Virus record (IMG/VR): IMGVR_UViG_3300030376_003142
Location: 1 to 47,025 of that record
DNA: 47,025 nt
Direction: 5' to 3' (one strand)
From: a virus
Lineage: Duplodnaviria > Caudoviricetes
Shown piece after piece: positions 1 to 47,025 of the stretch (positions within the stretch are counted from its first letter, which is position 1; every line of letters starts with the position of its first letter). The position numbers and the translations under genes were made by a program. The notes under the pieces were generated by a model. The model saw only the letters and a list, made by a program, of their open reading frames with translations, was not told the origin of the DNA and did not search any database.

Positions 1-2
1 CA

Positions 3-392
3 ATCGATCCATTCGATTTCTGGCAAGGAGCAAACTTCAAGTTGAAGGCGAAGAACGTGGCAGGTTATAGAAACTATGATAGTAGTGAGTTTGCTACATC
101 TAGTGCATTACTAGATGATGACGATGCTCTTGAAGCATTGTGGAAGAAACAGTATTCTCTTGCAGAGTTTACTACTGCTGATCAATTCAAATCATATGCA
201 GACCTTGAGACTCGTCTCAATCGAGTGTTGAATACATCACCATCTCGTGCGAAGATAGATGTTGAGGTTTCCAATGAGGAGGAAGAGATAGTTGTTGCTA
301 AAGATGAACCTGTAAAGGTTGCTGCAGCAGCAGGTGCAGGTGCAGGTGACGAAGATGCACTAAGTTACTTTCAGAAACTAGCTGAAGAGTAA
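3..392 (+). CDS. gp32: T4-like single-stranded DNA-binding protein gp32, C-terminal part (5' truncated by the window)
   Basis: Frame is open from base 3: IDPFDFWQGANFKLKAKNVAGYRNYDSSEF...FKSYADL...DALSYFQKLAEE, the characteristic cyanophage gp32 C-terminus with an acidic tail. Confidence 0.95.
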   Translation: MDPFDFWQGANFKLKAKNVAGYRNYDSSEFATSSALLDDDDALEALWKKQYSLAEFTTADQFKSYADLETRLNRVLNTSPSRAKIDVEVSNEEEEIVVAKDEPVKVAAAAGAGAGDEDALSYFQKLAEE

Positions 393-959
393 GTGGAAAT
401 AAAGTCCTTCAAGGAACTTATAGGAGTCTGGGATGGTAATCTTACCGTCCTAGACTCTTCTTATAGGGAGATATTAAAATTATATGAGGATGATCCTAAG
501 ACAGACGGATATTCTAATCTAAATGGGTGGCAAAAAACTGGGTTGCATAAGATGCCACAGTTTACACCACTAAAAGATTTGATTGTCAATAAATGCTTTG
601 AGTATTTGGCAGAGCATCAGATAGATAGACCAAGAGGATTGGAATGTGTACATCTCTTTGCAAATATAAATCCGAAAGGTGCATCAAATATTATGCATCA
701 TCATACTTTTGGACAGATAAGTGGAGTTTATTGGTTGAAGGCACCACTTCATAGTGGGGATCTTATTGTTATGAGTCCATTTACTAATAGATACCTCAAT
801 ACATCAACTGTTCCTAAGACAGACTATAATGCATTACAGTTGAAACCAAAATCAAATCAAGGTGTGTTTTTCAATAGTAATTTGACACACTACGTTGACA
901 TCAACAGGTCGAACAAGGACAGAGTGTCGGTGGCATTTCACATACTTATTCATGCCTGA
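393..959 (+). CDS. Putative 2OG-Fe(II) oxygenase (cyanophage TIGR02466-like)
   Basis: FANINPKGASNIMHHH...ISGVYW...SGDL...FNSNLTHYVDINRSNKDRVSVAF; double-stranded beta-helix motifs HxH...H...RxS; GTG start abuts the gp32 stop. Confidence 0.85.
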   Translation: MEIKSFKELIGVWDGNLTVLDSSYREILKLYEDDPKTDGYSNLNGWQKTGLHKMPQFTPLKDLIVNKCFEYLAEHQIDRPRGLECVHLFANINPKGASNIMHHHTFGQISGVYWLKAPLHSGDLIVMSPFTNRYLNTSTVPKTDYNALQLKPKSNQGVFFNSNLTHYVDINRSNKDRVSVAFHILIHA

Positions 960-971
960 GGCAAATTCGAC

Positions 972-1000
972 TTTTTATTCCCATAATTCGGGAAAAAAAA
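972..1000. terminator. Hairpin flanked by T- and A-tracts, possible bidirectional terminator
   Basis: TTTTTATTCCC-ATAATTC-GGGAAAAAAAA in the intergenic gap. Confidence 0.4.
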
Positions 1001-1030
1001 CTCCGACCATTTTTGACCCTTTAAGTTTTT

Positions 1031-1576
1031 ATGAAAAACATTATTATCATAAAAGAGAATATTGATGTAAAACCATTTTTGGAAGAAATGGACTTATCTG
1101 ATTGGGATTGGGTAGCTCGTCAAAAGGGTGTTGGTGGAGATAAGAACCCATATGGATTTTTACCATTAGTTTGGGCAAGTGTGAAAAGAGGAGAAGATCC
1201 ACATGATGCTAATGGACAAAAAAGGACTCCATTATACGATAAGTATAAGAAAGTCCAAGAATTTTGGAAAGAGAATAATATCACCAGCACGGGACGAGCA
1301 GCATTTTTCAGACTAAGGCCAGGAGGAAAGGTCAATAGTCATATAGATCGGGGTTTATATTACCAAGACAAGGATAGATACCACTTATCTTTACAAGGAG
1401 AGTACTTATATCGAGTTGGAGATGAGGAGATGCTGGTGAAACCAGGAACATTCTTCTGGTTTTACAATAAAATACCTCACTCAGCAGATAACGTGGGTGA
1501 GGTTGATAGGTATACTCTTGTTTGGGATGTTCCTCATAGTACAAACAATCCACATCATAAGGTAAATCAAAACTAA
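1031..1576 (+). CDS. Aspartyl/asparaginyl beta-hydroxylase-like cupin oxygenase
   Basis: FFRLRPGGKVNSHID...DRYHLSL...PGTFFWFYNKIPHSADN.G..DRYTLVWD (HxD...H...R). Confidence 0.8.
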   Translation: MKNIIIIKENIDVKPFLEEMDLSDWDWVARQKGVGGDKNPYGFLPLVWASVKRGEDPHDANGQKRTPLYDKYKKVQEFWKENNITSTGRAAFFRLRPGGKVNSHIDRGLYYQDKDRYHLSLQGEYLYRVGDEEMLVKPGTFFWFYNKIPHSADNVGEVDRYTLVWDVPHSTNNPHHKVNQN

Positions 1577-1647
1577 AGATATTATAAAAAAACACGTTTT
1601 TGTGTTCATTTCAATATAATATAGTATGTGGGATTCAACAAAAACTA

Positions 1648-1773
1648 ATGCAGGTACCAACAACTACCTTACACTCTTTAAAATGGACTGAAGATGGAGA
1701 ATTATCTTCTATTGATATGAATAGGATTTTGGATGCCTTGGAAAATGTGGAAGAAGAGGATAAAAAAGAATAA
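1648..1773 (+). CDS. Small hypothetical protein (41 aa, absent from the ORF track)
   Basis: MQVPTTTLHSLKWTEDGELSSIDMNRILDALENVEEEDKKE*; TATAAT just upstream (about 1615); its stop abuts the convergent gp53 stop. Confidence 0.55.
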   Translation: MQVPTTTLHSLKWTEDGELSSIDMNRILDALENVEEEDKKE

Positions 1774-2430
1774 TTAACGAGGAGATATTATTCTTAGATT
1801 ATCTCCTTTTTTAGTTTTACTATTGATATATTGACTACTATCTTCATAAGTTAATAGATCTCTCATATCTCTTTGTATTTGTGAGAGGTATCTTGCTTTT
1901 ACAACGTGGATGTGTCTTTTGTCATCGTTTTTACTATCTTCATATTGATAGTTTGAAACTGAATCTACTTGAGAATGTGTTGTATAAAGACCATTTTCAG
2001 TAAATGTGAATGAATGATCTCCATCAACCCACAACCCTGACTGTTGTAGTAGTCTACCTTGACTATCTCTTACTTCTCTTGTTTCATAGTGATGTACACC
2101 ACTTAGACGTGCATTACCATATTTGTTTTCAAGATATCTTTGAAATTCATTTTGACCCATTGGCCATTCATCACGAACATTTATAATATTGTTGGATATT
2201 AGAACTACCCAATCAAGATCAGGTGATCCATATAATTTTTGTGCTACATTGTCTGGTCTATCATCACCAACTATAGTATATTTGTCGAAAGCAACAGTAG
2301 ACTCAAATATATCATCACGAATTTTACCTCTTTTGAATATATTGGTATTTTCAACAAAATCTGTTGTTGATGTCCTATTATCAGAGAAGGATGGGAGTAA
2401 AACTTTAGGGAAGTTATCGAAATATGCCAT
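1774..2430 (-). CDS. gp53: Baseplate wedge protein gp53
   Basis: MAYFDNFP...YTIVGDDRPDNVAQKLYGSPDLDWVVLISNNIINVRDEWP...VHHYET; LysM-like gp53 signature and T4-like synteny. Confidence 0.92.
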   Translation of the reverse strand: MAYFDNFPKVLLPSFSDNRTSTTDFVENTNIFKRGKIRDDIFESTVAFDKYTIVGDDRPDNVAQKLYGSPDLDWVVLISNNIINVRDEWPMGQNEFQRYLENKYGNARLSGVHHYETREVRDSQGRLLQQSGLWVDGDHSFTFTENGLYTTHSQVDSVSNYQYEDSKNDDKRHIHVVKARYLSQIQRDMRDLLTYEDSSQYINSKTKKGDNLRIISPR

Positions 2431-4073
2431 TAGAATCCTACGTCGTGTTTAGTCATACCGTTTATACCTTTGAGAGGTGCAAGTTCAGACCCATCCATTG
2501 TAAGATCATTCAAACTTGCATCAGATGCGTTTTTAGTCTTAGCTTGGGTATTATTTAAACTCTCATTTGTCATATTATAATCATCTCCGAAGATAGGAGT
2601 CAATTCAGTAAAGGAGAGTTGCATTTGTGCTCTTGGTGGCATTGATACTGCATTACTATCATAATATGATTGCCAAACTCCTTCAGGAGAATAGTCTACA
2701 TTGACTTGTGTCAGAGCACACATCTTATGTATAGGTAATGATCTAATTCTTCTTTGTCCATTATAATATCCAAGACGGAAGATATTAGGTGAACCTAAGA
2801 AAAGTGCATTACTTCCTCTAAATGGTAACATACCCTGTTTGAAGAATCTTTGTATTCTTCTTGCAGCCCATGCATCAGATTCACTATTTGGAGCAAAATC
2901 ATATAGAAAGGTAAATGATCTTAGTTTTGGACCAGAGAATAGTAGTTCAAGGTTAGGGTTAATTGCCATACCTGATGATCTAGCAATAAATTGATTAGTA
3001 TCTACATTGATATTTACTTTCGATAGAGCAAATTTAGAAAGTGCTGCTGATAATATTGTTCTAGTACCTGTTTGACCAGGACTCTCCGCATTGTTTCTCA
3101 ATTCATCAAATGCCTTATTCCCTGTCTGTGCAATACCATTCAAAACTGCTGCGAACGATCCCGTATCTAATCCTTTTCTTACAGCATTGTTAACACCAAA
3201 GAAAGCACCCATTTCCATGGCATTTGCTTTTGCACCACCCCATTCAACTCCATTACTTTGATTTAGTTGATTTGGTATTGGTAATTTTACTACACCTATA
3301 AATTCTTTGATATTATTACCTCTAGAAACTCCACGTCTCATTGTATTATCAATACTATTATCAGATGAATCCATGTTCATTTGACCTGCCTGAGGAGCTT
3401 TATATGAGAATTGTTCAATCTTCATATAATCTTGACTACTTTCTCCTTGGTATATTGCATCTACTGGATATGTTATTGCAGCAAGTCCCCAGTTTTTGCT
3501 ACTCATTTCATTATGAACATCAACATCCAGATTTTCCTCATCTTTTCTCTTTGCTTCCTCCTCATCCAAAATAGTATCATGACTAGATGCTAAATTGACT
3601 GTAGAATTTCCATTTGTCAATTCAATTTCCCCACCACTAGGTCTCAATGCTGTACTTAGAGGGGTCATCTTAGATCCCAACAACTGTTCTTTCAGTTTTA
3701 CGACATTGTTACTGCTGGCATCATACTTTAATGCAGCTTCATAAAAGCTACCAGTTCCAGATCTTTCTGCTGCATCAATATAAAGCTGCCGATATTCTTT
3801 TCCTTCCTGACCTCCATTTTTTTGATCAAGATGTGAGTATGCAACAGTTCTATAATATCCTTCTTGAAATGTAGTACTTTCTGTTAATGTTGATAATGCA
3901 TCACCCTGTACTGCTTGATTAGTATCTAAATTTTTTACACTTTGTATTTTTAGAAAATTATCTTGTTTATAGTTAACGTCTAGTATAATTCGATAATTTG
4001 TACCATCAATTTCCACATTCTGTCCATAAGAACATCTAGCTTGGAACATACAATCGGGGGTTGGTTTTGCCAT
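2430..4073 (-). CDS. gp48: Baseplate tail-tube cap gp48
   Basis: LPIPNQL...INPNLELLFSGPKLRSFTFLYDFAP...CALTQVNVDYSP...LSFTELTPI. Confidence 0.88.
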   Translation of the reverse strand: MAKPTPDCMFQARCSYGQNVEIDGTNYRIILDVNYKQDNFLKIQSVKNLDTNQAVQGDALSTLTESTTFQEGYYRTVAYSHLDQKNGGQEGKEYRQLYIDAAERSGTGSFYEAALKYDASSNNVVKLKEQLLGSKMTPLSTALRPSGGEIELTNGNSTVNLASSHDTILDEEEAKRKDEENLDVDVHNEMSSKNWGLAAITYPVDAIYQGESSQDYMKIEQFSYKAPQAGQMNMDSSDNSIDNTMRRGVSRGNNIKEFIGVVKLPIPNQLNQSNGVEWGGAKANAMEMGAFFGVNNAVRKGLDTGSFAAVLNGIAQTGNKAFDELRNNAESPGQTGTRTILSAALSKFALSKVNINVDTNQFIARSSGMAINPNLELLFSGPKLRSFTFLYDFAPNSESDAWAARRIQRFFKQGMLPFRGSNALFLGSPNIFRLGYYNGQRRIRSLPIHKMCALTQVNVDYSPEGVWQSYYDSNAVSMPPRAQMQLSFTELTPIFGDDYNMTNESLNNTQAKTKNASDASLNDLTMDGSELAPLKGINGMTKHDVGF

Positions 4074-4074
4074 A

Positions 4075-4476
4075 TTACCAAATTTTTACAGGGCTAATGT
4101 CTAATTCTACACTTCCAAGATCTCTAACAAATTCTTGTAAATTCATTTCCATAGCAGTTTTCCATTCTTCCATTGCAAGGTCTAGAAAAATTGAGTCCAC
4201 GTAAGATCTTAGGTATTTATGGTATCCTTTAGGAAGTTCAGATGGATTTGATTCATCACACCACTCTAATATCATTTCTCTTTCGTCGGGGGCGTAGTAA
4301 TGTAAGTTGACACCCCAGAAAATATTACCTTGACTTGCCGTAATATAACATAAAGGGTTTCTATCGTAATACCTTAGCTTGTTTGCTGTTTTAGCACCAT
4401 ACTGGAACAGCATCAAGTGCCCAGGAGCAGGAGAGCCTGTAGTGGTTGATTTTGGAAAAACGTTTTTATACTCCAA
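4075..4476 (-). CDS. gp2: DNA end-protector gp2-like protein
   Basis: PGHLMLFQYGAK...LRYYDRNPL...FWGVNLHY...HKYL; lies between gp4 and gp48. Confidence 0.75.
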   Translation of the reverse strand: MEYKNVFPKSTTTGSPAPGHLMLFQYGAKTANKLRYYDRNPLCYITASQGNIFWGVNLHYYAPDEREMILEWCDESNPSELPKGYHKYLRSYVDSIFLDLAMEEWKTAMEMNLQEFVRDLGSVELDISPVKIW

Positions 4477-4897
4477 GTTCCTTCTCCGTCATTACTTGAA
4501 ATTCCCATTTTCTATCTTTACAGAAATCTGTTGCTGCCTTCCATTTTGCTTGATTTTTGGCATATTCAAGAGTTTCCTGAATATATCTTTTTGTTTTTTT
4601 ATTTTGAGTAGGTGGCTTGCATTGTCTAAGTGGTTTGACTTCAATTACCCTTTCAACCAATTTACCTCTATTATTCTTATATTTTATATAAAAATCTGGG
4701 AAATATCTACGAATTTTGTCTGTAGTTGGATCAAAGTATGGTATATAGAATTCTTCAGATGCCCATGATAAGATAGCAGGGTTACTATCACAGTAAGACA
4801 TAAATTTTCGCTCCCATAGTGAACGATATATTATATTTCTAGGGTCACCTTTATACTTTTTTGGTTTTACTGGACGAAACTTCCCTTTATATGACAT
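4466..4897 (-). CDS. gp4: Head completion nuclease gp4
   Basis: MSYKGKF.P..PKKYKGDPRNIIYRSLWERKFM.YCD.NP.IL.WASEE..IPY...RYFPDF...IEVKP...NQAKWKAA. Confidence 0.95.
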   Translation of the reverse strand: MSYKGKFRPVKPKKYKGDPRNIIYRSLWERKFMSYCDSNPAILSWASEEFYIPYFDPTTDKIRRYFPDFYIKYKNNRGKLVERVIEVKPLRQCKPPTQNKKTKRYIQETLEYAKNQAKWKAATDFCKDRKWEFQVMTEKELGV

Positions 4898-4920
4898 ACA
4901 TAGTATACAGGATCATGCTA

Positions 4921-4928
4921 TATTTAGA
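4921..4928 (-). promoter_or_regulatory. T4-type late promoter for the gp4-gp2-gp48-gp53 operon
   Basis: TCTAAATA on the minus strand about 25 nt upstream of the gp4 start; variant of TATAAATA. Confidence 0.55.
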
Positions 4929-5863
4929 TGCCAAGGACACCAGATGTCTTTTCGTATAGAAGACATTACTTACCAACAGAGCAGTTATATTATGGAGATT
5001 CCAGAAACGGTGATCTAACACCTGCGTTGAATAACATATATGATGTATCAATAAACTTCAATGCTTCTGCTACTCATGGTAAGTTATTATCATATTTAAT
5101 ACAACATGGATTTTTTACTGGATCTAGTGATCCAGGTCAGACTCTAGCAATGTATTGCTCAGAGGCACTTTTGCCTGGAACTGAGTTGCAGACTTCTCAG
5201 GTTAGTGGTCTTAGACAGGGAGTACAACAGACATATGCAGTGTATAGAAGATATCCTGATATAAATTTGACATGGTATACGAATAAAGAATATTATACAA
5301 ATGATGTATTTAATGCATGGATGGAGTTTATATCACCAACTGAAGTAGGTGGTGGTAGTCATGGTTTTAATACTCAAGACAGAAGAAATGCTAAACCATC
5401 ATTCAGGAGATTACAATATCCAGATACCTATAAAGTTCCTATGCAGATAACTGCCTTTAGTAAGGATGTGGGTAATGGAGATAGGGGTAATAATATTACT
5501 TACTATATTGAGAATGCATTTCCTACCAATATTGTCGCATCACCTCTAGCATATGGTAATGCAGATCTTATAAAGACAACTGTAGCATTTAATTATGAAT
5601 ACTATTATACTGATAGAGCTGCTAAAAATGGTAATTATCTTCAACAGTCAGATAATTGGTTGAATGCACGAAATCCATTAGGAGGTAGAAAAGATATTAC
5701 AGCATGGTCATTAGGAACTGAGAAGAAAGCAGCTACAGTTGATCCCACTTTAGCGAACACCAAGAAGTTAAATCGTGGATTCGGTGGTTGGAGATCTGTT
5801 GTTGATGCTGCTACCTTTGGAAGAACTAATTTAGATAATGATCCAAACTATAAGAAAAAATGA
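4928..5863 (+). CDS. Tail-tube/baseplate initiator-like protein (gp54/gp19 fold)
   Basis: CSEALLPG...YAVYRRYPDINLTWY...FNAWMEFI...NAFPTNI...L.YG...KTTVAFNYEYY; divergent from gp4 and upstream of gp26. Confidence 0.7.
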   Translation: MPRTPDVFSYRRHYLPTEQLYYGDSRNGDLTPALNNIYDVSINFNASATHGKLLSYLIQHGFFTGSSDPGQTLAMYCSEALLPGTELQTSQVSGLRQGVQQTYAVYRRYPDINLTWYTNKEYYTNDVFNAWMEFISPTEVGGGSHGFNTQDRRNAKPSFRRLQYPDTYKVPMQITAFSKDVGNGDRGNNITYYIENAFPTNIVASPLAYGNADLIKTTVAFNYEYYYTDRAAKNGNYLQQSDNWLNARNPLGGRKDITAWSLGTEKKAATVDPTLANTKKLNRGFGGWRSVVDAATFGRTNLDNDPNYKKK

Positions 5864-5874
5864 TTTAAAAGCCT

Positions 5875-5882
5875 ACTAAATA
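5875..5882 (+). promoter_or_regulatory. T4-type late promoter
   Basis: ACTAAATA about 20 nt upstream of the gp26 ATG. Confidence 0.55.
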
Positions 5883-5903
5883 AAGCTACTGAAACCCTTT
5901 ACT

Positions 5904-6629
5904 ATGCCTTTACCAAAGGTCGTTGCACCGACATTTGAACTGAATTTACTATCAACAGGTAAACCAGTAAAATACCGTCCATTTCTCGTTAAGGAAGAGA
6001 AAGCACTTTTAATAGCACTTGAAAGTGGTAATACTAAAGATATCATGGCTACTGTCAAGGAAGTTATGAAGTCTTGCCTTACAACAAGAGTAAAATTGGA
6101 TAATCTACCTACATTTGATCTTGAGTATTTGTTTTTGAATATTAGAGGAAAATCTGTAGGAGAGACAGTAGATTTACAGGTAACTTGTACAGATGATGGA
6201 GAGACTCAAGTTCCACTAACAATATCTTTATCTGATATTGGATTAGATAGTTCTGAAGATCATAGTGATACTATAGATCTTGGTGGTAACATCAAAATCA
6301 AAATGAGATATCCTTCTATGAATGAGTTCTTAGAACAAAATTTTGCAGTTGCAAAAGAGAAGGATACTAAGAAAGTGGATGAAGCATTCAAAGCAGTAGC
6401 AAATTGCATTGATACCATTTACACAGATGAGGAAGCATGGACAGCATCTGATTGTACTACATCTGAGTTGATCAAATTTATTGAAAATCTTAGTAGTGCT
6501 CAGTTTCAGAAAATTGAAACATTCTTCTCTACCATGCCTAGATTGAAGTATGAATCAAAAGTGAAAAATCCTAATACAGGTATTGAAACAGATGTTGTAA
6601 TTGAGGGACTATCCAATTTTTTCGGATAA
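5904..6629 (+). CDS. gp26: Baseplate hub subunit gp26
   Basis: MPLPKV..PTFEL.L.STGK.VKYRPFLVKEEKALLIA...FDLEYLFLNIRGKSVGE...QF.KIE.FF.TMP...IEGLSNFF. Confidence 0.93.
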   Translation: MPLPKVVAPTFELNLLSTGKPVKYRPFLVKEEKALLIALESGNTKDIMATVKEVMKSCLTTRVKLDNLPTFDLEYLFLNIRGKSVGETVDLQVTCTDDGETQVPLTISLSDIGLDSSEDHSDTIDLGGNIKIKMRYPSMNEFLEQNFAVAKEKDTKKVDEAFKAVANCIDTIYTDEEAWTASDCTTSELIKFIENLSSAQFQKIETFFSTMPRLKYESKVKNPNTGIETDVVIEGLSNFFG

Positions 6630-6814
6630 TGCTATATCATACGTCTATTGATACGTATCTTGAGGTTAATTTTGCACTCATGCATCATCATCAATGGTCA
6701 TTGACTGATATAGAATCTCTGATTCCTTGGGAACGTGAAGTTTATATAAAGTACCTTACCAGTGCTTTAGAAAAGCAAAAATTAGAAGCACAACAAGCCC
6801 AACATGGCTACTAA
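6629..6814 (+). CDS. gp51: Baseplate hub assembly catalyst gp51
   Basis: NFALMHHHQWSLTDIESLIPWEREVY; follows gp26. Confidence 0.88.
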   Translation: MLYHTSIDTYLEVNFALMHHHQWSLTDIESLIPWEREVYIKYLTSALEKQKLEAQQAQHGY

Positions 6815-8306
6815 TGTAACAGCAAAAACTCCATTATTGACTCCTCTTGAGGAGAGGATGAGGAATGCTGCTGCTAAGTTGCAACCAGACGAGGAAGGTA
6901 GGGGTAAGTTGACTAGAAAGTTAGGCGAGATAATGCTTGACATGGAGAGGATGAATAATGAGATGAAGGGTTTGAGAACCGAAGTTAGAAGAGATATTAG
7001 AGCAAGAGAGAAATATTTTAGAGAAGAAGAGAAATTAATAAAGAAAGATTCAAAGAATACTGGAATATTAGCAGATAGATTAGTAAATCTTGGTAATATT
7101 GTTGCAGGTCTTGCAGTTGCTAATGGAATTAGATTACTGGGTGAAGGGGATATATCAGGTGGATTATCTGATATTGGTGTAGGAGCAGGTATAGGATTAG
7201 TCAATAACGCAGATACGTTGCTTCCACTTGTGACAACTGGTGTTGTAAATTGGATGATGGCAAGAAAGCTGATTCCACGAAGAGGAGTACCAACAGGAAA
7301 TGTGGCAGGTAATGCAAAGAATTTGAAATGGTTAAGAAATCCAAAACTAATTGCTACAGCAGCCGCTATACTTGCTATACCAACTATCATGAGTATGATT
7401 GGTGGTGGTCCAGCAAATGCATCACCTAATGAGAATATAGTTATGAATAAGGGTGATGTTGAGCAGTTTGATGTTCAAGTAGATAAATTTTCTCGTATTC
7501 TTGATAAAGGTTTGAAGGGTAGACAAGAGGCATCATCAGGTTATGCAAAACCTAAAAAACCAATGTTCACTTGGCCATGGCAAAAAGATAATGACGAAGT
7601 TGAAGTGAAGGGGGAGGTCACAGATGACTTTGAAAATGACCCAGAAGCACAGGCTTTATTATCACTTATCTTAGAGAAAGAGAGTAATGGTAACTATAAT
7701 ACATTCTTTGGTGGTGATGATTCATTTAATATAACTGGATCTACATTAAAGGAGATATATGATGAACAAACTAGAAGGATGAAGTCAGGAGAAGCAACTT
7801 TCGAGGTAGATGGGGAAAATGTTACTTCTACTGCTGTTGGTGCTTATCAATTTATGAATCCGTTACATGATGTAGAGAAAATGTATAAGGCTCAAAATAG
7901 AGAATTTGATCCTAGTAAAATTATTTTTGATGCAAAATTACAGAATGAATTAGCAATTTGGCAGATACATAAAAAACGTGGTGTAAATCCTATGGATATC
8001 CTTAGTAGAAGGGATTTTGATAAGTTAGGTAAAGAATGGCATGGTATACAGGGTGACGATAGTTATAAAAGATATTTGGAGTTAGTAAAGAGTTTTAATG
8101 CAGATCAGTCTGGTCAGATCAAGGTTAATAATGTGGATCTGACTCTTCCAGGTAATAATAGTAGACAAGTTATGACAGGGGATGAATCTGGATCAGCAAC
8201 TGTGGAACATACTGTTTCCACTACGTTTGGTGGTACTGATGGAATTTCTATTGATAGACTTGCTAATTTATTAGCTTATAATACTCCAGCAATGTTTACA
8301 CAATGA
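6804..8306 (+). CDS. Virion protein with coiled-coil/hydrophobic N-terminus and a lysozyme-like (lytic transglycosylase) domain
   Basis: ALLSLI..KESNGNYN...STAVGAYQF...FDAKLQNELA...LGKEW resembles lambda-R-type muramidase motifs. Confidence 0.6.
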   Translation: MATNVTAKTPLLTPLEERMRNAAAKLQPDEEGRGKLTRKLGEIMLDMERMNNEMKGLRTEVRRDIRAREKYFREEEKLIKKDSKNTGILADRLVNLGNIVAGLAVANGIRLLGEGDISGGLSDIGVGAGIGLVNNADTLLPLVTTGVVNWMMARKLIPRRGVPTGNVAGNAKNLKWLRNPKLIATAAAILAIPTIMSMIGGGPANASPNENIVMNKGDVEQFDVQVDKFSRILDKGLKGRQEASSGYAKPKKPMFTWPWQKDNDEVEVKGEVTDDFENDPEAQALLSLILEKESNGNYNTFFGGDDSFNITGSTLKEIYDEQTRRMKSGEATFEVDGENVTSTAVGAYQFMNPLHDVEKMYKAQNREFDPSKIIFDAKLQNELAIWQIHKKRGVNPMDILSRRDFDKLGKEWHGIQGDDSYKRYLELVKSFNADQSGQIKVNNVDLTLPGNNSRQVMTGDESGSATVEHTVSTTFGGTDGISIDRLANLLAYNTPAMFTQ

Positions 8307-9919
8307 GAGTACTAAAACTATCAAAAATAATATCAAACAGGAATTCTTTAGTAACAAGACTTGAGAATAAATCTCTAAGGCTCAAGAGAAAACTTCTCAA
8401 GAAAAAGGAGGAAACATATAGAAAATTAAATAAAACACTTGCTTCCAGTGGTAAGGGTTCTCCTGGTAATACTATTATCAATGGTATCATAAACACTGGT
8501 TTGTTTGTTGGGTTGCCTTTTGCACCCAGTATACTCAGATCTATAAGAGGAGTTAAACCTAGTAATGTAAGGGGTGCTAATAATGTTGTTAATTTTACTA
8601 GAAATGCTAGTAATGCAAGTAGAAATACTCGAAATCTAACTAATGCTAGTAGGGGTCTTAAGTTCACTAAGGGTAATGTTGCTCTTAATACCTTAGCAGG
8701 TGGATTAGATTATACTGCAAGAATACAAGAAGGACAAACACAAACACAAGCAATTAGTGGATCAGTTAGTGGAGTTGCTGGTGGTATTGGTGGTGCTGCA
8801 ATAGGTATGAAAGTTGGAATGTTTATTGGTGGTGCACTTGGTACTTTCTTTTTTGGGGCAGGTGCTATTCCTGGTGCTGCTATTGGTGGTACTATAGGTT
8901 CTTTTATTGGTGGTTGGATAGGGGCATCTGGTGCTTCTAGGATATCTGATTGGTTTACTGGTGCAGATAAAAAACGTAAAGAAAATATTGCTGAGATTGA
9001 TTCATCAAAGATTAAAACACCTTTTAGTAAGTCAATTGATAAATTTGCTATTGTTCTTGGTAAATTTGATAGGTATGTTGGTGGTCCTCCAGTTGTTGAG
9101 GGTAAAGATTTTTATGGTTATACATTAGAAAAGAATATATCCGCCACAGTTCCTCCATTACCAACAAGAGCACCATGGAAAAGGGTGAACTTACCTCCTC
9201 AGATTAGATATAAGAATTTTAGACAATTTAGATTTCCAAATCCTTTTAAGAGATTCTTAAGATCACGACAGACAAGGTTATTGAATTCAAGGAAAATTAC
9301 AAATATTACTCCTAATACACAAAGGATAAAGAATTTTATTTCAGAATTTAATGATAGGAAGAGCGTAAAAACAGTAAAAAATGCTATAAGATTTATTGGT
9401 CAAGCAAGAATGGCACTATCTAATCCTTATACTCTTGGTGGTTCTTTAATAGTAAATGAGTTGGTCAATCCACAGGGATTAGGTGATGGAACTATGGAGG
9501 GTAATCCAGAGGTGATGAGAAACCTGGGATACGTTAAGACAGATGAAGGATGGGTACATAAGGATAAACTCTCACTACAGGATAAAATGAAGTATCTACC
9601 CTTGTCAACTGAAAGTTTAGGGTTCGACCCTAGTTTTACTGGTATTTCTACTAATTTTAACTTCTTGGACACTGTTGGAATGGGTACGATGAGTGCGTTC
9701 TCTGGTAATACCAATCTGATGAAACTAGACAACCTTTTTGCAGATGGTCAAAATCCATATTTACCTCAGGGGAGTGATAATAATATAGTAACTGTACAAA
9801 AAGGTGATAACAATTTTCAAATTATTCCAGTAACAGTAGATGATATTCAATCTTTTGATACATCATCCCCTGATAATGCTTCTAAATATGTTGAAATGGG
9901 AGGATATCTTACAAACTAA
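8303..9919 (+). CDS. Glycine-zipper, membrane-associated virion protein (tape-measure/ejection-like)
   Basis: GGIGGAAIGMKVGMFIGGALG...GAAIGGTIGSFIGGWIG; basic N-terminus; baseplate hub context. Confidence 0.5.
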   Translation: MRVLKLSKIISNRNSLVTRLENKSLRLKRKLLKKKEETYRKLNKTLASSGKGSPGNTIINGIINTGLFVGLPFAPSILRSIRGVKPSNVRGANNVVNFTRNASNASRNTRNLTNASRGLKFTKGNVALNTLAGGLDYTARIQEGQTQTQAISGSVSGVAGGIGGAAIGMKVGMFIGGALGTFFFGAGAIPGAAIGGTIGSFIGGWIGASGASRISDWFTGADKKRKENIAEIDSSKIKTPFSKSIDKFAIVLGKFDRYVGGPPVVEGKDFYGYTLEKNISATVPPLPTRAPWKRVNLPPQIRYKNFRQFRFPNPFKRFLRSRQTRLLNSRKITNITPNTQRIKNFISEFNDRKSVKTVKNAIRFIGQARMALSNPYTLGGSLIVNELVNPQGLGDGTMEGNPEVMRNLGYVKTDEGWVHKDKLSLQDKMKYLPLSTESLGFDPSFTGISTNFNFLDTVGMGTMSAFSGNTNLMKLDNLFADGQNPYLPQGSDNNIVTVQKGDNNFQIIPVTVDDIQSFDTSSPDNASKYVEMGGYLTN

Positions 9920-11199
9920 TGACTGTAGGTAACGACAAGAAAAATTGGTTATCTGGTTATAAGTTAGAGACTTTTACCCTTTTTACCAAAAATGGTGGTA
10001 ATGGTGGTAATGCTTTTCATGGTCAGTTTTTGTTTATAAAGTATTGGGAATCTGTTGGAAATACTGTCAGAGTTGATATAATCTGTAGTGATACATATGG
10101 ATTTCTTGATTCTTTACCTATTAGGAGTGGAGATGTTATTGAATTAGTAATCACCCATCCTAGTAGAAAGGAACCATTTGAATTTGTTGCTAAGAAAAAG
10201 AATAGATTGATAATATCTGAAATTGTTGCTGGTACTAGAGAAGCTAAGAGAGAAATGTATACACTTCAGTGTGTTACTGAGACTACTTTGAGTAATCATA
10301 CTACAAGATGTCCTGAGAAATATAAAGGAAAACCTAGTGATAGTGCTAAAACAATATTGAAGAAAGTGCTTAAAGTTGGGAAGAAGAGGATGGGAACTTG
10401 GCATGAATCATCAAATAAGTATGATTTTATGGGTAACTATATTAGACCTATTGAATTGTGTAATAGGTTAGCAGCAAAATCTGTTAGTAAGAAAACCTCA
10501 AAGAGTAGTGCTTCAAGGGGTAGTATGGGATTTGTATTTTTTGAAAATGAAACTGATGGTTATAATTTTATATCAATAGATGAGGTGATGGGTTCAAAAT
10601 CAAAATATGTTGAATATCAGTTACAATCATTCAATAATCCACTAAAACCAGATAATTATACTATTAAATCTCTACCATCATTTTCAAGTAGTCATGATAT
10701 TATAAAGAAACTTAGGATAGGTCAATATAAGTCTGCAAACTGGTACTTTGATATTATGAAGCGTACTCCTCATTTTGTTGAGTTTGACTATAGTAGTATA
10801 AAGGATACTGCTGAGAGAGATAAGTCAGTTCCTCATGATATTTCCGAAAAATATTCTCGTATTTTATTAAATGTGTTAGACTTAGGTGCAATCTCAAAGA
10901 AAGATACTCCTGTACCTGATTCCGAAACAATTGCTTGGAGACAAGCACATTCGGCTTCAAGATACCAATCTTTATTTTCATCTGTACTAGATATAACTGT
11001 CCCGATGAATTTCAACCTCAAAGTTGGTACTATGATAGACATCACAGTACCTAAACTAAATACTGAGGACACTAAATCAGGTAACAGTCCTTATTCAGGT
11101 AAATGGATGATAGCTAAACTATCACATGAGTTTGGTCACCCTACTGGTGATTTTACTGGTTTATCTCTCATAAGAGATTCATTTTCTGCAAATGCATAA
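9919..11199 (+). CDS. Baseplate hub protein (gp27-like)
   Basis: YWES...LPIRSG...GFVFFENE.GYNF.SID...ITVPMNFNLKVG..I...YSGKWMIAKLSH.F...L.LIRDS; lies shortly upstream of gp5. Confidence 0.55.
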   Translation: MTVGNDKKNWLSGYKLETFTLFTKNGGNGGNAFHGQFLFIKYWESVGNTVRVDIICSDTYGFLDSLPIRSGDVIELVITHPSRKEPFEFVAKKKNRLIISEIVAGTREAKREMYTLQCVTETTLSNHTTRCPEKYKGKPSDSAKTILKKVLKVGKKRMGTWHESSNKYDFMGNYIRPIELCNRLAAKSVSKKTSKSSASRGSMGFVFFENETDGYNFISIDEVMGSKSKYVEYQLQSFNNPLKPDNYTIKSLPSFSSSHDIIKKLRIGQYKSANWYFDIMKRTPHFVEFDYSSIKDTAERDKSVPHDISEKYSRILLNVLDLGAISKKDTPVPDSETIAWRQAHSASRYQSLFSSVLDITVPMNFNLKVGTMIDITVPKLNTEDTKSGNSPYSGKWMIAKLSHEFGHPTGDFTGLSLIRDSFSANA

Positions 11200-11201
11200 A
11201 C

Positions 11202-11471
11202 ATGACTACTAAAGTTCCACAACACGATCTAAACCATGAGGTTTATATTGATCCAAAGGATCATAAGGAACATGTCAACCATGGCATGATTGAATATAGT
11301 GAAGCAGATTTAGAGATGCACAATGATGCTTTTCATGCTCATGAAGAGGGTGAAGAGAATCCAGGTGGTGCAAAGATCAATGATTGGCACACAAGACATG
11401 AAGATAAGCATCTTGAAGTCTATTGTGACAACCATCCTGATTCACTAGAATGTAGAGTTTACGACGATTAA
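11202..11471 (+). CDS. cp12: CP12 Calvin-cycle inhibitor (auxiliary metabolic gene)
   Basis: C-terminal LEVYCDNHPDSLECRVYDD is the CP12 C-terminal cysteine-pair motif; position just before gp5 is typical of cyanomyoviruses. Confidence 0.92.
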   Translation: MTTKVPQHDLNHEVYIDPKDHKEHVNHGMIEYSEADLEMHNDAFHAHEEGEENPGGAKINDWHTRHEDKHLEVYCDNHPDSLECRVYDD

Positions 11472-13552
11472 TGTTAGAATCTGTATCTATTGATAAGAAG
11501 CACGTTGGTGAAGACGGATTTTACTGGTTTATTGGCCAGGTAGTCCTTGATAAAGCTTGGCGTGACGATAAATCAGGTAAAGAGAAAGATGCAGATAAAC
11601 AATCTAGGAAGTTTGGTTATAGAGCCAAGGTAAGAATACTAGGTAAACACCCACATCTTGATATAGTAAAAGATGAAGAATTACCTTGGGCTCATTTCTT
11701 AGTACCTCCTACAATGGGTACTGGTGTCAATTACCATGGTGTCAGTAGTCAAATACAAGGTGGTGAGACTGTTTTTGGTTTCTTCCTTGATGGACTTGAT
11801 GGACAGCAACCTGTAATATTTGGTGGATTATACCAACATGAGAATATTACTGGTATAAAGGATTGGAATTCTGTAATAAGTAAAGGTACTTCTGGATTCT
11901 CGCCCATATCTGTTGATCCAAAACTTACTACTGGTAGTTCAACAACTCAATTAGGTGCTAATGTAAGACCAACTGATGATGGGCAACCTTTCAAGGGTGG
12001 TGGACTTAGTAATCAGAACCAAGAGGTAATATCATCATCAGGTGCATTAGTTAAAACTGTAACTAAACATTTTCATAATTTACCAGTTGAAGTTCGTAAG
12101 GCAACTTTATGTAATACACCTGCTATTGCCATGGGAGATGTAACCAAGGAAATGCAAGGTTTTATAAGTAAAATCCAAGGATTGAAAAAGATAAAAGGTG
12201 GATTTCTTGATCCAGTTTTGAATAGAATAGTCGATATGAATAATATTATTGACAAGGTTTCTGACAAGATAACAGGTGGTCTGACTGGTGTTATAAGAAC
12301 AACAAGATCCCAGTTATTCGCTAAGATTGATGAGAAGTTGGGTGATGCTATTGATATGCTTAAACCAGACTTTCTTACTAAGAAAATTGCTGCTTTGAAG
12401 CAGAAAGAGGGTCTTTACTGTTTGATGGAAAATATGTTAAGTGGATTGAAGAATCTTATAAAGGGGTTTTTGAAAGGGTTGCTAGGTAAAATTATTAGCT
12501 TCCCTTTATGTGCTGCTGAACAATTCCTTGGAGGTCTCTTTAGTAAGATAACAAATAAAATTCAAAAGCTTATTGGAGGTCCAATGGCTGCTTTGGGTAT
12601 GTTGGGTGGTATTCAGATGCCTAATTTTTCATCTATGTTGGGTAAGGCATTTGGTGCTGCACAATCATTATTGAAACTTATAAGTTGTGAACCATCTGCT
12701 TGTGATCCTAACCCAGCTGATTGGACTACTAACTCTGGTCCTTCTCTTAAGAAAGGATTGAATATCAAGAGAATGATCGGTATAACAGCATCATTAGGTA
12801 AGATGGATTTGAGTGTTACTGGTGTTCTTGGTGCTGCATTACCACAATTAGGTAAAATTGGTGAGACTGTTTCTACTGTAAAAGGACTTGCTGGAACTGT
12901 TACTAGAATGGGAAATTCATTATCTGATTTGGGATCTTCAGAATTAGGTGGATGTAATACCAGTTCTAAAGAATGCGGACCACCAAGGATTGAGATCTTT
13001 GGAGGTGGAGGTATTGGTGCTATTGCTAAAGCAGTAGTTAGTGAAACTGGTAAGGTTGTTGGTGCTAATATGGAAGATCTTGGACTTGGATATGATGAAG
13101 AACCATATGTAACAATCATAGATGATTGTGATAATGGTAAAGGTGCAACTGGTAGAGCAATACTTAAAGATGGTAAAGTAATTAAGATTGTTATGGATGA
13201 AGGTGGAGGTGGTTATCTTGGTGGAGGTAGTGAAGAAGGTGATGCAGTAATTGGTGCTGTTGATGGTGCAGACGTAGTAAATACTGGTTCTGGATATGTT
13301 AAAGGAGATTATATTGAGACTTCTAATGGCGGTAGGTTAGAACCAGAGATAGAAGATGGTAGAATAACTGGTGTATCTGGTATTGTTGACATTGGTTTAG
13401 GTGATATACCTGAACTTACAGTTATTACTAAGACAGGTTTTGGTGCATTTATTAAACCAATAACAATATTCAAACCTGTTGAAGAATACTCTGATCCTGT
13501 TGTTGCCAATGCACAGATTTTAACAGTTGTTGATTGTCCTAAGGGGTACTAA
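11471..13552 (+). CDS. gp5: Baseplate hub gp5 (N-terminal OB-fold part)
   Basis: GEDGFYWFIGQV...RAKVRILGKHP...LPWA...GETVFGFFLDGLDGQQPVIFG; C-terminal GGGG.GA.A/G.GY repeats. Confidence 0.88.
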   Translation: MLESVSIDKKHVGEDGFYWFIGQVVLDKAWRDDKSGKEKDADKQSRKFGYRAKVRILGKHPHLDIVKDEELPWAHFLVPPTMGTGVNYHGVSSQIQGGETVFGFFLDGLDGQQPVIFGGLYQHENITGIKDWNSVISKGTSGFSPISVDPKLTTGSSTTQLGANVRPTDDGQPFKGGGLSNQNQEVISSSGALVKTVTKHFHNLPVEVRKATLCNTPAIAMGDVTKEMQGFISKIQGLKKIKGGFLDPVLNRIVDMNNIIDKVSDKITGGLTGVIRTTRSQLFAKIDEKLGDAIDMLKPDFLTKKIAALKQKEGLYCLMENMLSGLKNLIKGFLKGLLGKIISFPLCAAEQFLGGLFSKITNKIQKLIGGPMAALGMLGGIQMPNFSSMLGKAFGAAQSLLKLISCEPSACDPNPADWTTNSGPSLKKGLNIKRMIGITASLGKMDLSVTGVLGAALPQLGKIGETVSTVKGLAGTVTRMGNSLSDLGSSELGGCNTSSKECGPPRIEIFGGGGIGAIAKAVVSETGKVVGANMEDLGLGYDEEPYVTIIDDCDNGKGATGRAILKDGKVIKIVMDEGGGGYLGGGSEEGDAVIGAVDGADVVNTGSGYVKGDYIETSNGGRLEPEIEDGRITGVSGIVDIGLGDIPELTVITKTGFGAFIKPITIFKPVEEYSDPVVANAQILTVVDCPKGY

Positions 13553-14112
13553 TGGGTACTAAATTTCCACCACATATAATTAATCATCCTGAGAGTGGTC
13601 AGATTAGGATAGGTGAGGAAGATGACCCTGCAACTGTGAGAATTGCAGAGATTGCTGTTAATTCAGGATCTGCTGCTTCTCTTAGGTTATTCAAAGATGG
13701 TGGATGGGAAATCCAAGCAACTGATAATAAGAAGGGTTCTAATCTAATACAAAGGGGTGCAGGTCCAATTAATATAAAATCTGAGGGTGATCTCAATATT
13801 GATGTTGATGGAACATTTTCAGTCAAAGCAAAAAATATTTACATGGATGCTTTGGGTGGAGAGGATCCAAAAAAACCAGGAGGAGATATTGCTCTTACAG
13901 CAATGCATAACTTTAAAGTAGAAGCAAAGAATAATGTTAACATTATAGGTAAAGGAAATGTAACAGTTCAAGCGAGTGATAAACTAATATTACACTCATT
14001 TGGATGGAGTATTCTTATTGGTCAAGTAGTTAGAATACACGAACCTAAATCTAAATTAATTCCAGGTTCACTCAAGAGTTACATAGATACATTGCAATTA
14101 GGAGAAGGATAA
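13552..14112 (+). CDS. gp5 C-terminal beta-helix/spike-like protein
   Basis: HPESG...LRLFKDGGWEI...INIKSEGDLNIDVDGTFSVKAKNI short beta-repeat; translationally coupled to gp5. Confidence 0.5.
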   Translation: MGTKFPPHIINHPESGQIRIGEEDDPATVRIAEIAVNSGSAASLRLFKDGGWEIQATDNKKGSNLIQRGAGPINIKSEGDLNIDVDGTFSVKAKNIYMDALGGEDPKKPGGDIALTAMHNFKVEAKNNVNIIGKGNVTVQASDKLILHSFGWSILIGQVVRIHEPKSKLIPGSLKSYIDTLQLGEG

Positions 14113-14933
14113 TGGCAGGTATTCCAGACGTTGATGTACATAAGATCTATATTGGCAATGAAGAGCCAAAGGATGATAGATCTATAAAATATTTGGATGG
14201 TGATAAACCATTTGAAGGTACATTAGCAGTTGCTGGACCAAGTTACCTAGGTGGTCACAGTGGTAGTGGTAATGGAACTTTGAATGTTGGAACTGCTATA
14301 GATGTATGGAAACCAAAGATAGAAGAACGTGCAGTAGATGTAGAGGGTGATGTCAATATTTTAGGTAAGAAAGGACCGAATCATGTTAATATTGTAGGTA
14401 ATGTATATGTCACAGGAACAGTTGATTGCTTATCAACAGGAAGATTAGAGTCAAGACACAAAGTTGCTGATGGATTACCTGCGAAACCTTTTGATATACA
14501 ACACCCAACTAAAGGAGAGGGACATAGACTTCGCCATGTTTCACTAGAAGGACCAGAATCTGGAGTTTATTATCGTGGCAGAACTAGGACAAATGAAATA
14601 ACTTTACCAGATTATTGGAAAGAATTAGTTCATGTTGACAGTATTTCTGTTCAGTTACAACCGATTGGTTCTCATCAAAATATTATTGTTAAAGAATTTG
14701 ATAATGAGAAGATAATTATAGAGTCTGATAACTATCTTGAAAAAATAGATTGTTTCTACCATGTATATGGTGAAAGAAAAGATGTGAATTCATTACTTGT
14801 TGAGTATGAGGGTAATGGTAGATATGATTATCCAGATCCAAACTTTAATGAGAACTCTAATGTTCCACTTGAGGAAAGAAATTATAATGATCCTCAATAT
14901 AATTATGGGCAAAACACCAAGACTGTGTTATAA
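14112..14933 (+). CDS. Virion/spike-associated protein with C-terminal chaperone-like domain
   Basis: KPFDIQHPTK...RLRHVSLEGPESGVYYRG...LPDYW...SVQLQP...CFYHVYGERKDV. Confidence 0.55.
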   Translation: MAGIPDVDVHKIYIGNEEPKDDRSIKYLDGDKPFEGTLAVAGPSYLGGHSGSGNGTLNVGTAIDVWKPKIEERAVDVEGDVNILGKKGPNHVNIVGNVYVTGTVDCLSTGRLESRHKVADGLPAKPFDIQHPTKGEGHRLRHVSLEGPESGVYYRGRTRTNEITLPDYWKELVHVDSISVQLQPIGSHQNIIVKEFDNEKIIIESDNYLEKIDCFYHVYGERKDVNSLLVEYEGNGRYDYPDPNFNENSNVPLEERNYNDPQYNYGQNTKTVL

Positions 14934-14952
14934 TATAGAAAAATAGTTTATC

Positions 14953-15195
14953 ATGGCAAAGCATACCCATTTACGTGGAAGAGTCAGACTCGATGGGATT
15001 ATTGAATTTCCTGAAGATTGGTTCAATAGAATCAATACAGAATCGATCAATGTTCAATTGACATCTAATTCTGTTCATCAAGAACTTTTTGTTGAAAGCA
15101 TTCCTTATGGTAGGAAAGTAATTGTACGAAATGCTAGTGGTGGAGCTATAGACGCTTTTTATAGTGTCACAGCTGACCTGACAGATGAAGCATAG
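14953..15195 (+). CDS. Hypothetical protein, paralogous to the C-terminal domain of 14112..14933
   Basis: RGR...IEFPEDW...ESINVQLT...IDAFYSV aligns with RGR...ITLPDYW...DSISVQLQ...IDCFYHV. Confidence 0.6.
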   Translation: MAKHTHLRGRVRLDGIIEFPEDWFNRINTESINVQLTSNSVHQELFVESIPYGRKVIVRNASGGAIDAFYSVTADLTDEA

Positions 15196-15230
15196 TACGC
15201 TATAATAGGAATTATATACGAAATCCTCAC

Positions 15231-15419
15231 ATGTTTGTCAACGAGTATGTTAGTAGAGTTGAGGTAAACATCCTTAGAAGGACGTTTACAATTTTTGGTT
15301 GTGATGGAACCAAACAAGAACTTACATGCGATGATGCTGATCAATTTACGAATGTTCTAAACGTAACACGAACAGCTACGGAGGTTGATGAAGAAATAGA
15401 GTTAGTATACATAAGTTAG
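15231..15419 (+). CDS. Conserved cyanophage hypothetical protein
   Basis: Compact ORF (VSRVEVNILRRTF.I...DG....LTCD.ADQF.NVL) filling the gene-dense interval. Confidence 0.65.
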   Translation: MFVNEYVSRVEVNILRRTFTIFGCDGTKQELTCDDADQFTNVLNVTRTATEVDEEIELVYIS

Positions 15420-15430
15420 TAGCAAAATCT

Positions 15431-15757
15431 ATGACACCGAATCGGCATGACATACCCCTTATAGGAGACTTCTATACTAAAGATGAAGTGGATAAGATGG
15501 TGGCAGATGCTCTTGCAAAAGCAAGAGCAATTGATGAAGAATCAATGCGTCTGCACAATCGAAATGCTACTATTATTAGTATGATCCTTGGATTTACATG
15601 TCTTGCTTTGTTTCTTGATGGAACTTTACGATTACTCGGAATTATACCACCATTCTTAGATATTGATATAAGTATCGTAGATAAGATTGCCGATAAAGTA
15701 GAAAATGAGGTTTTGCCATTAGTTCAACAAGCAAAGGGATACATCCCTAGGATCTGA
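15431..15757 (+). CDS. Cyanophage membrane protein
   Basis: HNRNATIISMILGFTCLALFLDG.LR.LGIIPPF.DIDI transmembrane segment. Confidence 0.7.
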   Translation: MTPNRHDIPLIGDFYTKDEVDKMVADALAKARAIDEESMRLHNRNATIISMILGFTCLALFLDGTLRLLGIIPPFLDIDISIVDKIADKVENEVLPLVQQAKGYIPRI

Positions 15758-15864
15758 TGGAAAAGACGGAAACTAAAGAAAAAGAATCCTCAGAAGAACC
15801 CTTATCTGAAGAGGAAGAGTATTTTCTCAAGCTGCATAAGGAATTCAACGACGATGGTTGCTAA
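15757..15864 (+). CDS. Small acidic hypothetical protein (35 aa, absent from the ORF track)
   Basis: MEKTETKEKESSEEPLSEEEEYFLKLHKEFNDDGC*; ATG overlaps the upstream TGA. Confidence 0.45.
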   Translation: MEKTETKEKESSEEPLSEEEEYFLKLHKEFNDDGC

Positions 15865-15867
15865 ATA
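15860..15867 (+). promoter_or_regulatory. T4-type late promoter
   Basis: GCTAAATA about 32 nt upstream of the 1827-aa structural gene. Confidence 0.55.
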
Positions 15868-15899
15868 GGTTGAAGGAATGGTGTCAGGATTTATAGGTA

Positions 15900-18800
15900 A
15901 TGCCGTTAAGTAGACTTGAAAATTTTCTAAAGAATATTCAGGGTAACGTAATATACGTAAACCCAGAAGAACTTGATGCGACTGATGATGTCAGCAACAC
16001 AGGTAATTCCAGAACTCGTCCGTTCAAGACGATACAAAGAGCACTGATAGAATCAGCAAGATTTTCATATCAATTAGGTAAAGATAACGATAAGTTTGAT
16101 AAGACTACTATTATATTAAGTCCAGGTGTACACTACGTTGATAACCGTCCAGGTTATAAGATTGACACTGCTGGAACTGTAAATGATATAAATGGATCTT
16201 CACAAACAATAAATCAATTATCTGTAGGTACAGAGTTTGATCTACAGAATGCAGGGAACGTATTATATCAATTTAATAGTATTCATGGTGGTGTTATTCT
16301 ACCTCGTGGTACATCTATAGTAGGTCAGGATCTTAGAAAAACTAAGGTAAGACCAAAGTTTGTTCCTGATCCAAATGATACTACTGTTGCTTCTAGTGCA
16401 ATATTCAGAGTAACAGGTGGTACTTATGTTAGAGAAGTTAGTATATTTGACGGAGATCCAGCAGATAGAGTTTACAAAGATTACACAAATAATGTTTATC
16501 AACCCAATTTTTCACACCATAAACTAACTTGCTTTGAGTTTGCTGATGGTGTCAATACAGTTACTGGTCAAGGTATAACAGATCTTGATATGTATTATGC
16601 TAAGTTGACCTTAGCATATGGTAATAGTTCTGGTCGTGCTTTACCAACATACCCAACTAATGATGATTTTGAACCTGTAGTTGATGAAGCTAGAATTGTT
16701 GGAGAGATTTCTCAACTAGGTTCTCTTGAGATTGAGGACATTTATTCTGGTATCAATCCTTCAGATCCTACTGCAACAACAATTGTTTCTGTTGTTACGT
16801 CAGAACCACATGGTTTCAACGTAGAAACTCCTATCAATGTTAAGGGTGTAGCAGGTAATAGTAATGTAAATGGTACTGAGTATGATGGTGTTCATGTTGT
16901 TTCACAGGTTCTAAGTGATACTTTATTCACTTATTCTGTAAACACAGCACCAGCTGCAACAGCTACACCAAACTTAGCAGGTCTTTCTCCAATAGTTACA
17001 GTAGAAAGTGATACTGTAACATCATCATCACCTTATATCTTCAACTGTTCACTCCGATCTGTATTCGGAATGAATGGTTTATATGCTGATGGTAGTAAAG
17101 CAACTGGATTCAAGTCCATGGTTGCTGCCCAGTTTACTGGCATATCCTTGAACAAGGATGATACTGCATTCGTAAAGTATAATAATACAAGTGGAACTTA
17201 CCAAGACCAGGCAGCACTTGGTACTTCTGCTGTATTACATACTGATTCAAGAGCAAGACATAAGCCAACATATGAAAGTTTCCACATAAAAGCATCTAAT
17301 GATGCTGCTCTTCAGTTAGTTTCTACATTTGCTGTAGGTTGTGGTAAACAGTTTATTTGTGAGTCTGGTGCTGATGCTTCTATTACCAACTCTAACTCTA
17401 ACTTCGGTTCAGTTGGTTTTGGTGCAGATGGATCTAAATCTGATGCTTTCTCAAAAGATGATAAAGGATTTATTTCAGGTATTGTACCAGCACAGAAAAA
17501 TTACGCTAAAATTATCAACTATAACTGGTTGAAACTTGACGTAGAACTTACTGTTGCTGCTCCTAGTACTAAACTGTACTTGAGAGGATACAATAACAAG
17601 GACACAATCCCGCCAGCTCAAAGTTCAATCTATACTGTTGGTAACAAAGTAGGAGAAGACTTAGGTCTAACTGTAGCAGGTATTACTTCTACTGCTAATG
17701 TCTTGATGACAGTTCCAAGTGGTTCGGGAGTTTCTGGTAAGAAGGAATATCATGTAGGACGTGCTGCAGGTATTAATAGTATTACTACTAATACTATAAC
17801 ATTACAAGGTAGTCATAACTTATTCCAAGGGGAGTCAATCCAGTTCTTCTCTGATACAGGATCCTTACCTGATGGTCTTGATTATGGTAAGACTTATTAT
17901 GCTATAACACAGTCACCACTAGCAAGTGACCAGATAAAGATTGCTACATCAATATCTAATGCCTTAGCAAATAATGCTATAACTGGTATTAATAATCTTG
18001 GTGGTGGACTAAGAATAGTTTCTGACGTTGCTATGAAGCAACCAGGAGATCCAGGTCATCCAGTACAGTTTGATGGTACAGGTTGGTATGTTAATGTAGA
18101 TAGTGGTAATTTACTTCATACACTGATAACACAGAATCAGTCAACCATTACACCAGAGACATCTAACACCTTTATTAAGAGAAAACCAGATAATAGAAAA
18201 GATTTACAGAAGATATACAGACTAAGATATGTTTTACCTGATGGTGCAACTAACGCTTCTCAACCACAGAACGGATATTCCATTGCAGATAGTGGTACTG
18301 TAATTGATGATGATAAGTTCCAGAATGATAATACACCTCTTACTGGTGACTTAGATCTAAGATCTGATACTAATATTATACATGCTTCATGGGCATCTAA
18401 TGTTGGTATTATTACAACTAAGTTCCCACACAGATTGAGGCGTGGACAGGTTATACAGATCAATAGATTGAGATCTGAGAATAATGCTAATGGTGTTTCT
18501 AACCTTGGTTATAATGGAATGCATGAAATCTTATCTATTGATGATAAGAAGACGTTTAGAATTGGTATAAACACTAACCCAGGTGGTATTTCAACTATAA
18601 CTCCATCTGTCCCCTATACTTTCCATAACCTAAACATTGTTGGTTCTGGTAGAACATTCTCTCCATACTTTGTTAGGAAGGATTATGGTAACTCATACCA
18701 GATCTTCAACCAAGAACAAGTTCAGGAGCATCAAGAAGGAAGACAGGATGGTGTTTATGATTTAACACTTGTTGGTTATACTAACATACCTGAGATTGCA

Positions 18801-21383
18801 CCATTTGATATAGGATCAAATAGATTTGCTCAGAATATTAACAACCTAAAACCAAATGTAAGTCCTGATAACCCAGAAGATGATCCATTACCAGCTGTAT
18901 CATATGCTGTTAGGGATGATATTGGTCAGGTTGAAACTAATGATCCAGCTCGTAGTATTTCTAAAGAAGCTACTCTTGAGTTCATACAGGATATTGGTGT
19001 TGGTATTGCATTGACTGAATCTAATTTCAGTGGATCTGATGTTACTCTATTCACAGAAAGTGATCATGGATTCAATAGTATCATAGAACTTAGTGGTATA
19101 ACAGGTGGTTCACAGTATGGTAGGAACTCTGGATCTGCTGAATTTTATTTCAGTGTTGATCTTGTAGGTGGTACTGGTAAAGGTGCAACTGCTGATGTTA
19201 CTGTTGCTGCTTCATCAACTATTACTGCTATGGATATGGTGGACTTCGGTTCAGGATATTCTGTAGGAGATGTTCTTACTGTAAGGGGAGTTCCATTCCA
19301 TACTCCAGGTGCTGATTGTCAGGTAACAGTTTCTGAGATTGATAATAACCTTGGTGATATTGTTCAGGTAGTTGGAATTGGAAGTACAGGATATAATGGT
19401 CTACGTAAGATAACCAATATTACTGATCCTAAGAAGATCATGTATGAAGGTGATGTCGGTGCTGCTTCGACGGGTGGATACTTCTATCACGTTGGTGTTA
19501 GTACTGGTATAACAAATATCCTTCATGATACCATAAGTGGTATAGCAACAGTTTATCTTGATGGGGACCTGGGACTAAGGCGGGGAGATATAATCCAGAT
19601 TAATAATTCTAATACAGTTTATAATGGACAACACCCAGTTCAGGAAAGGGTAGGTTATGGTGCATCATTATCAGTTTTGATAAATGCTGGATCATCACCA
19701 ACATTCCAAGAGGTTGGTGGATCTGCATATGCTCATGGTACTGGTATTAACTACAGAGCTTTTGGTAAAACTGTACCAATATACGGTGGTCAAACTACTA
19801 CTATAACATCTGGTATTAGTACTACTTCTACATCAATTTCATTAACTAAGAAGAATAAGTTCCGTAGAGGAGATTATATTCAGATTGAGGATGAGATTTG
19901 TCGTATTACTAACCAAGCATGTAATGAAGTTTCTAGGGGTGCTCTTGGATCAAATGCTACCAACCATGTTCAGAACACATGTGTTCAGAAGATAAAGGTA
20001 TTACCTATAGAATCTAGAAGACATAGTACGATACGTGCTTCAGGGCATACGTTTGAATACGTTGGATTCGGACCAGGTAACTATTCAACTGCAATGCCAC
20101 AGACTCAGGATAGAGTCTTGAATGATAAACAACAGTTGTTAGCACAGTCAACTGCTACTAGAGGTGGTAGTGTTGTTTACTCTGGTATGAATGATAGGGG
20201 TGAGTTCTTTATTGGTAGGAAGAAAATTGATGCTCTTACTGGTGAAGAGATATCAACTATTCAAAACTTTGATTCCACACCTATTCTAAACATTCCATCA
20301 ACGATTGATTTTGATGATCTAACAGTAAATGATAACCTTTATAGTAATGGTAATACTGAGATTGTTGATCTAAGGTTGAGGGGTAATAGATCTGGTGATG
20401 TAGGGGCTAGTGTTTATGTTGGTATCAATGGTTCTGCACAAGCAGCACCTGTAAGTACGATTGATAATATTATATTCAATCAGACATTTGATGCTGCTGG
20501 ATTTATTGGATGGATTAGAACTTCTGATTCATCACAACCATGGAAGAAGTGGGGACCAATTTCTGTTGATCATACAGAACATTATGCTATTGATAAGTTA
20601 GCACTCAATAAAAATAAGGTAGATCATCATTGGGTTTTAGAAACAAATGGAGACGCTAAGATAGTTGGTAGCACTCATGCTACTGGTATCGGTACATTTG
20701 GTCAAGGTGTAGTTGCTTCAACAGCTAAAGTTGGAGATTTAACTACTGGAAGAGTTGTAACAGCAGGTACTGGTGGTGAACTACAGGATAGTTCTTCACT
20801 CACATTCTCAGGTGCAACACTTACTGCCAATACTTTGGTAGTAACAACTGGTGCAACTGTAACACAAACATTGACTGCAGAGCAGGTAACGTCAACAGAC
20901 GATATGACTGCTGCTGGTACTGTTACTGCTGCTAACTTCATTGGTAATGGTGTTATACCTATCGGTGGTATCATCATGTGGTCTGGTACAGATTCTAACG
21001 TACCAAGTAACTGGGCGTTATGTAATGGATCAAACGGTACACCAAACTTAATTGATAAGTTTATTGTTGGTAGAGGTAGTGCTTATGCTGCTGGAACAAC
21101 AGGTGGTTTTACTGACTCTGTAGTTGTTCAACACGATCACACAGCAACATCAAGTGTTACTGACCCTGGTCACGCTCACACATTCAATTCTCACAATGAT
21201 GATACTGCTGATGGTAATACCTTGAATGATAGATCTAATCTACCTAATACAAGGACGATGACATCTAGTAATAATAGTACTGGTATTAGCGTTTCTACCA
21301 GTGTTGACCAAGAAGGTGTTTCTGGAGCTGGTAAGAACTTACCACCATACTACGCTATCGCATACATCATGCGAGTGAGTTGA
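15900..21383 (+). CDS. Large tail fibre/structural protein (beta-helix N-terminus, C-terminal tail-collar domain)
   Basis: MPLSRLENFLKN...RPFKTIQRAL...PRGTSIVG.DLRKTK; SPYIFNCS; C-terminal IPIGGIIMWSG...WALCNG.NGTPNL.DKFIVG...HDH...PGHAH...NLPPYYAIAYIMR collar/tip. Confidence 0.85.
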   Translation: MPLSRLENFLKNIQGNVIYVNPEELDATDDVSNTGNSRTRPFKTIQRALIESARFSYQLGKDNDKFDKTTIILSPGVHYVDNRPGYKIDTAGTVNDINGSSQTINQLSVGTEFDLQNAGNVLYQFNSIHGGVILPRGTSIVGQDLRKTKVRPKFVPDPNDTTVASSAIFRVTGGTYVREVSIFDGDPADRVYKDYTNNVYQPNFSHHKLTCFEFADGVNTVTGQGITDLDMYYAKLTLAYGNSSGRALPTYPTNDDFEPVVDEARIVGEISQLGSLEIEDIYSGINPSDPTATTIVSVVTSEPHGFNVETPINVKGVAGNSNVNGTEYDGVHVVSQVLSDTLFTYSVNTAPAATATPNLAGLSPIVTVESDTVTSSSPYIFNCSLRSVFGMNGLYADGSKATGFKSMVAAQFTGISLNKDDTAFVKYNNTSGTYQDQAALGTSAVLHTDSRARHKPTYESFHIKASNDAALQLVSTFAVGCGKQFICESGADASITNSNSNFGSVGFGADGSKSDAFSKDDKGFISGIVPAQKNYAKIINYNWLKLDVELTVAAPSTKLYLRGYNNKDTIPPAQSSIYTVGNKVGEDLGLTVAGITSTANVLMTVPSGSGVSGKKEYHVGRAAGINSITTNTITLQGSHNLFQGESIQFFSDTGSLPDGLDYGKTYYAITQSPLASDQIKIATSISNALANNAITGINNLGGGLRIVSDVAMKQPGDPGHPVQFDGTGWYVNVDSGNLLHTLITQNQSTITPETSNTFIKRKPDNRKDLQKIYRLRYVLPDGATNASQPQNGYSIADSGTVIDDDKFQNDNTPLTGDLDLRSDTNIIHASWASNVGIITTKFPHRLRRGQVIQINRLRSENNANGVSNLGYNGMHEILSIDDKKTFRIGINTNPGGISTITPSVPYTFHNLNIVGSGRTFSPYFVRKDYGNSYQIFNQEQVQEHQEGRQDGVYDLTLVGYTNIPEIAPFDIGSNRFAQNINNLKPNVSPDNPEDDPLPAVSYAVRDDIGQVETNDPARSISKEATLEFIQDIGVGIALTESNFSGSDVTLFTESDHGFNSIIELSGITGGSQYGRNSGSAEFYFSVDLVGGTGKGATADVTVAASSTITAMDMVDFGSGYSVGDVLTVRGVPFHTPGADCQVTVSEIDNNLGDIVQVVGIGSTGYNGLRKITNITDPKKIMYEGDVGAASTGGYFYHVGVSTGITNILHDTISGIATVYLDGDLGLRRGDIIQINNSNTVYNGQHPVQERVGYGASLSVLINAGSSPTFQEVGGSAYAHGTGINYRAFGKTVPIYGGQTTTITSGISTTSTSISLTKKNKFRRGDYIQIEDEICRITNQACNEVSRGALGSNATNHVQNTCVQKIKVLPIESRRHSTIRASGHTFEYVGFGPGNYSTAMPQTQDRVLNDKQQLLAQSTATRGGSVVYSGMNDRGEFFIGRKKIDALTGEEISTIQNFDSTPILNIPSTIDFDDLTVNDNLYSNGNTEIVDLRLRGNRSGDVGASVYVGINGSAQAAPVSTIDNIIFNQTFDAAGFIGWIRTSDSSQPWKKWGPISVDHTEHYAIDKLALNKNKVDHHWVLETNGDAKIVGSTHATGIGTFGQGVVASTAKVGDLTTGRVVTAGTGGELQDSSSLTFSGATLTANTLVVTTGATVTQTLTAEQVTSTDDMTAAGTVTAANFIGNGVIPIGGIIMWSGTDSNVPSNWALCNGSNGTPNLIDKFIVGRGSAYAAGTTGGFTDSVVVQHDHTATSSVTDPGHAHTFNSHNDDTADGNTLNDRSNLPNTRTMTSSNNSTGISVSTSVDQEGVSGAGKNLPPYYAIAYIMRVS

Positions 21384-21389
21384 TAAATA
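21382..21389 (+). promoter_or_regulatory. T4-type late promoter
   Basis: GATAAATA, followed by an AAGGAG ribosome-binding site before the ATG at 21415. Confidence 0.55.
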
Positions 21390-21414
21390 CACATACTAAG
21401 GAGTAATTTCGTAG

Positions 21415-24400
21415 ATGGCATCTGTCAATAAGAAATTTGCAGTTGAAAAGGGGCTGGAAGTCGGTGATGACGCTCTGGTAGTTGATGCTGACGGTAAACG
21501 TACTGGTATTGGTAAAACAGATCCGAAATATGGACTGGATGTTGCCTCTGCTGCCAATTTTGATGGAGTTATATCTGCCAATCAAGTTGGTATAGGTAGT
21601 ACACAACCAGCCAGAGATATTGATTTTGGTAAAGATATAATTGTTAGAAAGAAAATATATGATGTTCAAGATAGTGCAGGTTCTAACAGACAAGTTTTAA
21701 TATCAGTCGGTACTGGTATATCATGGAGTGATGGTGCTGATATCGATACAGATGCAGCAGGTCAACCAACTCAGATACAGTACAATGCAGGTCCAAAGTT
21801 TGGTGGTGCGGATAATTTTGTATTTGACTCCTCTAATTCTCGTGTCGGTATTGGTAGCACACTACCAGAGTACCTCTTAGATGTAAAAGGTGAGACTAGA
21901 ATTGATGGTGTTCTAAGAGATGCAGACAATGCAGTTGGTGCTGCTGGATCTATTCTTTCCTCTAATGCTAATGGAGAATTAGCATGGGTAGGTGCAGGTG
22001 CATCTACACTTAACATAATATACGTTACTGAAGATGGTGATGATGATAAGGATGGTAGAACTAACTCTACTTCTAAGAGAACTATAGAAGGTGCTATTGG
22101 AGTTGCTCAAGCAGGTGATGTTATAAGAGTTTCTGGTGGTATATACTACGAAGATAACCCAGTATTTGTTCCTCGTAATGTAACCATAGATGGTGATGAT
22201 CTAAGAAATACACAGGTTATTCCAAAGAATAAGAGGAAAGATTTATTCCATGTCAATAACGGTGTTCTAATACAGAACATGTCATTTGTTGGTGCTGCTA
22301 ATACAGGTGCCATAATATCTTTCCCACCACAGGGTATTGTAAACAATCATAGGTTTGTAAGTGCTACTGGTAGTCCTATTGTAAAGACTTCATGGAACTC
22401 TGGTGTATCTACTGCTCCAATCGCTGCTGATTATGATCCTACAAGTGGTATCTTAACATGTACTACAGAGAATCCTCATGGATTATCGGCTCCTTCAGTG
22501 TTCTCTATATCTACTGCTGCTTATAATTCAAAGGTAGGTATCTTAACACTCACAACTCCAGGTAATCATGGTATTTCAGTCGGTGAGTATGTTGCCGTTG
22601 ATAATAATGCATTAACATTCCGTTGTGCAATGGACGGATATGTTAGTAACCATACTTATCCTAGAGGTACTGATCCTTTTGGTGGTAAGTATGCAACTGT
22701 AACTGGTACACCTAGTACAACAACTTTAGAATTATTTGTTGGTAAGTCAGAGCAAACAACTCATACTGTAACTAATGCAACATATGAGCCTACAACTGGT
22801 GAGATGGAACTTACCATTGGATCTCATTCATTAACTGCTGGTGAGAGTATCAAACTTGCTGATTCATCTATAACCTTGAACTGTAACTTCGGAGCAGGTG
22901 GTAGTAAGGCATATCCAAGAACTACTATAGATTCCTTCCAGGCAATAGTAGGAACAACGTATGATCCAGTAACAGGTGTTATAAAAGTCAAGACAAATAT
23001 AGAACATGGTAAGAAGGATGGTGATTTTGTTAAGTTCGAGGATGGTGCTGTAACATTCACTTGTCTAGAGGGTGGTGGTAATCATAACTATCCAAGATCA
23101 ACTGACTTTGCAAGTGGTAAGTATATTCCAGTTAGTAACGTAACTGCTGATACATTTGAAGCAGTTATACTTGATAGTGAGGGTATTCCATCAACTAATC
23201 AGACAGACCATACATTTGTAAGTGGTGTTGCTTCTGCTGTCAAGTTCAAAAGAGATAGGGCATACGATCAACCGATTGAGATAACCAATGCTACTGATGA
23301 TTCAATCTTTATCAATGTTGGTATATCAACCATTACTAATGCTCATACATTTGTAAGTGCAACAGGTAATGGAGTTATTGCTCAAGGTGAGTATGAACAT
23401 TCATTCATCAAGTCTACTGGATCTCTAAGGAAATCTAATGATGTGGTAGGTATTACCACAAATGCTCTTACCTTTACATGTGAGCAAGATAAGCATAGTT
23501 CTAATCACACATATCCTAGACCAACAGACCATGTAGCAGGTATTATGACTGCTGTTACTGCTGTAGCTGATGCTAATACATTTACTGTCAACATTGGAGA
23601 TGCAGGTGCTGGAGCAAGATATGTTGGTTTATGTACACAGTCACCTTATGTAAGGAACTGTACAAACTTTGTTCCAGATTCAGTTGGAATGAGAATAGAT
23701 GGTAATCATCAAGAGGGCATCAAGTCCATGGTGGTTGATTCTTATACTCAATATAATCAAGGTGGTATCGGTGTTACCATATCTAATGATGGATATGCTC
23801 AGTTAGTTTCTATATTCACAGTTTGTGATGAGGCAGCTATTACTTGTGTATCTGGTGGACAGTGTGATGTCAACAACTCTAACGCATCATTCGGTACTTA
23901 TGGTCTTATAGCATCTGGTGTTGGTACTGTTCATCAATCAGGTTCACTAGCAGTAGAAGCAATAGCTGAAGATAATCAGGTAGTTGTTTCTGGTATATCA
24001 CAGAGACCATACACAGGTCAAGTATTTTATATTGGTGAACTATTCAATGAGATAGTTGAAGTTGAGATAACAAATCCTGGTAGTGGATATACATCTGCTA
24101 ACCCGCCTAAAGTAACACTAGCTGCTCCGAACGGACCAGGTGGTATTACTGCTGAGGGTGTTGCTGTTATAAGTGGGTTCGGATCTTGTACTGCTGTTGA
24201 CTTGTTTGCTACAGGTTCTCAGTACAGAGGAACACCAACAGTAACCTTTGAGGCACCTGGATCTGGTATAACTGCAACTGGTACTGCCAAAGTAGCACCT
24301 AAGTATTATACTATAAATAGTGCGACACCAGTTACAGCTGGAGTTTCTACAATAACTGTTGATCAGACTATACCAGCCAATGTCGGTATTGGTTCTACGG

Positions 24401-24702
24401 TACCATTTGCCCGACAATCTCTGATCCTTGCTTCATCATATACTTTTGAATATATTGGTGCTGGTCTAACTATTGGTCAGGCATTACCTAAAGATGGTGG
24501 TGTTACCATACCTGCAAATGAAACTGTATCGGAGAGAGGGGGTCGAGTTGTTTATACATCTACTGATGAAAGGGGTAACCTGAAAGTCGGTGATGGATTT
24601 ACAATCAACCAACAAACTGGAACCGTTACAGGTGACGCTTTCAATAAGTCTATTCAAGCCACACTCACACCACTCATTATCGCCTTAGGAGGAGGAATAT
24701 AA
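21415..24702 (+). CDS. Tail fibre-like structural protein with a pectin-lyase-like beta-helix and repeated domains
   Basis: RVGIGST.P..LDV repeats; IYVTEDGDD..DG...KRTI..A...GDVI.V..G.Y.E.NP; QSPYVRNCT; Cys-x(n)-YPR repeats. Confidence 0.8.
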   Translation: MASVNKKFAVEKGLEVGDDALVVDADGKRTGIGKTDPKYGLDVASAANFDGVISANQVGIGSTQPARDIDFGKDIIVRKKIYDVQDSAGSNRQVLISVGTGISWSDGADIDTDAAGQPTQIQYNAGPKFGGADNFVFDSSNSRVGIGSTLPEYLLDVKGETRIDGVLRDADNAVGAAGSILSSNANGELAWVGAGASTLNIIYVTEDGDDDKDGRTNSTSKRTIEGAIGVAQAGDVIRVSGGIYYEDNPVFVPRNVTIDGDDLRNTQVIPKNKRKDLFHVNNGVLIQNMSFVGAANTGAIISFPPQGIVNNHRFVSATGSPIVKTSWNSGVSTAPIAADYDPTSGILTCTTENPHGLSAPSVFSISTAAYNSKVGILTLTTPGNHGISVGEYVAVDNNALTFRCAMDGYVSNHTYPRGTDPFGGKYATVTGTPSTTTLELFVGKSEQTTHTVTNATYEPTTGEMELTIGSHSLTAGESIKLADSSITLNCNFGAGGSKAYPRTTIDSFQAIVGTTYDPVTGVIKVKTNIEHGKKDGDFVKFEDGAVTFTCLEGGGNHNYPRSTDFASGKYIPVSNVTADTFEAVILDSEGIPSTNQTDHTFVSGVASAVKFKRDRAYDQPIEITNATDDSIFINVGISTITNAHTFVSATGNGVIAQGEYEHSFIKSTGSLRKSNDVVGITTNALTFTCEQDKHSSNHTYPRPTDHVAGIMTAVTAVADANTFTVNIGDAGAGARYVGLCTQSPYVRNCTNFVPDSVGMRIDGNHQEGIKSMVVDSYTQYNQGGIGVTISNDGYAQLVSIFTVCDEAAITCVSGGQCDVNNSNASFGTYGLIASGVGTVHQSGSLAVEAIAEDNQVVVSGISQRPYTGQVFYIGELFNEIVEVEITNPGSGYTSANPPKVTLAAPNGPGGITAEGVAVISGFGSCTAVDLFATGSQYRGTPTVTFEAPGSGITATGTAKVAPKYYTINSATPVTAGVSTITVDQTIPANVGIGSTVPFARQSLILASSYTFEYIGAGLTIGQALPKDGGVTIPANETVSERGGRVVYTSTDERGNLKVGDGFTINQQTGTVTGDAFNKSIQATLTPLIIALGGGI

Positions 24703-24703
24703 A

Positions 24704-25042
24704 ATGGCTGCAATTCCATTAAATAGATTTAGAACCATTACCCATACGGTAACTCAATCTGCTGTTGGCATATACACATGTCCTCCAGGAGTTGCATCGC
24801 TTATCATATATGGTAATGTTTCTAATGTCGGTCAGGGAAGTTCAATAACTTCTTTTACAGTAAAACATACTAGAGATGCAATTGACACTGAGATCGTAAG
24901 GGATGCTAGAATCCCACATCAAGATGCTATGAACTTCATTGACGGAAGACTTGTTCTTGAAACAGGTGATATTCTGAAAATTGAGGGATCTCAAAATAAT
25001 GATATGAAGTGTATTATCAGTATACTAGAGAACGCTAAGTAA
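24704..25042 (+). CDS. Small virion structural protein
   Basis: IYTCPPGVASLI...VSN...GRLVLETGD.L.I...CIISILE, a typical cyanophage fibre-adjacent protein. Confidence 0.7.
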   Translation: MAAIPLNRFRTITHTVTQSAVGIYTCPPGVASLIIYGNVSNVGQGSSITSFTVKHTRDAIDTEIVRDARIPHQDAMNFIDGRLVLETGDILKIEGSQNNDMKCIISILENAK

Positions 25043-26944
25043 ATGAGATTATTATCTGGCAGAGTAGGAGTTACCTCTTACGCAGGGCTATCAACCTATA
25101 GAAAACAGACTCCAGATCTTCCTGGATTTTTGTCATTATCTGAGGCAGAACCTAATTTAGGTTTACCTGATAATAATGACCAGGTTTTGTATGGTGGTAT
25201 AGATGGTTCTAGGTATTGGGGAGCTGCTGGTGGTGCTCCGTCAGGTTCAGTTGATGGTATAACAGTACAAGAAGATGGTGTAACACCAGTTGGTTATGGT
25301 GGATCTGTTACTATATTAAACTTTATTGGAAATGGAGTTGATGTAACAGAAGCCAAGTTCATGCAGTCTGGTGCGACTATTGGTGTATCTACGGTAGAAA
25401 TTAATAAGTCGGTAAATGAGGTATCAGATGCTAATGATTTTGTTAGAGCAACTGGTATAACAACATTCAAGGTTGGATATGGTTTATCTTATATTGAAGA
25501 ACCAGGTAAACCAGGTATTGTAAGTATATTCTCTGCTGGTGGTGCTCAAACCAAGATGCAGAATGAAGATGGTACTGATGCATTTACTAATGTTAGTACC
25601 ATGAGAATCGGTTATGGTATGACTGTATCTCAAGTTAGTATTGGTATTGCATCCTTAGGACTCACTGGTCACGTTGAGAATTGGTCTGCTACAGGTATTG
25701 TAACTTCAGGTCTAGGATTCAAGGGTGACTTGGTTGGTGCAGGTGTTACTGCTACTTCTGGAATCACTGGAAATCTCACAGGTAATGTGACTGGTGATCT
25801 TACAGGAGATTCAGCAGGTACTCACACTGGACGTAACATAGGACATGTTACAGGTGATATTAATTCTGTTGGTGTATCTACCCTAAAGCAGGTTTATCTT
25901 GATACAATACAAGCAACAGGAATTGTAACTACTGCTGCTGGATTTATTGCTCCAGTTGGTAGTTTCGGATTCTTAGGATCATTAAACTCTACAGGGATAT
26001 CTACAGTTGCCTTTTTCAATGGAACCAATATTAACGTATCTGGTATTGCCACTGCTGCTGGCGGTTTTGTGGCAGGTGTTGGTGGTGTCGGAGGATCAGG
26101 ATTCACAGGACGACTAACGGGTGATGTAACTGGTAATGTAAACGCTGCAGGTATTTCTACTATACCACAGTTGCTTGGTACTACTGGTAACTTTACTGGT
26201 GTAGTGACTGCATCAAGTTTTGTTGGTAGTTTCACTGGTGATATAACTGGTGACTTGACTGGTGCTGCTTCTCAAATAACATTATCAAATGAAGGAACTG
26301 ATACAACCTGCTACCCAGTTATGGGTAAAGCACCTACAGGTAATAAAGCACCTGTAACTAATACTAATCTAGTATTCAATTCTTCTAATGGTACATTATC
26401 TGCAACTACATTCAGTGGTAGTGGAGCAAGTCTAACTAACCTTCCATCTGGAAATCTTACAGGTGCTTTACCTACTCTTGATGGTTCTGCATTAACTGAT
26501 GTTGATGCTGCAAGGGTTGAATTGATAGTTTCAAGTAATACTAATGCTACACATTATCCTACATTTGTAGATACTGTAAATGGTACAGAGAATGTAAGAA
26601 CGGATGCTGATTTCAGATATAATCCAGGAACAAATGTTCTAACTGCTGGAACATTTGATGGTCTTTCTACAGGATTAACTGGAACTCCATCTATTAGTGT
26701 AACTGACATCACACTCAATGGCAACATGGAGCCTGATGCTGATGCAACTAGAAATCTAGGTAGTGCATCAAAGAGGTGGGCAAATGTTCATACTGCTGAC
26801 ATGCATTTCAATAATACTGGTACAGGTGGTAATGATATAGATGGAACTGAAGGACACTGGATACTACAAGAGGGTCTTGATAACATATACATGATAAACA
26901 AGAAAACAGGTAAGAAATATAAGATAGCATTGACTGAGGTCTAA
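25043..26944 (+). CDS. Tail fibre protein
   Basis: GNLTGNVTGDLTG and ATGIVTA repeats; C-terminal RNLGSASKRWANVHTAD...GNDIDGT.G.W.LQEG...INKKTGKKYK domain. Confidence 0.85.
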   Translation: MRLLSGRVGVTSYAGLSTYRKQTPDLPGFLSLSEAEPNLGLPDNNDQVLYGGIDGSRYWGAAGGAPSGSVDGITVQEDGVTPVGYGGSVTILNFIGNGVDVTEAKFMQSGATIGVSTVEINKSVNEVSDANDFVRATGITTFKVGYGLSYIEEPGKPGIVSIFSAGGAQTKMQNEDGTDAFTNVSTMRIGYGMTVSQVSIGIASLGLTGHVENWSATGIVTSGLGFKGDLVGAGVTATSGITGNLTGNVTGDLTGDSAGTHTGRNIGHVTGDINSVGVSTLKQVYLDTIQATGIVTTAAGFIAPVGSFGFLGSLNSTGISTVAFFNGTNINVSGIATAAGGFVAGVGGVGGSGFTGRLTGDVTGNVNAAGISTIPQLLGTTGNFTGVVTASSFVGSFTGDITGDLTGAASQITLSNEGTDTTCYPVMGKAPTGNKAPVTNTNLVFNSSNGTLSATTFSGSGASLTNLPSGNLTGALPTLDGSALTDVDAARVELIVSSNTNATHYPTFVDTVNGTENVRTDADFRYNPGTNVLTAGTFDGLSTGLTGTPSISVTDITLNGNMEPDADATRNLGSASKRWANVHTADMHFNNTGTGGNDIDGTEGHWILQEGLDNIYMINKKTGKKYKIALTEV

Positions 26945-26949
26945 ATTCT

Positions 26950-27801
26950 TTGACAGTTGAAATATATGATGATCTAATTGAATCTGATCTTCAGCAAGAG
27001 GTGTATGATTATATTCAGACACGATCATGGTATTCTCGTTGGATAGGTGCTACTGATCAATTGTTGAATGATGATTATACTGATAAAGAATATCATATCA
27101 AATATAATATAAAAGGGATTAATGAGTATATACCTTCTAGGGATGGTAAGTTTGGTCATAGACATAGTATAGTTTCTACATCTGGATTTGATGATAGTAA
27201 AGATAGATTCAGTATGTACCGTCATCCATTTGGTATAAGTGATGAGCAAATTAGGGGTAGAAGTCCATTGATCTATAAGTTATGGACTGATATCAATAGT
27301 AAATTGTTTGATAGTAAGGCAACTCTTGATGGTATAGGTGAAAGGATTGGTGGACTTTTATTTCAGAGGAAGTTTGTATTTAAAGATAATCTAGACTTCT
27401 ATCGTAAGTATACTCTACCATTGAATACTCAAGGGTTTACATGTTATTTGAACGGTAGGTGTTATAATCCTTTTTCTGGAGATAAATTGAAGGGTAGGAC
27501 AGGACAGATACACAAGGACACTGGTCCACATGATTCTGATCATGAATATTATACTGTATTATATGTTGCAAATCTAACATGGTTACCAACTTGGGGTGGT
27601 GAACTTGTATATTATGGTGAAGAAGATACTACTGAGAAGCATTGGAAGGATGGGTATAATGTTGGTTGGCCAAAGCACATGATTGGCAATAGACCAAATA
27701 GAATAGTTAAGTATTCACATGATGAAACTCATATGTCATTGAATCCAAGAGCTGATGCACCAGAAATGAGTCAGAGGGTGGCATTTCGGGTAAAATTATA
27801 A
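26950..27801 (+). CDS. 2OG-Fe(II) oxygenase (prolyl-hydroxylase-like)
   Basis: IHKD...TVLYVANLTW.PTWGGEL.YY...PNRIV.Y...HMS..P...R..AFR; TTG start. Confidence 0.78.
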   Translation: MTVEIYDDLIESDLQQEVYDYIQTRSWYSRWIGATDQLLNDDYTDKEYHIKYNIKGINEYIPSRDGKFGHRHSIVSTSGFDDSKDRFSMYRHPFGISDEQIRGRSPLIYKLWTDINSKLFDSKATLDGIGERIGGLLFQRKFVFKDNLDFYRKYTLPLNTQGFTCYLNGRCYNPFSGDKLKGRTGQIHKDTGPHDSDHEYYTVLYVANLTWLPTWGGELVYYGEEDTTEKHWKDGYNVGWPKHMIGNRPNRIVKYSHDETHMSLNPRADAPEMSQRVAFRVKL

Positions 27802-27805
27802 CTAT

Positions 27806-27813
27806 AATAAATA
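27806..27813 (+). promoter_or_regulatory. T4-type late promoter candidate
   Basis: AATAAATA about 125 nt upstream of the fibre ATG at 27938. Confidence 0.4.
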
Positions 27814-27937
27814 AGTTTAGCATGATATTATATAAAATAATATCAATTTTATTAAACCATGTGAGCGAAAGGAACCTGCACTGAGGTATCCATGCTGCAA
27901 AGGTCTGATTCTTTACAACCCATAGGAATATTCATCC

Positions 27938-30900
27938 ATGTCTAGAGCTAGAGAACTGGCCAAGGTTGGTGGAAAGAATCAGCAAATTATTGCAGGGCTT
28001 TCATCACACGTTGGAGTATCAACATTCGCAGATAATGTCTTTATGTACAGTAACTTGGAGGTTACTGGTACAACAGCATTTAACGGTGGAACATTAACAT
28101 TAGGAGATAACGCTTCAGATAACGTTGTCTTTGGTGCAGACGTAAATTCACATATCATACCAAATACAGATGATACCTACGATTTAGGTTCATCAACACA
28201 AGAGTGGAGAAATCTTTATATAGATGGAACTGCTAATATAGACACAGGTGTTGTTGGAACAATGTCTGTAGGAGATCTGACAGACAATAGAGTAGTTATT
28301 GCAGGTACATCTGGAGAATTAGAGGACAGTGCTTCCCTCACATTCGATGGTACAACACTTGCGACTACTAATGCAACATTTAGTGGTAACGTTGATCTAG
28401 GTAACGCAACTTCGGATACAATTACCGCAACTGCTAGGTTCGATAGTGACTTAGTTCCTAGTACGGACAATGCAAGAGACTTAGGTGCGTCTGGATTAGA
28501 GTGGAAAGACTTATATCTTGATGGTACTGCTAACATTGACGCATTATCTGCTGATAGTGCGACACTTGCTACTGCTGCTGTTTCAGACTTAACAGATGGA
28601 AGAGTTGTTCTTGCAGGTACATCTGGAGAATTAGAAGACAGTGGTAACCTAACCTTTGATGGTTCAACTCTTACTGTTACTGGTGCATTAGCAGTCAGTG
28701 GACAAGTAGATTGGAACGGTGACATCAATTTAGGTAATGCAACAGGTGATACTGTTACTCTTGTAGGTAGATTTGATAGTGATCTGGATCCTTCAGCAGA
28801 TAACACTTATGACTTAGGTGGATCTGGATTAGAGTGGAAAGATATTTACATAGATGGTACTGCTTATCTTGATACAGCACAAATAAACCAATTAAATGCT
28901 CATGGCAATGGTTTTGTATCTGCTGGTTCAAGTATTATACCAGACACAGATGATACCTATGACCTAGGTTCTAGTGATAAGATGTGGAGAGATGTCTGGA
29001 TTGGACCAGGATCCCTTTACGTCAACGGTCAGAAAGTTATTGAGGAGTCATCATCTAACATTGTTGTTAGTGCTGATGCTAACCAGAACGTTGTTCTTCA
29101 AACACATGGTTCAGGTGACTTAGAACTTGACCCAACTGGTACTGGTGTTATTCAGGTCAAGGGTACATTACAGGTAGAAGATGGAAAGAGTATAACAAAT
29201 AGTGCAGGTAATGATATTACTTTAGGTAATAATCTAAGAGTAGATCAGATTACTACTCAAAGTAATAACACTAACCTAAACCTATCTGGTAGAGGAAGTG
29301 GTAACGTAACTGTCAACGATACTCTTGCAATTACAGGTGACCTAAGTGTAACTGGTGGATCAATATCCATTGGAACCAATGGTATTACTGCTACCACGAT
29401 CAATGCTACTGGTGTTGCAACTGCTACTCAGTTCGTTGGTGCTGTTGTTGGATCAACAATCTCAGCAAGTAGTAACGTTGACTTCAACGGAGATTTAGAC
29501 GTTGATGGTACAACAAACCTAGATGTCGTTGACATTGATGGTGCTGTTGACATGGCATCTAATTTAGTCATAGCAGGTAACATTGATGCTAATGGAGACC
29601 TAGATGTAGATGGCACTACAAACTTAGATGTCGTTGACATAGATGGTGCTGTTGATATGGCGACCACCTTGACATTGGGAGGTAACGCTGACTTCAACGG
29701 AGACCTAGATGTAGATGGTACTACAAACTTAGATGTTGTTGACATTGACGGTGCTGTTGATATGGCATCATCATTGACAGTTGATGGAACCGTTACTTTG
29801 AATACTGCACTTGCAAGTAGTAACTTAGCAACCTCTGGTGTATCAGCAGGTACAGTTGGTTCATCAACTGCAATTCCAATAATAACCGTCAATGACAAAG
29901 GTCTGATAACAAATACTTCAACTACAGCAGTTGATAGTACAACCATTGAGAATGGAAGTGCTTCGGTTGCAGTAGCAAGTAACGGACCAATCACATCTAC
30001 TGGAAATCATGACTTCACAGCAGGGATTGATGTTACAGGAAACTCAACCTTTGCTAACAACGTTACCATAACAGGTTCTGTTGATGCTAACGGTGGTGCA
30101 TCTATCGATAACGTTCAGGTTGGTGTAAGTAACGACAATGAGATCGATACTTCATCTGGAAACCTCGTTCTAGACTCAGCAGGTGGTACGACAACTGTTG
30201 ATGACAACTTGATTGTTAGTGGAAACTTGACTGTAAATGGTACAACCAATACAGTTAATTCTACCACAGTTACTATCGCTGACAAAAACTTCCAAGTTGC
30301 TACTGGATCTGCTGATGACTCGGTTGCTGATGGAGGTGGTTTAACCGTTGACTCAGGTGACGGTGATAAAACATGGAACTTTGAGGCAACAGGTGATAAC
30401 TGGGGATCCTCAGAAAATATAAACCTTGCATCAGGTAAGGTATTGAAGGTCAATAACACTCAGATACTTAGTGCTACTACACTAGGTTCATCTGTTGTAG
30501 CATCTTCACTAACAAGTGTAGGTACTATTGCTTCAGGTACTTGGAATGGTTCAGCAATAACAAATACTTACTTGCAAAATAGTTCAGTATCTTATGGTGG
30601 TGTAGCACTATCATTAGGTACAACTGATGCTACTCCAGCATTTGACTTGAGCGATGCTACTAACTATCCTACTTCAAGTTTGAGTGGTACTATAACCAAT
30701 GCTCAACTTGCAGGTTCAATAGCAAATGGTAAGTTATCAAACAGTTCAGTATCTTATGGTGGTGTATCACTATCATTAGGTGGATCTGACGGCACTCCAG
30801 CATTTGACTTGAGTGATGCTACCAATTATCCTACAAGTAGTCTAAGTGGTACTATAACTAACGCTCAACTTGCAGGTTCTATTGCAAGTAGTAAGTTAGC

Positions 30901-31819
30901 ATCAACTGGTGTATCTGCAGGTACAGTTGGATCTTCAACTGCAATTCCTATCATAACTGTCAACGCACAGGGTCAGATAACAACCACAAGCACCACAGCA
31001 ATTGATAGTACAACAATCTCAAACGGTGGTGGATCAGTTGCAGTAGGTAGTGGTGGAGGTGTCACAGTTACAGGTGACACTACTTTCGTAAATCATGCAT
31101 CTTTTGGTGATGATGATGAAATAAGATTTGGTGCTGGTACTGATGGAACAATCTATTCGGATGGTGATAACTTCTTGATGCAAGGATCTGGTACGACATA
31201 CCTAAGAGGTAGCACTATTAATATTGGTGCTAATGGAGGTAGTGGTGGTTTTTCAGATGCCTTAGTTGTAGATAAGTCTGGTAGTGAGAGAGTTCAACTA
31301 AGATGGGGGAGTAGTCAGCGTTTAGTCACTACTTCTGCAGGTGTAACAGTAACTGGTAACATAGCTGTTACAGGAACAGTGGACGGTAGAGACGTAGCAT
31401 CCGATGGTTCAAAATTGGATGGAATAGAGAGTGCGGCTACCGCAGATCAGACAGCATCAGAAATCTTGACACTTATCAAGACAGTTGATGGTGCAGGTTC
31501 TGGACTTGATGCTGATACTTTAGATGGTATTAGTTCTGCATCTTTCTTAAGATCAGATACTTCTGATACATTCAGTGGTACATTGACTGTATCTGGTAAC
31601 ATATTACCTAATGCTAACGGTACCAGAGATCTTGGTGCATCTGGCACCAGATGGGCAAACGTTTACAGTTCTGACCTTGACCTCAGTAATGAGGCAAAAG
31701 GTGGTAACACCGTAGACGGTACCTGGGGTTCTTACCTAATAGAAGAGGGTGAGGACAATCTATACTTAACTAATAGAAGAAGCGGTAAGAAATTCCGTTT
31801 CGTTCTAGAAGCAGTATAG
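27938..31819 (+). CDS. Long tail fibre protein with several internal repeat families
   Basis: MSRARELA N-terminus; IIP.TDDTYDLGS...W..LY repeats; SGLDADTLDG; shares its C-terminal domain with 25043..26944. Confidence 0.88.
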   Translation: MSRARELAKVGGKNQQIIAGLSSHVGVSTFADNVFMYSNLEVTGTTAFNGGTLTLGDNASDNVVFGADVNSHIIPNTDDTYDLGSSTQEWRNLYIDGTANIDTGVVGTMSVGDLTDNRVVIAGTSGELEDSASLTFDGTTLATTNATFSGNVDLGNATSDTITATARFDSDLVPSTDNARDLGASGLEWKDLYLDGTANIDALSADSATLATAAVSDLTDGRVVLAGTSGELEDSGNLTFDGSTLTVTGALAVSGQVDWNGDINLGNATGDTVTLVGRFDSDLDPSADNTYDLGGSGLEWKDIYIDGTAYLDTAQINQLNAHGNGFVSAGSSIIPDTDDTYDLGSSDKMWRDVWIGPGSLYVNGQKVIEESSSNIVVSADANQNVVLQTHGSGDLELDPTGTGVIQVKGTLQVEDGKSITNSAGNDITLGNNLRVDQITTQSNNTNLNLSGRGSGNVTVNDTLAITGDLSVTGGSISIGTNGITATTINATGVATATQFVGAVVGSTISASSNVDFNGDLDVDGTTNLDVVDIDGAVDMASNLVIAGNIDANGDLDVDGTTNLDVVDIDGAVDMATTLTLGGNADFNGDLDVDGTTNLDVVDIDGAVDMASSLTVDGTVTLNTALASSNLATSGVSAGTVGSSTAIPIITVNDKGLITNTSTTAVDSTTIENGSASVAVASNGPITSTGNHDFTAGIDVTGNSTFANNVTITGSVDANGGASIDNVQVGVSNDNEIDTSSGNLVLDSAGGTTTVDDNLIVSGNLTVNGTTNTVNSTTVTIADKNFQVATGSADDSVADGGGLTVDSGDGDKTWNFEATGDNWGSSENINLASGKVLKVNNTQILSATTLGSSVVASSLTSVGTIASGTWNGSAITNTYLQNSSVSYGGVALSLGTTDATPAFDLSDATNYPTSSLSGTITNAQLAGSIANGKLSNSSVSYGGVSLSLGGSDGTPAFDLSDATNYPTSSLSGTITNAQLAGSIASSKLASTGVSAGTVGSSTAIPIITVNAQGQITTTSTTAIDSTTISNGGGSVAVGSGGGVTVTGDTTFVNHASFGDDDEIRFGAGTDGTIYSDGDNFLMQGSGTTYLRGSTINIGANGGSGGFSDALVVDKSGSERVQLRWGSSQRLVTTSAGVTVTGNIAVTGTVDGRDVASDGSKLDGIESAATADQTASEILTLIKTVDGAGSGLDADTLDGISSASFLRSDTSDTFSGTLTVSGNILPNANGTRDLGASGTRWANVYSSDLDLSNEAKGGNTVDGTWGSYLIEEGEDNLYLTNRRSGKKFRFVLEAV
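29480..29770 (+). repeat. Three tandem 105-nt (35-aa) coding repeats
   Basis: NGDLDVDGTTNLDVVDIDGAVDMA occurs three times, identical in protein with synonymous DNA differences. Confidence 0.9.
30578..30890 (+). repeat. Two tandem 162-nt (54-aa) coding repeats
   Basis: NSSVSYGGV.LSLG..D.TPAFDLSDATNYPTSSLSGTITNAQLAGSIA occurs twice (starts 30578 and 30740). Confidence 0.9.
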
Positions 31820-31878
31820 CATACATATTATTACACTAAACCCTTAACTATCTTAGTTATGAGGTCTGATAAAATCTA

Positions 31879-31886
31879 CATAAATA
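31879..31886 (+). promoter_or_regulatory. T4-type late promoter
   Basis: CATAAATA followed by AGGAGA before the ATG at 31910. Confidence 0.55.
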
Positions 31887-31909
31887 ACTAAGATAGGAGA
31901 AGAGATTCA

Positions 31910-32719
31910 ATGGCTCTATACGGTACAGGTTCTAACGTAAACCAAACTACCGATGTCAGTGCAGGTAATTACGGTAGTTCAACTGCAATTCCCGTAATCA
32001 CTGTTGATTCAGATAAAAGAATAAGTGCAATAAACACGACTTCAATTACTCTGGACGCATCCATCAACTCTAATGCGAGTGTTGGTGACGTTGGTACATA
32101 TGCGTTCTTGCAACAATCAGGAACAGAGAACTCAGCATCAAACGCTGGTTCAACCTTAGCAGGTTCTAGTTTAAGATACTCAGATGCTACTGGTAGATCC
32201 AGTGGTACACCTTCAGGTAACTGGAGATTGATGGGTTATGACTCTGGTGCTGCATTGGTCAACTCAGGATCAGGTTCTGGTTCAGGTTCTGGTTCAGGTA
32301 ACGTTACTGCTAACCCAAGTGGTAACTTGTCATTGAGTTCAGGTAATATTCAGGGTAACACCTCACTTGCTTCAGGTAACATCCATGGTAACTTGAGTGG
32401 TAACTTGAGTGGTGGTAACGTTCAAGGTAATACTAACGTAAACGTTGCAGGTAACATTCAAGGTGGTAAAGGTGGATCATATAACGTAAACCGAGGTGTT
32501 CCTACTGACCATTTGGGAGTTGGTGGTTCTGTAAACGTTGGTGGAGAAAACGTTGGTGTTGGTGGTAACGTTGCTACTGACCATTTGTCAGTTGCAGGTA
32601 ACATTCCAACAGATAACCTATCAATCAGTGGTACTGCTTCCGTAAACGTGACAGTGAACTCAGTTACAGTTAATACAACTGTGGCATACAGTTCATCTTT
32701 ATGGTTACGCTATTCATAA
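31910..32719 (+). CDS. Tail fibre tip/adhesin-like protein
   Basis: VGDVGTYAFL...AGSSLRYS...SGNWRLMG...SLWLRYS fibre-tip motif with a Gly/Asn-rich insert; N-terminal YGSSTAIPVITVD shared with the upstream fibre. Confidence 0.7.
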   Translation: MALYGTGSNVNQTTDVSAGNYGSSTAIPVITVDSDKRISAINTTSITLDASINSNASVGDVGTYAFLQQSGTENSASNAGSTLAGSSLRYSDATGRSSGTPSGNWRLMGYDSGAALVNSGSGSGSGSGSGNVTANPSGNLSLSSGNIQGNTSLASGNIHGNLSGNLSGGNVQGNTNVNVAGNIQGGKGGSYNVNRGVPTDHLGVGGSVNVGGENVGVGGNVATDHLSVAGNIPTDNLSISGTASVNVTVNSVTVNTTVAYSSSLWLRYS

Positions 32720-32734
32720 CGGAGGAAACAAACA

Positions 32735-33139
32735 ATGGCAACTAATTACGAAATCGCTGCTGCTAGGAATCCTAAGTGGGCAAATCCTGAGAAGAATATG
32801 ATCGACCTTGAGGTTGATTTTGCTCCTCTTGATGAACAGTGGTTACCATATACATGTTCACCAACTGATGTTGTAGAACATTCAAGAACATTATACACTA
32901 AGGCAGTCAACGGTGACTATGGCACTGTTGCTGACTATAATCATCATACATTATGGACACCATACTATACTGACTCAATCGAGGTATCGACTGAAGGTTT
33001 AGTACAGTTACTACTAGAGAAAGGTGTTATAACTGATGATGAAGTTGATGCTATTCTAATAGAGAAGACAGAACATGTTGGATATTATAGAACAACAACT
33101 GATGGTGTAGATAAGCAATGGGGTGGAGGAATGGCATAA
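32735..33139 (+). CDS. Tail fibre assembly chaperone-like protein
   Basis: ARNPKW......IDLEVDF......LPYTCSP.D..EHSR.LY..A..GDYG.VADY. Confidence 0.7.
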   Translation: MATNYEIAAARNPKWANPEKNMIDLEVDFAPLDEQWLPYTCSPTDVVEHSRTLYTKAVNGDYGTVADYNHHTLWTPYYTDSIEVSTEGLVQLLLEKGVITDDEVDAILIEKTEHVGYYRTTTDGVDKQWGGGMA

Positions 33140-33157
33140 AGCATCCTCTTCTTTATT

Positions 33158-34141
33158 ATGGCACAACAATCTGATAAATGGCATCACAGCATGTGTAGGT
33201 ATTTGGGGTTATCCTCAGATACCTCTTTTTTGTTTGGTATAATACCAGGAGTATGTCGAGAAGCTATTGGTCGTTATGACCACATGTACACTAAACGTGA
33301 ATGTTTCGATAGTGACAAGACTTATGTTTGGTCAGAACACCATGCTAACAAGATAAACAATGGAAGATTTAGTAATCAAACTGCTTATTACGGCACTTGT
33401 CCATTTTTGTGGGATCTCGGACGAGTCGCTTCCCAAGGAGTGTCTACTCCTGAGGGAAGTTTGTTCTTCTTACCAAGAGACGATCAAGTTACAATAAGAG
33501 AGGATGAATACGAGTCAGTCCAGCAGGTAATTGATGCAGCACCAGCACCAATTACATTTTTTCTTCCTTGGCGTTCGTGTGATATATGGAAGAACTGGGA
33601 TAAACTGAAATTACCTGCTGGTAGTAAGTTTATCCAGATGAATGATCCTGTAACAAGACAGTTTATATTATCAAAAGCATTCCTGGAGCACCAGCACATC
33701 TACATTCCTTGGCCAGGTACAGACATTTACTATGCAGAGTTTCTTAGTAAGACTGTGCATGTTTATGATAAGATAGAGCAGTATAGAACTAAGAAAAGAG
33801 ATGAGATGGAACGGGAGTCTTCCCTGGTCCTGAACTATTTGAAGTGGGGATATGATTATTTGAATGATAACCAGAAAGAGTTCTTTCGGTGGACTAGGGA
33901 CTGGATGCTTATAGGTGAAGATGTAAGACGTTATCTTACTATAAAAATGCTAGGACTTGATGTACTCAAGAGCCCAGCACAGTTATATGAAGATCTAATT
34001 GATAAAGGTTTTTTAGAATATAATCAAAAGTTCGTCTATGATCCTGAGTATCAACGTGCTTATGAGTGGTTAGTAACTAAGACTCAGGAAAAAAGTCCTT
34101 ATCGTTCACACCACGATCATCAACGTATATTGCTGCTCTAG
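33158..34141 (+). CDS. Hypothetical protein (possibly polysaccharide/glycosyltransferase related)
   Basis: 327-aa ORF converging on the sugar-metabolism genes; no motif firmly recognised. Confidence 0.6.
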   Translation: MAQQSDKWHHSMCRYLGLSSDTSFLFGIIPGVCREAIGRYDHMYTKRECFDSDKTYVWSEHHANKINNGRFSNQTAYYGTCPFLWDLGRVASQGVSTPEGSLFFLPRDDQVTIREDEYESVQQVIDAAPAPITFFLPWRSCDIWKNWDKLKLPAGSKFIQMNDPVTRQFILSKAFLEHQHIYIPWPGTDIYYAEFLSKTVHVYDKIEQYRTKKRDEMERESSLVLNYLKWGYDYLNDNQKEFFRWTRDWMLIGEDVRRYLTIKMLGLDVLKSPAQLYEDLIDKGFLEYNQKFVYDPEYQRAYEWLVTKTQEKSPYRSHHDHQRILLL

Positions 34142-34493
34142 GTTTACCAAAGAACAGAGCATGGTACTTCACACCCCATTTTTTCAGTTGTGCTTCTGTT
34201 CGTTCTCTACAATACTTATCTGCTTCGTTTTGTGCTGATGTTATATCATTTCCGTGCATTGCTGTGCTGCGAATGAATCCTCGTGCTGTTGCAAGGTATA
34301 TTGTAGCACCTTCATCGTATAACTCGTTTACATATTCTATACGTTTAGGTCTAGGAACTGCTTCCCATGGTGTACCTTCGTGTGGTTCAGTTAGTGTTCC
34401 ATCTATATCAATACAATAGATGTCCTTACGGTGTTCAGTGACATCATCATATTTTTCAACTAGAGGTGGAATTTTGTCTGTATTCGAGTTCAT
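34077..34493 (-). CDS. HAD-family phosphatase (capsule-biosynthesis type)
   Basis: YCIDIDGTL...TIYLATARG...T..QLKKWGVKYH.L.FGKP.A.IYVDD. Confidence 0.85.
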   Translation of the reverse strand: MNSNTDKIPPLVEKYDDVTEHRKDIYCIDIDGTLTEPHEGTPWEAVPRPKRIEYVNELYDEGATIYLATARGFIRSTAMHGNDITSAQNEADKYCRERTEAQLKKWGVKYHALFFGKPRAAIYVDDRGVNDKDFFPES

Positions 34494-34710
34494 TTTGAAG
34501 ATAGTGAATTGCTTTTTTTAGGTCAGCGATGTCGTCATCCTTATGACCTGCACGACAGACATATTTTACTACGTTGCCGAGATGGAAATCTAGTCCTTGA
34601 TCTCTTATGAAATCCCATACTTGTATCTTACCACGTTTATAATATTGTGGTCCGATGTCATTTGATGTTTTACTTCGTTTTGTTGGCAAGAGGTTCAGTG
34701 AGGTAGTCAT
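34456..34710 (-). CDS. DUF3310-like phage protein
   Basis: P.YY.RGKIQVWDFI..QGLDFHLGNVVKYVCRAGHK....DLKKA.HYL. Confidence 0.85.
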   Translation of the reverse strand: MTTSLNLLPTKRSKTSNDIGPQYYKRGKIQVWDFIRDQGLDFHLGNVVKYVCRAGHKDDDIADLKKAIHYLQNELEYRQNSTSS

Positions 34711-34942
34711 GGGTGTGATTGTTCATTCCAGTACAGGTACACGATTCAACTATCCTTTGAGGATTGTTGTTTCTAAATTGTGACTTATCACAATTAGGTG
34801 TGTACTTTGATATGTGACTCCATTCTGCATTGTATTTACATGCTCTGTAAATGACCTTCTCACAATGGAATCCATGGTCAGATACTTTATGAGCATGAAC
34901 TGGTATTGGTGTTAGTGCTAACACTAACAAGAGAAGTTTCAT
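34670..34942 (-). CDS. Hypothetical protein with signal-peptide-like N-terminus
   Basis: MKLLLLVLALTPIPVHA followed by a Cys/His-rich region; coupled to its neighbours. Confidence 0.5.
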   Translation of the reverse strand: MKLLLLVLALTPIPVHAHKVSDHGFHCEKVIYRACKYNAEWSHISKYTPNCDKSQFRNNNPQRIVESCTCTGMNNHTHDYLTEPLANKTK

Positions 34943-35391
34943 GGCAATTTGGGGAGTTCAACTCCATTATAGTGCATGAGCATATAGATTGTCCATAATG
35001 CTCGTATTTCAAATTCATGGTAATATTCGTCATCAATTACAATAGTAGGTAAATATTCGTCTTGACTTGGTGCTATAAGTAAAACCTTCGTGTTTATTTG
35101 TTCTAATACTTTTACTAGGTGTGAGTTCGTTCTGCATGTAATAGCAATAATAAGATCAGCAGTATGCTCGGCATAATCTATCCATGGTTCCTTCCAATCG
35201 TGGTCACCACCTAATGCTGTTAGGTTTACACTATCAGGTGCAAAGCAGAATTTATCAGTATGACGGTATATGTCACTTGCCATGTGTTGAGCAATAGCAA
35301 GATTACCACCAGTACCTATGAGTGCTATTTTGTTTGCTGCTGCAAACAATTTCACTCCTTCTTCAAATCCTATTGGTTCTGTAAAGACCAT
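34939..35391 (-). CDS. SIS-domain phosphosugar isomerase (GmhA-like)
   Basis: KIALIGTGGNLAIAQHMASD resembles GmhA GNGGSAADAQH; LTALGGD; DLIIAIT; HEFE. Confidence 0.7.
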   Translation of the reverse strand: MVFTEPIGFEEGVKLFAAANKIALIGTGGNLAIAQHMASDIYRHTDKFCFAPDSVNLTALGGDHDWKEPWIDYAEHTADLIIAITCRTNSHLVKVLEQINTKVLLIAPSQDEYLPTIVIDDEYYHEFEIRALWTIYMLMHYNGVELPKLP

Positions 35392-36080
35392 TCTACTTCT
35401 TTTATGTGATGCAGTCTATCAACTGCTCTTATTTTACCACACTTTAGATCGTATGGCATTACATCATATTTACCACAGAAACCTATTGTATCTAATCCCT
35501 TCCAATACTTTACAAATGTCATGTCAAGATTAGGAAAGTCTCTTATTGCTTTTATTGAGTACAAATACAATCCTAATTGAACAGTTATATTATTACATAT
35601 TACGTCAGGTTTACGTTGCATGTGAACAACCTTCCCATTATTTTCAATCATCTTCACTACATCATCATCCTCAATTTCACCATCCTCTAATTTTCTTGAA
35701 CTCTGCACCACATCATATTCATTGTCAATTCCATACTCAATCATTTGGTCTATCCACTCAGGTTTGGTGAGTGGTTCATCACCCTGTAAATTGAATATGT
35801 AATCTGATTTCATATATTGTGACACCTCTGCAACTCTATGAGTACAGGTGTAGTGTTCACTTGTGATGTATGCAGGGATACCATTAGAGTCTGCTAATTT
35901 AGCAATAGAATCATCTGGAGTGGCAACCATTACCATGTCAAGGTGTTTGGACTCTTTTGCTATATCAGCAACCCTAAGAACCATTTCTCGACCATTGATC
36001 TTAGCAAGAGGTTTGTTTGGAAACCTACTAGAAGACAATCTTGATGGAATGATACATGTGACAATTTTATTTTTGTACAT
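35370..36080 (-). CDS. kdsB: CMP-KDO synthetase-like cytidylyltransferase
   Basis: IIPSRLSSSRFPNKPLAKING..MV.RV...VATPD..I...T...H...T.RVAEV...NLQGDEP...VKM...GLYLY...AVD. Confidence 0.85.
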   Translation of the reverse strand: MYKNKIVTCIIPSRLSSSRFPNKPLAKINGREMVLRVADIAKESKHLDMVMVATPDDSIAKLADSNGIPAYITSEHYTCTHRVAEVSQYMKSDYIFNLQGDEPLTKPEWIDQMIEYGIDNEYDVVQSSRKLEDGEIEDDDVVKMIENNGKVVHMQRKPDVICNNITVQLGLYLYSIKAIRDFPNLDMTFVKYWKGLDTIGFCGKYDVMPYDLKCGKIRAVDRLHHIKEVEWSLQNQ

Positions 36081-36091
36081 ATCATAAATTA

Positions 36092-36111
36092 TGGTATAAT
36101 ATATTATAGCA
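36092..36111. promoter_or_regulatory. Overlapping divergent extended -10 promoters
   Basis: Palindrome TATAATATATTATA (36095-36108); TGGTATAAT on plus and TGCTATAAT on minus. Confidence 0.65.
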
Positions 36112-36623
36112 TGACCATTCTTTCAGACAAGAACACCAAAACTCTTTGGCACATGGCATTTACGATACCTGACATTGAGGAAGGTATCAGATGGTATTGT
36201 GACATATTAGGATGCTTGTTCTGTCAGAGGTTTGCTATAAATGTTGAGGATGGTAGTCACAACTTAGGATTTATATTCTCACTAGCAGGTCACCATATCA
36301 GTGTCTTGCAAGGAGAAACTTCAATCCCTCAACCTAACTCAAGGTTACCTAGACATAATGGTTTAGTATTCCTTGATAAGGAAGAGTATTTTGAAGTTGT
36401 GAACCATTGTATAAGTCATCAAGAGATCAATGTAATTGACTCTAAATACAATTTTCTAATCCCTAAAAAGATTAGACCAGAGGAAGCACACCTTCATGGA
36501 CAAAATGTAAGGTGTCATAGAACTACTATCAAAGATCCATGGGATAATTGGATAGAGTTCAAATACTACTCGTATCCTGATGAGATACATGCCCAGAAAC
36601 TAGATCAAATTAGGAGACACTGA
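36111..36623 (+). CDS. VOC/glyoxalase-family protein
   Basis: WHMAF.IPDIEEG.RWY.DILGC...F.L.GH...PRHNGLVF...GQ......IKDPWDNWIEFK. Confidence 0.8.
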   Translation: MTILSDKNTKTLWHMAFTIPDIEEGIRWYCDILGCLFCQRFAINVEDGSHNLGFIFSLAGHHISVLQGETSIPQPNSRLPRHNGLVFLDKEEYFEVVNHCISHQEINVIDSKYNFLIPKKIRPEEAHLHGQNVRCHRTTIKDPWDNWIEFKYYSYPDEIHAQKLDQIRRH

Positions 36624-37036
36624 TGCCTGTAACTCGACAACTTCCTGAGAATTATGGTAATGACTATAAAAGTCAATGGAAGGGTGGAGATTTCAAAGTT
36701 GGGGATCCTGTTGAATTTGGGTTTGGTGACCCTGACTATGGTATTATATCCTTTGAGTCAGGAGAACACATGACTGTGTGTACAGGTTGTGGAACTGGCA
36801 CAAGTGAACTTCCTCATAGGGATATAAATGTGGTAGTATCGTCAGTAGTGCCTGTAAGGAGATTAGAACCCCATGAATACACCAAATTGGATGCACAACT
36901 CAGGAAAGGATGCAAAGCGAACCTTGAAACCCCAAAAGTTGAGGCAAGCGAAGAAGGCAAGAAACATGTTTCTCACACGCTTGAAAAGAGAATCTCAGGA
37001 ATCCTCGACTACTCACCAGAAGTCAAAACATACTGA
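36623..37036 (+). CDS. Hypothetical protein (SH3-like N-terminal half)
   Basis: AGGAG ribosome-binding site; TGATG coupling; FKVGDPVEF...GIISF...MTVC. Confidence 0.55.
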   Translation: MPVTRQLPENYGNDYKSQWKGGDFKVGDPVEFGFGDPDYGIISFESGEHMTVCTGCGTGTSELPHRDINVVVSSVVPVRRLEPHEYTKLDAQLRKGCKANLETPKVEASEEGKKHVSHTLEKRISGILDYSPEVKTY

Positions 37037-37118
37037 CCAGTTGAATAAGTGGCACAATCGCTCTTCACAGGGCGATTTTTTTATGTATAATAAGGATATA
37101 CAAACGAGATTAGCATGA
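36873..37118 (+). CDS. Small basic cyanophage hypothetical protein overlapping the previous ORF
   Basis: AAGGAG upstream; MNTPNWMHNSGK..KR.LKPQ.LR.AK resembles a recurrent cyanophage small protein (from recall). Confidence 0.55.
   Translation: MNTPNWMHNSGKDAKRTLKPQKLRQAKKARNMFLTRLKRESQESSTTHQKSKHTDQLNKWHNRSSQGDFFMYNKDIQTRLA
37035..37091 (+). promoter_or_regulatory. Early-promoter element, copy 1
   Basis: GACCAGTTGAATAAGTGGCACA, hairpin AATCGCTC/GGGCGATT, TATAAT at 37086. Confidence 0.75.
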
Positions 37119-39295
37119 CAGTAAACATTGAGATCAAAGGTAACTTAGCAAGACTACTAGCAACAGAGAACCTTATTGTTGAGCATAAAAAGGTTGATAC
37201 TGCATCATTTGATGTAGAGCGTAGGGTTTTGGTTCTACCAATGTGGCAAGCGAGTAGGCATGTTTATGATATGTTAGTTGGTCACGAGGTTGGTCATGCA
37301 CTATACACACCTGCAAGAAATTGGAAGATAGAAGAAGAGTATAGTGAAGTGCCAATGGATTATGTAAATGTGGTTGAGGATGCTAGAATTGAGAGACTAA
37401 TGAAGAAGAAATTTGCAGGTTTGAATAAGGATTTCTTCAATGCTTATAGAGAATTGAATGATACTGATTTCTTTGAGTTGAAAGACGAGGATTATAATGC
37501 TTTCTCACTAATTGATAAGATCAATCTATACTTCAAGATAGGAACCTTCCTTGACCTTGATTTTGATGATGTTGAAAACGATATTATAACAGATATAACA
37601 AAAGCAGAGACATTTGAGGAAGTTTTACAACTATCTAAGAAACTATTTGAAATAGAAAAGCAGAGAAGAGAAGAGCAACAGCAACAGCAACAACAGCAAG
37701 AGGAAGAGTATAAGGCACCTGATCTAAAAGAGAGTGGTGGTGGTAATTCAGAGTCAGATGATGGTGAGGAAGAGGTACAGGGTAAAGGTACACCAAAAAC
37801 ACCTGATGAAATGACTGATGAGGAATTACTTGAGGAATTATCTGGTGGAACATCACCTTCAAGAGGAGATATTGAGCAATCATCCACTCAGAGATCATTT
37901 GATAGAAATGTTGAAGGATTGAATGATGATGAAGCAAGAGAACTCACATATATTACTATACCAGAGTTAGATTTAGATAAGGCAATCATTCCATTTGATG
38001 TAGTTCATAGGGTGTGTAATGAATACTATTCTCATAGGGATACAGAGCAAGAAGAAATAATGAATAATGATAATTCTCATTATTATGCTCATATTACTAA
38101 TGCTATTGAGAATAGTAAGCAATCATTCAAAGATTTCAAGAAATCATCTAATAAGGATGTAAATGCTCTAGTAAAAGAGTTTGAAATGAAGAAATCTGCT
38201 GATGGATATGCAAGAGCAACAACAGCAAGAACTGGTTCCTTAGATATGACTAAGTTGCATACTTACAAATACAATGAAGATGTATTCAAGAAAGTAACAA
38301 CTATTCCTGATAGTAAGAGTCATGGTTTAGTATTCATGCTTGACTGGTCTGGATCTATGCAGTATGAAATGATGAATACTATAAAGCAATTATATCAACT
38401 AATTTGGTTCTGTAGAAAAGTACAAATACCATTTGAAGTATATGCTTTTAGTGACTGTGCATGGCAAGTTGGTTTAGATCAAGACCCTGATGACTTCCAA
38501 AATTCAACTATTACTAAGAAGGGATGGGTAGATGGTGACTTTACATTTGATAAGACTTTTAGACTTATCAATCTATTCACTCATACATCAAAGACTAGAG
38601 AGTTTGATGAGCAACTATTGAATATCTGGAGACTGGTTGATTCATTCCAAAACTATTACATAGGTTGCCCCAGTGGTCTAAATTTATCAGGAACCCCACT
38701 AAATGAAGCAATCATAGCAAGTGGACAAGTAGTCAAGGCACTTACTAAAAGAACAGGAGTTCAAAAATGCCACTGTGTATTTCTTACTGATGGTGAGTCA
38801 AATTCACCTTCATATAATAGAATGAGAGGAGAATCTTATTTTGGTGAGAGTAAGCAAGGTCAGTGGTGCATCCCTTCTAATGCTATCATAAGAAAAGGAT
38901 CTCAAACTTTTGTATCTGAAGGTGGTCATAGAACTAACTTCACAACCAAATTGATTGAAGCAGTTAGGGCAGATATTCCTAGCAGTTCCTACATATCCTT
39001 TAGGTTACTTCAAAGAGGTGAACTAAGATCAATGTTCAACTGGTATGCACATGAAGCATTTGAGTCTGTTGATGATATGTCAAATGAAGTTAGGAAAAAT
39101 GGATGTGTATCCTTTTCAACTAAGGCATTTGATTGTTGGTTCGGAATACCAAACAACAACCTAAATGCAAATGATGAAATGGAAGTCAAAGAGGATGCTG
39201 CTAAACGTGACGTTGCTAAGGCATTTAGAAAGATGTTCAAGAGCAAGAAGCAAAATAAAATAATAACTAAGAAATTTGTTGAACTGGTGGCATAA
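37115..39295 (+). CDS. Zincin-motif plus VWA-domain protein (CobT-like partner of CobS)
   Basis: GHEVGHALYT and NVVEDARIE (HExxH); acidic linker; MIDAS DWSGSM...GTPL...FLTDGE. Confidence 0.88.
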   Translation: MTVNIEIKGNLARLLATENLIVEHKKVDTASFDVERRVLVLPMWQASRHVYDMLVGHEVGHALYTPARNWKIEEEYSEVPMDYVNVVEDARIERLMKKKFAGLNKDFFNAYRELNDTDFFELKDEDYNAFSLIDKINLYFKIGTFLDLDFDDVENDIITDITKAETFEEVLQLSKKLFEIEKQRREEQQQQQQQQEEEYKAPDLKESGGGNSESDDGEEEVQGKGTPKTPDEMTDEELLEELSGGTSPSRGDIEQSSTQRSFDRNVEGLNDDEARELTYITIPELDLDKAIIPFDVVHRVCNEYYSHRDTEQEEIMNNDNSHYYAHITNAIENSKQSFKDFKKSSNKDVNALVKEFEMKKSADGYARATTARTGSLDMTKLHTYKYNEDVFKKVTTIPDSKSHGLVFMLDWSGSMQYEMMNTIKQLYQLIWFCRKVQIPFEVYAFSDCAWQVGLDQDPDDFQNSTITKKGWVDGDFTFDKTFRLINLFTHTSKTREFDEQLLNIWRLVDSFQNYYIGCPSGLNLSGTPLNEAIIASGQVVKALTKRTGVQKCHCVFLTDGESNSPSYNRMRGESYFGESKQGQWCIPSNAIIRKGSQTFVSEGGHRTNFTTKLIEAVRADIPSSSYISFRLLQRGELRSMFNWYAHEAFESVDDMSNEVRKNGCVSFSTKAFDCWFGIPNNNLNANDEMEVKEDAAKRDVAKAFRKMFKSKKQNKIITKKFVELVA

Positions 39296-39305
39296 GCACC
39301 AGTTC
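39281..39305 (+). terminator. Hairpin spanning the stop codon and overlapping the promoter element
   Basis: GAACTGGTG-GCATAAG-CACCAGTTC, 9-bp stem; no U-tract. Confidence 0.35.
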
Positions 39306-39357
39306 ACAAAGTGGCACAAGATCACTTGAGTTTTCTTACCAAATCAACTATTATACT
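39297..39357 (+). promoter_or_regulatory. Early-promoter element, copy 2
   Basis: CACCAGTTCACAAAGTGGCACA, then TATTAT/TATACT at 39349-39357. Confidence 0.72.
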
Positions 39358-39379
39358 ATTATAACGAAAAGAGGAATTT

Positions 39380-40519
39380 ATGCCTAGAACCATTGACGGA
39401 TCAGTCCACATCAATAGATTGAAAGATTCTTATGGAGTCAACATTGATGCAGAGATCGTAAAAGAGTATTGTCAGAACCATGAAGAGATAGGTTACCAGA
39501 CACTTACTAAGTATCTGAACCAGTATAAAATCAAACGTGGTCATTGGAGATTGACTATGGATGAAATGGTCAAGGAGTCCAAACTATCACCAGATCAACT
39601 AAGGTCAGGAGAAAGACCACAGATTCAGTTTGTTCAGAAAGAAGAGCAAAATCTAGTTCCTTCTAAGGATGATACATTTGTTCCCTTTGGTGGATTTACT
39701 GATGTCAAGAAGGTTCTAAGATCTAACCAATTCTATCCTGTATTCATTACTGGACTATCTGGCAATGGTAAGACATTTGGAGTTGAGCAAGCATGTTCAC
39801 AACTAGGTAGAGAACTCATTAGAGTAAACATTACAGTTGAGACTGATGAGGATGATCTAATCGGTGGATTTAGATTAGTAAATGGTGAGACTGTTTGGCA
39901 TAATGGTCCAGTAATTGAAGCACTTGAAAGAGGATCTATCTTACTACTAGATGAAATTGATCTAGCAAGTAATAAGATATTATGCTTACAATCTATCCTT
40001 GAAGGTAAGGGAGTATTCCTCAAAAAGATAGGACAATTTGTTAGACCTAAGGATGGTTTCAATATTGTAGCAACTGCTAACACTAAAGGCAAGGGATCTG
40101 ATGATGGTAGATTCATAGGTACTAACGTATTGAATGAAGCATTTCTTGAAAGGTTCCCAATTACATTTGAACAGAACTATCCTTCACCAGTTACAGAGAA
40201 TAAGATCCTTAGAAAGATCTGCGATCAACTCAATATACCTATGACTGGTGACCATGAGAAATTCATTGTTCATCTAGTAGACTGGGCAGAAATAGTAAGA
40301 AAGACCTTCAATGAAGGTGGAATTGATGAGGTTATCTCAACTAGGAGATTAGTACACATCATAAGAGCATATTCAATATTTGGTGATAAACTCAAAGCGG
40401 TCAAAATATGCTTGAACCGATTTGATGATGAAACCAAAGAGTCATTCCTTCAATTATACACTAAGTTAGATGACTCAGTTGAGATAGATGCTCAAATCAC
40501 TCCAGAGGATGCTAAATAA
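39380..40519 (+). CDS. cobS: CobS-like MoxR AAA+ ATPase
   Basis: FITGLSGNGKT (Walker A), ETDEDDLIGG, LLLDEID (Walker B), ATANTKGKGSDDGRFIGTNVLNEAFLERF, ISTRRL. Confidence 0.93.
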   Translation: MPRTIDGSVHINRLKDSYGVNIDAEIVKEYCQNHEEIGYQTLTKYLNQYKIKRGHWRLTMDEMVKESKLSPDQLRSGERPQIQFVQKEEQNLVPSKDDTFVPFGGFTDVKKVLRSNQFYPVFITGLSGNGKTFGVEQACSQLGRELIRVNITVETDEDDLIGGFRLVNGETVWHNGPVIEALERGSILLLDEIDLASNKILCLQSILEGKGVFLKKIGQFVRPKDGFNIVATANTKGKGSDDGRFIGTNVLNEAFLERFPITFEQNYPSPVTENKILRKICDQLNIPMTGDHEKFIVHLVDWAEIVRKTFNEGGIDEVISTRRLVHIIRAYSIFGDKLKAVKICLNRFDDETKESFLQLYTKLDDSVEIDAQITPEDAK

Positions 40520-40542
40520 GTCTACTCTGGGTAGTTTGACCT

Positions 40543-40737
40543 ATGTTTGATTCTGCTACCGATTATAGTGACCTCATTGATGATAATGAGGTCTATTATA
40601 CCGAGAATGAATATAGGTTCAAAAAAAGGCAACTGGATCACCTCAGACTTGCAGATAAATTTTATCTGTGTGACAGTCTACAAAGTGTCACAAGAACCAT
40701 TTACATGAGGTCTGGATCTGTTATAATATGTTTATAG
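40543..40737 (+). CDS. Small hypothetical protein
   Basis: Preceded by GCTAAATA (40511); its 3' half overlaps promoter element copy 3. Confidence 0.35.
   Translation: MFDSATDYSDLIDDNEVYYTENEYRFKKRQLDHLRLADKFYLCDSLQSVTRTIYMRSGSVIICL
40669..40727 (+). promoter_or_regulatory. Early-promoter element, copy 3 (upstream of the structured RNA)
   Basis: TGTGACAGTCTACAAAGTGTCACA; TTTACA -35-like box; TGT-TATAAT at 40722. Confidence 0.8.
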
Positions 40738-41180
40738 GCAGAAAAGGATGCCGATCCCTGAGACTGAGTTAGTACCTGTAATTAGACTCATAATGAGTTA
40801 GGATCAGGTGAAGCACCTCTTGACCAGTCAGACATCTCGGATCAGTTTCGTAAGACCTATAGTTTCAAGGGATATGTGGTTCTACTGCCCCAAACCTTCT
40901 AACTACCCTGACATAGAAGCAGGGATATGATGTTAGAAGAAACCTATTACTGCACAGTCAGATGGTTGAAAGTGGTGGGGGTTCAGGTGTAAGCGATTCC
41001 CAGTAGGTAAATTTGGGCATATAGGTGAAACCTTGCAGATGCCCCACTCCCTTGAAACTCCCCAATTATGAACGAGGAAAGGCGAATGTGCCTCGTAGGT
41101 CGCAACTACTAAAAGACATCCAGATCTAATTCAACTCCTGTCGTATGAGTATAAACTAGGCATGTTCCCTTACATAATGT
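40735..41180 (+). ncRNA. Large structured non-coding RNA candidate or structured leader
   Basis: About 450 nt with no ORF in the track, GC-enriched, many stems, including the perfect 12-bp AGTTTCAAGGGA (40861-72)/TCCCTTGAAACT (41048-59), CTTCTAAC/GTTAGAAG, CCCTG/CAGGG, GGGCAT/ATGCCC around an AGGT-GAA-ACCT hairpin, ACGAGG/CCTCGT and AGGTG/CACCT. Confidence 0.7.
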
Positions 41181-41190
41181 AATCACCACT

Positions 41191-41415
41191 ATGGCAAAAA
41201 TCCAAGGATCTAGTGCTATCGCTGCTGTCAACTTTGGCGAGAATAATGCAGTTGAGGTGCAATTCCAAGGCAATGAAAAACTTTATGGTTTTGTTGCAAA
41301 GGATTCATCACAACTTCGCAATGACTTACAGTCAACTCTCGAAAGAAATGAGTCTGTAGGAAGTCTCATTGCAGGTTATCGCAGAAGTGGTAAACTAAAT
41401 GCAGTTGAAGCATAG
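41191..41415 (+). CDS. Small KTSC-like protein
   Basis: SSAIAAVNF...VEVQF.G.EKLYGF...ESVGSLI resembles the KTSC pattern SS.I..V.Y....L.V.F..G..Y.Y...S.G. Confidence 0.6.
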   Translation: MAKIQGSSAIAAVNFGENNAVEVQFQGNEKLYGFVAKDSSQLRNDLQSTLERNESVGSLIAGYRRSGKLNAVEA

Positions 41416-41463
41416 ACTTTGAACTGACTGAAAAATTGAATACTTATTGAAACACATTTCTTT

Positions 41464-41494
41464 GACCCCGATTGAGTCGGGGTCTTCTACTTTC
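41464..41494 (+). terminator. Rho-independent terminator candidate
   Basis: GACCCCGA-TTGAG-TCGGGGTC followed by TTCTACTTTC. Confidence 0.6.
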
Positions 41495-41501
41495 TATTAT
41501 T

Positions 41502-41804
41502 ATGTCATGTTTAGATTATTCAACTGTTTGGGAAGTAATGAATGATCTTGACGAGATTGTTCAAAAGACTAAACAGATTGAAACAATGTCCAGAGACTTA
41601 CTTGATGAGTTATCTGAAGCAACAGAGAACCCTACAATTTTAGATGCTGCTGATCTATTGAGATTATACAGTCATCATATTTTAGGTGAACTAGAAAATG
41701 CTCAAATAAGAGCATGGAATGAAACAGTTGTAAAACTGAGATCAAGTGATACTAAGACTACCAAACATGGGAAGGATTTAGATGTGCTTGATGCCAGTTT
41801 ATAA
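41502..41804 (+). CDS. Hypothetical helical protein
   Basis: ORF 41472..41804 in the track; the ATG at 41502, after the hairpin, is the likelier start. Confidence 0.65.
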   Translation: MSCLDYSTVWEVMNDLDEIVQKTKQIETMSRDLLDELSEATENPTILDAADLLRLYSHHILGELENAQIRAWNETVVKLRSSDTKTTKHGKDLDVLDASL

Positions 41805-41848
41805 ACTGGTACACTATAACCCCATTGTTCACTCAATGGGGTTATTAT
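41792..41848 (+). promoter_or_regulatory. Early-promoter element, copy 4, with a 12-bp stem-loop; upstream of the R-M operon
   Basis: TGCCAGTTTATAAACTGGTACA; ATAACCCCATTG/CAATGGGGTTAT (41816-41845); TATTAT at 41843. Confidence 0.75.
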
Positions 41849-41874
41849 AGTATTATAAACAAACGAGTTTTATT

Positions 41875-42426
41875 ATGTCCACTAATCAAATACTTGCAGA
41901 GCATGTAGAAAATTACATCACCCATGATGATGCAATACATGGTAGACTTGAAGATCCCTATGCAGACTCACCCTTCAAGATCTATAGGGAAATGAGTTCA
42001 AAGACCAAAGGAAAGTATTTTGAAGCATTTGTTGAAGAGTATTGTGAGAATTTAGGATGGAAGGTTGAGAGAGCAAAGAAAACCACTGAATATGATAGAG
42101 TAGTCAACAATTATAAGGTTGAGGTAAAAGGATCTACTGTATGGTCAGGTAGTAAACCACATTTTAGATGGCAACAAATCAGACCAGAGCATTGTTATGA
42201 TATAATGGTATTTGTTGCAGTATATCCTGATAGAATGGAGTTCTATTCATGTACTAAGGAAGAGATCGTGGATTATGTTACTAACCAAAATTGGTTGAAT
42301 CAGCATGGTGGTAAGACTAAGAACAGTGGCACATTTTTTATTGATGGTTTCCCTGAGGACTTCCCATTTTTCAAAACATTATTCACTCACTTAGAAGGAT
42401 TCAAAGGAACTAGGAATGAAGAGTAA
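41875..42426 (+). CDS. Type II restriction endonuclease, MseI-like PD-(D/E)XK
   Basis: EDPYADSPF...SKTKG..FE...YDRVVNNYKVEVKGSTVW...FRWQQIR...YD...NQHGG; PD-(D/E)XK core (D..EVK); matches recalled R.MseI motifs; adjacent to an MTase. Confidence 0.75.
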   Translation: MSTNQILAEHVENYITHDDAIHGRLEDPYADSPFKIYREMSSKTKGKYFEAFVEEYCENLGWKVERAKKTTEYDRVVNNYKVEVKGSTVWSGSKPHFRWQQIRPEHCYDIMVFVAVYPDRMEFYSCTKEEIVDYVTNQNWLNQHGGKTKNSGTFFIDGFPEDFPFFKTLFTHLEGFKGTRNEE

Positions 42427-43192
42427 ATTTGTAAATAAAGACTGTCTTGCTTTTCTAAAGACAGTCAAGGACAACTCAGTGGATCTAGTTTTGACTGATC
42501 CACCATATAATATATCATTTGATGGTGGCAAGGGTTGGGATAGTCAATGGAAGAGTGAGAGAGACTATCTAAAATGGTGTGATACATGGACTAAGGAATT
42601 AGTTAGAGTTCTCAAACCTAATCGTATGATGATAGTCTGGGGTACTCTCAAGACTGATACATTTATAAAGTATAAACTCTTGTTGGGTTTATACGATCAG
42701 TTAGTATCTCAGAATGAGATAGTATGGTCATACAACTGGGGTGGTCGTGCCAAGAATAATTTTGCTCGTAAGCATGAATACGCATGGTGTTACTCTAAGG
42801 GTGATGATTTCTTATTCAATGATGATGACATCAGAATTGAACGTAAACTCAAAAAGAATATAAGAACAGGCAAGGACTACACTCAGGGAACTATACCTAC
42901 TTGCGTCTGGGAGATCAATAATCATACTACCAGTAAGGACTATATTGGATGGCATCCTACTACTAAGAACCTTGAGGTATTAGAAAGAATGATTAGAGCA
43001 TATTCTAATGAGGGTGATGTAGTCCTTGATATTTTTATGGGTAGTGGATCTACTGGAGTAGCATGTAATCGTACTCGTAGGATATACTTAGGATGTGAGA
43101 AGTCTCGTGAATATTATCGTAAAGCAAAGGAGAGAATAGCAAATGATCGTGACAGTTTAGAAAGTGTCCCTAATTTGCTTACAGAACTCTAA
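42416..43192 (+). CDS. Beta-class amino-methyltransferase (m6A/m4C)
   Basis: DLVLTDPPY (motif IV) N-terminal to HPT.K...SNEGDVVLDIFMGSGSTG (motif I); overlaps the nuclease gene by 11 nt. Confidence 0.93.
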   Translation: MKSKFVNKDCLAFLKTVKDNSVDLVLTDPPYNISFDGGKGWDSQWKSERDYLKWCDTWTKELVRVLKPNRMMIVWGTLKTDTFIKYKLLLGLYDQLVSQNEIVWSYNWGGRAKNNFARKHEYAWCYSKGDDFLFNDDDIRIERKLKKNIRTGKDYTQGTIPTCVWEINNHTTSKDYIGWHPTTKNLEVLERMIRAYSNEGDVVLDIFMGSGSTGVACNRTRRIYLGCEKSREYYRKAKERIANDRDSLESVPNLLTEL

Positions 43193-43205
43193 TTCGTGGT
43201 ATTAT
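43149..43205 (+). promoter_or_regulatory. Early-promoter element, copy 5 (inside the MTase 3' end)
   Basis: GTGACAGTTTAGAAAGTGTCCCT; TGG-TATTAT at 43200. Confidence 0.65.
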
Positions 43206-43235
43206 ATAAGAGTAGACAACAGAGGACTTTTATTC

Positions 43236-43451
43236 GTGCCTAAAAAAGCAAAAAAACATGATGAATCCCTCGTCTACTTCGAGTCCAAACATCATGTGAT
43301 CGAGATCTCTCAAGGTGATCTCAATGATGTTCTCAAATTCTGTGAACAGAATCACATTGACCCAGATTACTATTGCTTTGAGTTTATGACCTTTGATGAT
43401 GGTGGATCTGAGTTATATGCTGAGGACTATGAAGAAAATTTGGAGTTCTAA
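43236..43451 (+). CDS. Small early hypothetical protein
   Basis: AGAGGA ribosome-binding site then GTG CCT AAA; ...FCEQNHIDPDYYCFEFM motif; the track start at 43164 lies inside the promoter. Confidence 0.6.
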   Translation: MPKKAKKHDESLVYFESKHHVIEISQGDLNDVLKFCEQNHIDPDYYCFEFMTFDDGGSELYAEDYEENLEF

Positions 43452-43456
43452 TCGTT

Positions 43457-43594
43457 ATGAGAAAGTTTACAGTTTCAGCACTCGTGGAAGGTTATAGAAT
43501 TGATGAAGAAGTTACAGCAGTAAGTATTCATCATGCTATCAAACTTCTCAAAGCAAAGTATTCAAATGCGAGGAATGTTTATGTCAAAAATTGA
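43457..43594 (+). CDS. Small early hypothetical protein (45 aa, not in the track)
   Basis: GGAG upstream; MRKFTVSALVEGYRIDEEVTAVSIHHAIKLLKAKYSNARNVYVKN*. Confidence 0.6.
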   Translation: MRKFTVSALVEGYRIDEEVTAVSIHHAIKLLKAKYSNARNVYVKN

Positions 43595-43790
43595 TAACAA
43601 AGGGTTACCAGATAACCTTCAATTCTTATCACAAATCTTTGAAGAATGGACTTCTAAAGAACATTTACCATTGATGTGTGCATCTGATTTGTTACACTCT
43701 CAACCACAGATTGAACTTGTTGATTATCAACGAGCATGGTTACGCAAGTTCATTGAATTGTGGGATTTCGTCAACCAAAATGACATTTAG
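43581..43790 (+). CDS. Small early hypothetical protein
   Basis: GAGG ribosome-binding site before the ATG at 43581; ...LMCASDLL...QRAWLRKFIELWD. Confidence 0.65.
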   Translation: MSKIDNKGLPDNLQFLSQIFEEWTSKEHLPLMCASDLLHSQPQIELVDYQRAWLRKFIELWDFVNQNDI

Positions 43791-43792
43791 TT

Positions 43793-43978
43793 ATGAAATT
43801 ATTCGTTCCTGAGAAACAATTAGTGAACAGATATACAAGAGCAGGTATTCATGGGAAATGGATAGTTTGCCCTCGTTGTTCACAATCAACCAGAGTATTT
43901 CATTTTAGTTGGAGTGCATTGACTTGTCAATCTTGCCAACAAAGTATAAACAAAGCGGAGTGGATTTGCTATGACTAA
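43793..43978 (+). CDS. Small Zn-ribbon protein
   Basis: RYTRAG..GKWIVCPRC....VFHFSWSALTCQSC; two CxxC motifs. Confidence 0.75.
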   Translation: MKLFVPEKQLVNRYTRAGIHGKWIVCPRCSQSTRVFHFSWSALTCQSCQQSINKAEWICYD

Positions 43979-44150
43979 GTTACAAACATTTCATGTATTG
44001 TGTGAAGAAACTACTTATTTTACAGTAGAAGTTGAAGCACAAAATGAAGATGAAGCAAGGGAACTTGTTCATGCTGATGTAAACTCACATGAGGTAATTA
44101 GTGAGTCAGTTAGTGAATGGAATATAGATGAAGTTAGGAGGGTTTTATAA
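43971..44150 (+). CDS. Small acidic protein (DpnD/PcfM-like VEVEA.NEDEA motif; 59 aa, not in the track)
   Basis: MTKLQTFHVLCEETTYFTVEVEAQNEDEARELV...; GGAG upstream. Confidence 0.6.
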   Translation: MTKLQTFHVLCEETTYFTVEVEAQNEDEARELVHADVNSHEVISESVSEWNIDEVRRVL

Positions 44151-44242
44151 CATTATAATTATGGTCTTAGTATTATTTTGGTCGTACAATCTGTTCGCAC
44201 TAAGTGTGTTCATTTATCTCAAACTTACGGAGGAAAAGTAAC

Positions 44243-44572
44243 ATGAATTACTCACAAACTGCAAACCCTAATGCAACAAATAGTGAGTTAGATGCAAAGC
44301 AAATAGTATATAATAACTTTGAAAATTCAACTCATAAAGTATCATTGACTGGCAATCAAATCTCTACAATACTTTATGTTTTAGAAGGGTATATTCAAGG
44401 ATCTGATGAATATCATTTCAATGATGATTTCACTAGGGATGTTGATAAGATCTTTGAAGAATTAGAGTCAACAACTGATAACTATTATAACGTGAATAAG
44501 TGTATAATAGAGGGTAATGATTATGCTGACTGTGTTGATAGTTTAGTAAACAAAATGGAGGTGACTAAATGA
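44243..44572 (+). CDS. Early hypothetical protein
   Basis: GGAGG ribosome-binding site before ATG AAT TAC; MNYSQTANPNATNSELDAK... Confidence 0.65.
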   Translation: MNYSQTANPNATNSELDAKQIVYNNFENSTHKVSLTGNQISTILYVLEGYIQGSDEYHFNDDFTRDVDKIFEELESTTDNYYNVNKCIIEGNDYADCVDSLVNKMEVTK

Positions 44573-44700
44573 AACTTAGTGCAAAAAGTACAAAAGCAGA
44601 GTTATTATCTAAACTCAAAGATTTGGATGAATTAGAACAACAAAGATCCATATTAGTGTGGTTATGTGTTATTTTATTTGTTCACGCTATGATATTATAA
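44569..44700 (+). CDS. Small protein with C-terminal transmembrane helix (43 aa, not in the track)
   Basis: GGAGG ribosome-binding site, ATGA coupling; MKLSAKSTKAELL...ILVWLCVILFVHAMIL*. Confidence 0.6.
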   Translation: MKLSAKSTKAELLSKLKDLDELEQQRSILVWLCVILFVHAMIL

Positions 44701-44705
44701 TATAG

Positions 44706-44767
44706 TGTGACAGTCAAATTAGTGGCACATAGATCCCCCATTAGGGGGATTTTTCATGTATTATAAT
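44706..44767 (+). promoter_or_regulatory. Early-promoter element, copy 6
   Basis: TGTGACAGTCAAATTAGTGGCACA; hairpin ATCCCCC/GGGGGAT plus T-tract; TATTATAAT at 44759. Confidence 0.78.
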
Positions 44768-44790
44768 AATATAACCAAAGGAGTTCTATT

Positions 44791-44955
44791 ATGTTTGTTG
44801 TATTCAGTTCACCAATTCAGTTCACCAAAAGTTATAACAAAGCATGTCAAATTGCAGATGCTCATTATAACAAAACAGGTGAAATTGTAGCGGTTGAAAG
44901 TGTTACAAACCACACTCCATTTCATGTTCCTTCAGTATCACTAATAGGTGCATAA
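44791..44955 (+). CDS. Small early hypothetical protein (54 aa, not in the track)
   Basis: AAGGAG ribosome-binding site; MFVVFSSPIQFTKSYNKACQIADAHYNKTGEIVAVESV... Confidence 0.6.
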   Translation: MFVVFSSPIQFTKSYNKACQIADAHYNKTGEIVAVESVTNHTPFHVPSVSLIGA

Positions 44956-44956
44956 T

Positions 44957-45205
44957 ATGAAACTATTAGTAACAAGAATTGAGTTTGATGTACCTGAAGA
45001 AGATGAGTATCAATTCGGGTCACTTGATGGTGCTATTTGTTATCAAAAGCAACAACAGTTAGACTCACAAACTGCTGCAATTTGCATCTGGGATGTTGAT
45101 AGTTATTCAGCACTAATTCCAAAGATTGAAAGAACAATTGGTTTCAAAGTATTAGATCTTGATTATACAGCAAATCTAATACATCCACTAACAAGTTATC
45201 TCTAA
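44957..45205 (+). CDS. Small early hypothetical protein
   Basis: MKLLVTRIEFD...IWDVD....LI.KI...GF.V...Y. Confidence 0.65.
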   Translation: MKLLVTRIEFDVPEEDEYQFGSLDGAICYQKQQQLDSQTAAICIWDVDSYSALIPKIERTIGFKVLDLDYTANLIHPLTSYL

Positions 45206-45220
45206 AGGAGGACAATTATC

Positions 45221-45448
45221 ATGTATTCAAGTGACACTTTTGGTAGAATCTTCTGGGTTGATGATAACCTAGATTTCAAATCATGCCCACTATGTGTAGA
45301 TGGGACTGGTGATTTTGATGTTGAAGATTATGTATCAGACTGGCAAGATTGGGAGGGAGTTGATATGAGTTTGCTCTTCCAAATACACAAAACTTGTTTA
45401 CATCTAAAGCAAGATCATGCTAACTCAGTATCACTTATAGGATTATAA
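45221..45448 (+). CDS. Small early hypothetical protein
   Basis: AGGAGG ribosome-binding site; FGRIFWVDD...FKSCPL.VDGTGDF. Confidence 0.7.
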   Translation: MYSSDTFGRIFWVDDNLDFKSCPLCVDGTGDFDVEDYVSDWQDWEGVDMSLLFQIHKTCLHLKQDHANSVSLIGL

Positions 45449-45669
45449 TGTCATCACTCAAATTATACACTACTGGACGTATTATTGGATCATTCTTGAT
45501 AGTAACTGCTTACTATGTTGTATTACATGTAAGCAGTTATATTGGTTCAATAATGTATCTAACTGCAAATGCAATTAGTCTCCCATTCTTTATAAGAACT
45601 AAGGGTTATGATGTGGTTATAATGTTATCATTTCTTATGGTAATATCACTTAGCAAAATTATTACATAG
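45448..45669 (+). CDS. Small three-TM membrane protein
   Basis: RIIGS.L...AY.VVLHV...G.......AISLPFFIRTK.YDVV.M..FL; hydrophobic. Confidence 0.7.
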   Translation: MSSLKLYTTGRIIGSFLIVTAYYVVLHVSSYIGSIMYLTANAISLPFFIRTKGYDVVIMLSFLMVISLSKIIT

Positions 45670-45672
45670 TGA

Positions 45673-45731
45673 GTGACAGTCTATAAACTGGCACAAGAAC
45701 CCTTTCAATTTGCCCCATTTGTGCCTATAAT
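45673..45731 (+). promoter_or_regulatory. Early-promoter element, copy 7
   Basis: GTGACAGTCTATAAACTGGCACA; TATAAT at 45726. Confidence 0.78.
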
Positions 45732-45756
45732 GAGTATAACGAATTAGAAAACAACT

Positions 45757-45960
45757 ATGAACGAATTTTTATATACAATCGAGACTCCATCCAACTTCGA
45801 GGATGGATCAATCGAAATCAATGACCTAGACAAGGCAAATGACCTTTGTTTTGACTTATCTTTAGAGCATGGATATTCATGTGTAAGATGTAACATAAGC
45901 GGTGAGATTGTCGCTGATTATGGTGATGTAATGCCACTAATTGAGGAGGGTATAGTATAA
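45757..45960 (+). CDS. Small early hypothetical protein
   Basis: DLDKANDLCFDLSLEHGYSCVR...GEIVADYG. Confidence 0.7.
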   Translation: MNEFLYTIETPSNFEDGSIEINDLDKANDLCFDLSLEHGYSCVRCNISGEIVADYGDVMPLIEEGIV

Positions 45961-46142
45961 TGAGTTGCCTACAAAATGAATCAATTCTTGAGAACATCTA
46001 TGATGAAGTTTGGGAAGAATATAGAAAGAATAACAATCTAACTTCAGATCAATTATATACATTAGAGCAGAATTCTCCTACTGGTGTTATACAATCAATA
46101 GAAGATGAAACTAATAAAAGATTTGAAGATCTTTGCCAATAA
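45960..46142 (+). CDS. Small early hypothetical protein
   Basis: GAGG ribosome-binding site, TAATG coupling; MSCLQNE.ILENIYDEV...KRFEDLCQ. Confidence 0.7.
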   Translation: MSCLQNESILENIYDEVWEEYRKNNNLTSDQLYTLEQNSPTGVIQSIEDETNKRFEDLCQ

Positions 46143-46178
46143 AGTATTACTAACTGTTCTTTCACTAACTAACAATCA

Positions 46179-46307
46179 ATGCCACAACTTACAAGAACTT
46201 ATATAATATCAAAGAATGGTATTATCAGGATGAAAGAAACATCCAAGGATAATAAATCATCAACTGAAAGTATTATCAAACCTTGGAGAACTCTCAATAA
46301 TTACTAA
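46179..46307 (+). CDS. Small hypothetical protein (42 aa, not in the track)
   Basis: MPQLTRTYIISKNGIIRMKE...KPWRTLNNY*; fills the gap between neighbours. Confidence 0.45.
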   Translation: MPQLTRTYIISKNGIIRMKETSKDNKSSTESIIKPWRTLNNY

Positions 46308-46309
46308 CA

Positions 46310-46576
46310 ATGAAACTATTCAAATCAGATGCTCCAAAGTATAAAGAATTGAATAAACCTTCACTCTATTGGAAGATACTTAGGAGACCACCTTTTGTTA
46401 GACTAACAACAATTAGAGAAGAATTGTCAAGAGTAAGTAACAACAACTGGGAGGAAATCAAAGTGGATTTAGATAAGTTTCACAAGAGATTAGCATCACA
46501 TAATATAAACAAATATCAACTGAGTTTAGATCTATTCCCAGTTGATCCCCACCCTAGAGGGGCAAAGCGGTCATAA
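46310..46576 (+). CDS. Small hypothetical protein
   Basis: GGAG upstream; 88-aa ORF ending just before promoter element copy 8. Confidence 0.6.
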   Translation: MKLFKSDAPKYKELNKPSLYWKILRRPPFVRLTTIREELSRVSNNNWEEIKVDLDKFHKRLASHNINKYQLSLDLFPVDPHPRGAKRS

Positions 46577-46586
46577 GGGTGTTCTG

Positions 46587-46645
46587 TGTGACAGTCGTCA
46601 AAGTGTCCACATTTCCCCCTATTACCCCTGATAACCCCTTATAAT
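46587..46645 (+). promoter_or_regulatory. Early-promoter element, copy 8
   Basis: TGTGACAGTCGTCAAAGTGTCCAC; TATAAT at 46640. Confidence 0.75.
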
Positions 46646-46676
46646 AGAAGAGTAAACAACCAAAGGAATCATTCAA

Positions 46677-46910
46677 ATGAATCTTAGACCAATCGCAGCA
46701 AATCAGACCGAAGTTTCTTTCCCTAACGGAACCGAGGTCTTTTTTAGTTACAAAACACCAGTTGCAGGTTATGACTCCATAACTGGTAAATTCTTCAGAA
46801 CTCGTGTAAAGTATTCAGTTACAACGACTCGTCATATCAACAAGTGGTTAGATGGCAGGGTTGCACAAGAAGTAGATCAGAAAATCATAGACAATCTTGT
46901 AGGGGGTTGA
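46677..46910 (+). CDS. Conserved small phage early protein
   Basis: AAGGA ribosome-binding site; NQTEV....G.EVFFSYKTPVA......F.T..KYS.TT.RHINKWL. Confidence 0.75.
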   Translation: MNLRPIAANQTEVSFPNGTEVFFSYKTPVAGYDSITGKFFRTRVKYSVTTTRHINKWLDGRVAQEVDQKIIDNLVGG

Positions 46911-46955
46911 ACCCATTTCTTTACAACAATCGTTCACAATCTACAAATCTAACTA

Positions 46956-47025
46956 ATGACTACAATGACAAATCACATCTACAAAAATAACATTGATCGT
47001 GAAATATTAGAGGATACATTGTTTA
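46956..47025 (+). CDS. Hypothetical protein, 3' truncated by the window
   Basis: MTTMTNHIYKNNIDREILEDTLF... is open to the end of the window. Confidence 0.4.
   Translation, partial: MTTMTNHIYKNNIDREILEDTLF

Follow-up and report, generated by a model that had tools for sequence, protein, structure and literature searches.

The locus described here places structured RNA at the head of a predicted early phage transcript, an arrangement familiar from the put RNAs of HK022 and from 5′ stabiliser stem-loops. These are single designs with one cis function, and we know of no nesting or exchange among them. In marine T4-like cyanophages, covarying structured RNAs in the 5′ regions of genes are represented by manA (RF01745) and wcaG (RF01761), both proposed as riboswitch candidates in the available text of Weinberg et al. 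(2010, PMC2864571). Among large RNAs, the accessible portion of Kretsch et al. (10.1101/2024.12.08.627333) presents ROOL as phage-borne, OLE as displaying protein-binding pockets, and covariation between palindromes as the signature of cross-chain pairs in OLE and GOLLD. The PeSL cassettes of T4-type phages are described in the available text of Comeau et al. (2014, PMC4122927) as repeated composite terminator/promoter sequences that move genes.

The locus examined here lies in a 47,025-nt stretch of DNA (the window), a fragment of a T4-like cyanophage record from a Prochlorococcus-type T4-like phage. The original prediction was of one multi-domain structured RNA behind its own early promoter, with a possible switch and with manA or wcaG possibly accounting for part of it. 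The structured leader RNA held up, the single fold and the manA/wcaG explanation did not, and the switch found no support. The interval is almost certainly a modular array in which some eight RNA folds, each conserved separately, follow or enclose one another.

The gene-free interval and its early promoter

As had been claimed, positions 40738-41190 form the longest stretch of the window without a credible gene: just two ORFs, of 40 aa each, lie within it, and the runner-up gene-free gaps measure 142, 136 and 122 nt. The interval is also GC-richer than its flanks, as noted originally, its GC content of 0.44, where the whole window has 0.37, placing it in the top 0.4% among 446-nt windows. Long baseplate-/tail-type genes occupy the left part of the window, and small early-type ORFs lie to the right of a cobS-like AAA ATPase gene (39380..40519, + strand; PHROG 249, E 7e-131) that is outside the RNA. 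This gene is the constant upstream neighbour of the slot, a matching gene end being present upstream of the arrays in three further loci (L668-L670). The interval is flanked by a 64-aa ORF that overlaps the promoter and by the 74-aa gene that heads the transcript (41191..41415, + strand; phrog_4357, E 1e-8), for which there was no Pfam hit and KTSC is a lead only (score 0.77, 19% of that cluster). Sequence scans found an intrinsic-terminator-like hairpin after this gene (41464..41484, + strand) and, in the leader, no terminator between the RNA array and the gene. Just upstream of the early block, on the − strand at 34939-36080, are what we take to be sugar-isomerase-like and cytidylyltransferase-like genes. 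At 41875-43192, directly behind the next early promoter, a phrog_6927 gene (183 aa) overlaps an N6/N4 DNA methylase gene, an arrangement that resembles a nuclease-methylase pair.

The early promoter of the original prediction was recovered. It spans 40682..40727 (+ strand) and comprises an upstream AAAGTGTCACA element, an extended −10 TG-T-TATAAT (40722-27) and, 16 nt upstream of this, a −35 TTTACA (40700-05), for 11 of 12 consensus matches, a match that is weak on its own because the whole scan gave 8 sites where 5.3 were expected. The predicted transcription start is at about 40733-34; one metatranscriptome contig starts at 40734, in weak agreement, and the outer stem begins at the same distance from the −10 hexamer in 58 of 120 homologous B contexts (module B is described below). 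The interval is predicted to be the 5′ leader of an early transcript. More early-type promoters with the same upstream AAA(G/C)TG element and short leaders lie at 39308-39354, 45685-45731 and 46600-46645, and none of the other early-type promoters of the window has a long structured leader. Upstream of module B in five homologous loci (L012, L016, L017, L019 and L020) we noted a G-run, then AAAGTGT, then TATAGT or TAAGGT; this G-run/AAAGTGT motif stands directly before the first stem in many leaders and possibly marks another promoter class.

Part of the stretch is present in 20 of the 21 metatranscriptome runs listed, from 11 studies, and the leader is covered in all four RNA runs examined (three samples, three studies), by contigs from which strand, ends and level are unreadable and for which DNA carry-over is uncontrolled. 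Contigs of two studies end just before the terminator at 41464, and two runs span it, a pattern that carries no information on read-through. The contigs also carry a natural variant of module H with four compensatory pairs and several joints with other architectures; their summed depth peaks over module B, a depth that pools many phages and hence gives no expression level.

RNA modules and their covariation

The minimum free energy of the interval was uninformative on both strands (z −1.26 and −1.37), 12 of 100 shuffles folding as well in the case of z −1.26; because the sequence alone folds no better than shuffles, the case for structure rests on homologues. Thirteen phage records matched the interval, none over 80% of the query. 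Meaningful matches came from P-SSM2 and P-SSM5, with 4 records, and from single-cell marine viruses, of which there were five; the other four were short chance matches. In P-SSM2 a block matching the middle of the interval precedes a block matching its start. Because no record covers 80% and parts are reordered and nested in relatives, the interval is not conserved as one whole RNA, contrary to the single multi-domain RNA originally proposed.

Homologues were collected by pattern scans of IMG/VR, module by module, which gave at least 121 loci for module B (~190 estimated), 75 for module A (3 of them chance matches in genes), 51 for module F, and 30 and 122 loci for module E in two pattern scans (119 of the 122 true). 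Strong compensatory change was found in A, B, F, G/H and E, with 93-99% of cells paired and 0 of 500 shuffles reaching the observed values, although covariation counts are not independent events because the homologues are related. Across these modules stems vary and covary and loops are fixed, an invariance that is inflated for A, F and E because the search patterns fixed parts of each loop. The covariation among homologues supports a conserved structured RNA on the + strand behind the early promoter, without an Rfam family.

In the window the architecture is [K[F[A[I]]]]-[B[H,G]]-E-V-AUG, all modules being on the + strand. Support is weak for the outermost wrapper, K (40733..40861), in which TATAGG-C pairs with G-TAAGA-CCTATA around a 5-nt bulge: 51 of 94 instances have a partner of at least 6 bp, against a shuffled mean of 38.7 and a maximum of 49 in 200, and the stem competes with the GGCA/TGCC pairing of the original prediction, a possible hairpin. 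Wrapper F (40751..40840) has a CCGA/TCGG stem, an invariant UCC / ACAUC internal loop and CU-GA-GA / UCAG, and is 96.8% paired in 29 rows, with double changes at 6 of 11 pairs (0 of 500 shuffles). In the window it encloses wrapper A (40764..40827), two stems around an AGU / GAAGCACCUCUU internal loop, which is 93.3% paired in 24 rows with double changes at 10 of 15 pairs (again 0 of 500 shuffles). Module A in turn encloses hairpin I (40779..40804), the ACTCA/TGAGT stem of the original prediction, as read from the alignments. Hairpin I is a common insert of A (24 instances inside A), and related forms occur directly inside F. This part of the array also holds the one lead toward an antisense RNA against a host transcript, a reading to which we give almost no credence. 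In 33 of 151 genomes, a Prochlorococcus transporter-like mRNA (presumably for an NRAMP-like transporter) contains a stretch complementary to the 18-mer at 40771-88 with no more than one mismatch, but at an E-value of 0.05 the match is probably chance. Within A and I the bases of the 18-mer are engaged in pairing, phage variants alter its sequence and keep the stem, and there is no significant rRNA match (best p 0.19).

Module B (40861..41059), identified by pattern scan, covariation and a model hit, is a wrapper that forms a three-way junction. Its bulged P1 (40861-79/41044-59) contains the perfect 12-bp helix 40861-72/41048-59 with GTGG/CCAC that had been predicted, and this helix covaries among homologues. 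P2 is the predicted long-range CTACTG/CAGTAG pair, which also covaries and is nested rather than a pseudoknot; among the B matches listed, 108 of the 110 arm pairs that could be parsed form it perfectly (of 117 pairs, 7 lacked a parsed left arm), with 7 variants and inserts of 9-226 nt. P3 (CCCC/GGGG) holds the insert, a conserved bulge lies at 40981-41000, and P4 (41016-43) ends in the cap GGUGAAACC. In an alignment of 33 short-insert copies, picked for alignability, 97.4% of cells are paired and 14 of 31 pairs show double changes (0 of 500 shuffles reach this), and shifting the partners lowers pairing to 28-58%. RNAalifold recovers the same fold, and a B covariance model scores the window copy at 113.9 bits. 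One-sided changes in B are mostly to G-U, which indicates that the RNA is the + strand. The bulge core AGGTG(T/C)AAGCGATTC is kept in 110 of 110 true B copies from an independent pattern. A pairing of the bulge start with the P4 loop was considered and rejected, since 18 of 110 copies have a change to A or G at this base and an unchanged partner.

Inside B lie H (40896..40939), a wrapper that is empty here, and the bulged hairpin G (40941..40967), which follows H and was identified by covariation. H consists of the predicted CTTCTAAC/GTTAGAAG helix with nested CCCTG/CAGGG around a UA / AUAUGAU loop; both helices covary, and the loop AC-AU-AGAAG is an insertion site in relatives. H and G together are 94.4% paired, with double changes at 12 of 22 pairs in just 13 rows; G alone has double changes at 4 of 9 pairs and is broken in 2 rows without G.

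Every motif quoted in the original prediction is readable in the sequence, and its interval, promoter and central helices stood, whereas the switch and several flanking stems found no support. The switch, or pseudoknot, was to have arisen from competition in the central domain. Here the GGGCA/TGCCC stem covaries, but the competing CCCAAA/TTTGGG shows no double change and is broken in 4 of 33 rows, those where the competing P4 stem changes; five of its base pairs are still possible in most B copies, and a switch by this pairing is unsupported. The GGTGAAACC hairpin, taken for a GNRA type, is better read as a U-A-closed triloop of the T-loop type, a label based on the T-loop consensus; RNAalifold pairs U-A around GAA. 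Among the proposed flanking stems, GATCC/GGATC is 54% paired in homologues and GAGACTGA/TCAGTTTC, assessed at 6 of its 8 pairs, 39%; the two halves of GACCTA/TAGGTC lie in modules that are rarely found together; and AGGTG/CACCT, most of which was fixed by the search pattern, shows no double change. ACGAGG/CCTCGT persists in homologues as a 4-bp GAGG/CCTC stem and not over its full 6 bp.

That 4-bp stem belongs to module E (41074..41121), a divergent copy in the window, which also has a GTAG/CTAC hairpin and is 99.0% paired with double changes at 6 of 17 pairs. The hairpin covaries; covariation is no proof of the first stem and the pseudoknot, because these are nearly invariant. The likely pseudoknot, GAATGT/ACATCC, has one mismatch in the window copy and is perfect in homologues; this 3′-end element, absent from the original prediction, is the only likely pseudoknot of the interval. 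HDV-like ribozymes are laid out as a nested double pseudoknot with P3/L3. As a candidate for this class E was rejected, since there is just a single base between its pseudoknot strand and its closing strand, which leaves no room for P3/L3. Module V (41127..41173) is a conserved tail with an ACTC/GAGT stem and a compensatory variant in L064/L262. It was seen only ahead of the phrog_4357 gene family, in 3 of 5 lineages (the window, L262 and L669), and not in L668 or L670; V could be a cis site for the phrog_4357 protein. A 9-bp alternative pairing between E and V is present in the window lineage only.

Directly after E lies the self-complementary hexamer AGATCT (41122..41127), a predicted dimer site. 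The six bases after the last helix of E are self-complementary in 117 of 119 homologues (GCTAGC 57, CACGTG 21, CCTAGG 16, CTATAG 15, CCATGG 7, TCTAGA 1), and each of the other two has a 7-base palindrome centred on a T; to these the window copy and L183 (AGTACT) can be added. All three palindrome pairs covary, and the two neighbouring bases at the centre occur as UA, AU or CG. Folding predicts no hairpin here, and duplexes of −3.8 to −8.2 kcal/mol. A hexamer that is variable yet self-complementary points to RNA-RNA dimerisation, and we infer that the RNA may form a homodimer through it; alternatively, the palindrome could fold into a very short hairpin or serve as a site at the DNA level. Palindromic hexamers are typical six-base restriction sites, and host restriction could drive the switching among them.

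At gathering score, the Rfam 15 models (riboswitches, ribozymes, T-box, sRNAs) gave 0 matches in the window; the best sub-threshold overlap with the interval was Ocean-VII, at 12.9 bits versus 53.5, and no credible match was found in 20 homologous loci and 9 further loci. manA had no match in the window at 55.2 bits, with a positive control elsewhere in P-SSM2 at 181.6 bits. For wcaG the best window score was 19.9 bits, at 11.7 kb, against a threshold of 42, with none in the interval, in a search that had no positive control among 5 records. A scan for tRNA and tmRNA found none. The B core had no exact match in 185,579 cellular genomes, the B model reached at best E 0.17 in 5 cyanobacterial genomes, and rRNA mimicry or pairing was rejected after 13 segments compared with one Prochlorococcus rRNA operon gave none below p 0.19. 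Literature found by search, including cyanophage genome papers and the accessible part of a 2026 genome-model-mining preprint, does not describe the modules. Eight supplementary files of Weinberg 2010 (PMC2864571) hold no match, although alignment gaps can hide motifs, and neither do the readable tables of PMC10690425 (Fremin 2023; 8,497 DNA-virus candidates) and PMC5737381 (Weinberg 2017); single modules may be listed in the alignments of these two collections.

Nesting, exchange and the downstream gene

With arms paired independently for each module type, 113 wrapper pairs from 116 distinct leaders comprised 52 nested, 61 disjoint and 0 crossing pairs, where crossing would be expected in a third of cases for four arms in random order. 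Nesting works in both directions, with B holding H 17 times and H holding B twice, and module A turns up within F, H, B and N. Altogether, 147 leaders gave 96 architecture strings from ~17 recognisable parts. P-SSM2 has H, C, E and U, B, A, I across two adjacent leaders, once each, H having been read directly in the leader because the loose H pattern gave many chance matches in whole genomes. Module B is single-copy in 4 of 5 genomes, those where the model found it. Further modules were noted in passing. Module S, which follows module A in several leaders, ends in a T-arm-like stem-loop (GGTTCAATTCC) with an acceptor-like closing stem (L004:1700-1860, L053, L011) and is possibly a tRNA mimic. 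Module P, a ~55-nt H-type pseudoknot, often lies directly after B (L060, L046, L020 and others; 23 leaders), and its size and layout recall type III antitoxin or exonuclease-blocking RNAs.

A mechanism suggested by these arrangements is that each closed module folds on its own, so that recombination could drop one module into the variable stem of another or between modules and break neither, and that selection would retain about one copy per module. Parasites of structured RNA also insert into variable loops, B occurs twice on one contig among 80 listed, and invariant cores could be active sites. The modules might therefore be mobile mini-elements at harmless sites or small leader-cutting ribozymes, but this is an improbable reading: there is about one copy per genome, the modules are confined to early leaders, no Rfam ribozyme model matches, and E lacks the HDV-like P3/L3.

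Module content varies independently of the gene that follows. The proteins encoded behind the 98 leaders with a readable ORF fall into 22 clusters, the largest being a merger of two families, and one gene family sits behind many architectures. The slot between cobS and phrog_4357 holds different, unrelated arrays in L668-L670, in which no A, B or E was found on reading. PSSM2_070, which has an array in P-SSM2, has orthologues with just 39-42 nt upstream in S-SSM4, S-PM2 and ACG-2014f (3 of 3 Synechococcus phages inspected). Module V is the exception to this independence, because it was seen only ahead of the phrog_4357 family.

This independence bears on the possibility that the modules are stacked metabolite- or ion-binding aptamers, acting as orphan riboswitches or as sinks for signalling nucleotides. 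The leader does have a conserved aptamer-like fold with covariation, and its compact junctions, conserved bulges and T-loop-like motifs resemble aptamer cores, as would suit phages that also carry the riboswitch candidates manA and wcaG (PMC2864571, available text). We nevertheless consider the aptamer reading improbable, there being no coherent downstream gene function, no terminator in the leader, no covariation for the proposed switch and no Rfam riboswitch match.

The main rival to the reading preferred below is that the modules are cis-acting elements that shield the phage's own early message from decay, boost its translation, or load onto RNA polymerase and suppress pausing and termination in a put-RNA-like manner. 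They always lie between the early promoter and the AUG with no terminator between array and gene, the first stem often begins at the predicted +1, in most homologues 15-23 nt separate the end of E from the start codon, and V precedes only one gene family; the constancy of this position would fit the placement of put-type antiterminators. However, a 5′ hairpin suffices for protection and needs no invariant loops, and a module buried in another adds no obvious barrier. The same genes lack the leader in other cyanophages, neighbouring early promoters lack an array, and many unrelated folds occupy the same slot, a diversity that a cis role explains poorly. We regard a cis function as possible but doubtful.

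Possible functions and comparison with described systems

Our preferred reading, which we hold tentatively, is that the modules are trans-acting binding units (decoy or scaffold) for host or phage macromolecules and not regulators of the following gene. Trans-acting binding units fit because loops are fixed and stems variable, there is about one copy per genome, and turnover is like that of early accessory genes. In that role they would probably serve as decoys during early infection, with the conserved loops and the T-loop-like motifs as putative binding surfaces, and two transcripts are predicted to pair through the palindrome after E, so that every module would be doubled on the complex. 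Counting against the trans reading, the arrays always lie in a leader without a terminator before the gene, as cis elements would, and no host look-alike for decoy mimicry was found in the cellular genomes, the cyanobacterial genomes or the rRNA operon. In a broader and more speculative version, which is rather unlikely to hold in full, Prochlorococcus myoviruses would carry a recursively nested toolkit of at least 15 RNA folds, an RNA counterpart of early host-takeover or anti-defence proteins, with module-specific host targets, assembly into one transcript by recombination, and an array made multivalent by dimerisation through the palindrome. Structure, dimerisation and partners are directly testable because cultured P-SSM2 carries A, I, B, H and E.

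Should the modules work in trans, phage RNA would amount to an accessory arsenal akin to small early proteins; should they work in cis, the arrays would be a naturally occurring collection of stabilisers or translation elements suited to cyanobacteria. In both cases every module is a new candidate fold that already has natural sites for insertion and is usable as an RNA scaffold, and the arrays belong to viruses that infect an abundant photosynthetic bacterium of the sea. Orphan RNAs tend to be discovered singly, fold by fold; here many unrelated folds are interchangeable under a strict nesting grammar. Judged from sequence comparison, the new part appears to be this combinatorial nested architecture, for which literature searches found no precedent; single modules would be of the orphan cyanophage RNA kind.

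Like manA and wcaG, the modules are covarying structured RNAs ahead of marine T4-like cyanophage genes. Unlike those RNAs, which the available text of Weinberg et al. (2010, PMC2864571) presents as single folds tied to metabolic genes, they comprise many folds that can replace one another, in front of small early genes that are unrelated, and in P-SSM2 they lie at 55.8-56.9 kb and manA at 142.8 kb. With OLE and GOLLD, as far as the accessible portion of Kretsch et al. (10.1101/2024.12.08.627333) goes, they share covariation between palindromes at adjacent bases, here after E; in OLE/ROOL/GOLLD-type RNAs, however, the palindrome caps a hairpin, whereas here it follows a pseudoknot helix. OLE, ROOL and GOLLD are also each presented there as one large conserved fold, whereas small folds are recombined in this leader. 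Membership in that type by a whole-length fold was accordingly rejected, no record covering 80% and modules being reordered. The PeSL cassettes of T4-type phages, in the available text of Comeau et al. (2014, PMC4122927), resemble these arrays in their sigma-70-type early promoter, variable regions and shuffling by recombination. The PeSL class, defined by a repeated composite terminator/promoter, was rejected for modules that follow the promoter and are single-copy in P-SSM2. In contrast to PeSLs, which move genes, the shuffled units here are the modules themselves, which come after the promoter, mostly as single copies, and covary as RNA.

Follow-up and report, generated by a model that had tools for sequence, protein, structure and literature searches.

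The window, meaning the whole 47-kb stretch of DNA analyzed here (47,025 nucleotides), is a piece of a T4-like cyanomyovirus in which baseplate and tail genes are followed by cobT-cobS and then by small ORFs. Its cobS is nearest to those of AG-345-D19 (70%) and cyanophages, and a psbA motif is present in the syntenic relatives G001 and G005. The cobT-cobS genes (37115-40519, with a poly-Q repeat in cobT near 37648-37715) adjoin the early small-ORF region in the clade of the window and lie ~85-100 kb from the early region in P-SSM7, S-SSM4, and S-ShM2. Beyond them, a nuclease ORF (41875-42426) and a methyltransferase (MTase) ORF (42416-43192) follow one another on the + strand. Upstream of both, also on the + strand, is an imperfect palindrome of 22 nt (41791-41812), repeated 5' of likely early transcription units, and then an 8-bp hairpin (41820-41841) and a -10-like hexamer (the two together spanning 41820-41851) that begins 30 nt past the palindrome, as in other copies. 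The initial annotation had placed a nuclease-first, overlapping nuclease-MTase pair behind a repeated element, and inspection confirmed both ORFs, an 11-nt overlap, and the element.

Other strong copies of the element lie at 39296, 40670, 43149, 44707, 45673, and 46588, with a weaker one at 37034. In a strict scan all seven strong copies fell within 39296-46609, leaving 1-39 kb empty, a result that is circular within the window because the consensus was derived from the window's own copies. The element also clusters in P-SSM7 and S-SSM4, and the copy upstream of the nuclease-MTase pair is a putative cyanomyovirus early promoter. A first promoter pattern search in the window gave a single match (chance, 0.86), and a generic sigma-70 scan of the window stayed at chance level (49 vs 46.5). 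Contigs from RNA runs span the nuclease and the start of the MTase, coverage for which DNA carry-over could account. A 9-nt deletion at 42408, near the nuclease C-terminus and just 5' of the overlap, is present in three runs, one of DNA and two of RNA. An ORF-free stretch at 40765-41130, deeply covered in RNA-run contigs, is possibly a phage non-coding RNA: G008 and P-SSM5 contain two pieces of it with their order exchanged, its folding z is -1.25, and neither it nor the rest of 36000-47025 has an Rfam match.

The first ORF is predicted to encode a 183-residue type II restriction-type nuclease of the PD-(D/E)XK class, with TTAA as its predicted target. It matches PADLOC REase_II PDLC03515 (E 3e-18) and PHROG 6927 (E 4e-25; T4-GC 685), and E50, D74, E83, K85, Q100-Q101-R103, and Q143-H-G-G are invariant across 39 homologs, so that the catalytic E50, D74, E83, and K85 are intact. 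A structure model (pLDDT 89.5) aligns with PD-(D/E)XK folds, the top match being the homing endonuclease I-Ssp6803I (Z 12.2, rmsd 3.2, 122 aligned), followed by NhoI (Z 10.3), Hjc (Z 8.5), and PvuII (Z 7.0); with I-Ssp6803I, NhoI, and Hjc it has only the fold in common, at 13-18% identity. No sequence match was found in plasmids, PDB sequences, NCBIfam, or Pfam, nor in genome contigs searched with the phage nuclease alignment.

Among phages, 24 records match the nuclease and 13 of these belong to its close subfamily, while cobS occurs in 461 records. The T4-GC 685/PHROG 6927 genes of S-ShM2, S-RIM14, S-SSM2, and S-BM3 are homologous to it, with 33% identity. In the S-BM3 record the gene is already labelled 'restriction endonuclease', and none of the four records gives a target. 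A distant subfamily, with other recognition segments and without TTAA depletion, is found in P-SSM7 (37440-37976), S-SSM4 (18296-18829), ACG-2014f US44 (36918-37454), and contig L181 (14221-14772), the last of which bears a member of each subfamily, both paired with an MTase of their own. Since this distant subfamily shows no TTAA loss in P-SSM7, S-SSM4, and ACG-2014f, the family as a whole does not share a single target. Some nuclease forms (P0006, P0008, P0010, P0122, and G009 15432-16265) are extended at the N-terminus by ~100 residues that belong to no known family.

The second ORF encodes a beta-class amino-MTase of 258 residues, the predicted cognate TTAA m6A methylase. It matches Pfam N6_N4_Mtase (E 4e-49), and its intact motifs stand in beta order, with DPPY at 28-31 and FMGSG at 207-211. 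The DPPY motif is compatible with m6A and leaves the position of the modified base undefined. In many relatives (L155-L157, L159, L161, L205, and L209) a second beta-class MTase of ~325 residues with an SPPY motif, likely making m4C, lies directly 3' of the TTAA MTase.

How regularly do the two genes travel together? Among 44 IMG/VR nuclease loci, many of them near-duplicates, a DPPY MTase adjoins the nuclease in 29 and a degenerate one in 4, while 5 lack an adjacent MTase and 6 are truncated. In bacteria, homologs of the PDLC03515 type have a beta MTase adjacent, upstream, in 76 of 80 loci, which argues for a type II restriction-modification (R-M) family; taken together, the viral and bacterial linkage suggests that the phage genes behave like a type II R-M pair. 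The phage and bacterial nucleases are alike in being small PD-(D/E)XK enzymes with the same motif string and a beta-class MTase partner. They differ in that the phage nuclease shares only 29% identity over 140 residues with the best family member, matches of the phage MTases to the bacterial partners reach only 50-100 bits, the bacterial order is M before R and the phage order R before M, and there are phage lineages with a dead or undetected MTase. We presume PDLC03515 to be the MseI (T^TAA) family, whose nuclease cuts between the two T and whose MTase places m6A on the last A. The R.MseI motifs on which the initial annotation had relied do match the consensus of the bacterial family; no sequence named MseI was among the matches, and PDLC03515 bears no specificity label. 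On these motifs, the designation 'MseI-like' is plausible for the phage nuclease. In the bacterial flanks TTAA stands at 0.83 of expectation and is not more depleted there than other palindromes. Few sequenced phages have a complete R-M system, one survey having counted 9 in 831 genomes (PMC4176335).

If the nuclease cuts TTAA, the genomes that carry it offer a natural experiment. We counted TTAA in 14 phage records, 12 further contigs, and the window, and assigned the close nuclease subfamily with our own HMM over the 14 phage records (Syn1 lies outside this set). In the window, TTAA is the most depleted 4-mer (106 observed vs 305 expected), as it is in most long nuclease loci of the window's clade. 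All ten records with the nuclease and an intact MTase have TTAA at 0.14-0.63 of expectation: the window 0.35, G005 0.20, G006 0.44, G008 0.31, G009 0.47, G010 0.21, G013 0.63, G015 0.53, G016 0.51, and S-BM3 0.14, the MTase of S-BM3 being unlinked, ~82 kb from the nuclease. Where the MTase is dead or undetected, over 40-180 kb of surveyed sequence in each of four relatives, TTAA has gone entirely or nearly so: 0 of 590 expected sites in the complete genome of the cultured phage S-ShM2 (179,563 bp; no beta MTase match), 0/323 in G004, 0/96 in G011, and 2/219 in G007. An MTase may have been missed in G007 and G011, since these records are only 40% and 31% complete. DPPY and a portion of the middle region are missing from the dead MTases of the G004 type, and the four degenerate loci of this type are close kin that we count as about one event. 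By contrast, in all 12 records without the close subfamily, three of which have the distant one, TTAA stands at 0.83-1.05. TTAA loss thus tracks the close nuclease subfamily, and it is complete or almost complete in the records with a dead or undetected MTase. In the nuclease tree, MTase-positive rows separate the zero-TTAA lineages into at least three positions; the placement of two further ones is unresolved.

Because relatives with the nuclease and without a working MTase have purged TTAA almost or entirely, the nuclease very probably recognizes TTAA. One locus counts against this reading: L186 has the nuclease and only a distant MTase nearby, yet retains 29 of 68 TTAA sites. The genomic pattern thus lends support to the type II R-M pair with a TTAA target that the initial annotation had put forward. 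Its further proposal, that methylation guards the phage DNA, is incomplete; the phage has also shed the site, totally so in its early region, and some relatives seem to rely on removal alone. The graded series, from partial loss with an empty early zone (intact MTase) to total loss (dead MTase), portrays a restriction enzyme reshaping the genome that carries it.

The R-M slot itself appears to be a swappable cassette, since AG-345-D19 has the same gene order with a third type of ORF in the slot (L150:5471-6178, no family match) and no TTAA depletion (65 TTAA in the matching 9 kb; overall ratio 1.05). G001 has the same MTase with a different nuclease-like ORF, a TTAA ratio of 0.29, and a TTAA-free zone of 14 kb. 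This ORF (L240:12026-12667) belongs to a second, unrelated nuclease-like family of ~180-213 residues with no Pfam, PHROG, or PADLOC match, found also in L196, L200, L205-L208, and L220 directly 5' of the same MTase family; it is possibly another TTAA cutter.

The loss is unevenly distributed along the genome. The last TTAA of the window lies at 32670, and the remaining 14,352 bp contain none against 85 expected, whereas TTAA stands at 0.48 of expectation in the window outside this zone. The TTAA-free zone (32674-47025) is at least 14.35 kb long, runs past the window end, and spans cobT-cobS and the R-M pair together with small ORFs that are likely early. Synonymous-codon shuffles of 18 zone ORFs gave 54.1 +/- 5.3 TTAA against 0 observed. 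Seven MTase-positive records have an 8.7-16-kb block with no TTAA or, in G009, a single one. The block begins at cobT or up to ~4 kb before it and covers the R-M slot, and at the density outside the block the chance of such a gap is at most 2e-5 in each of the seven. In the relative L002 the zone measures ~16 kb, and the SPPY MTase lies just beyond its right edge. G013, G015, and G016 have the nuclease-MTase pair and no zone. Inheritance from one site-free ancestor is unlikely, the cobT genes of zone carriers being only 44-46% identical to that of the window. The zone might instead mark a terminal repeat or the genome end that is injected first. Contig depth, which is not copy number, is flat over 27-47 kb in long contigs from 4 DNA runs of 2 studies; in S-PM2d, a region with 2-3-fold depth has been described (PMC4503421). 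Our best guess is that the zone stems from leaky or late methylation in the DNA that is read or copied first, and such an empty zone may reveal how early phage DNA is exposed.

We propose that the locus encodes a phage type II R-M pair with TTAA as its predicted target, probably expressed early so as to cleave the chromosome of the host, and host cutting appears to be its likeliest purpose; we put the probability of this reading at roughly 0.58. Host RNA polymerase would transcribe the operon during the opening minutes, the nuclease ahead of the MTase. The nuclease would cut double-stranded DNA at unmethylated TTAA, where the MTase would write m6A. The main victim would be the host chromosome, with shut-off and a supply of nucleotides as the outcome. 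The phage has purged every TTAA from its likely early region, and the sites left elsewhere are likely methylated; conceivably, methylation is so leaky or late that the early-read region tolerates no site. At random, TTAA is expected once per ~70-95 bp at 31-36% GC and once per 300-570 bp at 52-59% GC. Cyanomyoviruses have been described as lacking denA, denB, and ndd, with the route of host DNA degradation left open (PMC2984593), and in one account the DNA of cyanophage hosts breaks down within hours (PMC7852597). The nuclease is not a general or the only route of this degradation, because it is patchily distributed, in 24 records compared with the 461 that have cobS, and Syn9, a host-DNA degrader, has no nuclease match.

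The main rival keeps the same TTAA chemistry and holds that the selected target is competing DNA, that is, co-infecting phages, satellites, and mobile elements, with host cutting as a side effect. The patchy distribution and the exchange of nucleases at a single slot, where three unrelated types of ORF occur, would fit an arms race, most cyanomyoviruses retain 500-2250 TTAA sites, and marseillevirus R-M systems, which spare host DNA, have been read as anti-competitor weapons (PMC7253447). The host chromosome, however, is always present, and a genome-wide TTAA purge is a costly price for an occasional benefit. Co-infection is also likely rarer than single infection. We consider this explanation unlikely, if the most serious of those opposed to host cutting.

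Quite improbable, in our judgment, is a selfish R-M cassette that enforces its own retention in recombining phages, site loss being the escape of the phage. The same MTase family does occur with different nucleases, alone, and in non-cyanophage contexts, as such a cassette might; but lineages without MTase function have kept an intact nuclease after a full purge of sites, when addiction no longer binds. Slighter still is the prospect that a host restriction enzyme drives TTAA loss, with the phage MTase as an anti-restriction device and the nuclease as a passenger. Phages commonly evade restriction by avoiding the recognition site (PMC6286503), and cyanophage MTases are usually read as anti-restriction shields (PMC12801897). 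The loss nevertheless tracks the phage nuclease and not the host, S-BM3 (host WH7803) standing at 0.14 and the ACG-2014f Syn7803 isolates at 0.83-0.84, and the close relative AG-345-D19 is undepleted. Equally faint is the case for a junction resolvase, a homing-type PD-(D/E)XK enzyme, or a cutter of another word, which has the best fold matches (I-Ssp6803I, NhoI, and Hjc) in its favor and against it the sharing of fold alone, the sequence evidence for an R-M family, and the standing of TTAA as the most depleted 4-mer.

Host cutting by a virus-encoded R-M pair has parallels. Chloroviruses use R-M systems to degrade host DNA, and chloroviruses and marseilleviruses resemble the phage in encoding a nuclease and an MTase that are used offensively; in melbournevirus the nuclease is expressed first, and the phage gene order is likewise nuclease first (PMC7253447). 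These viruses differ in their eukaryotic hosts and other targets (GATC), with no site-free zone among the features for which this source was used, and chlorovirus nucleases are packaged in virions (PMC7253447). The proposed job also resembles that of DenA, DenB, and Ndd of T4, namely early breakdown of host DNA with phage DNA spared. T4 spares its own DNA by hydroxymethyl-cytosine; here, phage DNA would be spared by site loss and site methylation. The first-step-transfer region of T5 and the early region of T7 are devoid of restriction sites under pressure from host enzymes with ordered injection. As in the cyanophages, a recognition word is missing from an early region with definite limits; the difference is that the cyanophage zone follows a phage gene. 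In sum, the nuclease-MTase pair is known chemistry in an unusual place with a strong natural experiment. The nuclease family supplies a gene with a name and a predicted target of four bases, and S-ShM2 grown on WH8102 provides a system in culture. Among open-licence full texts we found no paper on TTAA systems, TTAA or RGCY avoidance, or site-free zones in cyanophages.

A tentative and rather doubtful generalization is that T4-like marine cyanophages have exchanged the base modification of T4 for exchangeable four-base cutters, with which they destroy host DNA, and protect themselves by site deletion, genome-wide without a methylase and in a bounded early zone with one. If true, the words absent from a phage genome would foretell which nucleases it carries, and an RGCY-free early zone and the words at zero genome-wide in other cyanomyoviruses (CCGG, GCGC, and TCGA) would be footprints of further nucleases.

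The window contains such an RGCY-free zone (no AGCT, AGCC, GGCT, or GGCC) at 33975-47025, which coincides with the TTAA zone and is not tied to the nuclease. RGCY-free blocks of 9-32 kb occur in S-ShM2 (34632-53988), P-SSM7 (24662-46543), S-WAM1 (19034-51358), S-SSM4 (8202-27551), S-RIM2, Syn9, P-HM1, P-SSM5, and AG-345-D19, mostly without a TTAA system, and in many cyanomyoviruses they overlie the likely early region whether or not a TTAA system is present. S-CAM9, S-BM3, and HTVC008M have no such block, and ACG-2014f has only a 7.6-kb gap elsewhere. The SPPY MTase is not supported as the cause, the motif search having missed it in the zone-bearing S-ShM2, S-WAM1, and S-RIM2. In genomes that have cobT-cobS at a distance from the early region, these genes are nonetheless depleted of RGCY (19 observed vs 46.6 in 8 cultured genomes), and the same count in G013, S-CAM9, and two ACG-2014f records gives 87 vs 98.1; the sums leave out S-BM3, HTVC008M, and records with the cob genes inside the zone. 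This reduction leans toward a link with early transcription over one with injection order, and base composition contributes to it, because TTAA is about halved in the cob genes of phages without a TTAA system.

Other words are missing as well. CCGG is at or near zero genome-wide in most cyanomyoviruses, as are GCGC and CGCG in P-SSM7 and P-SSM5. S-SSM4 has 0 of 330 expected TCGA and 0 of 54 TTTAAA, and nine palindromic 6-mers are at or near zero in S-ShM2. Syn9 has 258 of 1317 expected GAAC, and S-RIM2 has 242 of 787 AATT.
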